Positions 1 through 64,000 of a stretch of 64,000 bases of DNA are shown piece after piece. Position 1 is the first letter of the stretch. Each line of letters starts with the position of its first letter. The notes under the pieces are model-generated. The model had not been told where the DNA came from, did no database searches, and was given only the letters and a program-made list of their open reading frames with translations. Origin of the DNA: Gemmatimonadaceae bacterium (GTDB taxonomy: Bacteria; Gemmatimonadota; Gemmatimonadetes; Gemmatimonadales; Gemmatimonadaceae); assembly GCA_051859245.1 (NCBI GenBank), contig JBHYGA010000004.1:832001-896000 (forward strand). Reading direction: 5' to 3'. A program made the position numbers and the translations under genes.

Positions 1-2
1 CA

Positions 3-677
3 CAGTTCGACGAGCATGATGATCGCTACGCACGCACAGCGGAGTGGTTGCATGTCTTGCAGAGTGCGTGGCGAGAGCCGAGCACCACGTTTCATGGCAA
101 GTACTATCAGGTTGACGATTTGATTGTGCAGCCGCCGCCCGTGTCGAGCCGACTGCGCCCGTATCCGCCGCTCTACGCCGGTGGAGAATCCGAGACGGCC
201 AAGGAATTGATCTCGTCCAAGTGCGACGCCTACGTGATGCACGGCGATTCGCCGGAACGTGTGGCGCCAAAGATTCTGGATATGCAAGTCCGCCGCGACA
301 AAGCCGGGCTTGCGCCAATGCAGTACGGGCTGGCCGCCTATGTGATTGTGCGCGACACGCCGGCGGAAGCGCAGCGCGAGCTGGAGCGCATTACGCAAGT
401 GCAACCCGGTTCGCCCGGGTACGGAAACTTTCAGGACTGGATCGCGAATACCAAGCTCGAGCAGCAGCTCTCGGTGCAGGATTATTCGGTATCCAATCGA
501 GGGCTACGCTCGGGCCTGGTTGGTACGCCCGAGCAGGTCGCCGAGCGCGTGCGAGAGCTGCAAGCGGTGGGCGTCGATCTATTGCTGCTGCAGTGCAGTC
601 CGCAGCTGGAAGAAATGGAGCGATTCTCCGAGCAAGTGATGCCGTTGGTGGAGCGGAAGGCGCGGATTGCGGCGTAG
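3..677 (+). CDS. LLM-class flavin-dependent monooxygenase (SsuD/SfnG-like), 5'-truncated by window edge
   Basis: Frame is open from position 3 (QFDEHDDRYARTAEWL...). Luciferase-like motifs FHGKYYQV, PPLYAGGES, LVGTPEQVAERV and ERFSEQVMP. Confidence 0.85.
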   Translation, partial: QFDEHDDRYARTAEWLHVLQSAWREPSTTFHGKYYQVDDLIVQPPPVSSRLRPYPPLYAGGESETAKELISSKCDAYVMHGDSPERVAPKILDMQVRRDKAGLAPMQYGLAAYVIVRDTPAEAQRELERITQVQPGSPGYGNFQDWIANTKLEQQLSVQDYSVSNRGLRSGLVGTPEQVAERVRELQAVGVDLLLLQCSPQLEEMERFSEQVMPLVERKARIAA

Positions 678-703
678 GGTTGTTGCAGTTTGTGATGCGA
701 CTA

Positions 704-738
704 TTCGGCCGCGCTGGGCTCCTTCCAGCGCGGCCGAA
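704..738. terminator. Hairpin between convergent genes, probable bidirectional terminator
   Basis: Perfect 14-bp inverted repeat TTCGGCCGCGCTGG / CCAGCGCGGCCGAA with a 7-nt loop, lying between the stops of the LLM gene and fhs. Confidence 0.7.
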
Positions 739-761
739 AACGTATCGGCACCACAGCGGCA

Positions 762-2444
762 TTACGAGAGTCCGCTCACTCGCCCGTCGGAGTCCATGGT
801 CATGCGGGCGGCGGCCGGCGTCTTGGAGAGCCCGGGCATGGTCATGATATCCCCGCAGCGTGCCACCACAAAGCCAGCACCGGCGCTTCCGGTCACGTCG
901 GCCACGCTGATTCGAAACCCGCTCGGGCGGCCGAGTCTGGACGCGTCGTCGGTGAGCGAATACTGCGTTTTGGCCATGCACACCGGCGTGTCGGCCATGC
1001 CGTTCGCTTCCAGCCACGCCATGCTGCGCTCCGCGGTGGGCGAAAAGTCCACGCCATCTCCGCCGTATACGCGCTGCACAATCGTCTCGATTTTCTCGCG
1101 GATCGGGCGTGATGTGTCGTACAGTGGACGGAACGACGCCTCACCACCGTCGAGCAGCTTCACCACTTCGCGCGCGAGCAGAATGCCGCCCTTGCCGCCG
1201 TTGGCGAACACGTCGGTGAGTGCCACCGCCACGCCCTGCGCTGCGCAGAATGCCATGACGCGATCAAGTTCGGCTTGCGTGTCTGTTGCGCGGCGATTCA
1301 CAGCGACCACAACAGGCACACCAAACTGCTGTACGTTGGCCACGTGATGCGCCAGATGTGGCAATCCGAGTTCGAGTGCGGACAGGTTTTCTGTATCGAG
1401 CTCGGTTTTCGCCGCGCCCCCCTGCATCTTCAGCGAACGAACCGTGGCCACGAGCACTGCGGCCTGCGGCGAGAGATCGCCCGCTCGGCAGACAATATCG
1501 AAAAACTTTTCGGCGCCAAGATCCGAGCCGAATCCAGCTTCGGTGACGACAATGTCACCAAGGGCGAGTGCCGTGCGCGTGGCGACCAGACTGTTGCAAC
1601 CCGTGGCGATGTTGCCGAACGGGCCGGCGTGCACAATGGCCGGTCCACCTTCGAGCGTTTGGACCAGGTTGGGGCGCATGGCGTGTTTGAGCAGAATGCT
1701 CATGGCCTGCTCCGCACCCAGATCACCCGCACGCACTGGTTCGCGTGCGGCACCAACGCGCGTTCCCACGATGATGCGCGCGAGACGCTCCTGCAAATCC
1801 TTGTAGCCACTGGCGAGTGAAACAATAGCCATGATTTCACTGGCCGGCACAATGACCCAACGCTCTTCACGCGGCACGCCGTGAGACGCGCCACCAAGAC
1901 CGATCACCGCGTGTCGCAGCGCACGATCATTCATGTCGATGGTGCGCGGCCACAGAATGCGACGCGTATCGATACCGAGTGCGTTGCCTTGCGCGAGGTG
2001 ATTGTCGATCAGCGCACTCAACAGATTGTGCGCCGCTGCAATCGCGTGAAAGTCACCGGTGAAGTGCAGGTTGATGTCTTCCATTGGCAGCACCTGACTG
2101 TATCCGCCGCCCGCAGCGCCGCCCTTCACGCCGAACACAGGCCCAAGACTTGGCTCGCGTAATGCGAGGACGGCGTTACCCGCCAGCAGTTGCAGTGCCT
2201 GCGTGAGACCAACACTAACCGTGCTTTTCCCTTCGCCCGCAGGCGTCGGGCTGATGGCCGTGACGAGCACCAGTCGGCCGCGCGGTTTCTGCTGCGCGAT
2301 CTCGAGCGGAAGTTTGGCCATGTAGCGACCGTACGGATCCAGCTCGTCTGGGATCAACCCGAGATCGGCGGCCACGTCAACGATCGGCCGCAAACGCGCC
2401 TGTTGCGCAATCTCAATATCGGACGGCATGCCGGACGTCGTCAT
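762..2444 (-). CDS. fhs: Formate--tetrahydrofolate ligase
   Basis: 560 aa with TPAGEGKST, REPSLGPVFGVKGGAAGGGYSQV, INLHFTGDFHAI, TEAGFGSDLGAEKF and CMAKTQYS. Confidence 0.97.
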   Translation of the reverse strand: MTTSGMPSDIEIAQQARLRPIVDVAADLGLIPDELDPYGRYMAKLPLEIAQQKPRGRLVLVTAISPTPAGEGKSTVSVGLTQALQLLAGNAVLALREPSLGPVFGVKGGAAGGGYSQVLPMEDINLHFTGDFHAIAAAHNLLSALIDNHLAQGNALGIDTRRILWPRTIDMNDRALRHAVIGLGGASHGVPREERWVIVPASEIMAIVSLASGYKDLQERLARIIVGTRVGAAREPVRAGDLGAEQAMSILLKHAMRPNLVQTLEGGPAIVHAGPFGNIATGCNSLVATRTALALGDIVVTEAGFGSDLGAEKFFDIVCRAGDLSPQAAVLVATVRSLKMQGGAAKTELDTENLSALELGLPHLAHHVANVQQFGVPVVVAVNRRATDTQAELDRVMAFCAAQGVAVALTDVFANGGKGGILLAREVVKLLDGGEASFRPLYDTSRPIREKIETIVQRVYGGDGVDFSPTAERSMAWLEANGMADTPVCMAKTQYSLTDDASRLGRPSGFRISVADVTGSAGAGFVVARCGDIMTMPGLSKTPAAARMTMDSDGRVSGLS

Positions 2445-2475
2445 GGGCGAGGAGTTCGAGTGGTGTAGGGTGGCG

Positions 2476-3147
2476 TTACTGCGGAACCGGTACGATCACG
2501 TCGTCAACAATGGCGAACGCCAGATCACCAGACGCTGGTGCCCACGCACCGCCGCCGGTAAGGCTGGAGAACGCGGGGAGAATGCACAGCTGCGCGCTGC
2601 GCACAAAACAGGGCAGGCGCACGCGGTCGCGTCCTTTGCCTCTGAGTGTCACATGTGGGTGCAGGTGCCCGCACAACGTCAATCGTTCAGGCGTCATGCG
2701 TGGGGGCTCATGTGCGCATTGCAGGGTGCCAAGAAGAAACGGCGCGTCAACGCAGGCAATGCCCAGTGACGACGGTGGATCTCCAGCGTGGGCATCATGA
2801 TTGCCGCGCACCAGCGTGATACGAAGGTTCGGCCACTGGTCGCGCCAGCGATACACCGGTTGCAATGCGCGCTCGTCCCAACCGAGTCGCGAGTGCGCAA
2901 GGTCGCCGAGTACAACCAGCGTGGTCGCCTGCGTGCGGGTGAGCACCGTGTCGAGCCGACGCAGGTCGGCGGAAGTTCCGCCAGCGGGCACCGGGGCGCC
3001 GAAGGCGCGGAGCGTGGTGGCTTTGCCCCAGTGCACGTCGGCAATGACGAGCGTGTTGAGCTCCGGAACGCTCAGCGCGCGCTCCGGGTGGAGCACCACG
3101 TCCTGCGTTCCGAGGGTGATTGACGCAGATACGCATTCCTCGAGCAT
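2476..3147 (-). CDS. pdeM: Ligase-associated DNA damage response metallophosphoesterase/endonuclease
   Basis: Calcineurin-like motifs ADVHWGK, LGDLAH, GNHD, HEP and GHLHP; last gene of the exonuclease-ligase-helicase operon. Confidence 0.9.
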   Translation of the reverse strand: MLEECVSASITLGTQDVVLHPERALSVPELNTLVIADVHWGKATTLRAFGAPVPAGGTSADLRRLDTVLTRTQATTLVVLGDLAHSRLGWDERALQPVYRWRDQWPNLRITLVRGNHDAHAGDPPSSLGIACVDAPFLLGTLQCAHEPPRMTPERLTLCGHLHPHVTLRGKGRDRVRLPCFVRSAQLCILPAFSSLTGGGAWAPASGDLAFAIVDDVIVPVPQ

Positions 3148-3210
3148 GCCGCAATTTAGCGTGCGGGGCAGTCGCGAGCCTGGCAGGTTTTCACGCCTCG
3201 TTGGTGGACA

Positions 3211-5730
3211 TTACGCGCGGTTCGCGGGGTTGGGTGACCACACCGTCTCTCTGCCCGCGGGCGTACGCTGCTCCATCTGCGCAGTCATGCGCTTCACGCG
3301 ATCGGCCAGTTTCTCGGTAGTCAATTTTTCTCTGGTTCGGTCAACCAGCAACGGAAACGCCAGAGGCGTAGGACGATCGACCTCAACAAGTCGAACCTGG
3401 CCAGCGCTCAGACGTGTGAGCACACGTCCGATTCGGCTCGCTTCAAGTTGGCGTTCAAGCACTTCACGCTGCGCCTGATAGAGCAACAGATTTTCGGGAT
3501 CGTAGCGGGTGAAGACATCAAATAGCAGTCCGCTCGACGCCTGTACCTGCTTCATGGTTTTCTGCTGTCCGGGGAAGCCACTGAAAATGAGTCCGGCAAC
3601 ACGTGCAATCTCACGAAACTGTCGGCGCGCGAGATCGGCGGCGTTGAGACTCTGCGTAATGTCGTGCAGCAAATGCTCAGGCGAGAGCAATGAGGCGTCG
3701 AGCGCTTCCTCAAGCGGCGCGCGCTCGGGTGACAGCAAGTCAAATCCGTAGTCGTTGCACGCAAAGCTGAACGTGATAGGACTGAGCTGCGCAATGCGAT
3801 AGGCGAAAAGCGCCGACAGCCCCTCATGTACCAGACGACCTTCAAACGGATAGACAAATAAGTGGTGACCGTCACGCGTTTCGCAGCGTTCAATCAACAG
3901 TTCATCTGGTCGTGGAATAGCCGATCGTTGCGCCTGCAGCTCGAGCAACGGCTGCACCGCTTTCAGTTCGGCGGTATTGAAGTTCCCCTGCCGCGCGCTC
4001 ACAAGTGTGTTCCGAACTGCGGCCGCCAACTCCGTTGATAGCGGCATACGCGCGCCGGCCCAGCGCGGAATGGCGCCAGCACTCGATTTGGCTTTGCGTA
4101 CCCACGCAATCAGATCGCGTACGCGCACGAACTCCAGCGCGCGGCCGGAGAAGTGAAAGACGTCCCCCGGTTTAAGCCGAGCCACAAAGCTCTCTTCCAC
4201 CGTGCCGATGCGTCCACCGGTAAGAAAGCGCACGGCAATGGACGCGTCACTGACAATCGTACCAATGTTGAGCACGTGCCGACGCGCCACCTGTGCATCG
4301 CGAACAAAGAATTGTTCGTCGCGCTCAACGAGTCGCGCGTATTCCGGATACGCTTGCAGCGTATTCCCGCCACGCGTGGCAAAGTCGATTGCCCACGCCA
4401 GCTCAGCTTCGGTAAGCTGCGCGTAGGCGCGTGTTGTGCGGAGTTCGGCGAGCGCTCCCTTAGCAGCAAAGCCGCCTCCAAGCGCGAGCGTCACGAGATG
4501 TTGCACCAGCAAATCGAGCGGCCGGTCAAGCGGATCTCGCGATTCAATGGACATGGCGCGCATGGCATCGCGTGCGGCCGAGACTTCGACGAGTTCAAGC
4601 GCGTTGGTCGGCACACACACAATGCGCGACACACGGCCCGGAGAATGTCCGGATCGACCGGCGCGCTGCAACAGTCGCGCCACGCCCTTGGGGCTGCCAA
4701 TCTGCAGGACGACATCAACCGGCGAAAAATCCACGCCGAGGTCGAGTGACGAGGTGGAGACCACAATGCGATAGCGGCCGCTTCGCAAACCATCTTCCAC
4801 ACTGCGACGCTGCGCAACATCCAGCGATCCATGGTGCAGCGCGGTGAACTCAAACCAATCCGGCCGCGCGGTACAAATGGACTGAAACCAGATTTCACAT
4901 TGTGATCGCGTGTTCGTGAATACAATTGCGCTTTCCGCGCGTTCCAGACGCTCGAGTACTTGTGGTAGCAGTTTGACATTCAGATGGCCCGCCCACGGAA
5001 AACGATCCATGGAGTCTGGTACCAGCGATTCAACTTCGATTTCCTTGGGGACAAGTCCGCGCACGAGGCGTCCCGCATTGGGCTGTCCCGATGCATTCAC
5101 GCCAACGAGCGTGTCACAGGCGACTTGCAGATTGCCGAGCGTGGCGGACAATCCCCACGTGCGAAGTGCGGGCACAATTGCACGCAGTCGCGCCAGCGCC
5201 AGTTCCGTTTGCGCACCACGCTTTGACGCCAGCAGCTCATGCCATTCGTCCACAATGACGCACCGAAGATTGCGGAAGAGCGTGGCGTGATCATCGCGGC
5301 AAAGCAGCAGCGTCAGCGACTCCGGTGTGGTCACCAAAGCCGTGGGCAGCCGGTCGCGCTGTTTGCGCCGCACCGACGCTTTGGTGTCGCCGGTACGAGA
5401 CTCAATCGTCCACGGCAGTCCGAGTGCGTCGACTGGTTCACGCAGCGCGCGTTCCGTATCGGCGGCCAGTGCTCGGAGCGGGGTAATCCACAGCACGCGC
5501 AACTCAGCGCTCGCGTGTGGTGATTCGCCTAGTGCTTCAAGCACTGGCCCCATCCAGGCCGCGTAGGTTTTGCCGGTACCGGTGGCGGCGTGAATCAGTC
5601 CTGATTCGCCATTCTCGTACGCTTGCCAAACTTCGCGCTGGAATTCGAATGGCTCCCAACCGTTCGATGCGAACCAGCTGCTGATCAGCGATTCCGGCGT
5701 GCCCGAAGTAGCGACGCGCTTGTTTTTCAC
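3211..5730 (-). CDS. Ligase-associated DNA damage response DEXH-box helicase (Lhr-core type)
   Basis: Walker A ATGTGKT, TPLRALA, DEWH, LSATLG, SLDLGVD and QRAGRSGH; 839 aa; 4-bp overlap with the ligase gene. Confidence 0.93.
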   Translation of the reverse strand: MKNKRVATSGTPESLISSWFASNGWEPFEFQREVWQAYENGESGLIHAATGTGKTYAAWMGPVLEALGESPHASAELRVLWITPLRALAADTERALREPVDALGLPWTIESRTGDTKASVRRKQRDRLPTALVTTPESLTLLLCRDDHATLFRNLRCVIVDEWHELLASKRGAQTELALARLRAIVPALRTWGLSATLGNLQVACDTLVGVNASGQPNAGRLVRGLVPKEIEVESLVPDSMDRFPWAGHLNVKLLPQVLERLERAESAIVFTNTRSQCEIWFQSICTARPDWFEFTALHHGSLDVAQRRSVEDGLRSGRYRIVVSTSSLDLGVDFSPVDVVLQIGSPKGVARLLQRAGRSGHSPGRVSRIVCVPTNALELVEVSAARDAMRAMSIESRDPLDRPLDLLVQHLVTLALGGGFAAKGALAELRTTRAYAQLTEAELAWAIDFATRGGNTLQAYPEYARLVERDEQFFVRDAQVARRHVLNIGTIVSDASIAVRFLTGGRIGTVEESFVARLKPGDVFHFSGRALEFVRVRDLIAWVRKAKSSAGAIPRWAGARMPLSTELAAAVRNTLVSARQGNFNTAELKAVQPLLELQAQRSAIPRPDELLIERCETRDGHHLFVYPFEGRLVHEGLSALFAYRIAQLSPITFSFACNDYGFDLLSPERAPLEEALDASLLSPEHLLHDITQSLNAADLARRQFREIARVAGLIFSGFPGQQKTMKQVQASSGLLFDVFTRYDPENLLLYQAQREVLERQLEASRIGRVLTRLSAGQVRLVEVDRPTPLAFPLLVDRTREKLTTEKLADRVKRMTAQMEQRTPAGRETVWSPNPANRA

Positions 5731-7367
5731 GCGTGATTACGCTGCGCACGCAGCATGGCGCGCACGGTCTCGAGGGTGTCAGCGTCGGCGGCTGTTTTGT
5801 CGCGCCGCCAACGCGCAATGCGCGGAAAGCGAACGGCCAGACCACTTTTGTGGCGCGTGCTTTCCTGAATGCCTTCAAACGCGAGCTCAAACACGAGGCG
5901 CGGTTCTACGGTACGCACCGGTCCAAACTTCTCTTTGGTGTGTGCGCGCACAAAGCGATCCACTTCGCGAATCTCGGCATCGGTGAGCCCGGAGTACGCT
6001 TTGGCAAACGGAACGAGCGTGTTGTCCAGCCATACGGCAAAGGTGTAGTCGGTGTACAAACCGGATCGACGGCCATGTCCGGTCTGCGCGTACACGAGCA
6101 CGGCGTCTACACTCAACGGCGAAACTTTCCACTTCCACCACTCGCCCGCGCGACGCCCAACACCATAGGGCGAGTCCGCGCGCTTGAGCATCAGTCCCTC
6201 TGCTTCCTGTGCGCGTGCGTCGCTACGTAGACGACTCACATCATCCCAACTCTCAACCGCGATGACTGGTGAAAGACTGACCGCAAGCGGCGTCGCACCG
6301 ATTGCCTCATGTCGGTCGGTTAACAGAGAATGCACCCGCTCCAATGCCTCTCGTCTCACATGCATCGGTTCGCTGCGAATATCTCGTCCGTCAACTTCGA
6401 GACAGTCGTAGGCGACCAGATGCACGGGCACATCACTCAAGAGCTTTTTGCCCACCGTTTTGCGATTGAGCCGGCGCTGCAGCGCCGTGAACGGCATGGG
6501 GCGCTTGTCTTGCCACGCCAGCAGCTCGCCATCCAGCACCGTGCCGTCCGGTAGCAGTGAGAGCGACGCTTCTACTTCCGGGAATCGCCCGTTGAGCAAC
6601 TCCTCACCGCGACTCCACAAAAACACCTGGCCCCGACGCACAATAAGCTGCGCACGAATGCCGTCCCACTTGTACTCAATCTGCCACGCGTTCGGCGCAC
6701 CGAGCGTTTCCGGTTCCGCTTCAAGCGGATACGCAAGAAAGAACGGATAGGGGCGACTCCAGTCCGCGTCGCTGGTGGCGGTACTTACGAGCGTGCGGAA
6801 CCACTCGCCTGAGGGTTCCCACTGCCCCATGAGACGATGGGCAATCACGTCCGGTTCAACACCGCTGGTGCGGGCGAGTGCGCGAACCACAAGGCCATCG
6901 GATACGCCAACTCTGAACGCGCCGGTGAGCAGTTTGTTGTACACGAACCGGGCTGTTCCACGCAAGGTGCTCCACGCCTCGAACAGCTGCGTGCGCTGCG
7001 CGTCTGGTGTCAGTGTGCGCAGCGGCAACAATCGCTGCTCTACCCATGCGGCGAGACTGAGATCCACGGCACCCGCACCCTGCTCGACGCTCTCCGGAAT
7101 GAGTAGCGCAATCGTTTCCGCCAGGTCACCAACTTGCGCGTAGGATTCTTCGAACAGCCAATCCGGAATGTTCGCCAGCTCGGCCGCCCACAGTCGCAAA
7201 TCCGGGGCGCGCACGAGTCGTTTGGGTCTGCGTCCGGTAAGAAACGCAACGGCCCACGCCGCGTCGGCCGCGGGTGCATTCGCAAAATACTCCGCCAGCG
7301 CATCTGTCTTCGCCTGCGTACCGGTTGACGAATCGATAGCGTCATAGAGCGCCGCAAAACGGATCAT
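5727..7367 (-). CDS. ATP-dependent DNA ligase
   Basis: Motif I EYKWDGIR, LDGEL, EGLMLKR, WWKWK, C-terminal OB-fold AVRFPRI. Confidence 0.95.
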   Translation of the reverse strand: MIRFAALYDAIDSSTGTQAKTDALAEYFANAPAADAAWAVAFLTGRRPKRLVRAPDLRLWAAELANIPDWLFEESYAQVGDLAETIALLIPESVEQGAGAVDLSLAAWVEQRLLPLRTLTPDAQRTQLFEAWSTLRGTARFVYNKLLTGAFRVGVSDGLVVRALARTSGVEPDVIAHRLMGQWEPSGEWFRTLVSTATSDADWSRPYPFFLAYPLEAEPETLGAPNAWQIEYKWDGIRAQLIVRRGQVFLWSRGEELLNGRFPEVEASLSLLPDGTVLDGELLAWQDKRPMPFTALQRRLNRKTVGKKLLSDVPVHLVAYDCLEVDGRDIRSEPMHVRREALERVHSLLTDRHEAIGATPLAVSLSPVIAVESWDDVSRLRSDARAQEAEGLMLKRADSPYGVGRRAGEWWKWKVSPLSVDAVLVYAQTGHGRRSGLYTDYTFAVWLDNTLVPFAKAYSGLTDAEIREVDRFVRAHTKEKFGPVRTVEPRLVFELAFEGIQESTRHKSGLAVRFPRIARWRRDKTAADADTLETVRAMLRAQRNHA

Positions 7368-8416
7368 GACGTAACTCCGTTCGCATCTGCGCTCGCGTTG
7401 GTGCTGTCGGTTTCGTCAACCGCGGCGTCATCACGTTCGCCCTCAAATCGTGTGGCGATCGCGCTCGCTTCGTAGCCATGTTCTGTGAGCCAACGCACCA
7501 CCGGGCCGGTAAATCCGTGTGTGACCCACACGCGTTCAGCGCCGGTGGCGGAGATGGCGCTCAATAGCTGGGGCCAGTCGACGTGGTCTGACAACGTGAA
7601 TCCTCGATCAACGCCGCGCCGTCGACGGGCTCCGCGCACCTGCATCCAGCCGCTTGCAAACGCGGCGGTGTGTTTGCCAAAGCGGCGTACCCAGGTGCTG
7701 CCATCAACGCTTGGTGGAGCCACAATAATGGCGCGTGCCCATGCCGGATCGCGCTGATCAACCGTAGCATAGGTGGTAGGCGGCATCGTGATGCCGGCCT
7801 CGCGATACAGCGCGGTCATGCTCTCGACGGCGCCATGCGTGAGAATTGGGCCAATGTCTGGATCGAGTCCGGACAGTAGACGCTGTGCTTTGCCGAGTGC
7901 GTAGCCGTAAAGCAGCGAGGCGCGGCCAGCGTTTGCGTTCTCGCGCCACCACTGGTTGATCTCGCCAAACACCTCGGTTTGCGCCGGCCAGCGATAGATG
8001 GGCAGGCCAAACGTGCTCTCGGTGATGAAGGTGTGGCACCGCACCGGTTCCCACGGCGCGCACGTGGTGTCAGCGTCCGTTTTGTAGTCACCGGATACCA
8101 CCCACACCTCACCCTTGTATTCCACGCGAATCTGTGCCGATCCGAGAATGTGGCCGGCGGGGTGCAGCGAGATCCGTACGCCGTTGATGGTCGTCGTTTC
8201 GCCATACGGTACCGCGCGCACACGATCCGCCTGCGCCCCCAGTCGATGACGCGAAACGCCGAGTCCCGCTTCGGAGACGAGATAGTGCCGGTGTCCCCAA
8301 CGCAGGTGATCGGCATGCGCGTGCGTGACTACGGCGCGGTCAACGGGCGCCCATGGGTCGATGAAGATGTCCGCCGCCTCGCACCAGAGGCCGCGATCCG
8401 TCAGGCGTAACAGCAT
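7364..8416 (-). CDS. Ligase-associated DNA damage response exonuclease (metallo-beta-lactamase fold)
   Basis: THAHADH, AGHILGSA, SGDYK, ESTFGLP, LSDHVDW. Start placed at ATG 8416 (MLLRLTDRGLWC); the longer ORF to 8599 overlaps the divergent gene. Confidence 0.92.
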   Translation of the reverse strand: MLLRLTDRGLWCEAADIFIDPWAPVDRAVVTHAHADHLRWGHRHYLVSEAGLGVSRHRLGAQADRVRAVPYGETTTINGVRISLHPAGHILGSAQIRVEYKGEVWVVSGDYKTDADTTCAPWEPVRCHTFITESTFGLPIYRWPAQTEVFGEINQWWRENANAGRASLLYGYALGKAQRLLSGLDPDIGPILTHGAVESMTALYREAGITMPPTTYATVDQRDPAWARAIIVAPPSVDGSTWVRRFGKHTAAFASGWMQVRGARRRRGVDRGFTLSDHVDWPQLLSAISATGAERVWVTHGFTGPVVRWLTEHGYEASAIATRFEGERDDAAVDETDSTNASADANGVTS

Positions 8417-8468
8417 GGTAGTGAGTGTCTTGCGGCGCGTGTTCGTTCCGTCCCGTAATATGAGTGGC

Positions 8469-11027
8469 ATGACGCACAAACTCTTGCTACTGACCGTAGG
8501 GCTACTCTTGTTCGGCGCCGCGGCATGCAACCAGGACGACGTCCCTGCGCCGGACGCTGGCGTGTCGCGGGCGCTCGCTGAACATCGCGGGTCGAGCATT
8601 TCGGACCTGCGCTACGAGCTCGCGCTACGCGTTCCTGCTAGCCGGACGGAGGCCGTGACCGGCACCGTACACGTGCGATTCAGTTTGTCCGATGTGTCGC
8701 AGCCGCTCGTGCTCGATTTTCGCGCACCGTCCGATCATGTACTCGCTGTTCAGTTGAACGGCGATTCGGTCCAGTACGAGGTGCCACCCGATCACATTGT
8801 GATCCCTTCGCGCGCACTCACGGTAGGAGCGCAGACGGTTACGGTGTCGTTCCGCAGTACCGATGCCGCGCTGAACAGACAGGATGATCTGCTGTACGCC
8901 TTGTTTGTTCCGGATCGAGCGTCCACCGCCTTCCCGGTCTTTGAGCAGCCCAATCTGAAGGCGCGCTTCACGCTTGCCATGACGATCCCATCAGCGTGGC
9001 GAGCGATTTCGAATGGCGCCAAGCAACGAGAAGATGGTGTGGACGACCTGACGACCACGCTGCACTTCGCCGAAACCAAACCCATCAGCACGTATCTGTT
9101 CACGTTTGCGGCTGGTGTGTTTTCAACGGAGACCGCGGTGCGCAACGGTCGCACGCTCACCATGTACCATCGAGAAACGGATTCACTCAAGTTGCAGCGC
9201 AATCGCGAGGCAATTTTTGATCTGCATGCAGCGTCGCTCTCATGGCTGGAAGAGTACACCCAAATTCCATATCCGTTTGACGAGTTCGCATTTCTTGCGG
9301 TCCCAGCCTTTCAGTTTGGCGGCATGGAGCACCCCGGCGCGATCTGGTACCGCGCGGAGTCACTGTTTCTCGATCCAACCGCGTCGCGTACTCAGGAGCT
9401 TGGTCGTGCGAGTCTGATCGCGCACGAAACAGCGCACATGTGGTTTGGCGATCTGGTCACCATGCGATGGTTCGACGATGTGTGGATGAAAGAAGTCTTT
9501 GCAAATTTCATGGCCGCAAAGATTGCGGGTCCGTCGTTCCCCGAGCTGAATCTTCGCCTGCGATTTTTTCAGGCACATCATCCCACGGCGTACGCAGTGG
9601 ATCGGACGGCCGGCGCCAACGCGATTCGCCAGCCTCTGGAGAACCTGCGCGATGCGGGATCACTCTACGGTGCCATCATTTATCAGAAAGCGCCCGTGGT
9701 GATGCAGCAGCTCGAAGAGCTGATTGGCGCAGACGTCATGCGCGACGGGTTGCGGGAATACCTGAACCGCTTTCGCTACGGCAATGCCACATGGCCTGAT
9801 CTGATCGCCATCCTCGACGAGCGAAGCACGGAAGATCTGGCCACGTGGAGCCAGGTGTGGGTGAATGAGCCCGGCCGTCCTCGCATCACGGTCGAGCGGC
9901 GTGACTCCGGCCTCGTGCTCACGCAGTCTGACGATATGCCCAATCGCGCGTTGCGTTGGACGCAGCCGATCGTGATTGCCGTCGGAACCGGCGACCGTGA
10001 GGTGGAGCATCGGGTGTCGCTGCGTGAAGCATCCGCATTTCTTCCGCTCAAGGCGCAAGACACCACTACGTTCGTGCTGGCGGGTGCAGACGGCGTTGGC
10101 TACGCGCGATTTGTTCTCGACGCGGCGAGTCGTGATCACCTGCTGGAGAATGTCAACGCGCTCGACAACCCCATCCATCGTGCCGCCGCGTGGCAATCGT
10201 TGTGGGAAGAGGTACTCGACGATTCCATGGCGGCGCTCGACTTTGTTCGAGCGACAACGCGCGCGGTCGAACAGGAACAGGATGAACTCGTAGCGCAGCA
10301 AGTGCTCGGACTGTTGCGTGGTGCGTATTGGCGATTCCTTTCCGACTCATTGCGAACCGCCGTTGCGCCAAGTGTCGAACGTGCGCTTTGGAATGCACTG
10401 GATCGCGCACCCACACCGGGGCGCAAGGGAGCGTATTTCAGTACCATTGTCAGCGTTTCACTCTCTGCCGATGGCGTCAACAGACTGGAACGTATCTGGC
10501 GACGCGACGAAACGCCGCGCGGACTTCCGTTGGTTGAGCAACAGTACATTTCGCTGGCAGAAGCACTCGCGCTGCGCGGCGTACCCAACGCCGACTCCAT
10601 TCTTGACGCGCAGTCAACACGCATTACCAACCCGGATCGGCGCGCGCGTTTTGCCTTCGTTCGTCCCGCGTTCAGCCGCAACTTCCGTGTTCGTGACTCG
10701 TTGTTTCAGACGTTCACAAACGTAGAGAACCGACGCCGCGAATCGTGGGTGCTCGATGCCATGAGTGCCATGCATCATCCACTGCGGGCGAAAGAGGCAA
10801 TCGCACAGGTTGCGCCCAGTCTTGAACTCACCGAAGAAATCCAACGTACGGGCGATATTTTCTTCCCACTCCGATGGCTGAACGCCACGCTCGATGGACA
10901 TCGATCCAAAGAGGCCGCGGATCTGGTGCGCGCGTATCTGGCGAAGCATCCAGACCTTCCGCCGCGACTGCGCGGCAAGGTGTTACAAGCCGCGGACGAC
11001 CTCTATCGTGCGTCTACGAGGGAGTAA
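8469..11027 (+). CDS. M1 family aminopeptidase (PepN-like), probable lipoprotein
   Basis: GGMEH (GAMEN-like), HETAH plus WMKE zinc motif, YQK catalytic Tyr region, ERAP1-like C-terminus. Signal peptide ends in LFGAAAC. Start is ATG 8460 or 8469. Confidence 0.9.
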   Translation: MTHKLLLLTVGLLLFGAAACNQDDVPAPDAGVSRALAEHRGSSISDLRYELALRVPASRTEAVTGTVHVRFSLSDVSQPLVLDFRAPSDHVLAVQLNGDSVQYEVPPDHIVIPSRALTVGAQTVTVSFRSTDAALNRQDDLLYALFVPDRASTAFPVFEQPNLKARFTLAMTIPSAWRAISNGAKQREDGVDDLTTTLHFAETKPISTYLFTFAAGVFSTETAVRNGRTLTMYHRETDSLKLQRNREAIFDLHAASLSWLEEYTQIPYPFDEFAFLAVPAFQFGGMEHPGAIWYRAESLFLDPTASRTQELGRASLIAHETAHMWFGDLVTMRWFDDVWMKEVFANFMAAKIAGPSFPELNLRLRFFQAHHPTAYAVDRTAGANAIRQPLENLRDAGSLYGAIIYQKAPVVMQQLEELIGADVMRDGLREYLNRFRYGNATWPDLIAILDERSTEDLATWSQVWVNEPGRPRITVERRDSGLVLTQSDDMPNRALRWTQPIVIAVGTGDREVEHRVSLREASAFLPLKAQDTTTFVLAGADGVGYARFVLDAASRDHLLENVNALDNPIHRAAAWQSLWEEVLDDSMAALDFVRATTRAVEQEQDELVAQQVLGLLRGAYWRFLSDSLRTAVAPSVERALWNALDRAPTPGRKGAYFSTIVSVSLSADGVNRLERIWRRDETPRGLPLVEQQYISLAEALALRGVPNADSILDAQSTRITNPDRRARFAFVRPAFSRNFRVRDSLFQTFTNVENRRRESWVLDAMSAMHHPLRAKEAIAQVAPSLELTEEIQRTGDIFFPLRWLNATLDGHRSKEAADLVRAYLAKHPDLPPRLRGKVLQAADDLYRASTRE

Positions 11028-12057
11028 TAATGGTGACACCAGCACGTGGTTCGGAGACCATGGTTGCGAGTGCACGCGGTGCATCCTCAAGCGCGATGTG
11101 GCGAGTGATCAGCTGATCAGGTTTGAGTTGACCCTGCGCCACCATCCGGAGCATTCGCGGATACGCGTGCGCCGCCATGCCGTGGCTGCCGACGAGCTCC
11201 AACTCGCGAGCAATAAGTAAATGCAGTGGCAGCCGCGGCTCGCTGTCGTCTCCCGCGAGCAAACCGATTTGCACGTGTCTGCCGTTCTTGCGCAGTGAGC
11301 ACAACGCTTGTGTCGCCGTCACTGCGGAGCCAAGTGCATCATACGCGCTGTCAACGCCGCCGTTCGTATGCGCACGAATCAGCTCGGCGACATCATTGTG
11401 CGCTCGCGCATTAAGTACGAACTCAGCGCCGGCCGCACTCGCGAGTGACAGCGCTTCGGCGGACACATCAACGGCAATGACGCGCGCACCAAGCGCACGG
11501 GCAATCATCACCGCGGAAAGCCCAACGCCGCCGCACCCAAACACGGCCACCCACTCGCCCTCGCGCACTCGACCCTGATCGACCACAGCGCGAAACGCGG
11601 TCGCGAAGCGGCAGCCGAGTGAGGCCGCGGTGCTGTACGGCATCGCGTCTGGAAGCGCCACCAGATTCACGTCGGCGTGATGGATCGCCACATACTCTGC
11701 GTACGAACCCCAGTGGGTGAATCCCGGTTGCGTTTGCACGTCGCACACTTGTCCGTCACCGCGCCTGCATGGCACACACGATCCGCAGGCGCAGACAAAG
11801 GGCACGGTCACACGATCTCCCACACGCCAGTTGGTCACGTGTGATCCAACCGCGGCCACTTCGCCGGCGAGCTCGTGTCCTGGTACATGCGGGAACGCCC
11901 GAATATCGGGGTCGTGCCCCTGCCAGCCGTGCCAGTCACTGCGGCACAGCCCAGTGGCGTGGACACGGATCACCACGCCGGACGACGACGGTGATGGGTC
12001 GGGCAGGGTCTCGCAGCGGAGCGGACCAGCAAAGGCATCAAAGAGAACAGCGCGCAT
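11014..12057 (-). CDS. Zinc-dependent alcohol dehydrogenase (MDR family)
   Basis: GLCRSD, GHE, structural-Zn CGSCVPC...C and Rossmann GCGGVG. Confidence 0.92.
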   Translation of the reverse strand: MRAVLFDAFAGPLRCETLPDPSPSSSGVVIRVHATGLCRSDWHGWQGHDPDIRAFPHVPGHELAGEVAAVGSHVTNWRVGDRVTVPFVCACGSCVPCRRGDGQVCDVQTQPGFTHWGSYAEYVAIHHADVNLVALPDAMPYSTAASLGCRFATAFRAVVDQGRVREGEWVAVFGCGGVGLSAVMIARALGARVIAVDVSAEALSLASAAGAEFVLNARAHNDVAELIRAHTNGGVDSAYDALGSAVTATQALCSLRKNGRHVQIGLLAGDDSEPRLPLHLLIARELELVGSHGMAAHAYPRMLRMVAQGQLKPDQLITRHIALEDAPRALATMVSEPRAGVTIITPS

Positions 12058-12121
12058 GCGCTATTTTACACAGAGATCATGCGCCGTGCATGATCCTTGC
12101 CCCAGCCCAACGAGTTCGCGC

Positions 12122-12994
12122 ATGACCACGCCGCTCGACGATCTGCTCACGCTGCTCGATCTGGAACCCCTTGAGGTCAACATCTACCGCGGTTTGAACC
12201 GCGACATCGGATCGTCGCGTGTCTTTGGTGGGCAGGTGTTTGCGCAGGCCCTCGTCGCGGCACGGCGCACGGTGGACGAAGCCCGGGAGGCGCACTCGGT
12301 GCACGGCTACTTCATTCTGCCAGGTGATCTTGAAGCGCCGATCGTGTACTTCGTGGATCGGTTGCGCGATGGATCAAGCTTTGCCACGCGGCGCGTGACG
12401 GCGATTCAGCATGGGCAGGCGATCTTCAACCTGTCGGCGTCCTTCCATCGGAGTGAAAACGGACTCTCGCACCAGGCGCCGATGCCCGATGTGCCGCCGC
12501 CAGAATCACTGCCCAGCGAACTCACGCTGCTCCGTGACATGGCGGAACGGATTCCTGAGAGTTATCGCGCCACGTGGACGCAGGATCGCCCGATCGATTT
12601 TCGCCCGGTCGATCCTGTTGATCCGTTTCAGGCCGACGTGCGGCCGCCGGTTCGGCAGCTGTGGTTCCGTGCAATCGGCAACATGCCCGACGAGCTGTTG
12701 TTACATCAGTCGGTGCTTGCGTATGCGTCGGACTACGCCCTGCTGACCACCGCGCTCCTACCGCATGGTGTGTCGTACCGGCAACCTGGATTGCAACTCG
12801 CCTCTCTTGATCACTCACTCTGGCTGCACCGCCCGTTTCGCGCCGATGAGTGGATGTTGTATGCAATGGACAGTCCGGTATCGTATGGTGCGCGCGGATT
12901 TTCGCGCGGCTCTATTTACTCGCAAACTGGTGAGTTGATTGCGTCGGTGGCGCAGGAAGGTTTGGTCCGACTGCGTAACACGACCGAGCGTTGA
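12122..12994 (+). CDS. tesB: Acyl-CoA thioesterase II
   Basis: RVFGGQV, HSVHGYF, RDGSSF, YASD, ASLDHSLW and SVAQEG; start at ATG 12122. Confidence 0.92.
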   Translation: MTTPLDDLLTLLDLEPLEVNIYRGLNRDIGSSRVFGGQVFAQALVAARRTVDEAREAHSVHGYFILPGDLEAPIVYFVDRLRDGSSFATRRVTAIQHGQAIFNLSASFHRSENGLSHQAPMPDVPPPESLPSELTLLRDMAERIPESYRATWTQDRPIDFRPVDPVDPFQADVRPPVRQLWFRAIGNMPDELLLHQSVLAYASDYALLTTALLPHGVSYRQPGLQLASLDHSLWLHRPFRADEWMLYAMDSPVSYGARGFSRGSIYSQTGELIASVAQEGLVRLRNTTER

Positions 12995-14115
12995 CGCCTC
13001 ACCTGCTGCTCGCAGGGTTAGGGCACGCGCATCTGTTCGTGCTCGAAGCACTCATCAAACGGCATATGCCCGCGTGTCGCGTGACCGTGTGCACTGCAGA
13101 GGTGCAGCACGTGTACTCGGGCATGGTTCCGGGCTGGTTGAGCGGTCTTTACTCGGCGGCCGATCTGTCGATTGATGTCGCCGTGCTGTGTTCGCGTGCG
13201 GGAGCGACGTTGTTACCACATCACGTCACGGCGATCAACGCCGCCGAGCGCACGGTCACGCTTGCCAACGGCCAACAGATTGCTTTTGATGTGTGCTCGC
13301 TTGCGGTGGGATCCATGCCAAGCGGTCTGCAGCTGCCAGGCGCAGCGCAGCATGCGATTCCGCTCAAGCCCCTTCAGCATGTTGAGCGTATTATCAGCAG
13401 CTTGGACTCACCGGCCGTTGTGGAGCGCGGCGTGTGTGTCGTTGGCGGTGGACTGGCCGGCGTGGAAATGGCCTTGGCCGCGCGCGCTCGCCTCAGCATG
13501 CGATCAACGCGTGATACTGTTCCGATCACGATTGTCACACGCGAGGCTACGCTATTCGCGAATCGAGGCGAAGGATTGCAGGCGAAGCTCCACGCTGCAT
13601 GCGCGCGTGCTCACGTGCGCGTAGTGACCAACGCCAAACCAGTTGCCGTACGCGAAGACGGCGTCGCGCTCGCCGACGGGACCGATGTGTCCGGGGCGCT
13701 CACCATCTGGGCCACGGGACCGTCGGCACAACCGTGGCTTGCCCAAAGTGATCTGGCCACAGATAGCGCGGGCTATGTACTGGTGAACGAAGCGCTGCAA
13801 TCGGTGTCGGCAAACGCCGTATTCGCGGCGGGAGATTGCGCCACGCTGCAACACGCTCCGGACACATCAAAAGCGGGCGTGTACGCCGTGCGCATGGGGC
13901 CCATGCTGGTGCGCGCGCTAAGTGATGCGTTGCGCGGGCGCGCGCCAGCGGTGCGCTACAGGCCACAGAAACGCTGGCTCGCGCTCGTGAGTACTGCCGA
14001 TGGACGCGCGATTGCGAGTTACGGCTCGCTGAGCGTCTCCGGCGCGTGGGCGATGTGGCTCAAGGACCGCATCGATCGCACGTTTATTGCGAGGTTCAGA
14101 AACGCGGGGGTGTAG
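12991..14115 (+). CDS. FAD-dependent pyridine nucleotide-disulfide oxidoreductase (resembles the domain found N-terminal to SelD in fusions)
   Basis: GLGHAH, YSGMVPG, VGGGLAGVE, FAAGDCA, KAGVYAVRMGP, WLKDRIDRTF; 4-bp overlap with tesB. Confidence 0.8.
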   Translation: MTPHLLLAGLGHAHLFVLEALIKRHMPACRVTVCTAEVQHVYSGMVPGWLSGLYSAADLSIDVAVLCSRAGATLLPHHVTAINAAERTVTLANGQQIAFDVCSLAVGSMPSGLQLPGAAQHAIPLKPLQHVERIISSLDSPAVVERGVCVVGGGLAGVEMALAARARLSMRSTRDTVPITIVTREATLFANRGEGLQAKLHAACARAHVRVVTNAKPVAVREDGVALADGTDVSGALTIWATGPSAQPWLAQSDLATDSAGYVLVNEALQSVSANAVFAAGDCATLQHAPDTSKAGVYAVRMGPMLVRALSDALRGRAPAVRYRPQKRWLALVSTADGRAIASYGSLSVSGAWAMWLKDRIDRTFIARFRNAGV

Positions 14116-14866
14116 TCGGCTTCCGCTCATCGTCACCACGACGACGTGTGGCAATGAAGATCGCTCCCTGCGGCGCGCGCGGTCCGTAGGCCACCTGCGA
14201 CTGTTGCGCGTTCATGAACGCGATGAAGTACACGTCTTCCGGGTTGATGAACGCGATCGGGCCGAGCACTTGACCGTCAACCACAATGTCGAGGCATCGA
14301 TTGCTTCGCGAACTGGTAAAACATTCACCATCGCGACGCGGCATACGAATGCCGGCAATCGGATTGCGGCGCAGAAGATCCGAGAACTGCACCGCTTTGG
14401 TCCGATCCTGGGCGATGACATGCGGTTCAATCACCCGCCAGCCAAATCGGCGCGCCTCTGCGAGCTGTCCCGTATTGAAGTTCGGCTTCATCGCTACGGC
14501 GGTCACGGTCACGGTAGCGAGCGTTACACCGGTCACGGGCGCGAGCAGTTCCACGCTGAGCGAGTCGGCGTCTTCCGCGATGTCGAAGTAGCCGGAGAGT
14601 GTGGGCGCTACGCCGATTTTTCGTACGGAAAACCGGAGTTTGGGCACGCGCTTGGCATCCAGTGTGAACCTACCGTCTGCGGCGGATCGTGCTTCTGCGA
14701 CGGTGGCGCCGGTTGAGTCCACGAGCGTGATTGTGGCACCGACCACAGGCGATGTTGATGCCGAGTCTTTGAGGCTGCCCAATACGACCTGCGCGCGAAG
14801 CATGGGAGCAAACACCACACTGGTCGCGACGAACAACACCGCCAACTGAAGCACACGTGACAACAT
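14096..14866 (-). CDS. Secreted carboxypeptidase-regulatory-like domain protein with a C-terminal TonB-receptor plug-like segment
   Basis: Signal peptide; GSLKDSASTSPVVGATI...DGRFTL domain; plug-like IVVDG...INPEDV...YGPRAPQGAIFIATR; no barrel. Confidence 0.7.
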   Translation of the reverse strand: MLSRVLQLAVLFVATSVVFAPMLRAQVVLGSLKDSASTSPVVGATITLVDSTGATVAEARSAADGRFTLDAKRVPKLRFSVRKIGVAPTLSGYFDIAEDADSLSVELLAPVTGVTLATVTVTAVAMKPNFNTGQLAEARRFGWRVIEPHVIAQDRTKAVQFSDLLRRNPIAGIRMPRRDGECFTSSRSNRCLDIVVDGQVLGPIAFINPEDVYFIAFMNAQQSQVAYGPRAPQGAIFIATRRRGDDERKPTTPPRF

Positions 14867-14920
14867 GATCAGTCCCTCCGCACCACTCGAATAATCACGC
14901 GTGCACGCGTGACAGATGAA

Positions 14921-16060
14921 TTAGCCCGCGTTCGCGTCTGCGAAACTTTCCGCAAACGTTGGGGCCATGAGTCCCTCGAGGGACCGACCGTGTGGATCCT
15001 GATGTGAACGGATGTTGTTGACCATCTCGAGTGCGGTCTGCGTGAGCGGCGGCAGCGTCATAGACGATGTTCCAAGCGGCGTCACACGCTGTCCCCATTT
15101 GACCAGCAACGAGCAGTACGTCAGCCCTCCACCAAACGCCGGCAGCAGCAAGGTAGCGCCCGGTTTGACCCGTCCCGCTTCAAGGGCCTCCACCAGCGCA
15201 ACGGGAACAGTGGCCGCGCTCATGTTGCCATATTTCTCCACCGTCACAACCACGCGCTCCATCGGAATACCGGCGTATTTGGCGACGGCTTCGATGATGC
15301 GCAGGTTCGCCTGATGCGGCACCACGAGATCGACCTGATCTGCCGTGAGCCCCTGCTGTTCCAATACGCGCTTTGATGCATCAGACATGGCGTGAACGGC
15401 GCGCTTGAAAATTGCCTGTCCGTCAAAATCCCACAGCGTATCGCCGAAGGTGACGTCATGCAGCGCGTAGGTGCAGCCAAACCCTCGCACGCGCAGCGTG
15501 TGCCGGCCCTCTGCGTCACAGCCGAGAATGCTGCCGAGTACACCTTCTTCGTTGTCAGACGCTTGCAGTACAACCGCAGCGGCGCCGTCGCCAAAGAGCA
15601 CGGCGACATTACGATTCGACCAATCCATGTAGCGGCTGATCAGCTCCACGCCGATCACGATTGCATTGCGCACGACGCCCGTACGAATCATGGCCGTGGC
15701 GGTGGTAAGGCCATAACAGAAACTGGTGCACGCCGTATTCAGATCGATGCTCGCCGCCCGTGTCGCGCCCAGTGCCATTTGTACACCCGACGCACTGTTC
15801 GGTACGAGTTCGTCGTTGCTGACGCCGCCGTAAATGATCAAATCAACATCGGCGGCATCGAGCCCGGCGCAGGCCAGCGCTCGCGACGCGGCCACCGTGG
15901 ACAGCTCGATCGCACCCACGTGCGACACGCGACGCTCTTTCATACCGGTGCGCGACGAGATCCACTCGTCGGACGTGTCGAGAAAGGTGCTGAGGTCGTT
16001 GTTCGTGAGAATGGCCGGCGGCATGCAAGCGCCCCAGCCCGTGATCGCGGCGTAGGTCAT
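14921..16060 (-). CDS. fabH: Beta-ketoacyl-ACP synthase III
   Basis: DTSDEWI, catalytic Cys (TACTSF), LFGDGA, His (PHQAN), Asn (YGNMSAA), FGGG; about 50 aa C-terminal extension. Confidence 0.92.
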   Translation of the reverse strand: MTYAAITGWGACMPPAILTNNDLSTFLDTSDEWISSRTGMKERRVSHVGAIELSTVAASRALACAGLDAADVDLIIYGGVSNDELVPNSASGVQMALGATRAASIDLNTACTSFCYGLTTATAMIRTGVVRNAIVIGVELISRYMDWSNRNVAVLFGDGAAAVVLQASDNEEGVLGSILGCDAEGRHTLRVRGFGCTYALHDVTFGDTLWDFDGQAIFKRAVHAMSDASKRVLEQQGLTADQVDLVVPHQANLRIIEAVAKYAGIPMERVVVTVEKYGNMSAATVPVALVEALEAGRVKPGATLLLPAFGGGLTYCSLLVKWGQRVTPLGTSSMTLPPLTQTALEMVNNIRSHQDPHGRSLEGLMAPTFAESFADANAG

Positions 16061-16144
16061 CAGGATCGCGGTAAGGGATCAGGAGGGACCTGAAACATGC
16101 GCGCGAGAGGGTGTCGAGCGCGAGGGGGGCCGGCGCCCCACCCG

Positions 16145-17212
16145 CTAACGACAGGCCGCGCGCGTGGGCAGCACCACCCAGTAGTCGAACTCCAGCACAA
16201 CGTTTGGCAGATACGCGCCGGTCTCATCCCGAAGTGGAAAGCCGGCGGCGGAGTGGTCCTTGAGCGCAACAGTGCGCAGGCGAAGGGCGCCCACATCGGT
16301 GCGTTCCGCCAACGGCTGTTTGTCCACCACTTCCGACCACGCATAGATCGTGTCACCGGCAAACGCCGGGTTCACGTGTCGACCGGCGTTGATACCGAGC
16401 AGCGCAAAGGCGTTGCCGAGTCCGTTAAATGACAGCGCACGCGCCAGACTGATGATGTGCCCACCGTACACAATGCGGCGGCCAAAACGGCCTTCACGTT
16501 CGACATGCTGGTTGAAGTGCACGCGCGCACTGTTCTGATAGAGTCGCGCCGCCATCATGTGTTCCGCTTCTTCAATCGTCATGCCGTCGACATGATCAAT
16601 GCGCTCACCCACTGCGTAATCGTCCCACGCATTGGGGTCGCCGGACAGTCGTGTGTCGTACGCCTGCTGCGCAATTCGGAACGGCACCGACAGTGAGTCA
16701 GCGGCCACAGACTCCGGTAACGACGGCACCACGGTTTCCGGTGGAGCAGACGACGCATCTCGCTTTCGCACCATGGCCCAACGGGTGTACTCCACGACCA
16801 TCTCGCCACGCTGATTTGCACCACGTGAACGCACGTACACCACACCGGTGGTGCCGTCTTTGTTGGCCTTGACGCCCAACACCGTACTAACCGTTGAGAC
16901 GGTGTCGCCCGGAAACACCGGCACACCGAAGCGACCGTCGGCATAGCCCAGGTTGGCGATCGCGTTGAGCGAGATGTCGGGCACGGACTTGCCGAACACC
17001 ATATGAAAGACGAGCACCGAATCAACGGGCGACTCGGAAACGCCCACGCACGTTGCGAACGGCGATGAGCTGGTCACCGCAAAGCGCGAGCCAAAGAGCG
17101 ACGTGTAGAGCGCCACGTCACCCGTGGTGATCGTACGCGGTGTGGCGTGCACCAACTCCTGGCCCACGAAAAAATCTTCGAAATAGTTTCCGTGCTGTGT
17201 TTTGCCGGTCAT
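16145..17212 (-). CDS. mch: Mesaconyl-C1-CoA hydratase (beta-methylmalyl-CoA dehydratase), double hot-dog/MaoC fold
   Basis: GNYFEDF, HATPRTIT, FGKSVPDISLNAIANLGY, IEEAEHM and RVHFNQHVEREGRFGRRIVYGGHIISLAR match my recall of Chloroflexus Mch; start at ATG 17212. Confidence 0.9.
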   Translation of the reverse strand: MTGKTQHGNYFEDFFVGQELVHATPRTITTGDVALYTSLFGSRFAVTSSSPFATCVGVSESPVDSVLVFHMVFGKSVPDISLNAIANLGYADGRFGVPVFPGDTVSTVSTVLGVKANKDGTTGVVYVRSRGANQRGEMVVEYTRWAMVRKRDASSAPPETVVPSLPESVAADSLSVPFRIAQQAYDTRLSGDPNAWDDYAVGERIDHVDGMTIEEAEHMMAARLYQNSARVHFNQHVEREGRFGRRIVYGGHIISLARALSFNGLGNAFALLGINAGRHVNPAFAGDTIYAWSEVVDKQPLAERTDVGALRLRTVALKDHSAAGFPLRDETGAYLPNVVLEFDYWVVLPTRAACR

Positions 17213-17216
17213 GCGA

Positions 17217-18260
17217 TCAGAATCCATACGCAGCGGCGAGTTCGGGATCGTTGCTTGCGACAAGACGCGCGAGATCAACGATCACCTTGGCCTGCTTCCA
17301 GGTGGCATCGTCCTGCATCTTGCCATCAATCATGGCCACCCCGCTGCCATCGGGCATGGCGTCGAGAATCCGACGGGCGAACAACACTTCCCTGGCGTCC
17401 GGACTGAACACTCGGCGCGCAATCGCAATCTGATTAGGCGCCAGTGACCACGCGCCAGTGCAACCCATCACGAACGCATTGCGGAACTGCGCTTCACAGC
17501 CCGCCTCGTCACGAATATCGCCGAAGGGGCCATAGAACGCACGAATACCATGTGACACACACGCATCCACCATGCGAGCCACCGTGTAGTGCCACAGGTC
17601 CTGCTGTACAAAGGTGCGCGGTGCGTTCGATTCGTCGGGATCAGACAGCACGCCGTAGAACGGATGCCCACCGCCCACACGCGTTGTTTTCATGCCACGC
17701 GACGCCGCGAGATCGGCCGGGCCCAGACTCATGCCGTGCATGCGCGGACTGGCGCCGGCAATCTGCTCCACATTCTTCACGCCTTCGGCCGTTTCGAGCA
17801 GTGCGTGAATAAGAATCGGCTTGCGAATATTGTAGCGCGCTTCGAGCAGCGCGAGGTACTGATCCACAAAGTGAATGTCCCAGGGGCCCTCCACTTTCGG
17901 AATCATGAACACATCAAGCTTGTTGCCGGCGTCGCGTACAATCTGATCAAGATCATCAAGAAACCATGGTGAGTTCAGACAGTTCACGCGCACCCACAGC
18001 GCCGTGGTGCCGAAATCATTGGCGTTTGCAACCTCAATGAAGCCGGCGCGCGCCGCCGCTTTGTCTTCTACCGGAATGGCATCTTCCAGATTGCCGCACA
18101 GCACATCGACCTGACGCACCATTTCCGGCACGCGTGCCCGGATCTTTTCTATGTGTGGCGGAAAAAAATGAATCATGCGCTCCGGTCGCACGGGCAATGC
18201 ACGCAGCGGTTCGGGGGCGCCAATGGCTAACGGCTTGTAAAAATTGAACGGAAGCTTCAC
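17217..18260 (-). CDS. mcl: (S)-malyl-CoA/beta-methylmalyl-CoA/(S)-citramalyl-CoA lyase, Chloroflexus type
   Basis: [51 protein letters not shown] and [18 protein letters not shown] match my recall of C. aurantiacus Mcl; GTG start with GAGGA-like RBS (TCAGGAG) upstream. Confidence 0.93.
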
Positions 18261-18301
18261 GTGCAGATGCTCCTGAGGAATGTCAGATCGAACGATCGGA
18301 G

Positions 18302-19537
18302 TTACGCGACTGGTCCGGCAACAATGCCATCATCGTGCAGTTGCCCAAGCTCGGCTTCGCTGACGCCAGCGAGCTCGAGCAGAATTTCATCCGTGTGCTG
18401 ACCAAGCAGCGGGGCGGGCGCCGACGGAAGTCGGTGCATCGCCCCAAAATGCAGCGGCGTTCCGGCCGCCAGCACGTTACCAACTCCGGGCTGCGAGAGC
18501 TGAGAGAACATTGGATTCGCGACTGAACAATCCGCGTCTTGCGCGAGCGTTTCTCGCACGGTGCGGTATGGCGCCCACGTGACACGATGCGCAGCAAATG
18601 ATTCAGCGACTGCCGAAAGCGTGCGCGCCGCAAACCACGGTTCCAGCTCGCGCGCAATTGCCTCGCGGGCGCGAAAGCGGTTGCCTTCTTCCTTGAGATC
18701 AAGACCGAGCTGTGCACCCAACGCCGTCATCGCACTGCCGCTGCCTGTGGCGGAGCAGAGTGTCATCCACTGCGCATCCGTCAGACCAATCACCATGACG
18801 CGCGCCCCGTCCTGCGTGACAAAATCGCGGCCAAACGCACCGTACAAGTAGTTGCCGTAACGCGGACGATCGATGTTCGTGAGCTCAACTTCAGCAATGA
18901 AGCCGAGCGCGCCGAGCATCGCGAGGCCGACGTCTTTAAGCGCGAGCGAAATGAACTGTCCCTGTTTGGTACGCGTGCGGTGTCGCTCAGCAGCCAGAAT
19001 GGCAATGGCGATCTGGTGTCCGGCAATCGCATCCCACGCCGGGAAGACATGGTTCACCGGATCCGGACTGTCTGCCGGCCCCGTGATGTTCGGAAAACCA
19101 AGCTGTGGATTCACCGTGTAGTCCACCTCCGATCCACCATCTCGGCGACCGGTGAGGTTGACCATGATGAGATCATCGCGATGCGCGCGCAGTGCATCGT
19201 AAGCGAGCCAGCCACGCGCGGGAAAGTTGGTGGAGAAGATTCCCGCGTCCGCACCTGGCGCACAGATCACACGCGTGAGCAGCTCCTGCGCACGTGGCGA
19301 ACGCAGGTCTACCGCGATGGATCGCTTGCCCTTGTTGAGTCCGGTCCAGAACAGACTCGCCGAGCCATCCGCTGTGAGCGGCCAACGGCGGGCGTCGAGG
19401 CCACCACCGATGGGATCGAAGCGAATGACATCGGCGCCAAGCTGTGCCAACGTCATACCACCGAGCGGCGCGGCAACGAATGCCGATCCCTCAACCACAC
19501 GCATGCCGCTCAACACAGGCTTCGCCGAGTGTGTCAC
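18302..19537 (-). CDS. mct: Mesaconyl-CoA C1:C4 CoA transferase (family III)
   Basis: [57 protein letters not shown] (catalytic Asp) and [12 protein letters not shown], as I recall for Mct. Confidence 0.92.
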
Positions 19538-19540
19538 GCG

Positions 19541-20767
19541 CTAGATCACCCGTTGGGCGCGAAGTGAGGCGATTTCTGACTCGGATTTTCCGAGCACATC
19601 ACGCAGCACTTCTTCGGTATGCTGACCGAGTGTTGGGCCGAGACTGCGAATCGTGCCTGGCGTTTCGGAGAGAAGCGGCACGGGAGACGGAATCACCATG
19701 GACTCGCCCGTAAGTGGATCATCGATGGCCACAAGATTGCGGCGTGCGTGAAACTGCCGGTCGCCAAAAATATCGGCAATGTTGTTGAGCGGACCGGCTG
19801 GCGTGTCTGTCGCGTAACAACGCGTGAGCACCTCTTCCCGGGTCAGTGACCCGCACCAATCGCGTACGATTTCGTTGACGGCGTGGCAGTGGGAGAGTCG
19901 CACCTTCTGCTCACCGTACGTGCTTGTTGAGGCCAGCTCTGGCCGCCCCATGGCTGCCGCCAGTCGGGCAAACAGTTTGTCGGTGGCGCATGAGATGGCC
20001 ACCCACTTGCCGTCGCGTGTGGCGAAGTGTCCGTGCGGGCACGCAAAGTCATTGTGCGACGATCCCATGCGTTCGCGCACCATACCGTACATGCTGTACG
20101 CCGGTGCCAGCTCGTCGGTGCAGCGAAACACCGATTCATACAGCGCCGCGTCCACGTACTGGCCTTCGCCTGTCTGATCACGATGACGCAGCGCCATGAG
20201 CACGCCGAGACATCCGTACAAACCGGTCATGTAGTCGCCGAGTGTGGTGGACCCCGGCGTCACCGGCGTGCCTTTTGGCATGCCGGCCAGGTAGGCAATG
20301 CCACCAACGGCATGGGCAACACGCGCAAATCCGGGCCGATCCTTGTACGGGCCGGTTTGTCCGTACCCCGTGACGCGAAGCATGACGAGTCGCGGATTGA
20401 TAGCGTGCAGCACATCCCAGCCCAGTCCCCATTTTTCGAGCGTGCCCGTGCGAAAGTTCTCACACAGCACATCCGTTTTGGCGATGATTTCCTTGAACAG
20501 CGCTACACCTTCAGGCAAGCGCAGATCGAGTGTGACGGATCGCTTGTTGCGCGCTTCGCTCACCCAGGTGAGTGTGTCGCCGCGCTGCGATGGTGTGCCA
20601 AAGCGGCGCAGACCATCACCACCGAGCGGGTGCTCGATCTTGAGCACGTCCGCACCGAACTCGCCGAGCAGCGTGGCGCAGAACGGTGCCGCAATAATGG
20701 TGGCGATATCAACCACGCGAATGCCGTGCAACGGCAGCGCGCTCGTATCAGGCGTCTTCTGATGCAT
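19541..20767 (-). CDS. smtB: Succinyl-CoA:(S)-malate CoA transferase subunit B
   Basis: Family III CoA transferase; [42 protein letters not shown] and [14 protein letters not shown] match my recall of SmtB. Confidence 0.9.
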
Positions 20768-20778
20768 GCGATGGCGGC

Positions 20779-22008
20779 TCAGATGATGTGCTGCGAACGC
20801 AGACGTTCGATCTCTGCGGCGGCAAGGCCGAGCAGATCGCGCATGACTTCATCGGTGGCGTTGCCGAGTGTTGGACCGAGGTTGGTGATGCGCCCTGGCG
20901 TTTTGGAGAGTCGTGGCACAACGCCCGGAATCACGATGTCCTCAATGCCGGGCTCCGACATATGCACCAGATCCTCGCGCGCCTGAAACTGCTCGTCGGC
21001 AAAGATGTCGGCGATTGAGTTCACTTTTCCTACCGGGACTTCTTCGGCGAGACATTTGGCGAGCACTTCATCGCGCGTGAGTGATCCCACCCAGTCAATC
21101 ACAATCGCGTTCACGCGATCGCGATCGGCGAGTCGCTTGCGCTGATCACCGTACAGATTGCTCGACGAGAGATGCGGTTGTCCCATGGCGACCGACAATC
21201 GTTCAAACATTTTGTCGGTCGTGCACGCGATCGCGATCCACTTGTCGTCTGAGGTACGAAAATGTCCGTGCGGCACCGCCACAAAACTGCCGGACCCTTC
21301 GCGTTCGCGGATTTTGCCAGATGTCCCGTAGGCCGTGGCAATTTCTTCGAGCACACGAAACACCGACTCGTAAATGCCGACGTCGACCATTTGTCCGCGT
21401 CCCGTCTGCTCCTGATGACGCAGCGCGATCAGCGTGCCGATGGCACCAAACAAACTGGCGATGTAGTCACCAAGCGGCACGGTGCCAGGCAGCACCGGCG
21501 TTTCACCCGGGAAGCCCGACAAATAGTTCAGGCCACCGAACGCTTGCGCGATGTGTGCGAAGCCAGAGCGCCGGCGATACGGTCCCGTTTGTCCGTAGCC
21601 CGACACGCGCAGCATGACGAGACGTGGATTCGCGGCGTGAATTTCCGACCAACCCAGTCCCCATTCTTCCATGGTGCCGGGTCGAAAGTTTTCGACCAGC
21701 ACGTGCGACTTGCGCACCAGTGCCAGAAACAGCTCAACGCCTTCGGGCTTTCGCAAGTCGAGTGTGACGGATTTGCGATTGCGTCCTTCGCTCAGCCACT
21801 TGAGTGTGGCATCGGCGCGTGGCGACGGTGTGCCGAATCGTCGCATGGGATCGCCTGCAATCGGATGCTCGATCTTGAGCACTTCCGCACCAAACTCTCC
21901 AAGAATCGACGCGGCGTAGGGACCGGCGAGAAAGTTGCCAACATCAAGCACCCGGATTCCCGTCAACGGCAGTTGTTCTGCCGCGGTCTTCTCTTCAGCA
22001 GTACTCAC
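20779..22008 (-). CDS. smtA: Succinyl-CoA:(S)-malate CoA transferase subunit A
   Basis: [53 protein letters not shown] and [12 protein letters not shown] match my recall of SmtA. Start placed at GTG 22008 (AAGGGG RBS); the ORF track extends to 22086. Confidence 0.9.
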
Positions 22009-22190
22009 CAACACCCCTTGGCATAGCGCAAAGTCACGTGCTACTCGGACTTCGCAATCATGGCGCACAACGGCGAAATGCGCCACGTTTGTGGCACAGA
22101 TCTGTCAGTGACGCGCGGGGATGGCTGATCATCGCCAAGCCACTCGCGACACCAACGCGACAGAAAGGTTCTCCGTTCCCCGCCACATCG

Positions 22191-23084
22191 ATGACCGACG
22201 ACGTAACTGAACTCACCACCTGGATCGGACGACGCGAAGTGGTGCGCGATGATCTGGCGGTGACGCAGGCGCAGGCCGCCGCCGCGATGTTCGATCTGAA
22301 CGACGAGCCGCACGCGGGTACCGCGCTGCCGCCCCTTTGGCACTGGTTCTACTTCTTGCCGCGAGCGCGCCAGGAGCGACTTGATCGCGACGGACATCCG
22401 GCACGCGGCGGATTTCTGCCACCGATTACGCTACCGCGTCGCATGTTCGCGGGAAGCCGTGTAACGTTTCATGCACCGCTCGTGCTTGGCACGCCCGCCG
22501 AGCGCGAGGCGACCATCAAAAACGTGTCGCTCAAAAGCGGACGCACCGGCGCGCTCGCGTTCGTCACGGTTGGCTATCGGTTTACGCAGCAGGCGCAGCT
22601 GTGCGTGGAAGAAGAGCAGGATATCGTGTATCGCGAGGTCGGCGATGCGGTTGACGCGCCTGATGTGCGCGAATGGCCCGCGCCTCCCGCCGGCGCGCGA
22701 ACCCGTGATGTCCACGCCGATTCCCGTCTGCTCTTTCGTTTTTCCGCACTCACCTTTAACGCGCATCGCATTCACTACGATCGCGCGTACGCGACGCAGG
22801 ACGAGGGCTACCCAGGACTTGTCGTACACGGGCCGCTCACGGCGATGCTGCTCGCGGAGCTTGCCCAGTCTGTTGAAAGCGCGCACGCAGAACGCGAGCA
22901 CCGCGCACCACGCGACATGCGTACGTTCAGCTTTCGTGGCCTGTCACCGCTCTTTGACACGGCGCCGTTCCGACTGCAGGCGCTCGCCGGGGACCATGCC
23001 ACAACACTTGAGGCGATTCGCTCCGACAGTGCGACGGCCATCAAGGCCGACGCGACCTTTTCGGTCAAGCCGCCGGAAGAATGA
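22191..23084 (+). CDS. meh: Mesaconyl-C4-CoA hydratase
   Basis: LPPLWHWFYFLPRA, DGHP.RGGF.PPI..PRRMFAG, EEEQDIVYRE, LLFRFSALTFNAHRIHYD and GYPGLVVHGPL; divergent from smtA; start at ATG 22191. Confidence 0.87.
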   Translation: MTDDVTELTTWIGRREVVRDDLAVTQAQAAAAMFDLNDEPHAGTALPPLWHWFYFLPRARQERLDRDGHPARGGFLPPITLPRRMFAGSRVTFHAPLVLGTPAEREATIKNVSLKSGRTGALAFVTVGYRFTQQAQLCVEEEQDIVYREVGDAVDAPDVREWPAPPAGARTRDVHADSRLLFRFSALTFNAHRIHYDRAYATQDEGYPGLVVHGPLTAMLLAELAQSVESAHAEREHRAPRDMRTFSFRGLSPLFDTAPFRLQALAGDHATTLEAIRSDSATAIKADATFSVKPPEE

Positions 23085-24387
23085 GCCGAACCGCCGTGCC
23101 TTCGCCCAGCTTGCTCTCGACTTCAATACTGCCGCCGAGATCCTGCACAATGCGCGAGACCACGGTGAGTCCGACACCAGACCCGCGATTGTTCTCCTTG
23201 CTGCTGAAGAACGGTTCGAAAATGCGTTGACGTGTTTCTTCCGACATGCCAACGCCGGAGTCACGCACTTCAAGCACAACGCTGAGCCCTGACGTAGCCG
23301 TGGGTGCACGATCAGACGCGCTGATCACGAGTGTGCCGCCACCCGGCATCGCGTCTCGTGCATTGAATGCAAGATTCAGAATCGCCTGTTCAAGTCGGCT
23401 GGCGACGCCCATGATGGGCCGTGACGCGCGGTGGTCGAACGATATGAGAATGCGACGCGTGAGAATAGGCGGCAACAACGCTTCGAGATGTGCGAAGAAC
23501 GCGCGCACGTCAACGGCGGAGGGCGTCGCGCTGGTTCCGCGTCCAACCGAGAGCAGACTACGCACGAGCGTGCCTGCCTGCGTTCCCACTTCCTTCATGT
23601 CTTGCAACGCATCAGCGGCATCCGGATGATCGCTCGTTCCTTCGAGCAACTCGGCGCTGGCGGTCATCACTTGCACCATATTTGCAAGGTCGTGCGCCAC
23701 ACCGGTTGCGAGCGTAGCCACCAACTCTCGACGCTGCATGGATTCTGCTTCGGCTTGCATCGCGAGCAACGCTTCTTGTTGCTCTTCAAGCTCTGCGGCG
23801 GCGCGTCGATAGATCTCGGTGGTTTTCACAACGATTGAACCGGCAAACCACAAACCGCCAAACACAAAGAACAATTCAAGAACGCGATAGCCTGTTGTTT
23901 GCGCTTCCGAAACCGCCGCCGGTTGCACCGCGCCGCTGTACGCGAAGTAAAAGCCGGCAACAGACGCCGCGGTCGCGAGTACGAGACCGGTAATCAGCGC
24001 GCGCGGTCCGAAAAAAAGCACCGCCACCAACAATGTTACGGCCAACGCCGACACATTCACGGAGCGCGGTCCATTCATCACGAGCGACAGGGCGATCGCG
24101 ATTGTCACACACACGAGATACGCGGCGGCTCGCACACGCGGCGATCGCAGCGGCCATTCCCGAAGCATGAGTGCACCGAGTACCGACAGTGGCACGATCG
24201 GCCACATGAGCGGCTGCGTGATGTACTCGTCCCACCGCAAATAGAACGAGGTGGCAAGCACCGGCGTCCATACCCACAGCGTCAACTGAAACAGCTGACG
24301 CAGCGACGCCTCCCGGGATTCGTCGAGAGGCGAGCTGCGGCGTACGGTGATCAGATTGGCGCGACGGGGAGTCAGGGGAGTTGTCAC
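23065..24387 (-). CDS. Membrane-bound sensor histidine kinase
   Basis: About 6 hydrophobic helices, H-box GVAHDLAN, N-box NLAFNARDA, DSGVGM, FEPFFSSK, GSGVGL; start uncertain (24387-24423). Confidence 0.88.
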   Translation of the reverse strand: MTTPLTPRRANLITVRRSSPLDESREASLRQLFQLTLWVWTPVLATSFYLRWDEYITQPLMWPIVPLSVLGALMLREWPLRSPRVRAAAYLVCVTIAIALSLVMNGPRSVNVSALAVTLLVAVLFFGPRALITGLVLATAASVAGFYFAYSGAVQPAAVSEAQTTGYRVLELFFVFGGLWFAGSIVVKTTEIYRRAAAELEEQQEALLAMQAEAESMQRRELVATLATGVAHDLANMVQVMTASAELLEGTSDHPDAADALQDMKEVGTQAGTLVRSLLSVGRGTSATPSAVDVRAFFAHLEALLPPILTRRILISFDHRASRPIMGVASRLEQAILNLAFNARDAMPGGGTLVISASDRAPTATSGLSVVLEVRDSGVGMSEETRQRIFEPFFSSKENNRGSGVGLTVVSRIVQDLGGSIEVESKLGEGTAVRLILPAA

Positions 24388-24423
24388 AGAGGAGAATCTC
24401 TCCCGCTCCCGCGCGCCGCGCAA

Positions 24424-24888
24424 TCAATCGCTTTTGATTCGCGTTCCGGTAATCGGCTGTGCGCCCATGCTCGGCATGCTCACGCCTTCGATTTCCCGCT
24501 CAAGCGAGCCCGACAATACATCGCCATTTGCATCAAGCACGAACGTGCTGATCGCGGTGCGCACGGATTCTTCGCCATTCATGTTCAGTCGTGCCTCGCT
24601 GCGCAGTACGAACGTGACCTTGCCGTCAACGCGTTTAGCCGCCAGTCGTGACGGCGGTCGCGAGGGCCGACCTTCCATCGGCTCGGTGCTCAGTGTTGCG
24701 ATGAGCGAGTCGCCTTCCGCGACCACCTTGAGCGTGCCCTTCTGCATGATGGGGGTGGGCTCTCCGTTCTCCACGCGCATACCACCGGGCAGTGAAACGG
24801 TCCAGTCTCCGGCGAGTGGGTGCGATTGAGCCGTGAGCGTGACGGGCAACGCGAACAACGCGAGCGACAGCAAGCTGATGCGTAACAT
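24424..24888 (-). CDS. Hypothetical secreted beta-rich protein
   Basis: Signal peptide MLRISLLSLALFALPVTLTAQ followed by HPLAGDW; fills the gap between neighbouring genes. Confidence 0.7.
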   Translation of the reverse strand: MLRISLLSLALFALPVTLTAQSHPLAGDWTVSLPGGMRVENGEPTPIMQKGTLKVVAEGDSLIATLSTEPMEGRPSRPPSRLAAKRVDGKVTFVLRSEARLNMNGEESVRTAISTFVLDANGDVLSGSLEREIEGVSMPSMGAQPITGTRIKSD

Positions 24889-24959
24889 GGGAGGAGATTC
24901 CTGATCGGGAGTGAAGGTGCGACGCGTACGGCAGTGGTGGCCGGCGCGAATACGACACC

Positions 24960-25628
24960 TCAACCGTTCGAAGGGATCACTCTCGGCTCCGGCGCTCGCC
25001 GTGCGGCCTGTATCCAGCCGACGAGCACCAACAAGGCGGCGAACACGCCCACAAAAAACATGATTTCGGCAACGCTGCGACTGACGAAGCCTCTGGTGGA
25101 GAACACGACCACCATGGCCGCCGCGCCGCCAATACCGTAGCCCAACCGCTCGAGTAGCGGCATGGGCGGACCGACCGGGCGCGGCGCGCGCTGCTCCGGC
25201 GCGAAGAGGATACCGCGCCAGCGATCGTAGTCCCAGCAGAGCAGAAACGTGTTCGCCAGCAGCATCAGCGCAGTCACGTAGACGGTGCCCTGGAACTGAA
25301 TGGCCCAGGTGAGTACGGTGATGTTCAGAATGATCGGAAAGAACATCACGGCGCCAAGCGTGGACGTGACGGGAATCAGAATGAGAATTCCGGACAGTAC
25401 CTGACCCCAGCCGAGAAAATTCCAGTACGGCCCCGTCTGGTACATCGCTTCAAAAAACGCGCCCACGGGGTGTTCGGTGCTAATGGACGTGAAGCGCTGT
25501 CCCAGCACCTTCACCATGCCGGTCGGAATGAACGCGAGCGCGAGCAGCAGGCGCGAAATCACCGCCAGTCGGTACAGCGGGGCAATACGTCTCGCTGCGG
25601 CGTGGAGACGATCGAAAAAATCTTGCAT
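24960..25628 (-). CDS. DoxX-like membrane protein
   Basis: Several TM helices; RLLLALAFIPTG.VK and FFEAMYQTGPYWNFLGWGQ; start at ATG 25628. Confidence 0.75.
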   Translation of the reverse strand: MQDFFDRLHAAARRIAPLYRLAVISRLLLALAFIPTGMVKVLGQRFTSISTEHPVGAFFEAMYQTGPYWNFLGWGQVLSGILILIPVTSTLGAVMFFPIILNITVLTWAIQFQGTVYVTALMLLANTFLLCWDYDRWRGILFAPEQRAPRPVGPPMPLLERLGYGIGGAAAMVVVFSTRGFVSRSVAEIMFFVGVFAALLVLVGWIQAARRAPEPRVIPSNG

Positions 25629-25795
25629 GGGCAATGCGTGGGGTGGGCCAGGGGAGTGGCGATGTTGGCCGTACGACACCGATAGGCGCGAGGTTTCTTG
25701 CCCGCCGGTGCGTACCGCCGCCGGCAACTGCCACCATCAAGTAAAGAATGAACAGCAACGACGTTCTACGCAGAGTGAGGGTATAGCTTCCGGAT

Positions 25796-26509
25796 ATGCC
25801 AACACGTGAAGACCACATCGCCACGCGACACACGACATTCAGCGCCGAGCTTGACGCGTCAACGACACAGCGCGTGGCCCAAGCGTACGATCGCTGGGCT
25901 GAGACGTACGATTCGCAGGACAACCGCACGCGTGATCTTGACGCGGTCGTACTTCGCACGCATGGTCCGGGCATTCGCGGTCGCGCGGTGCTTGAGCTCG
26001 GATGCGGCACCGGGAAAAACACCGAGTGGTTGGCGGCCAATTGCCGCACCGTGACGGCACTCGACTTGTCGGAAGGCATGTTGACGGCGGCGAGAGCTCG
26101 CGTGTCGGCCTCGCATGTTTCGTTCGTGCAGCACGATCTGTTGACGCCGTGGCCGGTTGCGGATGGCACCATGGATCTTGTGGTCGGCAATCTCGTGCTG
26201 GAGCACATTCGTGATCTCTCGCCGGTCTTTCGCGAGTGCGCCCGTGTGCTGCGGCGCGGTGGCAAGCTGTATCTCAGTGAGCTGCATCCCGCCCGACAAC
26301 TGCGCGGCGCGCAGGCGCATTTTACCGACGTGAGCAGCGGTGACGTGGTGCATGTGCCGGCGTTCACGCACACCATCAGCGAGTATGTGAACACCGCCAT
26401 CAGCGCCGGGTTTACGCTGCGAAAGATGGGCGAGTGGCTGGAAGACGAGCCCCCGCCGCAACACGTGCCCCCGCGTTTGCTGACCCTTCAGTTTGTACGC
26501 ACGACCTGA
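25796..26509 (+). CDS. Class I SAM-dependent methyltransferase
   Basis: YDRWAETYD, VLELGCGTG, LDLSEGML, LVLEHI and RVLRRGG. Confidence 0.9.
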   Translation: MPTREDHIATRHTTFSAELDASTTQRVAQAYDRWAETYDSQDNRTRDLDAVVLRTHGPGIRGRAVLELGCGTGKNTEWLAANCRTVTALDLSEGMLTAARARVSASHVSFVQHDLLTPWPVADGTMDLVVGNLVLEHIRDLSPVFRECARVLRRGGKLYLSELHPARQLRGAQAHFTDVSSGDVVHVPAFTHTISEYVNTAISAGFTLRKMGEWLEDEPPPQHVPPRLLTLQFVRTT

Positions 26510-26551
26510 CCGGCTCTGGCGCAAACCGGGACCCGGGGTCCAGAATAAACG

Positions 26552-29500
26552 ATGACCCCTTCACTGATCGTCCCGCGTGGCGGCTTCGCCGCCCTCTCTG
26601 TTGTCGCGCTGCTCGGCGTATCATCGCTGCACGCGCAGGCACCGGCCGCCAAGCCGGTCACACTCCCGCTCAAGGCGGAGCGCAGTCACACGTTCACCAC
26701 GACCAAGGGTACGTGGCTGTCGCTTGATGTGTCGCCGGATGGCACGAAAATCGTCTTCGACCTGCTTGGCGATTTGTACACGCTGCCGATGGCCGGCGGA
26801 AAAGCCACGCGCATCACGAGCGGCATGGCGTACGATGTGCAGCCGCGTTTCTCGCCCGATGGATCGCGCATTGTGTTTGTGAGCGATCGATCGGGTGGAG
26901 ACAACGTGTGGCACATGAAAGCCGACGGCACCGACACCGTGCAACTCACCACGGGCAACAACAACCTGTATGTGTCACCGGAGTTCACCCCCGATGGCAA
27001 ATACATTGTGGCATCTAAGTCCGGCGGACTCGGCGGCGTTGGTAAACTGTGGATGTATCACGTGGATGGCGGCAGCGGACTCCCCGTCACGACCGAACCG
27101 GCCGCACCGCCAACGCTCAAAATGATGGGTGCCGCGTTTGGTAAAGATCCGCGCTTCATGTGGTTTGCGGCGCGAACCGGCGACTGGCAGTACAACGCGC
27201 TCGGCCCACAGTATCAGTTGCATGTGTGGGACAAGGAAACGGGACGCACATCGCAGATGAGTACGCGCTTCGGTTCGGGTTTCCGTCCGGCGCTCTCTCC
27301 GGATGGTACCTATCTCGTGTACGGAACGCGTTTTGAAACGAAAACGGGATTGCGCATTCGCAATCTCGACACGCAGGCCGAAGAGTGGCTCGCGTTTCCC
27401 GTGCAGCGTGATGACATGGAATCGCGCGCCCCACTGGATGCGTATCCGGGCTATTCCTTCACTCCCGATTCCCGCGCTGTTGTCGTGTCATACGGCGGTG
27501 AAATCTGGCGTGTACCGGTCGACAAGTCGGCGCCCGTCAAGATTCCGTTTGAAGCGGAAGTCAAGCTTGAAATGGGTCCCGAAGTGAACTTCAAGTATGC
27601 GATCGATACGTCGGCAACATTCACATCGCGCCAGATCCGCGACATCGCGCCGTCTCCCGATGGCAAACAGCTCGCGTTCGTCTCGCTCGATCGTGTGTAT
27701 GTGGTGGACCTTCCGAGCGGCACACCAACGCGCGTCTCGCGCGATACCGTTGGTGAGTTCAATCCATCGTGGTCGCCCGACGGTCAGAGCATCGCGTACG
27801 TGACATGGCACGACGCAACGGGTGGTTCAATTCGCAAAGCGGCGCGTAACGCGCGCTCGAATGCGTGGTCGGTGACCACGTTGACGTCTGGCGCGTTGTT
27901 CAATGACGTGGCGTGGTCCCCCAAAGGTGATCGGATTGCGGCCGTGCGCGCGGCTGCACGCGAAATGCAGGAAGCCGGCGGCGCATTCTTTGGTCCGGCG
28001 GCAGCGGAGTTCGTGTGGGTGCCTGCGGCCGGTGGCAGTGTCACGCGCATCATGCCTACGGGTGGTCTCGGCAATCCGCACTTCACGAAAGATGCTGAGC
28101 GAATTTTTGCGTACGGCGACGGCTTGCAGTCGTTCCGCTGGGACGGCACCGATCTCAAAGTGCATTTGCGTGTGACGGGTCCGTTGCCGCCAGGCGCAGG
28201 CGGCGCGATCGGACTTGATGCGGATCTGGTGGCGCGTGCGGCGCAGCAGTGGATTGGTGGACGTGGTGCACGTCCGATTGATTTCGAAGGCACACGCAGC
28301 TTTGGCATGTTCGCGCCAACACATCTGGATGACAACGAACCGGCACCACCGCGTCCGCGTCCGGCAGGATTGGTAATGATGGCGCCAGATGGGGATCAGG
28401 CGCTGGCCATGGTGGGCATGGATTTGTACACCGTGACGGTGCCCGTTGCAGGAAGCACGCCGCCAACGGTGTCCGTGATTTCACCCGCGACCGCCGCCGT
28501 GCCGGTGCGCAAGTTGAATACGGTGGGTGGCGAGTTTCCCGCGTGGAGTGCCGACGGCAAGAAGGTGATGTGGTCGCTTGGCAATGCGATGTGGACGTAC
28601 GATCTCGATCGCGCGAAGGTTGTTGACGATTCGCTCAAGGTTGACGCGCGTCGTGTTGCCATGCTGCGCGCTGACTCCACCAAGAAGGACAGCATCGCGC
28701 GCTCTGATTCCATCGCCAAGGCGGACACCACGAAGAAGGACAAGCCGGGATACAAGCCGGAAGAGCGGCGCATTGCGGTAACCGCCACGCGCGATCAACC
28801 GCGCGGCGTGCTGGTGTTGCGCGGCGCAAAGACGATCACCATGAAGGGCAATGAGATCATCAACAACGCCGACATTGTGATTCGTGATCGACACATTGTG
28901 GCCGTGGGTGCTCGCGGCACGGTGGCGATACCTGATGGCGCGGAGATCATGGACGTGTCCGGCAAAGTGATCATGCCCGGACTGGTTGATACGCATTACC
29001 ACCCGCAGTGGCTCACGCCGCAGATTCACAACACACAAACGTGGCAGTATCTCGCGACACTCGCGTACGGCACGACAACTACACGCGATCCGCAAACGGC
29101 AACGACTGACTTTTTGAGCTACAGCGATCAGGTGGAGTCAGGCGCAATGATCGGACCGCGCATTTACACCACGGGCCCTGGTGTCTTCAGTGCCGAACCG
29201 GTGCGTGATCTTGATCATGCGCGCGAAATCATGTCGCGCTACGCCAAGTACTACGACACCAAAACGCTCAAGATGTACATGAGTGGCAATCGTCAACAGC
29301 GGCAGTGGATCATCATGGCCGCGAAAGAGCTTGGCATCATGCCTACCACCGAGGGCGGTCTTGATCACAAGCTCAATCTCACGCACGGCATTGACGGGTA
29401 TCCGGGCATTGAACACACGCTGCCAATCACACCCAAGTTCGACGATGTGTATGCGTGGTACACGGCAACAAAAACGGTAAACTCACCTACGCTCGTGGTC

Positions 29501-30085
29501 GAATACGGCGGGCCATTTGGCGAAGGCTGGTTCTATCAGACCGAAGATCTGCTGAGCGACACCAAACTGCGTCGTTTCACACATCCTGTGGATTTTGACG
29601 GCAAAGTGCGGCGTCGCGGCACGGGCAACGCCCCTGGCCCGGCGGGCTTCGCTGTGAAAGAGGAATACGCCATGTGGCAGCACGCCGAAGATCTCGCCAA
29701 GACGGTCGCGGCAGGTGGCAAGATTGGCGTGGGCAGTCATGGCCAGCTGCAGGGGCTCGGCATGCACTGGGAACTGTGGTTGGTGCAGAGCGGCGGTATG
29801 CCGGAGCACGACGCGCTGAAGGCCGCCACGATTGTTGGTGCCGAAGCGATCGGTCTTGGTGCCAGCGTTGGCTCGCTGGAGCCCGGCAAGTTTGCGGACT
29901 TGCTCGTGCTTGATCGCGACCCGCTCACCAACATTCGCAATACGAATTCAATTCGTATGGTGATGGTGAACGGCCGGTTGTACGATGGCGATTCGCTCGA
30001 CGAGCTCTACCCGCGCAAGCGGTCACTTGTGCGCCAGCCGTGGGCGTACGAAGTACCGAAGGCCGCTGCCGGCATGCGGCAGTAG
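26552..30085 (+). CDS. Secreted amidohydrolase with N-terminal PD40/TolB-like beta-propeller repeats
   Basis: Signal peptide; repeated SPDG motifs; MPGLVDTHYH, GIEH, GSHGQLQG and GSLEPGKFADLLVLD. Confidence 0.9.
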   Translation: MTPSLIVPRGGFAALSVVALLGVSSLHAQAPAAKPVTLPLKAERSHTFTTTKGTWLSLDVSPDGTKIVFDLLGDLYTLPMAGGKATRITSGMAYDVQPRFSPDGSRIVFVSDRSGGDNVWHMKADGTDTVQLTTGNNNLYVSPEFTPDGKYIVASKSGGLGGVGKLWMYHVDGGSGLPVTTEPAAPPTLKMMGAAFGKDPRFMWFAARTGDWQYNALGPQYQLHVWDKETGRTSQMSTRFGSGFRPALSPDGTYLVYGTRFETKTGLRIRNLDTQAEEWLAFPVQRDDMESRAPLDAYPGYSFTPDSRAVVVSYGGEIWRVPVDKSAPVKIPFEAEVKLEMGPEVNFKYAIDTSATFTSRQIRDIAPSPDGKQLAFVSLDRVYVVDLPSGTPTRVSRDTVGEFNPSWSPDGQSIAYVTWHDATGGSIRKAARNARSNAWSVTTLTSGALFNDVAWSPKGDRIAAVRAAAREMQEAGGAFFGPAAAEFVWVPAAGGSVTRIMPTGGLGNPHFTKDAERIFAYGDGLQSFRWDGTDLKVHLRVTGPLPPGAGGAIGLDADLVARAAQQWIGGRGARPIDFEGTRSFGMFAPTHLDDNEPAPPRPRPAGLVMMAPDGDQALAMVGMDLYTVTVPVAGSTPPTVSVISPATAAVPVRKLNTVGGEFPAWSADGKKVMWSLGNAMWTYDLDRAKVVDDSLKVDARRVAMLRADSTKKDSIARSDSIAKADTTKKDKPGYKPEERRIAVTATRDQPRGVLVLRGAKTITMKGNEIINNADIVIRDRHIVAVGARGTVAIPDGAEIMDVSGKVIMPGLVDTHYHPQWLTPQIHNTQTWQYLATLAYGTTTTRDPQTATTDFLSYSDQVESGAMIGPRIYTTGPGVFSAEPVRDLDHAREIMSRYAKYYDTKTLKMYMSGNRQQRQWIIMAAKELGIMPTTEGGLDHKLNLTHGIDGYPGIEHTLPITPKFDDVYAWYTATKTVNSPTLVVEYGGPFGEGWFYQTEDLLSDTKLRRFTHPVDFDGKVRRRGTGNAPGPAGFAVKEEYAMWQHAEDLAKTVAAGGKIGVGSHGQLQGLGMHWELWLVQSGGMPEHDALKAATIVGAEAIGLGASVGSLEPGKFADLLVLDRDPLTNIRNTNSIRMVMVNGRLYDGDSLDELYPRKRSLVRQPWAYEVPKAAAGMRQ

Positions 30086-30098
30086 CGGCGGTGATCGG

Positions 30099-30335
30099 TT
30101 ATGTCGCTGCAGGTGGTTCGGAGTTCCGAATCGCCTGCAGCGCGCCCGACGGACACTGGCGCACCTGTTCGATGATGGCGTCGGCTGATGCGGCATCGGG
30201 ATCGATCCAGCGTTTGCGCGACACGTCAAACACGGCGGGCAGTCCACGAACGCACCGCGCCGAATGGGTGCACACCGTTGGATCAAAGGTGACGGTCACT
30301 CCCTCTGACGAATAACGCTGCAGTCGATCAGTCAC
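30099..30335 (-). CDS. Divergent 4Fe-4S mono-cluster protein (Fer4_19/YjdI-like)
   Basis: CTHSARC...CPSGAL; GTG start at 30335 with GGGAGG RBS. Confidence 0.85.
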   Translation of the reverse strand: MTDRLQRYSSEGVTVTFDPTVCTHSARCVRGLPAVFDVSRKRWIDPDAASADAIIEQVRQCPSGALQAIRNSEPPAAT

Positions 30336-30356
30336 GTCGCCTCCCAAATACACGTG

Positions 30357-30674
30357 TTAGCGTTGCACGAGCAGTTCGCGAATCTCTCTATTTCCCGGAC
30401 GTACCAGCCGGCCCAGCTCTTTCCCATCGCGCAGCAGCACGAACGTGGGCCACAGCTTCACGCCAAACGTTCGGCCCAGCGGCCGTCCGCTGCCATCTTC
30501 CACCTTGATGTGCGCGATCGGGTCTGTCGTGTCGAGCGCCGCAGCGAGGGCCGGTTGCACAGCCGCGCAAAACCCGCAGTCTGGCGCACCAAACTCCAGC
30601 AACGTCACGCCTGACGATGCATCGATCTCGGCGCGCGTTGGTTCCTGGGTCAGATACTCTTTGACGTAGTTCAT
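30357..30674 (-). CDS. Thioredoxin family protein
   Basis: CGFC motif and cis-Pro WPT; 105 aa. Confidence 0.87.
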   Translation of the reverse strand: MNYVKEYLTQEPTRAEIDASSGVTLLEFGAPDCGFCAAVQPALAAALDTTDPIAHIKVEDGSGRPLGRTFGVKLWPTFVLLRDGKELGRLVRPGNREIRELLVQR

Positions 30675-30724
30675 CTCTGGAATTTAACCCGGGGACAGCG
30701 GTGCGTCGGCCAATCGCGTCAGGT

Positions 30725-31951
30725 TTAGTACGCGAGAAAGTAGCGCTGCAACTCTCTGGGATCGCGGGTTTTTGTAAGCGCCAGCATGAGCAGAATCCGC
30801 GCCTTTTGCGGTGTAAGATGTTGCGACACGACGTTCGGCGGACCCGCTCGTTCGGCGCGCGCGGCAGCGGCTGCGGCAGCGGCAGCAGCCGATGTGTCGG
30901 CACGGGCGGTATCCGCCACCAGCGAATCCGGTGGCGGGGCGTTCGGACGCGGCGCGCCATTGACATTGTCTCCTGAGGGGAATGCTGTCACCACCACGAC
31001 GCCTTTCTGCCGCAGATTTCGAAATGGCACACCTTCGTCGGGCGCAAAGCCGGTGGTGGCCACCACGACACCCGCTGGCAGGGTGTCAAATCGTGGTCCC
31101 GTGCCGCCGGGATACGAGAACAGCAGTTCTACGCGTGGTAGCGAGTCCACATTGGTGATATCGAACTCGCTGCGTGCACCGTGGCGACGCGCCGGCGTGT
31201 AGAAAAACTCCGGACCATTCGAGGCGACCACACCGAGCATTCCCATTTCACCCACCGTGAACCCGCCGACGCGCTGATATTGCTTGCGCACCTCACGGGC
31301 GGAGAGAATGCGGTCATCCATCACCACCATCACGCCTTTTCCAACCGCGTCCGGAGCGGCGGCGGTGCGCACAGCGGCAAGCAGGTTGATCGGTCCATCG
31401 GGACTGATCCCCGTTGCAGGGCGCTGCGATCCAACCACGACCACCGGTTTATCCGAACGCACCGCGAGATACAGAAAAAACGCCGTCTCTTCCAGACGAT
31501 CGGTGCCGTGCGTAACGACCACGCCAGAGATGTCTGGGCGCTCGCGAAACACGGTTTCGATACGACGCGCGAGGGCCAGCCACTGCGTGGGCGTGATGCG
31601 AGTGCTGGCGACGTTGGAAAACTGCTCCGCTTCGACACGCGCGTGTCGTGTGAGCTCGGGCACCGATGCGATCACTTGTTCAGCGGTCAGCGTGCCCGCG
31701 CGATATCCGCCCATGGTGCCGGGTGCACTTTGTACGCCCGCGATGGTGCCGCCGGTTGCGATCACGAGGACAGTGGGCCGAACGACGGAATCCTGCGTTA
31801 CGACTGTGCTCGTCGGTTCGTTCGATCGCGCGCTGGTCTGTGCGCCGAGCGTCGCGTGTGAGCCGAGCGATGCGGTCAGCCCCGCGAACAGCCCCATGTA
31901 CAGCACGATTGCTCCATTCGTCCCACGCACGCAGCAACTCCACCGGTTCAA
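30725..31951 (-). CDS. Secreted L-asparaginase/glutaminase (type II-like)
   Basis: ATGGTIAG, HGTD, VGSQRPAT...DGPINL and LTPQKARILLMLAL; start uncertain (31897-31951). Confidence 0.87.
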   Translation of the reverse strand: MNRWSCCVRGTNGAIVLYMGLFAGLTASLGSHATLGAQTSARSNEPTSTVVTQDSVVRPTVLVIATGGTIAGVQSAPGTMGGYRAGTLTAEQVIASVPELTRHARVEAEQFSNVASTRITPTQWLALARRIETVFRERPDISGVVVTHGTDRLEETAFFLYLAVRSDKPVVVVGSQRPATGISPDGPINLLAAVRTAAAPDAVGKGVMVVMDDRILSAREVRKQYQRVGGFTVGEMGMLGVVASNGPEFFYTPARRHGARSEFDITNVDSLPRVELLFSYPGGTGPRFDTLPAGVVVATTGFAPDEGVPFRNLRQKGVVVVTAFPSGDNVNGAPRPNAPPPDSLVADTARADTSAAAAAAAAAARAERAGPPNVVSQHLTPQKARILLMLALTKTRDPRELQRYFLAY

Positions 31952-32081
31952 GGAAATGATTACCCGAGACGCTGCAACCTACTGCGAGCGACGCCAGCCC
32001 GTGATGGTGGACTGCGGTGTCCCCACGCTGCAGATTTTGCGGCCCCATCGACTCCCGCCATCACCTTGCCCGAGTGACAAC

Positions 32082-32462
32082 ATGGAAATGACCACCAATG
32101 CCATCAGCTGGTTTGAAATCCCGGTCAGTGATTTCGACCGCGCGAGGGAGTTCTACAGCAAGATTTTTGACTTTGACATGCCGGTCATGGACATGGGTCC
32201 GATTCGTATGGGATTCCTGTTGAGTGAAATGGGCGTGGGCGTAGGCGGGGCAATCACATACGGCGAGGGGTGCGTGCCGAGCACCACGGGCAGTCTGGTG
32301 TATCTCAACGGCGGCGCCGATCTCAGTGTGGTGCTCGGCCGTGTTGAAGGCGCCGGTGGTAGCATCATCGTGCCCAAAACTGACATCGGATCAGACTTCG
32401 GAAACTTCGCACTGTTCATCGACACAGAAGGCAATAAAGTCGGGCTGCATTCGATGGGCTGA
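32082..32462 (+). CDS. VOC/glyoxalase family protein
   Basis: WFEIPVSDFDRAREFY and FIDTEGNKVGL; start at ATG 32082 or 32088. Confidence 0.9.
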   Translation: MEMTTNAISWFEIPVSDFDRAREFYSKIFDFDMPVMDMGPIRMGFLLSEMGVGVGGAITYGEGCVPSTTGSLVYLNGGADLSVVLGRVEGAGGSIIVPKTDIGSDFGNFALFIDTEGNKVGLHSMG

Positions 32463-32465
32463 ACG

Positions 32466-32504
32466 AGTAAACGCCCGCCACGGATCACGTGGCGGGCGTT
32501 TACT
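32466..32504. terminator. Bidirectional intrinsic terminator
   Basis: Perfect 17-bp inverted repeat AGTAAACGCCCGCCACG / CGTGGCGGGCGTTTACT with a 5-nt loop, between convergent genes. Confidence 0.8.
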
Positions 32505-32552
32505 ATTTGTATCATGCGTGTCCGGACAGGTGCGTCGCAGTCCGGCGCTCGA

Positions 32553-33833
32553 CTATTTGAGCGCCGCACCCACCAGCTTGGCCACCGCACCAAGCGTCGT
32601 CTGTGCAGCGTTCAGACCGAGACGAAAATCCTTGTCGCTGTACGTGCTGAACAGATCCGTCGGCTGATGCCAGTGCGGACTCCATCCGCTGCCCGTTTGT
32701 GTGCCGCGCTCATTCTCGCGCAAACTGATTGACGCGATGATATCCTGGAATGGTCCGGAGTCGGTGTTGGTCATGTGCGGACCAACCTGCGCCGGATAAT
32801 CGGTTGCGTAACGCGCGTTGGCGGCATGGAACGCCCACGCCAGCGCTTGTGATTCGAGCGTTTTCTTCGAGTTCATCTGAAACTCGACATTCACATCTGC
32901 TTCGGGGCGCTGCTCCGGGTTCATCGTGCCGTCGGCGCGCGGCATGCCGTGGTCGTAGAGCATCATGTCATGCTGAATCATGCCGAGCCATTTCGGCTCC
33001 GGATACTTGCCAGAGCCAGCGGGTGATTCAATACCCTGCAATGCTTCGCGCTGCTGCACGTACGCGCGTGCACCATTCAATCCCGTTTCTTCGTTGTTAA
33101 AGAGAATGAAACGAATCGACCGTTCCGTCTGCACATCGGGGCTCGAGAAGATGCGCGCGAGCTCCATGACCAGTGCGGTACCGGAGCCGTCATCATTTGC
33201 CGCTTCGCCCCAGCCGATACCATCCATGTGTCCGCCGATGATGTACATCTCGTCAGGGCGCGTGGTCCCGATTTTTGTGCAGAACACTTGCTCACGCTCG
33301 CCAGGTGTTGAGGGCTGCGAGTTCAGCGCGCGCAACTTTTCGTCTGGCTGCGCCATCGAATCATTGTTCACGCCCGTTCGCGTGCGAATACCGCGTGCTC
33401 GGCCACCTCCGGAGGCAACCGGTGGACCCGCACGCCTCGCCGCTGCGGCACTACCCGCCACCGCTGGATTCGGGCGAGGCGCATCACCCGCGGCACCGGC
33501 GGGCGGTGCAGCCGGCGGACGCGCAAACTGCAAATGTTCGTAGGTGATCCGTTCGGTGTTCGTGCAGCCGTAGCTCTTGAGCTGTGCCTCGATCCAGTCA
33601 ATCGCCGCCTTATTGCGATCCGTGCCGGCACGCCGGTCACCAAACTGCGTGAGCCCCTTGATGGTCTCTTTGTAGCGATTCAGGTCCAACCGCGACACCA
33701 TGAGCGCCACTGGATCCGTACTGTCGATTGGTATCGGGCGTTCGGCGAGGACCTGTCGCTGCGCGCTTGCGCTTGATGGGAGCAGCAACAAACCGGCCGC
33801 CGTGGCGGACAGCAGAACGTGAGGACAGCGCAT
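32553..33833 (-). CDS. Secreted M28 family metallopeptidase
   Basis: Signal peptide; GGHMD, ANDDGSG, NNEE, QHDM and a C-terminal HWH; Pro/Ala-rich insertion. Confidence 0.85.
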   Translation of the reverse strand: MRCPHVLLSATAAGLLLLPSSASAQRQVLAERPIPIDSTDPVALMVSRLDLNRYKETIKGLTQFGDRRAGTDRNKAAIDWIEAQLKSYGCTNTERITYEHLQFARPPAAPPAGAAGDAPRPNPAVAGSAAAARRAGPPVASGGGRARGIRTRTGVNNDSMAQPDEKLRALNSQPSTPGEREQVFCTKIGTTRPDEMYIIGGHMDGIGWGEAANDDGSGTALVMELARIFSSPDVQTERSIRFILFNNEETGLNGARAYVQQREALQGIESPAGSGKYPEPKWLGMIQHDMMLYDHGMPRADGTMNPEQRPEADVNVEFQMNSKKTLESQALAWAFHAANARYATDYPAQVGPHMTNTDSGPFQDIIASISLRENERGTQTGSGWSPHWHQPTDLFSTYSDKDFRLGLNAAQTTLGAVAKLVGAALK

Positions 33834-34058
33834 GCGAGTGACCGGAGGAGGAGGGCAGGAACGCGTGAACCAAGGGTGCGGTGTGAAGCACCGTACTGGG
33901 GAGATTTACGTCGCGTGTACCGTCTTCGCTGTGCCGGACCGCGCACGGATTGACCCCTCGTTGGCCGACCGCCTTACGGGAGGCCTCCACGTATATTCCA
34001 CAATGGTTAGCCGCCGCAGGCACGCTGCGGCTCTTCTCGTCCTGCACTCCGACGCGTC

Positions 34059-34445
34059 ATGAACGCAGCCATTATCGCCGCGGCAACCGCTTCAGCGGCC
34101 GCAGCGAAAGCCAGACAAAACATTCTGGACAGTTTTCGGCTACGCGGTGCCACCGCACCGGATCGCGCCCGCACGCTGCGCGAACTGGGACTTGACCGCG
34201 ACATGCCGGCGCTCGACGCCCTGATGAAGCAGGGCATCGTGCGCGGTATTGACCATCGTGGCCGACCAGCGGTGCATGGCGAATCGCTGGGACGGTACGA
34301 CGGCTACTTCCTCGATGAATCCGCCTTTGTGGCGCATCGTGATGGGGCACGCGGGAGTTCACAGAAGCAAGCGACGGTCGTGCTGATCGTAATTGCGGGC
34401 GCGCTCCTCGCCGTCGCTGGTTTTTTGCTCGCGCTTCGCAGCTGA
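34059..34445 (+). CDS. Hypothetical small membrane protein
   Basis: 128 aa ORF with a C-terminal TM helix; fits the gene packing. Confidence 0.65.
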   Translation: MNAAIIAAATASAAAAKARQNILDSFRLRGATAPDRARTLRELGLDRDMPALDALMKQGIVRGIDHRGRPAVHGESLGRYDGYFLDESAFVAHRDGARGSSQKQATVVLIVIAGALLAVAGFLLALRS

Positions 34446-34466
34446 CACCGCATCGCTGCTGTTCCC

Positions 34467-34853
34467 GTGTCTGATACGGTGGCAAACATCCGCGCGCAAC
34501 GAGTCGCGTCGAATCAGGCGATCGCCGCGCGCGACGCCGAGCGCATCGCGGCCTTCATGCTCCCAGATGTTGTGGTTGAAGTAGCAGGAGGCGTTGTGCT
34601 CCGCGGACGAGACGCGTCGCGCGACGCGTTTGCGGAGCAACTCGCCGATCCGTGCATGCTCGGCTACGTGCGAACAACCGAGCATGTGGTTCCGGACAGC
34701 ACTGGGCAACGGGCCACTGAACGCGGACGCTGGACTGGTCGCTGGCGCATCAAGGAGCGCACACACGAGCAGAGCGGGCACTACAGCGCCGATTGGCGCC
34801 TCACCCCGATGGGTTGGTTCATCGCATCAGAGCGATTTGTGCTCGGCGACTGA
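34467..34853 (+). CDS. NTF2-like (DUF4440/SnoaL-type) protein
   Basis: SNQAIAARDA, YVRT, ERGRWTG and GHYSADWR pattern. Confidence 0.75.
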   Translation: MSDTVANIRAQRVASNQAIAARDAERIAAFMLPDVVVEVAGGVVLRGRDASRDAFAEQLADPCMLGYVRTTEHVVPDSTGQRATERGRWTGRWRIKERTHEQSGHYSADWRLTPMGWFIASERFVLGD

Positions 34854-34925
34854 ACGTCGCAGTCGCCGAGGTTGTGATGCGTTGCGTTGGTACTGCATCG
34901 CGCGGTAACGCGCGAGACCGTGCGG

Positions 34926-36626
34926 TTACGCACCACACCGCGCTGCGGGATCCTGCTGTTCGCGCGGTAGCACTTTCAATCGCTCCGGTCGATTGGCGGC
35001 GGTCAGTGCGACGTCATGTACGAATCGGGCCACTCGCGCACTGAGATCGTAGTTGATGTACTGCGGCTCGTCGGTGGCCTGGTGATAATCGCGCGAGTAT
35101 CCGGTGGAGAAATACGTGGTGGGAATTCCTTTGCGGATGTAGCTCACCTGGTCACTGCGGCAAAAGCGATTGAGCAAGTTCGTACGATCCCACGAATAGT
35201 CGATCGTCATGGCTTCTTCGCGTACGGCGTTCAGCGAATCGATCATGTCGCCAAACTCCACCGACACGCGGCGCGATCCCAGCATTTGCACCGTGCGCGG
35301 CCCACCGTAGCGCACATCGGTCACACGACCTTTGCCAAGCATATCCATGTTGTGCGCGGCAACCACGGAGTCGAGCGGAATCGTAGGATGTTCGGTCCAC
35401 CACGCCGAGCCGATCAAGCCTTTTTCTTCGCCGGCGTGTGAGTTGAACAGGATGGAACGTGCCGGACGAGCACCGGTGGCCATACGCTCGGCGATTTCCA
35501 GCATCACCACGGTACCGCTGCCATCGTCATCGGCACCGTTATTCACGGTGTCAGGACGCGGTGCGCGAATGGCGCGCGCCTTGGCAATCAACGCGTTGAT
35601 CTGTTCCCACTGCGCGGGCTTCACGGAATCCACCGCCACACGATCGTTGGCGCCTTGCGGACGCATCACGGTATTAAAGGCGCGGAGCGAATCGTGCTCG
35701 GGCGGATTCGTGCCGCGCACCATGCCCACGTGATCACTGTGCGCACCGATAATCACGTATTGGCCTTTGAGCTTTGCGTCAGCGCCAGGCAACACCGCGA
35801 GCACATTGCGCACCGGATATTCAGACGGTGTCATCTCGTACGTCCAGCTTCCCGAGACAGGCTGTCCTACATCGCCAACGGCAAGTTGCGCCACGGGTTT
35901 GCCAAAGATCTGTGCGGCGATCGCCTCGGAAATGTTTGCGCCGGGCGTGGTGCTTCGCACCGTGGGGCGGACGGCCACACGTTCGCGAAATGGCACCTCG
36001 GTAATGGTGGACGCAACAATGAACACACCCGCGGCACCGGCACGTTGCGCAGCCGTGGTGTTGCCAATCACGGTGCCCGCGCGGCCAGGTGTTGCCGGCG
36101 CCGACATGAACACCACGATTTTTCCTCGCACGGCCGCTTCGTTCAGTACCACTGTGGTGTCGCCGTATCGTCCACCGAACACGGTCCCGGTCGCATTGAG
36201 TGCAGCGACGCCCGCAATCTGCGTGTTCGCATTCGGCGCGAGGGGTGCCCAATCGGTGCCGGGAACGAGCGGTGACTGTCCAATGCTCAAACGGACTTTG
36301 TCTTTGTTGTAGGCCAGTCGCCCGTAATCGAGCGTCTGGAAATACGTGCCGTTCTCACCAGCGGGTATGAGCCCAAGGCGCTTGAACTCGGCCGCGATAT
36401 AGTCTGTGGCTTTGATGTTGCCGTACGTGCCCGCTTCACGACCCTGCATGGAATCGTCGGCGTACTGATAGAGCCGCGTCCTCAAGTCGTTGGCCGTAAT
36501 CGCGGCCTCGGTGCGACGCGGTTTCCAGGTACGAGGGCCTTCATCCGGCCACACGACTTGAGCAGAAGCGGGCAGGGCTGCGGCGACACTCAGCAGCGCG
36601 CAGACAATCGGGTAGGCGAAACGCAT
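34926..36626 (-). CDS. Secreted M28 family peptidase with PA domain
   Basis: DSMQGREAG, GAHSDH, NGADDDGSG, GEEKGL, NMDM, RSDQ and DYHQ; start at ATG 36626. Confidence 0.9.
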   Translation of the reverse strand: MRFAYPIVCALLSVAAALPASAQVVWPDEGPRTWKPRRTEAAITANDLRTRLYQYADDSMQGREAGTYGNIKATDYIAAEFKRLGLIPAGENGTYFQTLDYGRLAYNKDKVRLSIGQSPLVPGTDWAPLAPNANTQIAGVAALNATGTVFGGRYGDTTVVLNEAAVRGKIVVFMSAPATPGRAGTVIGNTTAAQRAGAAGVFIVASTITEVPFRERVAVRPTVRSTTPGANISEAIAAQIFGKPVAQLAVGDVGQPVSGSWTYEMTPSEYPVRNVLAVLPGADAKLKGQYVIIGAHSDHVGMVRGTNPPEHDSLRAFNTVMRPQGANDRVAVDSVKPAQWEQINALIAKARAIRAPRPDTVNNGADDDGSGTVVMLEIAERMATGARPARSILFNSHAGEEKGLIGSAWWTEHPTIPLDSVVAAHNMDMLGKGRVTDVRYGGPRTVQMLGSRRVSVEFGDMIDSLNAVREEAMTIDYSWDRTNLLNRFCRSDQVSYIRKGIPTTYFSTGYSRDYHQATDEPQYINYDLSARVARFVHDVALTAANRPERLKVLPREQQDPAARCGA

Positions 36627-36770
36627 GGCAGAATCGGGGAGGAGGGACAGAGCCAATCGTGCCCGCAATCTCGCACGATGGGCCGGTTGAGGAAACGGTC
36701 GGGCTGTGTGTGGCCTCCGTCGATCACAGGGCCCTCACGCGCGGTACGTCCCAGAGTGCAACTTGTGTAC

Positions 36771-38138
36771 ATGCAAACTTCCCGCCTGCTTTTTTCGCTC
36801 CTCGCCGCAACGGCCCGCCGGGTTGCCCGCGGTCTCTCGGTGAATGCCGCGCACGTCGCTACCGTTCTGTTCGCGTGCACGCTTGCCGCACAGCCGATTG
36901 CCGCGCAGCCGCTGTATCCCACGTCGTGGGACCCGAATCTCCTCGCGCGCGCCGACGTCAAGAATGCCGTGTCGTATCTGGAGAGCGGCCTGCCTTCACA
37001 AGTCGAAGAATGGATCCGCATTGCTCAGATGCCGGGCAAATCAGGTCACGAAGCGCAGCGCGGCGCGTACGTTCGCGCGGAGATGGAAAAGGCCGGACTG
37101 CGCGTGGCGACCGACTCGATGGGCAATGTGACTGGTGTGCGCAAAGGCACCGGCGGTGGACCAACAATCGTGTTTGCTGCACACCTCGATATCGTGCACG
37201 CGCTCGAAACAGATCTCACGGTAAAACGCGTTGGCGATACGCTGTACGCGCCGGGAATTTTTGATAACAGTGCGTCGGTTGCGAACATGCTGGCCACCAT
37301 TCGCGCGCTGAATGCAGCCAAGGTCTCAACAAAGGGTGACCTGGTGTTCGTAGCAACCGTGCAGGAAGAGCTGGGGCTGCGCGGCATGGAATACTGGCTG
37401 CAGAAAAATCCCAAGCCCGACATGCTGATCGCGATGGACGGCGGACTCGGGCCCATCAGCTACGGTGCGCTCGGCATTTACTGGACACGCTACGTGTACA
37501 CGTCACCAGGTGCGCACACGCTGAACTCGCGTGGTCGACCCACTCCCGTGAAGGCGCTCGCGAACGCGATTGATCGCATTTACGCGATTCAACCCGCCGC
37601 ACTGCCAGACGGCGCCGTGATCAACGTGGGACAGATTCACGGTGGCGTGATCTTTAACGGCATTCCACAGGAGCTCTACTTCACGATCGACCTGCGTTCA
37701 CCGAATCCCACACTGCTTGATTCACTCGACCGCGTGATCGGCCGCATTGCGCAGGAAGCGGCCGATGAAGAAAAGGTTGGTCTACGCGTTGAAGTCGAGC
37801 AGAAGAACGGCGCCGGTGGCACGGAAAAAATGCTCGAGGGAGCGCGTCAGCATCCGCTTGTGCAAACAGCCATCGACATTCAGAAGCATCTTGGGGTGCG
37901 CTTTGGCATGCCTGGCGCCTCGGAAGCACTGGCCAGCGGCAGCACGGACGCAAACGTTGGCGTAGTGCGCGGTATTCCCAGCATCAGCATTGGCCGTTCA
38001 TATGGCGGCAATCAGCATACGCTCACCGAGTGGGCGCATTGGCCAAGTGCACTCGACGGCACCAAGCTCACGTTGCTGCTCGCCGCCACATTTGGTGACG
38101 GGATTACCGCGGTGCCGCCGCGCCGGCTTGTGCCGTAA
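36771..38138 (+). CDS. Secreted M20/M25/M40 family metallo-hydrolase
   Basis: AHLD, GIFDN, QEE, MDG, STDAN and NQH metal ligands; dimerisation domain; start uncertain. Confidence 0.87.
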   Translation: MQTSRLLFSLLAATARRVARGLSVNAAHVATVLFACTLAAQPIAAQPLYPTSWDPNLLARADVKNAVSYLESGLPSQVEEWIRIAQMPGKSGHEAQRGAYVRAEMEKAGLRVATDSMGNVTGVRKGTGGGPTIVFAAHLDIVHALETDLTVKRVGDTLYAPGIFDNSASVANMLATIRALNAAKVSTKGDLVFVATVQEELGLRGMEYWLQKNPKPDMLIAMDGGLGPISYGALGIYWTRYVYTSPGAHTLNSRGRPTPVKALANAIDRIYAIQPAALPDGAVINVGQIHGGVIFNGIPQELYFTIDLRSPNPTLLDSLDRVIGRIAQEAADEEKVGLRVEVEQKNGAGGTEKMLEGARQHPLVQTAIDIQKHLGVRFGMPGASEALASGSTDANVGVVRGIPSISIGRSYGGNQHTLTEWAHWPSALDGTKLTLLLAATFGDGITAVPPRRLVP

Positions 38139-39033
38139 CTTCCGAAACACGCCGCTCAATCCAGCGCGCCAGGAGCGTGTGCGGAAGCAGCGGCGTGCCT
38201 TCGTACACGGCATTGAGTCCGGCCAGATCGGCGCGGAATTTTTCTTTGCTCACGCGACCTTTCGAAATCAGCACTGGCACGACGATCACCGGCTGCTTCG
38301 TCAACTCGCCCTGCAGGCCAATGAGTTCGCGCACACGCAGCACGGCTTCGGCGCGAACAGGCGCGGGCGCATCGTCGCGCACCATGTCAACGCGCACATC
38401 GCGAAAGCCCGTCTCCTTCTTCACCTGGTCGGCCACGACACGAAGGTGTCGCATCCACTCGGCGTAGTCTTCGGCTGAGTTGGGTCCGTGCGCCACCAGA
38501 AACAGCGCCTGCTCGCGCGGCTTTGTGGTAAGCGAGAGTGCACGTTCTGCCAGCACGGACGCGAGCTCTGGCGCGTCATCAAGTGCACGGGCGACACGAA
38601 GCGGCACGTTGGCTGTGGGACGCGCCAAGCCGCCCATGTGCAGATGATGGTGCATCATCTCGTCGAGCGAGTCCGTCAGCCCGGCCAGCCAGCGGAGCTG
38701 CTCATAATGGCCGCTGTGGCTGGAGACGAGCAGCGGCACGATCACCACCTCAGTGGCGCCCTGCGCGACCAGCTTCGCCACCTGGTCCTGAAACCGATGC
38801 GTCGCTGCCGCCGGGCCCATGAGATACGCCAGCTCAATCGGGCCACCCGTTTTGGCGGTGCGAGCAATCCGCTCGACTTCGGCGTTCCATTCCGGCTCGC
38901 CGCCGTGCGCGATCACGATGGTGCCGACTGACCGCGAGGACTGGGCCGCGAGCGAGTGAAGGGGCGTGAACGCTGCGGCGGCCGCGAGGGTCGTAGCGAC
39001 AATGGCGAGCGAGGTACGAATCGGGAGGCGCAT
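38104..39033 (-). CDS. Secreted CbiX/SirB-type chelatase-fold protein
   Basis: Two CbiX-like half domains (VIAHGG...VPLLVSSHSGH and LVAHGP...VPVLISKG), His-rich MHHHLHM, N-terminal Sec-type signal ending SLAAQ. Confidence 0.8.
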   Translation of the reverse strand: MRLPIRTSLAIVATTLAAAAAFTPLHSLAAQSSRSVGTIVIAHGGEPEWNAEVERIARTAKTGGPIELAYLMGPAAATHRFQDQVAKLVAQGATEVVIVPLLVSSHSGHYEQLRWLAGLTDSLDEMMHHHLHMGGLARPTANVPLRVARALDDAPELASVLAERALSLTTKPREQALFLVAHGPNSAEDYAEWMRHLRVVADQVKKETGFRDVRVDMVRDDAPAPVRAEAVLRVRELIGLQGELTKQPVIVVPVLISKGRVSKEKFRADLAGLNAVYEGTPLLPHTLLARWIERRVSEVTAQAGAAAPR

Positions 39034-39104
39034 GACAGGCAGAAAAGGGAGTAATTTACTCGGGATTAACCGCAAGCGATTGGGCGAACGCCCAGATTTT
39101 TTGA

Positions 39105-39134
39105 AGAGTAAGACGACGGTACGCGAGGCGTCAA
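39105..39134 (-). promoter_or_regulatory. Candidate sigma70 promoter for the CbiX-like gene
   Basis: On the minus strand TTGACG, an 18-nt spacer, then TACTCT, about 70 nt upstream of ATG 39033. Confidence 0.4.
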
Positions 39135-39141
39135 GTGTTCT

Positions 39142-39158
39142 TTGAGACTCGTTCTCAA
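39142..39158. promoter_or_regulatory. Fur-box-like palindromic operator
   Basis: TTGAGACTCGTTCTCAA (TTGAGA-N5-TCTCAA), a 13/15 match to the 7-1-7 Fur-like sequence TGAGAATCATTCTCA; next to the candidate -35. Confidence 0.55.
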
Positions 39159-39230
39159 CAAACGAATATTCCTGTTGGGTCGGCGCGGCCCGCAGGTCGC
39201 GCCTTGGCTGGATGCGCAGAGGAAGGCTGC

Positions 39231-39260
39231 GCCTCGGCAGGTTGTTGCCTCGGCAGGTTG
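39231..39260 (+). repeat. 14-bp direct repeat, two copies
   Basis: GCCTCGGCAGGTTG at 39231-39244 and 39247-39260, in an intergenic region. Confidence 0.6.
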
Positions 39261-39275
39261 CGTCAGCGAACGACG

Positions 39276-41150
39276 CTATTCGATCGGGATAAACACATCG
39301 CCCAGCGCCAGTGGCGACTGAGCGGGCGCGGATCGCTGCGTTGGCGGGGCCTCGCCAAAAATGTCGAAAGCTCGAATAGACGCGTCGACGGCCGCCAACG
39401 CGCGTTCGATCTCAGTGCTCGTTTTGCCAATCTCCCACCGGTACACCGCACCCGACGCGGCGTACGCGCCCATGCCGAGCAGCATGCCCGCACCGAGCAC
39501 CGGAGCGGCGAGCGCGGCACCTGCGAGCGCCATCACTTTGATACCAACGACTGCGCCGACACCTGCCCCGGCCGACACGCTGCTACCAATGCCAATGCCG
39601 TATCCCGCGATGTTCGCGCCGAGACCGCGTCGCAAATCGAGATGCATGGTGACTTCGCAGCCGCGTGGATCACCGGGAAGCGCGGCAATGGTCACGCGCA
39701 ACTCGCGCACGTACACACCGTAACGCGTCCACGTCCAGCGATAATCACCGCCCACCATATCCGGGATCTTGAACACGAGCACGCCGCCATCGAGTGGATG
39801 TCCACCAACCGTGTCCACCAGCTCAAGACTGTACGGTGCGGCTTGCAGCGCGCGGCCGAGCGCCGCGAGCACAACGCGTGGTGCAAAGCGGAACGGACGC
39901 GAGACGGCGAGCGAACGCTGTGTCGTGCCAAGCAAGCGCGTGGCAATACGATCTTGCCATGCGGGCACGGTGGCCGTCTGCTGCAACGACGCAGGTGCAC
40001 TCTTGAGCTCGGCAATCGCGAGCGCGACGTAACGCTGCGAAATTCCCGCTTCGATCGCCGCCGCTTCCACATCATGCGCGCGAAAGCCATCTGTCTGTGC
40101 AGCGCGTTCGGCGGTGCTGGTGTTGGCCACGGCGTCACCCGCGGGAAGCGCGCGAGTCTCTGCGCCAATTCCTGTATCGCGCACGCGATGCTCGAGACGC
40201 ATGGCTGCTTCAGCCTGCAGCTGTGCGGCGCGTCGCCACACGGCGTGCGCCTGATCGGTACTCATGACCATGCTGCCCGCCACTGATGTGGGCTGCGGCA
40301 CGGACTCCATGGCCTTGTGGAGCGCTTCGGCGAGCGCTTCGCCATTGGGATAACGATCCGCCGGATTCTTTTGCAAACAACAGTCGATCACACTCGCGAG
40401 TGCCGCCGGCACTTCGGGTGCGTAGGATCGCAGCGGCGGTGGATTCCGCGTGGCGTGCGCCACGATGATGGCTTGCGGAATGTCTCCCTCAAACGGCAGT
40501 CGACCACTCAGGGCGAGAAAGCCGGCCACCCCCAGCGCATACAGATCACTGCGTCCATCAAGCGTATCACCGGCGCACTGTTCCGGGCTCATGTAATGCA
40601 CGGTGCCGAGCACGTAGCCGTTGGCGGTGATCGACGGATCAAAATCGGTACGGGCAATACCAAAGTCGGTGACAACGGCGCGATTGGTAGCGCGATCGAG
40701 CAGAATGTTCTCCGGCTTTACGTCGCGGTGCACGATGCCGCGCGCGTGCGCGTAGGCGAGTGCCCACGCGACTTCGCGAAGAATGCGAACAACCTCCGCG
40801 GGGCCGAGCGGTCCACGATCGCGAATACGATCCGCTAACGTTTCGCCTTCTACATAGCCCATGGCGAAAAACGCGAGCCCGTCGAGTTCATCAGCGCGGT
40901 ACACCGGCACAATGTTGGGGTGCGACAGCTGCGCTGCGGTGCGCGCTTCGCGCAGAAATCGTTCGCGGGTTTCGCCCTGCGATGCGAGATGCTGCGGCAG
41001 AACTTTCAGTGCGACTGGTCGATCGAGTCGCTCGTCACGGGCCAGAAACACCACGCCCATGCCACCGCGACCGAGTTCGCGTTCAATCGTGTATTGGCCG
41101 CGCAGCGCCGCGCGCAGAGAGACGAGTTCACCGGTGGTTGAGCTGGGCAT
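39276..41150 (-). CDS. Hanks-type Ser/Thr protein kinase with C-terminal membrane domain
   Basis: LGRGGMG, VALK, HRDVKPEN, DFG, YMSPE and SDLYALG; C-terminal hydrophobic helices. Confidence 0.93.
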   Translation of the reverse strand: MPSSTTGELVSLRAALRGQYTIERELGRGGMGVVFLARDERLDRPVALKVLPQHLASQGETRERFLREARTAAQLSHPNIVPVYRADELDGLAFFAMGYVEGETLADRIRDRGPLGPAEVVRILREVAWALAYAHARGIVHRDVKPENILLDRATNRAVVTDFGIARTDFDPSITANGYVLGTVHYMSPEQCAGDTLDGRSDLYALGVAGFLALSGRLPFEGDIPQAIIVAHATRNPPPLRSYAPEVPAALASVIDCCLQKNPADRYPNGEALAEALHKAMESVPQPTSVAGSMVMSTDQAHAVWRRAAQLQAEAAMRLEHRVRDTGIGAETRALPAGDAVANTSTAERAAQTDGFRAHDVEAAAIEAGISQRYVALAIAELKSAPASLQQTATVPAWQDRIATRLLGTTQRSLAVSRPFRFAPRVVLAALGRALQAAPYSLELVDTVGGHPLDGGVLVFKIPDMVGGDYRWTWTRYGVYVRELRVTIAALPGDPRGCEVTMHLDLRRGLGANIAGYGIGIGSSVSAGAGVGAVVGIKVMALAGAALAAPVLGAGMLLGMGAYAASGAVYRWEIGKTSTEIERALAAVDASIRAFDIFGEAPPTQRSAPAQSPLALGDVFIPIE

Positions 41151-41190
41151 TGTTTTCAATATTACGACGAGGGACGCCGTGATGTTACAA

Positions 41191-41219
41191 GGGGCGACCG
41201 TCTGATAGACGATCGCCCC
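41191..41219 (-). terminator. Hairpin downstream of the metalloprotease gene
   Basis: Minus strand GGGGCGATCGTCT-ATC-AGACGGTCGCCCC (13-bp stem with one G-U pair); weak U tract. Confidence 0.55.
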
Positions 41220-41242
41220 CTGATTCCCGCCTGCTGAACCGA

Positions 41243-43810
41243 TTACTTCGCTGGTTCGAGCATTTCCTTGATCTGATCGCGAGAGTCCTGCAGGTGCGCG
41301 CGGCTGGCGCGGTCACTCGTGCGCGCGATGGCGGCCGCCAACTCGCGATCAAGATCACGCATTTCTGCCTTGAGCAACGGACGCACGTCCGCGGTGCTCA
41401 CCGCACCCGCTCCACCAAAGCCACCTGGGAAGCCGGCTGGTGCAGCGGCCGGCGCCGGCGGGTTGATCTTCGAAGCCATTGCTTCGAGGTACGTGCGCTG
41501 CAGCCGACGACGATAAATGTCGATGGACTGTCCGGCGTAGATCTCCTTCCAGAGGCCGCGACGCAGATCGGTGAGCATCTCCGCGAGCGGATAGACATCG
41601 CGGCGTGACTTCGCCGCGGCTTCCATTTCGAGCATGCGCTGCATGCGATCGTTGGCAACGAGCGACGAAAGCGCACGAGCCTGCGATCCACTGATGCGCG
41701 CCAGGCTTCCCGACGGCTCCAGTCGATTGATGATGCTCGGCTCAAGCAAATACGTGGGCGTGGTAAAGGCGTTGTCCACGAGGAACTTGAGCGCTTCACG
41801 CTGACGCGACGCTTCGACGGGCACGTATACATCACCCGGCTGACCAACACGCTTTTCCGTCTTGTAGGCACCACCAACAACGCGCGCGACGTGCGCCATT
41901 TCCGTGGCCCACTGTCCAACGAGTCGCGTATACAGCTGCTGCATGTCGCTGTAATCATCACCCACGCGCGTGTTCGACGCGGGCTCGATCATCTTGATGA
42001 TGCGCTTGATGTTTTTGACACCAAGCTCCGTGGCGCGCACGGCATCGGCGTCACCAATGGCTTCCGACTGTTCGCCCGGATCGGATCCGGCCGCGCCCGC
42101 ATCACTTGCAAAGCGATACCACGGAATGGTGTCCTGCATGCGAGCCCACTTCTCAAGCGTGGGCTTCTCGTCTTCCGGCGTCCGCGCGCCCGGAATCGGT
42201 GTGTAGCCCCACATCACAGCGTACTTGTCGTACGGACCAACCTTCGGCACCAGATCTTCCACGGCAATGCCGTCTTCCGGCTGCGCGACGTAGTTCAAAC
42301 GCGCGTAGTCCATCAGGCTCGCCACGTGTCCCATGCGCTTCACAAAATCCTTGTTGCGAATGGAATCGATCGGATACATCGAGCTCGACTTGAAGTTGTG
42401 CGGAAAGCCGAGCGTGTGTCCGACTTCGTGCGCCACGACATACTGCACGAGGCGTCCCATGAGTTCATCGGGATACGGATACTGCAGCACACGCTTGTCG
42501 AGGTGACCCACCTGCGTGAAGTACCACGTGCGCTGCAGGTTCATGATGTTGTGATACATCATGACATCAGCGTCGAGGATTTCACCGGAGCGTGGATCAA
42601 CCGTGCTAGGTCCCACGGCGTTTTCAGTGGGGCTGGCGAGCCAACGCACCACAGCGATCGTAGCGTCTTCCGGATTCCAGTCGGGATTATTCTTGGGCGC
42701 TTCCGCGGCCACGATGCCCTTTGAGAAACCGGCCACTTCAAACGCCGACTGCCACTCTTCAATGCCCTTCTTCACATACGGCACGAGCCATTCGGGCGTG
42801 CCGGGATCCACGTGGTACGTGATCGGCTTCTTGGGCACGCACAGGTTACCGACTTTCTGATCGGAGCACTCAAGGCGCCAGCGGTTGGCAAAACGACGCG
42901 TGACCACACGCTGCTCAGGCGAACCGAAGTCTGTTTGCGTCGTGGAGAAGAATCCAACGCGCGAATCTGCCAGGCGCGCCTGCATGGGCACTTCCGGGAG
43001 CTTCACGAGCGAGTAATGGTACAGCGTGGTGCCGCCGTTGCCTGCTCCACCACCACCACCGCCGCCCGGTGCCGCCGTGGCCGTGCACGTGAGCGACGCG
43101 TCGACTTCCACGTTGCGTTCGTACGGCGACATGCGTTCGACAAAGCTGCGTGACGCATCACGTGCCGGTCGCGCACAACCCTGCGAGAACTCATCAATCT
43201 GGCCGGTGAACATGCGCGACACATCGATCACGGCGCTTGAGTCACGACCAAACGCTTCGACATTGAAGGCGGCAATGATCGTGCTGTAGCGAATCATGTC
43301 GACCGACTTGTTGATCGAGCCGGTGTCGCTGGAGACGTTACGCAGATTCGATTCGCGCATGAGGATGCGCGAGCCCACTCGCTCAAAGCGCACCAACGCC
43401 TGTCCGGCCGTTGTGCCGCCGCTCACGCCGTTGGGCGTGGCGCGAATGGTGCGCACCACGATCATGTCTTTGTTCAGTTCCGCGGCCGGAATCTCAAAGA
43501 ACCAACGACCGCGAATTTCGTGCACGCCAAAGAGTCCCTGCTTGGACTTCGCCTGCGCCGTGATCACCGAGGCGTACGGACGCGGCGTGGGATCACCGCC
43601 CGCGCCGCCTGGAGCGCCGCCCGGTGCACCGCCGCCTGCGGGCGGCTGCGCTGTCCCGCCGCCCGGGGGCGTGGTCGGCGTTTGCGGATTGTTGGTGGTG
43701 TTCGCCGGTCGTGCACCCGCATTGGGTCGCGGCGAAGGAGAGGGCGCAGGCTGGCGACACGCGGTCACAAGGACCACGGCCGTCACCGCTGAGAGAGCGA
43801 AGACGCGCAT
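41243..43810 (-). CDS. Zinc-dependent metalloprotease lipoprotein (DUF5117/DUF5118 plus EcxA-like metzincin)
   Basis: Lipobox VTAC; RLADSRVGFF, DPRSGEILDAD, HEVGHTLGFPHN and Met-turn SLMDY. Confidence 0.9.
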   Translation of the reverse strand: MRVFALSAVTAVVLVTACRQPAPSPSPRPNAGARPANTTNNPQTPTTPPGGGTAQPPAGGGAPGGAPGGAGGDPTPRPYASVITAQAKSKQGLFGVHEIRGRWFFEIPAAELNKDMIVVRTIRATPNGVSGGTTAGQALVRFERVGSRILMRESNLRNVSSDTGSINKSVDMIRYSTIIAAFNVEAFGRDSSAVIDVSRMFTGQIDEFSQGCARPARDASRSFVERMSPYERNVEVDASLTCTATAAPGGGGGGGAGNGGTTLYHYSLVKLPEVPMQARLADSRVGFFSTTQTDFGSPEQRVVTRRFANRWRLECSDQKVGNLCVPKKPITYHVDPGTPEWLVPYVKKGIEEWQSAFEVAGFSKGIVAAEAPKNNPDWNPEDATIAVVRWLASPTENAVGPSTVDPRSGEILDADVMMYHNIMNLQRTWYFTQVGHLDKRVLQYPYPDELMGRLVQYVVAHEVGHTLGFPHNFKSSSMYPIDSIRNKDFVKRMGHVASLMDYARLNYVAQPEDGIAVEDLVPKVGPYDKYAVMWGYTPIPGARTPEDEKPTLEKWARMQDTIPWYRFASDAGAAGSDPGEQSEAIGDADAVRATELGVKNIKRIIKMIEPASNTRVGDDYSDMQQLYTRLVGQWATEMAHVARVVGGAYKTEKRVGQPGDVYVPVEASRQREALKFLVDNAFTTPTYLLEPSIINRLEPSGSLARISGSQARALSSLVANDRMQRMLEMEAAAKSRRDVYPLAEMLTDLRRGLWKEIYAGQSIDIYRRRLQRTYLEAMASKINPPAPAAAPAGFPGGFGGAGAVSTADVRPLLKAEMRDLDRELAAAIARTSDRASRAHLQDSRDQIKEMLEPAK

Positions 43811-43921
43811 GTGCGAGTGATGAAGAGGGAAATCGAGGTGGGCAGTGGCGATTGGTTGTCCAACCTGTCACGTTTCCTAAACTAAACGCCTGCCGATCGA
43901 ACCGCCGTCGACCCCTTCTTC

Positions 43922-45910
43922 GTGCCCAACGCGTTTCCTTCCTCGGTTCCGCTCTCTGCCACACTGCGCTCGCCGTTTGACGGCGGACTTCGCGCGCCCG
44001 ACGATCGATCCGTCGCGGTCGCTGCGTGGAGCCAGGACGGTCGCATCCTCGATGCGAATGACGCGTTTCTGTCGCTAGTCGGCGCAACGCACGACGCGTT
44101 GCTCGCCGGCGAACTGTCGTGGGAGGCACTCGAAGATCCTGTCGCGGCCGCCTCAACGCGCGTGATGCGCACGCTGGTGGCCGAAGCAGGTATGGCGCCA
44201 CCGTACGAAACGCTGCTGCGTCATCGCGATGGTAGCACCGTGCCGGTGCTGGTGGTGGTCACCACGCTGGATCGTGTGCGCGGTGTGGGGTGGTGCTTTG
44301 CGCTCGACCTGCGTACGCAGAAAGCCACCGAAGCCGCGCTGCGCACCTCTGAGGAGCGGTACCGACTGGTCACGCGCGCCGCGGGCGGTGCGATCTGGGA
44401 GTGGGACCTCGCGCGCGAGCAGATCACCTTCCTCGACGGCATGGCCGATCGCTTCGGATGGGATGTCGCGGGACGTCCGTTGCCGCTGCACTGGTGGCAC
44501 GAGCGCATTCATCCGGATGATGTGGGTGCGTTGCTCGCGACGGCCGAAGAAGTGCACGAAAGCCGTGTGGGCAACGCCACGCATTCGTATCGCTTTCGTC
44601 GTGCCGACAACAGCTGGGCCATGGTGCACGATCACTTTCACGTGGTGCGTGATAGCGGCGGTCGTCCGGAACGCGTGATTGGTGTCATGCTCGATGCGAC
44701 CGATCGTCACGCGCTGGAAGAGCAGTTGCGACAGGCCCAGAAAATGGACGCCGTTGGTCGACTCGCTGGTGGCGTGGCGCACGACTTCAACAACCTTCTC
44801 ACGGTGATTCGCGGCAACGCCTCACTGTTGCTCGAGCAACTGGCGCCGGAAAGTGAGTTGCGTGGTGAGCTGCAGGAGATTGAGCGCGCGGCTTCACGCG
44901 CCAGTGATCTCACGCGTCAGCTGCTGGCGTTTGGTCGCAAACAGGTGCTGCAGCCGCAGGATCTGGATCTGAATGCCGTTGTGGCGCAACTCACGCGCAT
45001 GCTCGATCGCCTGATTCCGAAAACAATCACCGTTCGTCTCACGCCAGCGCACGAAGTGGGGTTGGTGCGCGCCGATCGCGGGCAGTTGGAGCAAGTGATT
45101 CTGAATCTCGTGATCAACGCACGCGATTCCATGCCCGAGGGTGGTGCACTGGAGTTGCGGACCGGCGAGTTTGGCGTGGGACGTGCGCACGGTGGGTGGA
45201 CGGGTGATGGACCCGTTGCTCCACCTGATGTCCCGATACGTCCGGGACGCTACATCTATCTCTCCGTGACCGATACAGGTGCGGGAATGGACGAAGGCAC
45301 ACGTGCGCGCGCATTTGAACCGTTCTTCACCACCAAAGCCGTTGGACAAGGCACAGGACTTGGCCTGGCCACAGTGTACGGCATCGTGAAGCAGAGTGAC
45401 GGATACGTGTGGATTGACAGTGCGCCCATGCGCGGAACGGTCGTGCATGTATGTTTGCCGCGCGTTGAAGCCGAAACTCGCGTTGCTCGGCCCACGCCCG
45501 TGGCGGTGCCGGCAGTACCGGGTCCGCGTACTGTGTTGCTCGTGGAAGACGAAGATGGCGTGCGTGATCTCACGCAGCGTGTGCTTGAGCGTCAGGGCTA
45601 TCTCGTGTTTGTCGCCCGCGACGGCGTGGAAGCGTTAGCGCTCTTTGATGATCACAAGCACGAAATTGATGTGCTGGTCACCGATGTGGTGATGCCGCGT
45701 CTGGGTGGCAGCGAACTGGTGGGCAAAGTGCGCGCACAGCGCAGCGATTTGCCGGTGTTGTTCATGTCCGGGTACGCGCGCAACGCCGCCATTCGTGGGG
45801 CGCCCGGTGATCGACGCACGCGCTTTTTGCAGAAGCCGTTTACGGTGCCTGCATTTCAGCAGGCGGTGGCGGAACTGCTGGCGCACGCTGGGCCGCGGCG
45901 AGCGCGATAG
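43922..45910 (+). CDS. Cytoplasmic hybrid histidine kinase (PAS-PAS-HisKA-HATPase-REC)
   Basis: IHPDD PAS domain, [31 protein letters not shown], receiver LLVEDE...TDVVMP...MSGY...KPF. Confidence 0.93.
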
Positions 45911-45983
45911 TCGCGCGTTGCCGCAGCGAGTGGTAACACGTTGCAAGGTGTTGTCTCACGTCCGCGACACAACGTGCGTCACA

Positions 45984-47669
45984 TCAGCGTGCCGACGCGC
46001 GCAACGTGTGCACAAGCCAGTCGGCCAAGACGCCGAGCGTCTCCGCGGTGACTTTGCGATCGGGCAGCGTGCCGTATCCACCGGGAACGCCTGACGAATC
46101 ACGCTGAAACAGGTGATTCGTGTTGCGCAGTCGATGCACGGTCACGTTCGTGTTGCCGCCGGCGCGCATCGCGGCCGCCAACGTATCAGCCTGCTCCGCC
46201 GTGACCTGAAGATCGCGTTCTCCCTGCAGAATCAACACGGGTTGTTGTACCCGACGCGCCGTTGGCAGTGGATCGTACGCCAGAAACTCACGAAGCCACG
46301 GATTGTCGCGCGCGAGTGCTGAGGATTGCTCCTGCGCACTGCGAACCGCCGAGTCTCTCGACGATGCGGTCGCATTTGGCATCATTTGCGCGATCGCATT
46401 GCGCTGTTGAAACGCGACAATGCGTGAGCCGGAGTACGCCGGTCCAGCCAGCACCGCAATGCCTGCGAGGCGCGCGTCGCTTGCCGCAACCATCGGCGCG
46501 ATGATGCCGCCTTCGCTGTGTCCCACCAGCGCGATGCGGTCACCGTCAATGTCGTCACGCGTGCGCAGCCATGTGACGGCCGCGCGTACATCGTCCGCAA
46601 AATCGCGCGACGTGGCGGCGGCGTGATTACCCGTGCTCGCACCCACGCCGCGATCGTCCAAACGCAGCACGGCAATGCCACGCGCGCCGAGGGTATCGGC
46701 GATCTGGCGAAAAATGCGGTAGCCTTCAATGCCGGGCAGTGCGCCGTCGCGCTCCTGTGCGCCGCTGCCGGAGATGGTGACAATCGCCGGCACGCGCGCG
46801 ATCGCACGGCGCGGCATGGTGAGTGTTCCCGCAAGCGTGTGTCCCGCCGGCGACGTGAACGTGACGTCGGTCGCGGAGTATGGCGCGTTGGCGGGTGCCG
46901 CGTAGGAAATCGGGGCCGTGTTTGGTGTGGCAACTGATGGTGGCAGGTCGCCCCACACAAATTCCACGCGCAGTCCTTGCGACGGTACACTGAATCGTAC
47001 CGGTCGACGGTCGGCGTGAAATTCGAACTCGCTCGTCAGTCCGGCCAAGGTGAGCGAAATCTTCGCGCCGCTGCGCGATATCACTCCTGGCAAGAGTCGC
47101 GCTCCGCTTGCGAGCATGATCCACGCGGTGTCCGCGGCTGTTTGTTGCGCGATCCATCCGGCGTGGGCGAGCGATTGATTGATCATCCAGCGTGCCCGCG
47201 CGCGCGCTGGCAACGCTGCCACGGGTGCGCCCAGCGCGGCACCGGTGGCAGGTGTCGTGTACACGTACGCGCTGTCGCCCCGCGTTTGCAGTGTCAGTCG
47301 CTGCATGGGTGCCTCGGTCTCGGCGGCGCCAGGACGCCATGCTTCCACCTGCACCGTGTACACACCGGCAGGTTCGCGCAGCTGTTCCGTCCATTTCATG
47401 CGAGGCTGACCGCGCATGCGCAGATCTCCCGACAGCGACGCCTCGCTGTGCACCATGCGCTCAACGCCCACGGTGTCGAATCCCGCGATGTACAACACCG
47501 TAAATCCGGCTTGCGCGGTGGCAGCGGTCGCAGGCGCTGGCGTGGTGCGGGTCTTGAACGTTGGCGATTGGGCGTGCGTCAGCCCGGCGCCGATTCCCAG
47601 CAGCAGCAGTCCGCCAATCGCGATGGCCAGTGGTCGCGCAATGCGCGAGCGGAACGGAAGGATCAGCAT
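45984..47669 (-). CDS. Secreted alpha/beta hydrolase (peptidase S9/esterase-like)
   Basis: Signal peptide; SGSGAQERD, DDRGVG, nucleophile GHSEG, GERDLQV and NHLF triad; extra N-terminal domain. Confidence 0.87.
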   Translation of the reverse strand: MLILPFRSRIARPLAIAIGGLLLLGIGAGLTHAQSPTFKTRTTPAPATAATAQAGFTVLYIAGFDTVGVERMVHSEASLSGDLRMRGQPRMKWTEQLREPAGVYTVQVEAWRPGAAETEAPMQRLTLQTRGDSAYVYTTPATGAALGAPVAALPARARARWMINQSLAHAGWIAQQTAADTAWIMLASGARLLPGVISRSGAKISLTLAGLTSEFEFHADRRPVRFSVPSQGLRVEFVWGDLPPSVATPNTAPISYAAPANAPYSATDVTFTSPAGHTLAGTLTMPRRAIARVPAIVTISGSGAQERDGALPGIEGYRIFRQIADTLGARGIAVLRLDDRGVGASTGNHAAATSRDFADDVRAAVTWLRTRDDIDGDRIALVGHSEGGIIAPMVAASDARLAGIAVLAGPAYSGSRIVAFQQRNAIAQMMPNATASSRDSAVRSAQEQSSALARDNPWLREFLAYDPLPTARRVQQPVLILQGERDLQVTAEQADTLAAAMRAGGNTNVTVHRLRNTNHLFQRDSSGVPGGYGTLPDRKVTAETLGVLADWLVHTLRASAR

Positions 47670-47683
47670 GACAGGAGCTCCGG

Positions 47684-47902
47684 TCAGGAGTCGGTGGGAT
47701 CAACAGGCGAGTCGAGATCAGCCGTGCTGTCTGGATCGAGTGCGGCGCGCGTGGCGATGTTGCGCCCCGCGCGTTTCAGTGCGGAGCGGAGCACGAACTC
47801 GATCTGCCCGTTGAGACTGCGCAGGTCATCATCGGCCCAACGCTGCATGGCGTCGAGCACGTTGCGATCCACGCGCAGTAGAAACGGTTTGCGTTCAGCC
47901 AC
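47684..47902 (-). CDS. Arc-like ribbon-helix-helix DNA-binding protein
   Basis: KPFLLRVD...WADDDLRSLNGQIEFVLR, directly downstream of the SPFH gene. Confidence 0.82.
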   Translation of the reverse strand: MAERKPFLLRVDRNVLDAMQRWADDDLRSLNGQIEFVLRSALKRAGRNIATRAALDPDSTADLDSPVDPTDS

Positions 47903-47971
47903 GGAGCATATGCCTCAAAGGAACATCAACCGGATTGGCGCCGCACTGCGTACGCGGCGCCAACCGTGTGT

Positions 47972-48847
47972 TTAGTGGTGAATCGTACCGGTGTTCACGA
48001 CCGGTGTTACGGCGCGATCAGAACAGAGCACCACGAGCAGATTGCTCACCATCGCCGCTTTGCGTTCGTCGTCGAAGTCTACGATGCGCTGGGCAGAGAG
48101 CTGTTCGAGTGCCATTTGCACCATGCCCACGGCACCTTCCACAATCGTTTGCCGCGCGGCGACCACGGCACTCGCCTGCTGCCGCTGCAACATGGCGGCG
48201 GCGATTTCCTGCGCGTAGGCCAGATGGCTGATGCGCGCCTCCAGCACTTCAACACCGGCCTTGGCCAGTCGTTCAATCAGCGCCTGCAACAAGCTGTGTG
48301 AGACAATGTCGGTGTGCGTGGAGAGCGAAATGTCAGCCTCGCCATGCGTGTCGTACGGATAGGTGCTGGCCAACGCACGGAGCGCGGACTCACTCTGCAT
48401 GTGCACGTACTCTTCGTAGTCGTTCACTTCGAACATCGCTTCGGCCGTATCGGTCACGCGCCACACGACAACGGCGGCGATATCCACCGGATTCGAGCGG
48501 GCGTCGTTCACTTTCAACTTGCCCGTTTCAAAGTTTCGCACGCGCAACGACACGGCCTTCTTGGCCATAAACGGATTGGTGAACCAGAGTCCTGGTTCTT
48601 TGACGGTGCCTTTGTACGTACCGAACAGCGTGAGGACCTTGCCCTCGTTCGGGTTGACCACAAAGAGCCCGGGCGTGAGGGCGGTGGCGATCGTGAGAAT
48701 GACCAGCGCGGAGACAACGCGCGTGCCGTCTTCGGCGCGAGCGCCCGTGGCAAACATCCAGACGCCCAGCGCGAAGGCGACAAAAATGAGCAGGGCCATG
48801 GCGATGCCGCCGACGGGCTTGGCCTGGGTCTCGTGGAACGTGGTCAT
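47972..48847 (-). CDS. SPFH/band 7 domain membrane protein
   Basis: Two TM helices; [26 protein letters not shown] and [27 protein letters not shown] before ATG 48847. Confidence 0.92.
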
Positions 48848-48888
48848 GGGCTCCTCATCAAAACGTGAAGGGTCGGAACGTGCGCTCA

Positions 48889-48902
48889 AAATGATATCAC
48901 TT
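48889..48902. promoter_or_regulatory. Palindromic candidate operator upstream of the SPFH-RHH operon
   Basis: AAATGATATCACTT with perfect core TGATATCA, AT-rich in a GC-rich background, about 45 nt upstream of the SPFH start. Confidence 0.5.
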
Positions 48903-49052
48903 CAATATCTTACGGACCAGGTCTCGGCTGGTTTCAGGGGGGCGTTTCGTGCTCGCAGCGTAAGGACGACTCCGCATTTACCGAGGGTCCGGTTGGTACT
49001 TCTGCTGATTGAGCGGCAGGTGTTGCGCCAGTTACGATCCGTTTCGTTGTTG

Positions 49053-49069
49053 TCGGGAACGATTCTCAT
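49053..49069. promoter_or_regulatory. Fur-box-like operator upstream of the hmuY-like gene
   Basis: TCGGGAACGATTCTCAT; reverse strand TGAGAATCGTTCCCG is a 12/15 match to TGAGAATCATTCTCA; 13/17 identical to the site at 39142-39158. Confidence 0.55.
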
Positions 49070-49118
49070 TTACGCCTGGCCGCTGGTTCAGCGGCCGTGC
49101 ACCACTATCTGGTGACCC

Positions 49119-50183
49119 ATGTCCGTTTCTGTTGCGCGTGTTGTGTCGACCGTGTGCTGCGCCGCCTTGCTGGCCGCATGCACGAGCGATTCTCCGTCCG
49201 AGCCGACGCCGCCGCCATTTGATGGCAGCATCTCGCAGGTTCAGGTCGATGCTTCGACGTCGACAGCATATATACAGTTGGGAGACACCATTAAATCTGT
49301 TGCCGTCGCAAACGCCGCTGCATCCACCGATTGGGACCTTTCGCTCTTCTCAACCACCATCGCGCTCAACAGCGGCCCAACGGGACCGGGTGCGATCTCG
49401 GGTGTGTGTCTCTGCGCCAACGAAGGTGTGAGCAACACGGCCATCCAGACGCTGACGGCGGCTTCGGAGTTGCCGGCGTTTCAGGCGGTGACGGCGGCAA
49501 ACATTCCGGCCGAGTCGCAGTTCTTGCTGGAATCGATCACTCCGCGAATTACCGGATGGTTCACCGGAACGGGCGCAGCGGCGCAGGCAAACCCGGCGCG
49601 CAGTTTTGTGGTGCTCCGCTCGCGCGTGGTGCCGGTCCCGCTGTACGGCAAGTTCCACGTCACCAACATCACGGGAGCCACCGCCACGGCGGCGGGCAGC
49701 GTGACGTTCGAATACACGATGCAGGCCACGTCCAACGGTGCGCTGCCGGCGGTGCGCACGGCGACGGTCACCGTGGGATCCACGCCGGTCTACTTTGATC
49801 TCGTGGCGGGCGCCGTTTCGTCTGCGGCCGGCACCTGGGATCTGCGCTTCGAAGGCTTCCTCATTCGCGCGAACTCAGGCGCGAGTGGTGGCGCCGGACA
49901 CCTTGTGGCGCCGCCGCAGGATGTGCCGTTCGCCTCGCTGGACCTGACCGCGATGCGTGCGCTTCCGAACGCGTCCTTTGGTCAAGACGCACTCGGCGGT
50001 CCGTTTGGCGCGAAGCCATGGTACAAGTACAACGTGACCGGCACGGACATGCAGATCTGGCCGAACTTCAACGTGTATCTCGTGAAGAAGGGCAACGCGG
50101 TGTACAAGGTGCAGGTGGTGAGCTACTACGACACCACTGGCAAGGGGCGCGTGATCACGGTGCGGTCGGCGCGACTGCGGTAG
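49119..50183 (+). CDS. HmuY-family heme-binding lipoprotein (tandem domains)
   Basis: Lipobox LAAC; repeated WDLSL..TTIALNSG and WDLRF..FLIRANSG; WYKYN; VYLVKK...YKVQVVSYY...G.ITVR C-terminus typical of HmuY. Confidence 0.78.
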   Translation: MSVSVARVVSTVCCAALLAACTSDSPSEPTPPPFDGSISQVQVDASTSTAYIQLGDTIKSVAVANAAASTDWDLSLFSTTIALNSGPTGPGAISGVCLCANEGVSNTAIQTLTAASELPAFQAVTAANIPAESQFLLESITPRITGWFTGTGAAAQANPARSFVVLRSRVVPVPLYGKFHVTNITGATATAAGSVTFEYTMQATSNGALPAVRTATVTVGSTPVYFDLVAGAVSSAAGTWDLRFEGFLIRANSGASGGAGHLVAPPQDVPFASLDLTAMRALPNASFGQDALGGPFGAKPWYKYNVTGTDMQIWPNFNVYLVKKGNAVYKVQVVSYYDTTGKGRVITVRSARLR

Positions 50184-50235
50184 TTCAGCGCGAATACAAT
50201 ACGCGTACGGGCTGCACGCAGGGTAACTTGCCCGC

Positions 50236-51450
50236 GTGCAGCCCGAGACTGATACCGATCCCGCGCGATGGCGGTTGCTGGCACTGCTGGCAACCGCCGA
50301 GTTGTTCGGCATGGCGCTGTGGCTCGCAGGGAGCGCTGCGGCGCCGCAGCTCGCTGAGACGTGGTCGCTGACCGGTTCGCAAATCGCCTGGATTACGAAC
50401 GCGGTGCAGCTCGGTTTTGTGGTGGGGACGGCCTTCAGTGCGTTGTTCAATCTCGCCGACACCATCCCATCAAAGCGACTCTTCGCCGTTGCGGCCGTGT
50501 GCGGTGCAGTGGTGAATTTGCCGCTGGCATTTACCGACAGCTTTCGCGTGGCGTTGCTCTCACGCTTTGCCGTGGGCGTGTGCCTGGCCGGTGTGTATCC
50601 ACCGGCGATGAAAATGGCGGCGACATGGTTTCGCGCGCGACGCGGACTGGCGGTGGGTACGATTGTTGGCGCGCTCACGGTTGGAAAGGCGGTTCCGTAT
50701 CTCGCGCAGGCGATTCCTGGTGCGACCGTGTTGCACATCGCGATCGGAGCGAGCGTGGCTGCGGTGTTGGCCGCGCTGCTGGTCGTGGTTGCGTATCGCG
50801 ACGGCCCGTACGCATTCCCCGCGCGCCCATTCAGCTGGCTTCTCGTGCGTGATGTGCTCGCCAACCGACGTTACCGACTGGCGCTCGGCGGTTATCTGGG
50901 ACACATGGCCGAGTTGTACAGTTTCTGGACGTGGATCGCGACCTTCGTGGCGGCGAGTGAAGGCGCGCGCGTGCTGCGCGACAACACGACCGACGCCCCA
51001 CATTGGCTGGTGGGTGTGCTGTCGTTTGGTGTGATTGCCGTGGGAGGCATCGGTTGCATCTGGGGCGGTCTGGTGGCGGATCGCATCGGACGCGAACGTC
51101 TTGTGATTCGTGCCATGGCGATCAGCGGTGTGTGCGCGGTGCTGATTGGCGTGGCGTTTGGCCGGAGCTGGTGGTTGCTCGCGCCCATCGCGCTCACGTG
51201 GGGATTTTTTGTGATTGCCGACAGCGCCCAGTTCAGCGTGATGGTCACCGAGAGCGTGCCACCCAACGCGGTGGGCACCGCACTGATGCTGCAGGTGTCC
51301 ATCGGATTCTTACTCACCACCATCACGATTCAGCTGGTGCCGCTGATCGCGCGCGGGATTGGTTGGGCCTGGGCGTTCCCCGTGCTGGCGCTCGGACCGC
51401 TGCTTGGAATTGTGAGTATCAGGCGTCTTCAGGCACCGCGCGCTCGTTGA
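50236..51450 (+). CDS. MFS transporter
   Basis: About 12 TM helices; motif A-like LADTIPSKR and VADRIGRER; GVYPPAMK; ADSAQFS. Confidence 0.9.
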   Translation: MQPETDTDPARWRLLALLATAELFGMALWLAGSAAAPQLAETWSLTGSQIAWITNAVQLGFVVGTAFSALFNLADTIPSKRLFAVAAVCGAVVNLPLAFTDSFRVALLSRFAVGVCLAGVYPPAMKMAATWFRARRGLAVGTIVGALTVGKAVPYLAQAIPGATVLHIAIGASVAAVLAALLVVVAYRDGPYAFPARPFSWLLVRDVLANRRYRLALGGYLGHMAELYSFWTWIATFVAASEGARVLRDNTTDAPHWLVGVLSFGVIAVGGIGCIWGGLVADRIGRERLVIRAMAISGVCAVLIGVAFGRSWWLLAPIALTWGFFVIADSAQFSVMVTESVPPNAVGTALMLQVSIGFLLTTITIQLVPLIARGIGWAWAFPVLALGPLLGIVSIRRLQAPRAR

Positions 51451-51934
51451 GCGCGGTGGCGAGCGCGACGAGTGTGCGGTCCATGGCACCAGTGCGGCGC
51501 ACGATGTAGCGAAACACAAAACGCGCGATCGGATTGTTCACGCTGCTCTGTTCCACATAGTGCACGCGCGTGCCGTCGCCATCAGGCGAGAGTGCGAAAC
51601 GGCGCTCCGATTGCCGTGCGACATCATCGTCCAGCACGCGTGCAATGAACTCGTGTGGCGCGAGCACCGTGACGGCCTCAAATGCAAGTGCGCCGTCATC
51701 GCCGTACTCTCGCCACCGCAGTGGCGCGGTACCGTCAACATCAACCGACGACATGGTGTCGCGCCACGCCGGATAACCGGCGGGATCGGCAATCAGTGAC
51801 CACACGGTGTCCGGGGCGGCGCGCAAACGCAGCACGCGCGCCACGGAATGTGTGCGGGGAAGCATGAGACCTCCCACGAGCATCGCCACGAAGACCGAGA
51901 CCACTGTGCCCATCACGAACAGCACAATTCCCAT
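51419..51934 (-). CDS. SRPBCC (polyketide cyclase/dehydrase-like) protein with N-terminal TM helix
   Basis: LRAAPDTVWSLIADPAGYPAW and ALSPDGDGTRV pattern. Confidence 0.8.
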   Translation of the reverse strand: MGIVLFVMGTVVSVFVAMLVGGLMLPRTHSVARVLRLRAAPDTVWSLIADPAGYPAWRDTMSSVDVDGTAPLRWREYGDDGALAFEAVTVLAPHEFIARVLDDDVARQSERRFALSPDGDGTRVHYVEQSSVNNPIARFVFRYIVRRTGAMDRTLVALATALNERAVPEDA

Positions 51935-51948
51935 GCGTTGATTCCGGT

Positions 51949-54597
51949 TCAGTTGGCGCTGTCTGAATCAACCAACGCGGGGAGTCGTACAAGCGGCGCA
52001 TCGAGCACATCGCGTACCCGCTGCGCCAACTGCCGCGGTGTGAATGGCTTTTGCTGAAACGGCACATCTTCAACACGAATGCCGCGCAGTAGCACCGCGT
52101 CGTCTGTATACCCTGACATGAACAGCACGCGCGTCTCTGGTCGCTCCGCGAGCAGCACGTCGGCCAACTCACGCCCGTGCATTCCCGGCATAACAACGTC
52201 CGTCAGCAACAAGTGAATTGGTGACGCGTAGGCACGGGCCATCGCGAGCGCATTGGGGCCATCGGATGCGGCCAGTACCAGATATCCGGCACGTTCAAGT
52301 GTCGCAGTCGCCACCTGTCGAACCGAGGCTTCATCTTCAGCGAGCAGAATGGTCTCCGTTCCTGCGACAATCTCCCCGCTCGGCGATTTGGGCACACGAT
52401 GTTCGTCGGTCACAAACCGCTCGCGCGGGAAACAGAGTCGGAACGTGGATCCCTGACCAGGTGCGCTCTCGCACGTGATCACGCCGCCAACCTGCGCGAG
52501 CATCGCATACGCCAGAGACAGTCCAAGTCCAGTGCCTTTGCCGCGCTCTTTTGTTGTAAAAAACGGTTCGAAAATGCGCTCGCGCACCGCGTTGGTCATG
52601 CCCACGCCCGTGTCTCGCACTTCCAGGATGCACCAGCTGCCCTCGCGCAGCCCCATGCGCACCGCGTCGCCGTCGCTCACCGACTGCGTTTCAATGGTGA
52701 GCGTGCCACCATCGGGCATCGCATCACGCGCGTTGGCCACGAGGTTGAGCATGACCTGTTCCAACTGACCGCGGTCTGCGGAAATCATGCCAAGCAGCGG
52801 ATCGCAGTGCGTGGTCAGCGTGATGTGTTCGCCGACCAATCGTGCAAACAATCGTTCGAGATCGGAGACAACCGCGTTGAGGTCGAGCGTGGTGGGCTGG
52901 AGCACCTGCTTTCGACTCACCGCCAAAATCTGTCGCGTGAGCTCGGCGCCGCGTTCTGCGAGGGTCAGGACTTCTGCGATGTCCGCGCGTGTGGGATGCT
53001 CGGGCGGCAACTGGTCCATGGCAAACTCGCTGAAGCCAACAATGCCGGTGAGGAGATTGTTGAAATCATGCGCGATGCCACCGGCAAACGCGCCAACAGC
53101 TTCCATCTTCTGTGATTGGCGCAGCTGTTCTTCGCTGCGAGCGAGCGCGATCTCGGCTTCTTTACGTGCTGTGACGTCAATGCCGATCGACAACCAGTTC
53201 GCAGCGCCCAGTCGGCGCGACGACGTGGTGATGATCTCCATTTCCATGACGCGTCCGTCGGCGGTGCGATGCTTCCACGTGCCGGCGCTCTGTTTGTCTT
53301 CGGTAAACGGCAGACGCCGTTTCGAAAAGCGATCGAGCTCCGACGGATCAAGCAGCGTGGTAATCGGTTTGCCAACGAGCGCATCGCGTCGATATCCGTA
53401 CTTCTCAAGCACGGCATCGTTGACCGCAAGAATTTCCATCGTGTCCGCGTGCCACGCCCACATGGGCAGCGGATTTGACTCGAAGAGAAAACGATAGCGT
53501 TGTTCGTTGTCGGCCAGCGCTTCGTTACGCTGCTGTGCCGCCTGCGCCATGCGATTCACAGCGGCGCTGGCCATTTGCACTTCGGACGGACCAACCACTT
53601 CCGCGCGGTGATCCGACGCGCCGTCGGCGATGCGCTGCGCGTCGTTCGCGAGCGACACCAGCTGTCTGGCAATGCGACCGCCAATAAAGACCGCGCCGGC
53701 TGCTGCAAGGATCAGCGCGGCCAGTGACATGAGCACATCGTCGCGCTGCTGCGCACGCAGTGGCGCTTCGAACTCGTCTATCGGCAGGCCAACATTTACA
53801 AGCCACGGTGCACGGCGACTGCGCATGGATGCGGTGAGTCGCGTCACGCTGTCGGTGCCCGTGAGGTTCATGATGATGGTCGTGTCGGGAAACGGCGGAC
53901 GCCGTCCCGTGCTCGCAAACATGTTGCGCCCGATGTACGACTCTGGTGACTCCGACCGTGCAACGATCACGCCGCTCGTGTCGAGCAGCGTGACCAACGG
54001 ACGCTGACGGAATGACGCGATGTTGATGAAGTCGGTGAGGGTATCGATGCGAACGGGTGATGCGATCACGCCGTACGCGCGCCCGTCCGGATTGCGGAGT
54101 GCGCGCGCCATGATCACCACCCACGGCCGGCCCGCCGTTATGAACGACTGACGCGGCGCACCGACTACCGGACCGTTCGACTGCAACGCGGCACGGAAAT
54201 AGTCGCGCTCGAGAAAGTTGATTGTATCACGATCTGGCGTGGGACGTCCGCTCCCGCGATTGCGGCCGAGCGTGTCCACCACGAAAAAGTTGATGAACCG
54301 CTCGTTGCTGGCGCTTGAGGCAACACCGAGCAGCGAATCGAGCGTCGGGCGATCGTCCCAGTTCCGGCGAACCGGATCAGCGAGTGAGAGAAACGAGGCG
54401 TTCGCCGTTTCTACCCAATCGTCTGTGCGATTGGCCATCAACTGCGCGGCCTGTTCGACGCGTGCTTCGGCTGAACTGCGCGCTTCGACCATCTGCTTCC
54501 GCGACTGGAGCAAATGCGCAATGCTGATGGGCAGCGCCACTGCCAACATCAGTGCGGCCAACTGCACGCGGACGCTGCGCCACCATCGCGGAGTCAT
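51949..54597 (-). CDS. Membrane hybrid histidine kinase (Cache-HAMP-PAS-HisKA-HATPase-REC)
   Basis: TM-dCache-like (FLERDYF)-[27 protein letters not shown], receiver TDVVMP...MSGY. Confidence 0.93.
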   Translation of the reverse strand: MTPRWWRSVRVQLAALMLAVALPISIAHLLQSRKQMVEARSSAEARVEQAAQLMANRTDDWVETANASFLSLADPVRRNWDDRPTLDSLLGVASSASNERFINFFVVDTLGRNRGSGRPTPDRDTINFLERDYFRAALQSNGPVVGAPRQSFITAGRPWVVIMARALRNPDGRAYGVIASPVRIDTLTDFINIASFRQRPLVTLLDTSGVIVARSESPESYIGRNMFASTGRRPPFPDTTIIMNLTGTDSVTRLTASMRSRRAPWLVNVGLPIDEFEAPLRAQQRDDVLMSLAALILAAAGAVFIGGRIARQLVSLANDAQRIADGASDHRAEVVGPSEVQMASAAVNRMAQAAQQRNEALADNEQRYRFLFESNPLPMWAWHADTMEILAVNDAVLEKYGYRRDALVGKPITTLLDPSELDRFSKRRLPFTEDKQSAGTWKHRTADGRVMEMEIITTSSRRLGAANWLSIGIDVTARKEAEIALARSEEQLRQSQKMEAVGAFAGGIAHDFNNLLTGIVGFSEFAMDQLPPEHPTRADIAEVLTLAERGAELTRQILAVSRKQVLQPTTLDLNAVVSDLERLFARLVGEHITLTTHCDPLLGMISADRGQLEQVMLNLVANARDAMPDGGTLTIETQSVSDGDAVRMGLREGSWCILEVRDTGVGMTNAVRERIFEPFFTTKERGKGTGLGLSLAYAMLAQVGGVITCESAPGQGSTFRLCFPRERFVTDEHRVPKSPSGEIVAGTETILLAEDEASVRQVATATLERAGYLVLAASDGPNALAMARAYASPIHLLLTDVVMPGMHGRELADVLLAERPETRVLFMSGYTDDAVLLRGIRVEDVPFQQKPFTPRQLAQRVRDVLDAPLVRLPALVDSDSAN

Positions 54598-54636
54598 CGG
54601 GGAATCCGAATCTGGTGGCGCGCGTGATGTGCGACG

Positions 54637-55554
54637 TCAGGAACCAGTCGCGACGGCAACCGATGACGGATCAACCGCCATCCCCATCGCGTGATATCCC
54701 TTGTCGACGTACAACGTGGTCCCGGTAATTCCCGCCGCGAGCGGACTGGCGAGAAAGGCTGCGGTGTAGCCGACATCCATGGCGTCGAGCGTTTCGGGCA
54801 GCGCGGAGTTCACGGCGCAGTACTCCACCATGTTCTGAATAATTCCAATGGCCTTGGCCGCACGTGATGCGTACGGTCCAGCCGAAATGGTGTTCACGCG
54901 CAGTCCCCACTTATGGCCGGCTTCGAAGGCGAGCGTGCGCGTATCGCTCTCCAGCGCCGCCTTCGCCGACGACATGCCGCCGCCGTATCCGGGAATCACG
55001 CGCTCGCTGGCCATGTACGTGAGTGAGCACACGGAGCCGCCCGGCCGCATGATCGGGCCGAGTTGCTGCATGAGACTGAGCAGTGAATACGCACTCGTGC
55101 CCACCGCTTCGAGATAGCCTTTGCGGCTGACTTCGAGCAACGGCTTTTTGACTTCTGGTCCGTTCGCGAGCGAATGAAAGACAATGTCGAGCGGTTGCGC
55201 TCCAAAGTCTTCCACCAGCCGCGCTTTCAATCCGGCGATGGAGAAGTCGCCGACGTCGGCGTAGCGCTTGGATTCGCGCACGTCGGCGGGGACACTGTCC
55301 AACGTGTCGTACGCGGCGTCGAGCGGATAGATCTTCTCGAACGAGAACATCGAACCGTCGGGGAGCGTGCGCGATTCGTCGAGCTTGCCGCGCTCGAGCA
55401 TGGTCAGAAAAATGTTCAGCGCGGGCGGCCACGTGGCCACGCACACGGAGGCACCTGCTTGCGCCAGCGCCTTGGCAATGGCGAACCCAAAGCCGCCATC
55501 GTCTGCAACGCCGGCCACGAGGGCGCGTTTGCCGGAAAGATCTATCGGTAGCAT
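54637..55554 (-). CDS. fabI: Enoyl-ACP reductase (NADH), chlamydial/plastid-type
   Basis: [61 protein letters not shown] and ISAGP. Confidence 0.92.
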
Positions 55555-55563
55555 CCGCCCAAT

Positions 55564-56563
55564 CTAGCGCGTGGCGCGCAGGATACGATCCCGCACGCCG
55601 TCCCACGCCGCACCACTGGGGGGCAGCTGAATCACGATCAGGGTGCAGCCCTCATTATCGAGCGTGTGCAGCGCGGCGTAGAGTCCGCGTGCGTAGCCGG
55701 CCGGCGTGGCCGGCAGATGCAGCGTGCGGTGCGCGCCGGAGAGGCCAATACCGCCGTCGAGGGCCAGCACACCAACGCGTGCCGAGGCACCTGCATCAAT
55801 CGCGCGCTGAACTTCCGGCAGGTCGTCGACGCCGGTGAGCCAGACATCGGCGCGCGGTGCGTAGTGCCGGGTGGCGCTCCCGGGTGAACGCTGCGGCGCG
55901 GCGTGCTCCAGTGTGTGGTCGAGCGCGTGGGAGCGCATGAGCACGCGCTCGCCGAGCAGGTGCGACAGCGTGTCTGCGCTGAGCTGGCCCGGCCGAAGAA
56001 TCACGGCCTCGTCACCTGTCACATCCACCACCGTGCTCTCAATGCCGATTTCGCACGGACCACCATCAAGAATCATCAGCTACGCGATCGCCAAGACCCA
56101 TGGCCACGTGTTCGGCTGTCGTGGGTGAAAGCTGCGTGAATCGGTTCGCGCTTGGCGCCGCAATCGGAACAGCTGCGGCTCTTAATAGCGACAGTGCGTC
56201 GTTGTGCGCCGGAATGCGAATGGCCACGGTGTCGCCCCCGGCGCTCACAATGTCCGGAATGGCATCGCTTTTGGGCAACACTAACGTGAGCGGCCCCGGC
56301 CAGCACGCCTCGGCCAAGCGAGCCGCGCGCTCGGGCCAGGAGCGTGTGAGCGCCTTGGCCGCAGCAACGTCTGCCACATGCACGATCACCGGGTTCCACG
56401 CCGGTCGGCCCTTCGCGGCGTAGATGCGGGCCACGGCGTCGGCGTCGAGCGCGTTCGCACCTAGACCGTAGACCGTCTCAGTGGGAAACGCGACCAGTTC
56501 GCCGCGGCGAATCAACGCGGCGGCCTGCGCCAGCGATTCTGGAGTAACGGCAACGATAGCGAT
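55564..56563 (-). pseudogene. sua5: L-threonylcarbamoyladenylate synthase (Sua5: YrdC plus SUA5 domain), frameshifted near 56077; pseudogene or sequence error
   Basis: The 5' half has VAFPTETVYGL, KGRPAWNP, WPGPLT and APSAN and stops at 56066. The 3' half (ILDGGPCEIGIESTV, ILRPG, PG...RHYAP) continues in the +1 frame. Confidence 0.8.
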
Positions 56564-56565
56564 GG

Positions 56566-57381
56566 CTACTGCTTTCCTTCGATGACGCGTTTGGCCAACC
56601 GATCAATGAGCGATGGCGAAATGAGCTTGAGCATTCGTCCGATTTTTCCCCGCCACGTCATCACAAGATCCCGATCGCGGTTGGCGGTGGCGTCAAGAAT
56701 GAGACGCGCACACTCGTCGGTGCGCATGACTTCTTCTGGTCGCCGCTTGTACGCGCGGTCTCCCCACGGTGTGCCGTCTGGGCTGAGCGCGTAGCGGTTG
56801 ATCTCCGAGTAGACAAAGCCCGGGTACACCACGGTCACACTCACGCCGGTTTGCGCCAGTTCAATGCGCAGGGAGTCAAAAAATCCACCCATGGCGTGTT
56901 TTGAGGCGCCGTACGCAGTGCGCTTGGGTACACCGGTAAGTCCCGCCAGCGACGAGATCGCCACAATGCGACCACGTGTGTTTTCCAGATGCGGCAGGGC
57001 GTACGACGTGCACCACGCCGCCCCCAGAAAATTCACGCGCATGACGCGCTCGAACACCGAGCGATCGGTGATCTCGCGAAACAGTCCGCTGGCGCCGAGT
57101 CCTGCGTTGTTGATCAGGACATCGAGCTGACCGTAGTGCGCAATCGTTGACTCGATCATCGCGCGGCAGTCCTCCTCGCGCCCCACATCGGTCGGCACCA
57201 CGAGCACCTGCGCGCCCACCGCTCGACACTCGGCAGCAATCGATTCGAGACGTGTGATGTCACGAGCGGCGAGCACCAGTCGCGACTTTCTGTGCGCACA
57301 CTGACGCGCCAACTCGGCGCCGATGCCGCTCGAGGCGCCCGTGATGCAGACCACCAGATCGCTCAACGCCGCGCGCGACAC
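56566..57381 (-). CDS. SDR family oxidoreductase
   Basis: TGASSGIG, NNAG, ISS and YGASK. Confidence 0.92.
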   Translation of the reverse strand: MSRAALSDLVVCITGASSGIGAELARQCAHRKSRLVLAARDITRLESIAAECRAVGAQVLVVPTDVGREEDCRAMIESTIAHYGQLDVLINNAGLGASGLFREITDRSVFERVMRVNFLGAAWCTSYALPHLENTRGRIVAISSLAGLTGVPKRTAYGASKHAMGGFFDSLRIELAQTGVSVTVVYPGFVYSEINRYALSPDGTPWGDRAYKRRPEEVMRTDECARLILDATANRDRDLVMTWRGKIGRMLKLISPSLIDRLAKRVIEGKQ

Positions 57382-57386
57382 GTGCC

Positions 57387-57653
57387 TCAGCCGGCTGGCG
57401 TGTCGAAATCGTCGCCGAGGTAGTCGTCGTCGCCGCTGGTGAAGGGCGCGTCGAGAATGTCGATGGCCCGCGCCATGTCAGCCTGTCGCACCGCCAGTCG
57501 GACCGGGAAAATCAGCTGCATTGACGGGAGCATGCCGCCGGCGCTGTCGCGCAGCACGGCGGCCGGAATATCGTGCGCTTCCAGTACGCTGCGTGCGACA
57601 TGCGCCTCCGACTCACTCGCGTATTCGCGGATCACTGCCATGGCTTCGCCCAT
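57387..57653 (-). CDS. DUF2007-like putative signal-transducing small protein
   Basis: EAHVARSVLEAHDIPA...VRLAV...ARAIDIL pattern. Confidence 0.75.
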   Translation of the reverse strand: MGEAMAVIREYASESEAHVARSVLEAHDIPAAVLRDSAGGMLPSMQLIFPVRLAVRQADMARAIDILDAPFTSGDDDYLGDDFDTPAG

Positions 57654-57772
57654 CAGGTCAAGTTACAGGTTGAACGCGCGCTGCGTGAGGGTCATCGTGG
57701 CGCTGCTTGCGGTTTTCCTGTAACCCCCGTCACCATTGTTTGGTATGCGCCTCTCCCGAATGGATCGTTAGC

Positions 57773-58309
57773 GTGGCGGCCTCGTTCGGGATTTTTGTGC
57801 TCGCGGAGTTGCCAGGCGACGCGGGTCGCGTGGTGCGCGAGATTCAAGAGAAGTACGACCTGAAGCTTGCACGTCTCACGCCGCCGCACATCACGCTTGT
57901 GGGATCATCCGGCGTAGGTGCTATTCCTACGGACACGCCAGTGGCGCGCATTCGCGACGCGCTCGAGCCGATCTGTGCGAGCACGGCGCCGATGACGCTC
58001 ACCTTTGGCGCGCCCGTACGATTCATGCAGACGGACATTATTTCACTGCCGCTCGATCCGTATGGACCGTTGCGCGCGCTGCACGAGCGCATTGCGACAA
58101 GCGGACTGCCGTTCAAGCCGGCGCGTTTTTTGTTTACGCCGCATTGCACGCTGAACTTTTACAAAACACTCACGCGCACCACGGAGCGCGAGTTGCTCGC
58201 GCTCCGTGTCACGTTTCCGGTCATTGTGAATCGCCTGCAGGTGTATCTCACGCGCGATCCGCAGCCAGCGAAGAAGCTGCTGGAGTTGGAACTCACCGGC
58301 GCTGAGTGA
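57773..58309 (+). CDS. 2H phosphoesterase (2'-5' RNA ligase superfamily)
   Basis: Two HxT motifs (PHIT, PHCT); GTG start at 57773. Confidence 0.85.
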   Translation: MAASFGIFVLAELPGDAGRVVREIQEKYDLKLARLTPPHITLVGSSGVGAIPTDTPVARIRDALEPICASTAPMTLTFGAPVRFMQTDIISLPLDPYGPLRALHERIATSGLPFKPARFLFTPHCTLNFYKTLTRTTERELLALRVTFPVIVNRLQVYLTRDPQPAKKLLELELTGAE

Positions 58310-58321
58310 ACAGCGGTCGTG

Positions 58322-58969
58322 CTAGCGGCCCCAACGGTCAAAGCCGAGCGTGAGTCCTGCGCGCACGCCCCAGCTCGAACCCGTGGTGCGACCGGTGATC
58401 GGAAAAATCGAGACGTCGCCTGCGTTACCGAATCGCAGATCGGTCCAGCCCACTGTGGTGTTCAGCTGTACGTTGGGTGCCAACCAGATGTAGGTGCCTA
58501 GTCCAGCGCCGAGTCCGGTTCCGTTGGTGGTGTTTTCGCCAACGCCCGTTTCGAACGAGCGCTCCAGTCGCGCGACGCGACCATAGATGAACGGCGTGAA
58601 GTTTCGGGCGACCAGCGGGAGCGCGATGCGCGGTTCAAAAAACACACCTTGGACCACCGCGTTGTCGCTCCCCAGCGAATGGGTACTGCGCTGATATCCA
58701 CCGCCCAGCGAAAGCACACTCACGCCAACCGACGCCATGACATCGAAGCCGGTGCCGTCGGTCGCTGAGCCGATGGCCTGTCCGCGCAACGACGCGAGGG
58801 CGCCAGACGCTTCAAGTGCGAACTGCGCGCGATCGCGCCGATACTGTGGCGGCCATGAGCGATCCTGCGCGAATGCGTCGAACGGAAGCGCGGTAACGCC
58901 GAGCAGTGCGAGTGCCGCGACCCAGGGCAGGTTGCGGGCGGAGAACTGAGTCGGGAGACGACGAAGCAT
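58322..58969 (-). CDS. Putative small outer-membrane beta-barrel protein
   Basis: Signal peptide (AFAQ) and about 8 alternating amphipathic strands, ending WGVRAGLTLGF. Confidence 0.7.
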   Translation of the reverse strand: MLRRLPTQFSARNLPWVAALALLGVTALPFDAFAQDRSWPPQYRRDRAQFALEASGALASLRGQAIGSATDGTGFDVMASVGVSVLSLGGGYQRSTHSLGSDNAVVQGVFFEPRIALPLVARNFTPFIYGRVARLERSFETGVGENTTNGTGLGAGLGTYIWLAPNVQLNTTVGWTDLRFGNAGDVSIFPITGRTTGSSWGVRAGLTLGFDRWGR

Positions 58970-59198
58970 GGGAAGGCTCGCGAAAGTTGAGGAGTCGGAT
59001 GGTAAGACCGGATCGATACGACTCCATCAACTGGCAAGCGCAGTGCCAGCGCGACACAAACGCCAAGTTGTGTATTGGCAGGCGATTAGACAATGCGGTA
59101 CGCCGCGGCGCGCGCTTGAACGTCCACCCCGCAGGACACTGAGTGTCCTATTCGGATGGTGTCGCGAACGCTCGATGGCGGCTCGCGCGGCGCCGGAT

Positions 59199-59693
59199 TC
59201 AGGCCGCTTCGGGACGGGCCTTGAAATACGCCGAGCAGGCGTGGCGCAGCGCCAGTGCGGCCGACGCCTCGAGTTCGTACTCAAAGTGCAAATCGCCAAG
59301 TGCTTCCGCGTCATGATGCTTGATCAGGCGCGATGCGTGGTCAGCGATGGAGTGTCGGCGCAGGTACTCACGCGCGGCGTGCCAGAGCACATTGCCCAAC
59401 TTTCTGAGCGCTTCGTCGGGGATCGAGTCGGTCTTGCACGCCTCTTCGTACTGCGACACGCACTCTTCGAGCGCCAGGTCGCAGGTGTCGACAATCGCGT
59501 GGGCGGCGGTGAGTTCAGCGCGTCCCACATTGCGTGCAATCAGACGGGAAAGACGTTCACGCTGCCGCGCACACTCATCGGCTGTGCGAGAGAGCGCATC
59601 TGCGCAGGCGGTCGGGTGCGCGTTGAACGCAACATCTTCGTCTTCGTGAAGCTGCTGCGACGTGGACGGACGGGAGCTTCGAGTGCCGGGCAT
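59199..59693 (-). CDS. Hypothetical helical protein
   Basis: 164 aa ORF filling the gap; rich in Cys and His; no family recognised. Confidence 0.6.
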   Translation of the reverse strand: MPGTRSSRPSTSQQLHEDEDVAFNAHPTACADALSRTADECARQRERLSRLIARNVGRAELTAAHAIVDTCDLALEECVSQYEEACKTDSIPDEALRKLGNVLWHAAREYLRRHSIADHASRLIKHHDAEALGDLHFEYELEASAALALRHACSAYFKARPEAA

Positions 59694-59914
59694 GGAACGC
59701 AGACCGATGCGGACTCGTGAGAATCGCGTACCAGGTGGCGGTACAGATTCAGCACGGGTCGGGTGGTAGGACCTGTGATCTACCTAGAGGGAGGGGGCGA
59801 ACGGTAGTGGGGGCACCCACAAGGACGGTCAGGGCGCCATGTTTGAGTGTCCGTGATTCAGCCGTAGCTGTTACAGGCTCGGCCAAAATCCAACCTACTT
59901 TGTCCGGGAGAGTC

Positions 59915-60730
59915 ATGTCGAACGCAACGTCAGCGACCGGTGGATTTCAGCATCTTGAGGTCGAGACGTCGGCGAACGGCGTCTGTACCATCACGCTGAA
60001 CCGACCGGATCGGTTGAACGCGGTGAACCCGCAGCTCTCGATTGAGTTGCCACTCGCGGTGGATCGTGCGGCACAGGATGACGCCGTACGCGTGGTGGTG
60101 ATCACCGGCGCGGGACGCGGCTTCTGCGCGGGGCTCGACCTGGGTGAGCCAGTGTCGCTGACGGCCGGAACGCGAACGGATCGACTCGATCCGCTCTATT
60201 GGGTGGGAAAGTGGGTGCTTTCCATTACGCGTTGCGAGAAGCCAGTCATTGCAGCGATCAACGGACCAGCTGCGGGTGCCGGCTTTGGACTCGCGCTGGC
60301 GTGCGATATGCGCGTGGTCGCGGCTGGAGCGCGTTTAACTGCAGGTTATGTCCGTCGCGGCTTGTCGCCCGATGCCGGTGTCACGTGGATGTTGCCGCGA
60401 CTGATCGGACACGCGCGCGCGGCGGAAATAATCTTCAGCGGACGTGATGTGCTGGCCGACGAAGCGGAACGCATCGGACTGGCCACGCGCGTGGCCGCGG
60501 ACGGCGACGCGCTCGCGACGGCGCACGCGATGGCGGACATGATGGCGTCCGGCCCGCCGATTGCGCTCGCCCTCACCAAACGCCTGCTGCTTGAGAGTGC
60601 AAGCGCAACACTCGAAGCGCAGCTGCGGAGCGAGCTGTCGCACATCAAGACGTGTTTTGGTACGGCCGATGTGCGCGAAGCACTGGCGGCGTTTGGAGAG
60701 AAACGACCGCCGGTATTTCAGGGCAAATAG
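59915..60730 (+). CDS. Enoyl-CoA hydratase/isomerase (crotonase; PaaG-like)
   Basis: ITLNRPDRLNA, GRGFCAGLDL, KPVIAAINGPAAGAG, ACD and GLSPDAG; GGGAGA RBS before ATG 59915. Confidence 0.92.
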   Translation: MSNATSATGGFQHLEVETSANGVCTITLNRPDRLNAVNPQLSIELPLAVDRAAQDDAVRVVVITGAGRGFCAGLDLGEPVSLTAGTRTDRLDPLYWVGKWVLSITRCEKPVIAAINGPAAGAGFGLALACDMRVVAAGARLTAGYVRRGLSPDAGVTWMLPRLIGHARAAEIIFSGRDVLADEAERIGLATRVAADGDALATAHAMADMMASGPPIALALTKRLLLESASATLEAQLRSELSHIKTCFGTADVREALAAFGEKRPPVFQGK

Positions 60731-60739
60731 TGCCTGCGG

Positions 60740-61933
60740 TCAGCTGAGCGGCGGAGTTTTCCCGGGGCGCACGCGCAAGTGCGGTGGCAACTGCGCAATG
60801 AGCGGACCGAGTTCCGTGGCGCGATCGAGCGTGGTCACGAAGGTGAGCCCTTCAATGCTCACCACGAGCAGTCCACTCACACCGTACACGACAATCTCGC
60901 CGTCTTCGCTGTGCACGATGTTACCCGAGGCATCCACGCAGTGCACGGGCCCCATCACACCGTTGCCCGTGTCATCAAGCTCGCGTACGCGTCGCAAGGA
61001 TGCCCATGTGCCAACGTCATCCCAACCAAAACCGGCGGCGAGCACCACCACTTTGTCACTGCGTTCCAGCAAGCCGCGATCAATGGAGATGCTGCGTGTA
61101 ATCTGCTCAACAAACAGCGGCATCTCGCCCGCTGCGAGAAACGGCAACCCACTCGCGATTTCAGGCACGCGGGAGGAGAGTTCATCGAGCACCGTTTGCG
61201 CTTGCCACACGAACACGCCGGTGTTCCACAACGCGCCCTCGGCGATCAGCGTATCGGCGAGCGCGAGCGACGGTTTCTCAACAAAGTGCTCAACGTGACA
61301 CGCACCGCCGTCTGCCAACGACACAAACGAATCGAGCGGCAGGCCGGGCTTGAGGTAGCCAAAATACGGCTCGCAACGCGACGGCTTCGCCCCAATGGTG
61401 ACCAGCCATGCGTCGGTTGACGCCAACTGCGCGGCTTTGCGCAACGTGTCATGAAACGCATCGCGGTAGTCCACCGCGAGGTCGGCGTGCAGTGCGCAGA
61501 ACACCGTTTTGGGTCCGGCACGACGGCTGATTTCCTGCGCGCCCCAGGCCAGCGCGGCGGCCGTGCCAAGGGGGCGTGGCTCAATGAGCAGATTGGCGCG
61601 CGGCAGCTCGGGAATGGCCGCGTGCAACACCTCCGCGATATCGGCACTTGTGACTACGAGGACGCGCTGTGCCGGCACCAGCGGGGCCAGTCGCGCGAGC
61701 GTGTCAGCGATCAGCGGACGCGCATCAACGAGCGGAAGCACCTGCTTTGGCCGATCGGGCGTACTGATCGGCCAGAATCGAGTACCGATACCGCCTGCAA
61801 ACACGACCGCCCAGAGCGACGTGCCAACGTCCATCGAAAATTCAGGCTCGAGCTGCTCGAGCAGTTCCGGATCAATGACGCCTGTACCAACGTCTGAATC
61901 GTTCGACGGAGCGGGAACGCGCGGTGTGGTCAT
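60740..61933 (-). CDS. manC: Mannose-1-phosphate guanylyltransferase
   Basis: AGGIGTRFWPIS...PKQ, EPRPLGTA, FVEKP, WNTG, SID and GWDDVGTW. Confidence 0.85.
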   Translation of the reverse strand: MTTPRVPAPSNDSDVGTGVIDPELLEQLEPEFSMDVGTSLWAVVFAGGIGTRFWPISTPDRPKQVLPLVDARPLIADTLARLAPLVPAQRVLVVTSADIAEVLHAAIPELPRANLLIEPRPLGTAAALAWGAQEISRRAGPKTVFCALHADLAVDYRDAFHDTLRKAAQLASTDAWLVTIGAKPSRCEPYFGYLKPGLPLDSFVSLADGGACHVEHFVEKPSLALADTLIAEGALWNTGVFVWQAQTVLDELSSRVPEIASGLPFLAAGEMPLFVEQITRSISIDRGLLERSDKVVVLAAGFGWDDVGTWASLRRVRELDDTGNGVMGPVHCVDASGNIVHSEDGEIVVYGVSGLLVVSIEGLTFVTTLDRATELGPLIAQLPPHLRVRPGKTPPLS

Positions 61934-62070
61934 GGCGTCGGCGTGAGTGAGTCGCGCACGGAAATCGCGCACAGGAATCGCGGAGGCCAGCGACGCGCGC
62001 TGACCCGTCTCTTAGCAAAGTATCTCACGTCCCAAGGGCCTGTCACCTGTGCACTGACGGCCCGGGCGTC

Positions 62071-63117
62071 TTACAGATCCTCCCGGGTCACGCCGGGCGT
62101 CTCAAGCACGAAGTCCGCACCGTATGCGCGCGACGGCGTCTGGAATCCCGGCGGCGCGTGGCCGGCCAGTACGCGTTGCGCAATGCGCACCGCGGTGTCG
62201 GCCGTGAGCGAGTAGCCTTCGGGACCGCGCAGTCGTGATACCACGGTGCGACCGTCGGGCGCCGACGCTTCGCCCCACAGCAGACTTGCGCCGGTTGCTC
62301 GCGCGTTCGCGTTCGGCCCCGGCGGCGCCGCGCGCACCTTCGCCGCCAGCCGTTTCTGCATGAATCCGGTGCGCAATAACCAGCCGATGTGGCGCGAGCG
62401 CTTGAGCATGGCGAGTTGTTTTGGATGCACGCTCATGTACACGCGCACATCGCCAATGCCGGTGCTGTGGTACGCGGTGCTCACGTCGCCCCAGGGAATC
62501 GTCACCGCCAGCTTGGGGCCGTCGCCAAAGTCGATTGTGCGCGTGTGGTACGCAGGTGGAACCGGAACCAGTGTGCCGCGCTCGCGAATGCACCCCGGTT
62601 TGCCAAGGTTTTCAATCATGGTGAGTGCCGTGCCACGAGATACCCCGCCGAGGGCGCGAAATCCGAGTGCGAGCGACGTGGCCGCCGGCAATCGCGCGTG
62701 CAAATGCGCGGCGAGACAATCGCTGGGCACGACATCGAATCCGGTGCCGGGCATGAGCATGATCTGCGCGCGTTTCGCTTCGTCACTGCGAGCGGCGAGC
62801 GCTTCGAACACCGGAAGCTCGCCGGTAATGTCGAGGTAATGCACGCGATGGCGCAGGCATGCGGCCACCATTGGTGCGTATGTGTGCGAGAATGGCCCCG
62901 CGCAGTGCAGCACAACTTGCACACCAGGAAAGAGCGCATCAACCTCGGCCACGTTGTCGAGTGACGCGATACGAAATGACAATCCGTGCGGTTCCGCGAT
63001 CGCCCGAACGCTGCTGGCGTCGCGTCCGGCGAGAATTGGACGAAGTCCAACATCGAGTGCGCGCTGCACGATCAGTTGCCCGGTATATCCGGTCACGCCA
63101 TAGATGAGCAGCGACAT
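62071..63117 (-). CDS. Saccharopine dehydrogenase-like NADP-binding protein (trans-acting enoyl reductase family)
   Basis: YGVTGYTG, HCAGPF, YLDITGE, GFDVVPSD and SRGT; start at ATG 63117. Confidence 0.88.
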   Translation of the reverse strand: MSLLIYGVTGYTGQLIVQRALDVGLRPILAGRDASSVRAIAEPHGLSFRIASLDNVAEVDALFPGVQVVLHCAGPFSHTYAPMVAACLRHRVHYLDITGELPVFEALAARSDEAKRAQIMLMPGTGFDVVPSDCLAAHLHARLPAATSLALGFRALGGVSRGTALTMIENLGKPGCIRERGTLVPVPPAYHTRTIDFGDGPKLAVTIPWGDVSTAYHSTGIGDVRVYMSVHPKQLAMLKRSRHIGWLLRTGFMQKRLAAKVRAAPPGPNANARATGASLLWGEASAPDGRTVVSRLRGPEGYSLTADTAVRIAQRVLAGHAPPGFQTPSRAYGADFVLETPGVTREDL

Positions 63118-63326
63118 GGTCTGTTCACGAGTAGGGAAATCTCTGACGGGGGAATGCTGACGAGCAAATCCCGACAATCGCGACGTCGTGTCGCGACCAC
63201 TGGCGCATTCACGCCGAAGGCCACATGGTGCTATACGTGCGCGTCCCACGTCAACCGGGGAGACCGTACCGATGGCCTCCCACGCGCGCCCCACGCGATC
63301 GGCATCTCCATGCCGGGAGGCCCGCC

Positions 63327-64000
63327 ATGCCCGCGATAATTACCGCGCTGCCGCAGGAACTCGTCGCTGCATTTCGAAGCGGCGACGAACACGCGTTCGA
63401 ACAACTGGTGCACTCGCGTTTCGATACACTCGTTGACAAGGCACAACAACAGCTTGGTACCGACTCGGGCGCTGCACCACGCGTCGCAATGAGTGTGCTG
63501 CTGAGTGCGTGGACTGATCGTGCGCAGTTTGCAACGCCGATGTCGCTCGACGATTACCTCGATGAATCACTGCCGCATCGCTGTGCCGACGAGCTGCGTC
63601 GTCGCGCCGCGTTACACCGGTTTGAAGTGCACGAAGGCGTGCAGGTGACCGCACCGCCTGCGAAGCAGGGAATGTCTGCCGCGCAGGCGTGGGATGCCAT
63701 TGCCACGCGTTTGCATGTGTCCGACGCCGAACGGGAAGAGCATCGCGAAGAATCGCGTGTGCTCGCCAAGCGACACGCTCGTGAGCACGTGAACAGTGTC
63801 GCCGGACAGAGGCTGTCGATGGGCATGATTATCACCGGCGTCGTGTTGCTGATTGCCGTGGTGGTGGCCATGCGGTTCATGGATCGCGGCAGCGCCGAGC
63901 TGGCGCTCACGCGCGCACTCGAAGCGGAAGACGTGCGCGTGATGCGCGCGGCACCTGGTCAGCGCGGTACCATCACGCTGCTCGATGAAAGCACAGCACA
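63327..64000 (+). CDS. ECF-sigma-region-2-like / TM / FecR-like protein, 3'-truncated by window edge (absent from ORF track)
   Basis: My translation from ATG 63327 (GGGAGG RBS) is open to the window end: ELVAAFRSGDEHAFEQLV..., TM IITGVVLLIAVVVAM, then FecR-like APGQRGTITLLDESTA. Confidence 0.7.
   Translation, partial: MPAIITALPQELVAAFRSGDEHAFEQLVHSRFDTLVDKAQQQLGTDSGAAPRVAMSVLLSAWTDRAQFATPMSLDDYLDESLPHRCADELRRRAALHRFEVHEGVQVTAPPAKQGMSAAQAWDAIATRLHVSDAEREEHREESRVLAKRHAREHVNSVAGQRLSMGMIITGVVLLIAVVVAMRFMDRGSAELALTRALEAEDVRVMRAAPGQRGTITLLDESTA

What the first reader, a model, noticed from the sequence alone, without database searches (positions are those of the whole stretch)
16145..23084. Chloroflexus-type 3-hydroxypropionate bi-cycle glyoxylate module (mch-mcl-mct-smtB-smtA / meh) in an apparently non-Chloroflexota genome
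Seen: six adjacent genes. Five lie on the minus strand with 3-41 nt gaps and meh is divergent. Established: in Chloroflexus aurantiacus, SmtAB activates malate to (S)-malyl-CoA and Mcl cleaves it to acetyl-CoA plus glyoxylate. Mcl, Mch, Mct, Meh and Mcl again then convert glyoxylate plus propionyl-CoA to pyruvate plus acetyl-CoA. From memory, the motifs here match those enzymes over long stretches and the gene order matches the Chloroflexus cluster. Mct plus Meh distinguishes this from the ethylmalonyl-CoA pathway. Inference: the flanking genes look Gemmatimonadota-like, so this may be a laterally shared module for autotrophic/mixotrophic CO2 fixation (if mcr and pcs are elsewhere) or for co-assimilating glyoxylate/glycolate, propionate and C4/C5 dicarboxylates. 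Partial sets are known outside Chloroflexota, so novelty for this lineage must be checked.
Basis: partly seen in the sequence, partly recalled or inferred. Interest (0 to 1): 0.9.

Follow-up and report, generated by a model that had tools for sequence, protein, structure and literature searches.

The report
3-hydroxypropionate bi-cycle genes in a phototrophic Gemmatimonadaceae
A light-harvesting bacterium of the Gemmatimonadaceae carries the Chloroflexus-type gene cluster for turning glyoxylate and propionyl-CoA into pyruvate, together with the rest of the 3-hydroxypropionate CO2-fixation bi-cycle; this has already been noted in two genome surveys but never tested in the laboratory.

Summary
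Window 16145-23084 holds mch, mcl, mct, smtB and smtA on the minus strand, with gaps of 4, 41, 3 and 11 nt, and a divergent meh. Each protein best matches the solved Chloroflexus/Roseiflexus enzyme. All 11 Mct active-site or "cork" residues named in print are kept (10 identical, 1 conservative).

The host is Gemmatimonadaceae. Its RpoB is 94-99% identical to a MAG titled Gemmatimonadaceae and 56-59% identical to Accumulibacter and Chloroflexaceae genomes. The flanking genes are syntenic with 8 Gemmatimonadota-labelled loci.

Elsewhere the genome (99.87% complete) holds:
- adjacent full-length pcs and mcr;
- propionyl-CoA carboxylase-type carboxyltransferases, methylmalonyl-CoA epimerase and two mutases;
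- pufLM and acsF.

I found no isocitrate lyase, malate synthase, crotonyl-CoA reductase, true RuBisCO, [NiFe]-hydrogenase, SoxB or form-I CO dehydrogenase.

In a sample of the family, 33 of 400 genomes hold Mct. Of those 33, 32 hold Mcr and 30 hold pufLM. In a six-protein tree the Gemmatimonadota form one clade next to Burkholderiales-type sequences.

This is not new in kind. Garritano et al. 2022 reported the full set in two Gemmatimonadales MAGs, and a 2026 preprint reports the markers in freshwater Gemmatimonadota. The physiological role is untested. I favour light-assisted mixotrophic assimilation over strict autotrophy.

The parts
16145..17212 (-). mch, beta-methylmalyl-CoA dehydratase (mesaconyl-C1-CoA hydratase), 355 aa from ATG 17212
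   Evidence: PF19315 MC_hydratase scores 65.2 bits against a cut-off of 26.5. PDB 4e3e scores 533 bits over residues 23-373, and 8hgn 'beta-methylmalyl-CoA dehydratase' scores 438 bits. Start.
17217..18260 (-). [quoted passage not shown]
   Evidence: PDB 6kin scores 663.8 bits (1-347 to 1-347) and 4l7z scores 661.9 bits. The other solved malyl-CoA lyases score only 208 bits (4l9y) and 183 bits (5ugr). PF03328 HpcH_HpaI.
18302..19537 (-). mct, intramolecular mesaconyl-C1/C4-CoA transferase (2-methylfumaryl-CoA isomerase), 411 aa (400 aa if ATG 19504 is used)
   Evidence: TIGR04253 scores 682.7 bits, E 1.6e-205, covering positions 2-403 of 403; the curated cut-off is 725. PDB 8apq scores 650 bits and 7xkg 648 bits. 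The alignment keeps Leu43, Arg47, Arg75, Asn100, Phe101, Arg104, Glu133, Asp135, Tyr136 and Asp165, with Ile74 changed to Leu (one search read against PMC9813914).
19541..20767 (-). smtB, succinyl-CoA:(S)-malate CoA-transferase subunit B, 408 aa
   Evidence: PF02515 scores 380.7 bits. Homologues at 81-89% identity are named 'succinyl-CoA:(S)-malate CoA-transferase subunit B' by JGI. Its position next to mct is that of Caur_0178.
20779..22014 (-). smtA candidate, second family III CoA-transferase subunit, about 409-411 aa
   Evidence: PF02515 scores 376.1 bits. It is 59% identical to smtB over 399 residues. It sits between smtB and meh, as Caur_0179 does. The name was assigned by position and elimination only; the atlas look-up gave just the generic family name.
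22015..22190 (.). Divergent intergenic region between smtA and meh; the presumed promoter/operator region
   Evidence: Coordinates follow from the starts. A 13-nt inverted repeat, 85% complementary, lies at 22055-22091. The promoter scan found nothing here and its counts were at chance level. Function is inferred, not shown.
22191..23084 (+). meh, mesaconyl-C4-CoA (3-methylfumaryl-CoA) hydratase, 297 aa
   Evidence: The window's own product on record is 297 aa, and homologues at 58-81% identity are named '3-methylfumaryl-CoA hydratase' by JGI. PDB 8khg itaconyl-CoA hydratase scores 200 bits. No NCBIfam match; Pfam gave only a FAS1_DH_region match of 24 bits.

Best explanation
The six genes are the glyoxylate-assimilation and malyl-CoA part of a complete, laterally acquired 3-hydroxypropionate (3HP) bi-cycle gene set. 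The host is a phototrophic Gemmatimonadaceae of the aerobic anoxygenic type.

Proposed steps, inferred from the characterised Chloroflexus enzymes:
1. SmtAB moves CoA from succinyl-CoA to (S)-malate.
2. Mcl cleaves (S)-malyl-CoA to acetyl-CoA and glyoxylate.
3. Mcl condenses glyoxylate with propionyl-CoA to beta-methylmalyl-CoA.
4. Mch dehydrates this to mesaconyl-C1-CoA.
5. Mct shifts the CoA within the molecule to C4.
6. Meh hydrates the product to (S)-citramalyl-CoA.
7. Mcl cleaves that to pyruvate and acetyl-CoA.

The adjacent pcs-mcr pair on another contig, acetyl- and propionyl-CoA carboxylase components, the epimerase and the mutases supply the first cycle.

The genome shows no glyoxylate shunt, no ethylmalonyl-CoA pathway and no Calvin cycle. 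It also shows none of the three inorganic-donor enzymes tested. So the most likely use is light-assisted mixotrophy: bicarbonate is co-fixed while acetate, propionate, 3-hydroxypropionate or glyoxylate/glycolate are assimilated, with ATP from a type-II reaction centre. Strict autotrophic growth is less likely.

Shown here: gene identity, completeness of the gene set, host taxonomy and distribution. Inferred: enzyme activities, flux and physiological role.
For: Identity of the module:
- PDB and family matches for all six proteins.
- Mct active-site and cork residues are kept.
- Homologues carry the names SmtB and Meh.
- Order and orientation are the same in 80 of 80 related loci. Of these, 51 hold all six genes, 7 lack smtAB and 22 are partial, some of them on contigs of only 2-3 kb. 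The order also matches C. aurantiacus.

Rest of the cycle in the same genome:
- pcs: 1828 aa, PDB 6eqo 2419 bits over residues 23-1825.
- mcr: 1240 aa, immediately downstream, PDB 8hi4/8hjw 1181-1187 bits, full length.
- 4 carboxyltransferase matches, 2 methylmalonyl-CoA mutases and an epimerase at 131 bits, over its cut-off.

Phototrophy: pufL and pufM score 335-345 bits. AcsF scores 461 bits.

Alternative routes not found in a 99.87%-complete genome:
- isocitrate lyase and malate synthase;
- Ccr over its cut-off; the best hit is the reductase domain of Pcs itself;
- the only RuBisCO-family ORF lies under every NCBIfam cut-off.

No [NiFe]-hydrogenase, SoxB or form-I CO dehydrogenase was found. 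This favours mixotrophy.

Host: RpoB identities (with the query confirmed as RpoB) and syntenic flanks.

Co-occurrence in the family sample: 32 of 33 Mct holders hold Mcr and 30 of 33 hold pufLM (lists compared by hand).
Against: - There are no expression, enzyme or labelling data. No RNA run holding the stretch was listed.
- Mct scores 682.7 bits, under NCBIfam's curated equivalog cut-off of 725.
- Meh has no curated family match, and SmtA is named by elimination only.
- Succinate dehydrogenase, fumarase, biotin carboxylase, glcDEF and sulfide:quinone reductase were not searched. So the completeness of the first cycle rests on marker families, and the electron-donor inventory rests on three families.
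- Specialist papers treat freshwater phototrophic Gemmatimonadota as photoheterotrophs (PMC8547001, passages). This fits mixotrophy but could equally mean that the genes serve only organic-acid assimilation with no net CO2 fixation.
Confidence: 0.6

Rival explanations
1. Full photoautotrophy. The complete bi-cycle, powered by the type-II reaction centre, supports growth on CO2/bicarbonate as the sole carbon source. That would make this lineage the first autotrophic aerobic anoxygenic phototroph in the phylum.
For: All diagnostic genes are present: mcr, pcs, mct, mcl, mch, meh and smtAB. They occur with pufLM and acsF. The 3HP set and pufLM are tightly associated in the family: 30 of 33 Mct holders hold pufLM, and only 3 of the 336 genomes without pufLM hold Mct. 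Garritano et al. predict autotrophy for two Gemmatimonadales MAGs.
Against: No [NiFe]-hydrogenase, SoxB or form-I CO dehydrogenase was found, so no source of reductant was identified among those tested. There is no physiological confirmation of autotrophy anywhere in the phylum (PMC11316326, passage). As I recall it, Zarzycki and Fuchs 2011 showed that Chloroflexus itself uses the cycle largely for co-assimilation; here I saw that paper only as cited.
Confidence: 0.25
2. The cluster is a catabolic module for C5 dicarboxylates (itaconate, mesaconate or citramalate degradation), or part of an ethylmalonyl-CoA-type pathway. [quoted passage not shown] Mch and Mcl give weak matches to RipB/Ich and RipC/Ccl.
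Against: RipB scores 112.5 bits against a cut-off of 340, and RipC scores 130.7 against 375. Mct, which neither pathway uses, is present with its catalytic and cork residues. No Ccr was found. mcr and pcs co-occur with Mct in 32 of 33 family genomes.
Confidence: 0.04
3. Binning or assembly artefact: a Chloroflexota or Burkholderiales contig was wrongly placed in a Gemmatimonadota genome.
For: The genome is an 11-contig assembly with 2.2% estimated contamination. The module occurs in three phyla.
Against: The cluster lies 832 kb into a 1.09-Mb contig. Its GC of 0.60-0.61 matches that of all contigs, 0.603-0.623. The non-pathway neighbours fabH, the oxidoreductase, the histidine kinase and the PD40 protein are syntenic at 54-96% identity in 8 Gemmatimonadota-labelled loci and in none of the 48 loci from other phyla. 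In the tree the Gemmatimonadota sequences form their own clade.
Confidence: 0.02

Closest known systems
Chloroflexus aurantiacus / Roseiflexus castenholzii 3HP bi-cycle cluster mch-mcl-mct-smtB-smtA-meh (Caur_0173-0180)
   Same: The same six enzymes are present in the same order. Each window protein best matches the solved Chloroflexus or Roseiflexus enzyme. The Mct active site is conserved. mcr and pcs are present as full-length multidomain proteins.
   Different: - The host is a Gemmatimonadaceae with a pufLM/acsF photosystem set rather than a filamentous Chloroflexota.
- The locus tags show two extra genes between mct and smtB in C. aurantiacus (0176, 0177); here the gap is 3 nt.
- pcs and mcr are adjacent and their ORFs overlap by 28 nt, whereas in C. 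aurantiacus they lie far apart (Caur_0613 and Caur_2614).
- C. aurantiacus also has icl and mas; this genome shows neither.
- Identity to Chloroflexota-labelled loci is 56-82%.
[quoted passage not shown] 2022, PNAS Nexus, PMC9802188)
   Same: Same order, same pathway call and the same glyoxylate-salvage operon arrangement (section 7 read whole).
   Different: That paper reports two MAGs and links them to inorganic donors. Here the genome is 99.87% complete and no hydrogenase, SoxB or CoxL was found. I also add the link to pufLM and the spread within the family. I did not open the paper's supplements, so I cannot say whether this genome or a near relative is one of its two MAGs.
Burkholderiales / Accumulibacter / Chromatiaceae copies of the same cluster
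   Same: Identical order and orientation. In the six-protein tree the Gemmatimonadota clade sits on the same side of a 100* branch as 12 Burkholderiales/Chromatiaceae rows. Chloroflexota and the Accumulibacter-type rows sit on the other side.
   Different: In 6 Pseudomonadota loci pcs follows mch, and in 2 mcr lies upstream of meh. In this genome pcs-mcr is on another contig. The tree is unrooted, so the direction of transfer is not shown.
Itaconate degradation genes (Ich/Ccl; RipB/RipC) and ethylmalonyl-CoA pathway Mcl1/Mcd
   Same: The same protein superfamilies: MaoC hydratases, CitE-like lyases and family III CoA-transferases.
   Different: Scores lie far below those families' cut-offs. 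Other solved malyl-CoA lyases score 183-208 bits against 662 for the Chloroflexus type. No Ccr was found.

Membership tests
3HP bi-cycle, second (glyoxylate assimilation) cycle | Mct: NCBIfam equivalog TIGR04253 scored at or above its curated cut-off | tested here: not met
   682.7 bits against a cut-off of 725, with E 1.6e-205 and full-length coverage 2-403 of 403 (the same). This shortfall probably explains why NCBI names the Gemmatimonadaceae proteins only 'CoA transferase'.
3HP bi-cycle, second (glyoxylate assimilation) cycle | Mct: catalytic Asp165, mesaconate-binding Arg47 and Tyr136, entrance-narrowing Leu43 and the CoA 'cork' residues of the intramolecular transferase | tested here: met
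   Of the 11 residues named in PMC9813914, 10 are identical in the alignment to 8apq and Ile74 is replaced by Leu. I numbered the residues by counting from the native Met of the chain.
3HP bi-cycle, second (glyoxylate assimilation) cycle | Chloroflexus-type trifunctional Mcl | tested here: met
   662-664 bits to 4l7z and 6kin, against 208 and 183 bits to the other solved malyl-CoA lyases. Trifunctionality itself cannot be tested with these tools.
3HP bi-cycle, second (glyoxylate assimilation) cycle | Mch (mesaconyl-C1-CoA hydratase) | tested here: met
   PF19315 is over its cut-off. PDB 4e3e scores 533 bits and 8hgn 438 bits.
3HP bi-cycle, second (glyoxylate assimilation) cycle | Meh (mesaconyl-C4-CoA hydratase) | tested here: inconclusive
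   No curated model matches. Homologues at 58-81% identity are named 3-methylfumaryl-CoA hydratase by JGI. The gene is conserved and divergent next to smtA in 51 loci that hold all six genes. The nearest solved structure is an itaconyl-CoA hydratase.
3HP bi-cycle, second (glyoxylate assimilation) cycle | Two-subunit succinyl-CoA:(S)-malate CoA-transferase SmtAB | tested here: met
   Two adjacent family III CoA-transferase paralogues, 59% identical. One has homologues named subunit B. The other is named by position only.
3HP bi-cycle, first cycle (CO2 fixation) | Bifunctional malonyl-CoA reductase and trifunctional propionyl-CoA synthase | tested here: met
   mcr aligns full length to 8hi4/8hjw at 1181-1187 bits. 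pcs aligns over residues 23-1825 to 6eqo at 2419 bits. The two ORFs are adjacent.
3HP bi-cycle, first cycle (CO2 fixation) | Acetyl- and propionyl-CoA carboxylase, methylmalonyl-CoA epimerase and mutase | tested here: met
   Carboxyl_trans gives 4 matches, the best at 654 bits. The epimerase scores 131 bits against a cut-off of 115. There are two mutases at 713-739 bits. Which carboxyltransferase serves which substrate was not resolved.
3HP bi-cycle, first cycle (CO2 fixation) | Succinate dehydrogenase, fumarase and biotin carboxylase | not tested
   No search was run for these.
3HP bi-cycle (function) | Measured enzyme activities and 13C-bicarbonate incorporation | not testable with these tools
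   This needs cultures or recombinant proteins.
Ethylmalonyl-CoA pathway | Crotonyl-CoA carboxylase/reductase (TIGR01751) | tested here: not met
   The best score is 173 bits against a cut-off of 378.55, and that hit is the reductase domain of Pcs.
Itaconate degradation (RipABC / Ich-Ccl) | RipB/Ich and RipC/Ccl equivalogs over their cut-offs | tested here: not met
   112.5 against 340, and 130.7 against 375.
Calvin-Benson cycle | Form I-III RuBisCO large subunit | tested here: not met
   There is a single PF00016 match at 128 bits. The ORF scores under every NCBIfam cut-off, for example 186.9 against 497. I read it as a RuBisCO-like protein.
Glyoxylate shunt | Isocitrate lyase and malate synthase | tested here: not met
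   No match for PF00463 or PF01274 in a 99.87%-complete genome.

The most novel reading that the evidence does not exclude
About half of the phototrophic Gemmatimonadaceae, this genome included, are not plain photoheterotrophs. On this reading they run an oxygen-tolerant 3HP bi-cycle driven by an aerobic-type photosystem and fix significant bicarbonate in oxic lake water. They would also have acquired this carbon module from Burkholderiales-like Proteobacteria, the group credited with donating their photosynthesis genes, possibly in one linked history.
Probability: 0.25. Interest if true: 0.75.

Novelty: new member of a known kind. Interest (0 to 1): 0.45.

Why it matters
Freshwater phototrophic Gemmatimonadota are described in their own literature as photoheterotrophs "without genes for carbon fixation", a conclusion reached after looking only at RuBisCO (PMC8547001). 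This near-complete genome shows the whole 3HP bi-cycle gene set beside a photosystem and without any other known C2-assimilation route.

In the family sample the set is nearly confined to pufLM carriers. It was found in 30 of 64 genomes with pufLM and in 3 of 336 without (relatives are not independent).

If the pathway is active, these common lake bacteria add light-driven inorganic carbon uptake that current carbon budgets do not count. The 3HP bi-cycle would also be shown to work in an aerobe outside Chloroflexota.

A named cultured species, Gemmatimonas groenlandica, holds an 86%-identical SmtB homologue. The question may therefore be testable in culture.

Tried and rejected
- Sequencing runs: no RNA holder was listed. 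One DNA holder may be the source of this DNA, and one other run held a small share that I did not lay. This says nothing about expression or habitat.
- Earlier notes of this scan: nothing fitted.
- Protein atlas for the SmtA candidate: only the generic CaiB/BaiF family name came back, so it could not tell subunit A from subunit B.
- Promoter and terminator scan of 15900-23400: 1 promoter-like site and 6 terminator-like sites, at or below the shuffled means of 1.8 and 6.7. None lay in the divergent region. The scan does not cover non-sigma-70 promoters.
- [NiFe]-hydrogenase, SoxB and form-I CoxL: no match over a cut-off. I used this only as weak evidence on electron donors.
- Chloroflexota origin of the contig: rejected.
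- Ethylmalonyl-CoA and itaconate readings: rejected.
- My recalled order of smtA and smtB in Chloroflexus was the wrong way round. I corrected it from PMC3150298 and the JGI names.
- Not used: structure prediction, fold search, complex prediction, RNA tools, the representative-protein search and the metagenome scan. The sequence-level evidence was already decisive.

Full report
**1. The observation**

In-frame starts and their upstream sequences were examined. The PDB alignment offsets and the products on record for the window then give these genes:

| Gene | Coordinates | Strand |
|---|---|---|
| mch | 16145-17212 | - |
| mcl | 17217-18260 | - |
| mct | 18302-19537 | - |
| smtB | 19541-20767 | - |
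| smtA | 20779 to about 22014 | - |
| meh | 22191-23084 | + |

The gaps are 4, 41, 3 and 11 nt. A divergent region of about 176 bp lies between smtA and meh. GC in this stretch is 0.60-0.61. That is the same as the rest of the window and all 11 contigs, which run 0.603-0.623.

**2. What the proteins are**

- **Mct.** It matches NCBIfam TIGR04253 (2-methylfumaryl-CoA isomerase) end to end at 682.7 bits and E 1.6e-205. This is under the curated cut-off of 725. Its best solved relatives are 8apq (650 bits; the C. aurantiacus Mct structure according to PMC9813914) and 7xkg (648 bits; the R. castenholzii Mct homologue according to the same paper). The next chain scores 88 bits.
- **Mct active site.** The structural paper (PMC9813914, passages) names the catalytic Asp165, the mesaconate ligands Arg47 and Tyr136, and the entrance-narrowing Leu43. 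It also names the CoA "cork" residues Ile74, Arg75, Asn100, Phe101 and Arg104, plus Glu133 and Asp135. In the printed alignment, 10 of these 11 are identical and Ile74 is Leu.
- **Mcl.** It scores 662-664 bits to 4l7z and 6kin, but 208 and 183 bits to the other solved malyl-CoA lyases.
- **Mch.** It passes Pfam PF19315 and scores 533 bits to 4e3e.
- **SmtA and SmtB.** These are two family III CoA-transferases, 59% identical to each other. Homologues of the one next to mct carry JGI's name "succinyl-CoA:(S)-malate CoA-transferase subunit B".
- **Meh.** It has no curated model. Its homologues at 58-81% identity are named 3-methylfumaryl-CoA hydratase. Its nearest solved structure is an itaconyl-CoA hydratase.
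- **Order.** The order equals the C. aurantiacus tags mch 0173, mcl 0174, smtB 0178, smtA 0179, meh 0180 (PMC3150298, passages).
- **Rival families.** RipB and RipC models score far under their cut-offs.

**3. Whose genome**

The window is G000:C4:832001-896000, on a 1.09-Mb contig of a 4.70-Mb genome in 11 contigs. The genome is 99.87% complete with 2.2% contamination.

Its RpoB was confirmed by TIGR02013 at 1758 bits. RpoB identities:

| Genome compared | RpoB identity |
|---|---|
| "MAG: Gemmatimonadaceae bacterium Bin_80_sub" | 94-99% |
| A Gemmatimonas sp. chromosome | 84% |
| Another Gemmatimonadaceae MAG | 77% |
| An Accumulibacter genome, largest aligned segment | 56% |
| A Chloroflexaceae genome, largest aligned segment | 59% |

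The non-pathway neighbours are fabH, an oxidoreductase, a histidine kinase and a PD40-amidohydrolase protein. They recur beside the cluster in 8 Gemmatimonadota-labelled loci and in none of the other 72 loci. The contig is therefore neither Chloroflexota nor chimeric.

**4. The rest of the pathway**

A scan of all ORFs of 1000 aa or more (116 found) turned up an 1828-aa ORF directly followed by a 1240-aa ORF on contig C1.
- The first aligns over residues 23-1825 to 6eqo at 2419 bits. I recall 6eqo as the propionyl-CoA synthase of Erythrobacter sp. NAP1; the tool gives only the depositors' name.
- The second aligns full length to 8hi4 and 8hjw at 1181-1187 bits. I recall these as full-length malonyl-CoA reductases.
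- Both sit among housekeeping genes: recN, NAD kinase and asd.

The genome also has:
- four carboxyltransferase matches;
- two methylmalonyl-CoA mutases;
- an epimerase over its cut-off;
- pufL and pufM;
- the aerobic cyclase AcsF.

It shows:
- no isocitrate lyase;
- no malate synthase;
- no Ccr over its cut-off;
- one RuBisCO-family ORF, under all NCBIfam cut-offs;
- no [NiFe]-hydrogenase, SoxB or form-I CoxL.

Succinate dehydrogenase, fumarase, biotin carboxylase, glcDEF and sqr were not searched.

**5. Relatives and distribution**

A scan of one genome per species found 176 loci encoding a relative of Mct, of which the best 80 were kept. By record title, 32 are Gemmatimonadota, 41 Pseudomonadota, 6 Chloroflexota and 1 Verrucomicrobiota.

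All 80 keep the same relative order and orientation. Of these, 51 hold all six genes, 7 have meh next to mct with no smtAB, and 22 are partial, some of them on contigs of only 2-3 kb.

Identities to the Chloroflexota-labelled loci:

| Protein | Identity |
|---|---|
| Mct | 69-72% |
| Mcl | 81-82% |
| Mch | 66-69% |
| SmtB | 78-80% |
| SmtA | 75-77% |
| Meh | 56-58% |

Most of these values are well above the RpoB identity to the Chloroflexaceae genome.

I built a concatenated six-protein tree. It used 49 rows, those with all six proteins at 80% coverage or more; the other 32 of 81 rows were dropped. It kept 2193 columns and used IQ-TREE quick search, LG+G4, with SH-aLRT support only.
- The 21 Gemmatimonadota rows plus the window fall on one side of a branch (98*).
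- They share a 100* split with 12 Burkholderiales/Chromatiaceae rows.
- The 5 Chloroflexota and 10 Accumulibacter-type rows lie on the other side.
- The tree is unrooted, so neither donor nor direction is shown.
- The sample is biased towards sequences like the query and does not include Chloroflexus or Roseiflexus themselves.

Distribution in evenly drawn samples:
- **Phylum.** Mct at E <= 1e-100 occurs in 7 of 400 other genomes. All 7 are in the window's family (7 of 93); none of the other 307 has it.
- **Family.** Mct occurs in 33 of 400 genomes and 7 of 77 genera, including 10 of 14 in the window's genus. Mcr occurs in 40 of 400. PufLM occurs in 64 of 400.

I compared the three lists by hand:
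- 32 of 33 Mct holders hold Mcr. The exception is G698, which is 84% complete.
- 30 of 33 Mct holders hold pufLM. The exceptions are G670 (84% complete), G382 (94%) and G548 (79%).
- 34 pufLM holders lack Mct.
- 8 Mcr holders lack Mct at this threshold: G471, G654, G684, G414, G441, G505, G525 and G571. They are 74-95% complete.

Relatives are not independent, so these are descriptions and not tests.

**6. How it most likely works**

The chemistry is taken from the characterised Chloroflexus enzymes and is inferred here, not shown. SmtAB makes (S)-malyl-CoA. Mcl splits it to acetyl-CoA and glyoxylate. Mcl, Mch, Mct, Meh and Mcl again then turn glyoxylate plus propionyl-CoA into pyruvate plus acetyl-CoA. 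Mcr, Pcs, the carboxylases, the epimerase and the mutases close the first cycle.

No glyoxylate shunt, ethylmalonyl-CoA pathway or Calvin cycle was found. This is therefore the only recognised route in the genome for net assimilation of C2 units and of glyoxylate.

The genome has a type-II reaction centre and AcsF but none of the three tested inorganic-donor enzymes. I therefore favour light-assisted mixotrophy (0.6) over strict photoautotrophy (0.25).

**7. What is known already**

- Garritano et al. 2022 (PMC9802188; passages and section 7 read whole; supplements not opened) used TIGR04253 as the marker. [quoted passage not shown]
- A 2026 preprint (10.64898/2026.09.02.748891, passages) reports 3-HPB markers in mostly freshwater Pseudomonadota and Gemmatimonadota and calls for validation.
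- PMC11316326 (passages) says there is no physiological confirmation of autotrophy in the phylum.
- The phylum's own literature seen here does not mention the pathway. Term searches for "hydroxypropionate" found nothing in PMC7844134 (the G. groenlandica description), PMC10581226, PMC9426454, PMC8547001 or PMC8779627.
[quoted passage not shown] The passages seen address only RuBisCO.
- Library searches found no other paper linking Gemmatimonadota to mesaconyl-CoA enzymes or malonyl-CoA reductase as a finding of its own. This claim is limited to the open-access library searched.

**8. Verdict**

This genome is a new, high-quality member.
- the adjacency of pcs and mcr;
- the lack of any other C2-assimilation route;
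- the near-restriction of the set to pufLM carriers within one family;
- the single Gemmatimonadota clade next to Burkholderiales-type sequences;
- the observation that the curated Mct cut-off narrowly misses these proteins, which probably keeps them annotated as plain "CoA transferase".

Noticed in passing
G000:C1:1547566-1556747 (L005:7566-16747): pcs (1828 aa) and mcr (1240 aa) are adjacent on the same strand and their longest ORFs overlap by 28 nt, which suggests one operon. In C. aurantiacus they lie far apart (Caur_0613 and Caur_2614). They sit between recN/NAD kinase and asd.
   Followed up: partly
G000:C5:457206-471883: A photosynthesis gene region: pufM/pufL at 470220-471883 and the aerobic cyclase acsF at 457206-458195. 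This fits an aerobic anoxygenic phototroph. The rest of the cluster (L096-L098 were fetched) was not annotated.
   Followed up: partly
G000:C1:982836-984068 (L008:1486-2718, minus strand): The only RuBisCO-large-family ORF (410 aa) scores under every NCBIfam cut-off. Its nearest models are type III RuBisCO, OiaX and MtnW. It is probably a form IV RuBisCO-like protein, as reported for freshwater phototrophic Gemmatimonadota MAGs.
   Followed up: partly
window 2476-8599: A minus-strand run of four genes: a metallophosphoesterase (223 aa), an Lhr-type DEAD/H helicase with a DEAD_assoc domain (839 aa), an ATP-dependent DNA ligase (546 aa) and a 411-aa ORF with no Pfam match. From recall, it resembles the 'ligase-associated DNA damage response' gene set. 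Only Pfam was run.
   Followed up: no
window 26552-47669: A peptidase-rich neighbourhood: a 1177-aa PD40 beta-propeller/amidohydrolase protein, three M28/M20 peptidases, an asparaginase, a DUF4953 Met-zincin (855 aa) and an S9/S33 hydrolase.
   Followed up: no
window 22055-22091: A 13-nt inverted repeat (85% complementary, 11 nt between the arms) lies in the divergent smtA-meh region. It is a possible operator, but conservation in relatives was not checked and it could be chance.
   Followed up: no
window 23065-24423: A sensor histidine kinase ORF runs convergent to meh, and their ORFs overlap by 20 nt. It is kept beside the cluster only in the closest relative (L015, 91% identity), so a regulatory link is doubtful.
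   Followed up: partly
L022, L050, L063, L073, L080, L082, L086: Seven related loci (1 Gemmatimonadota, 6 Pseudomonadota, mostly Dechloromonas/Azonexus/Accumulibacter types) have meh directly next to mct with no smtAB between them. This is a variant of the cluster without the malate-activating transferase.
   Followed up: no
L019 (record titled Longimicrobiales bacterium) and L077 (titled Chthoniobacterales): The cluster from the Longimicrobiales-titled MAG nests inside the Gemmatimonadaceae clade next to L021, and its fabH flank is syntenic. The label or the bin may be off. The single Verrucomicrobiota-titled locus is an 11-kb contig and was not examined.
   Followed up: no
protein P0136: The cultured species Gemmatimonas groenlandica has an SmtB homologue 86% identical to the window's, on a 5.18-Mb replicon. 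The species description paper does not mention the pathway. Whether it holds the full set was not tested here.
   Followed up: partly
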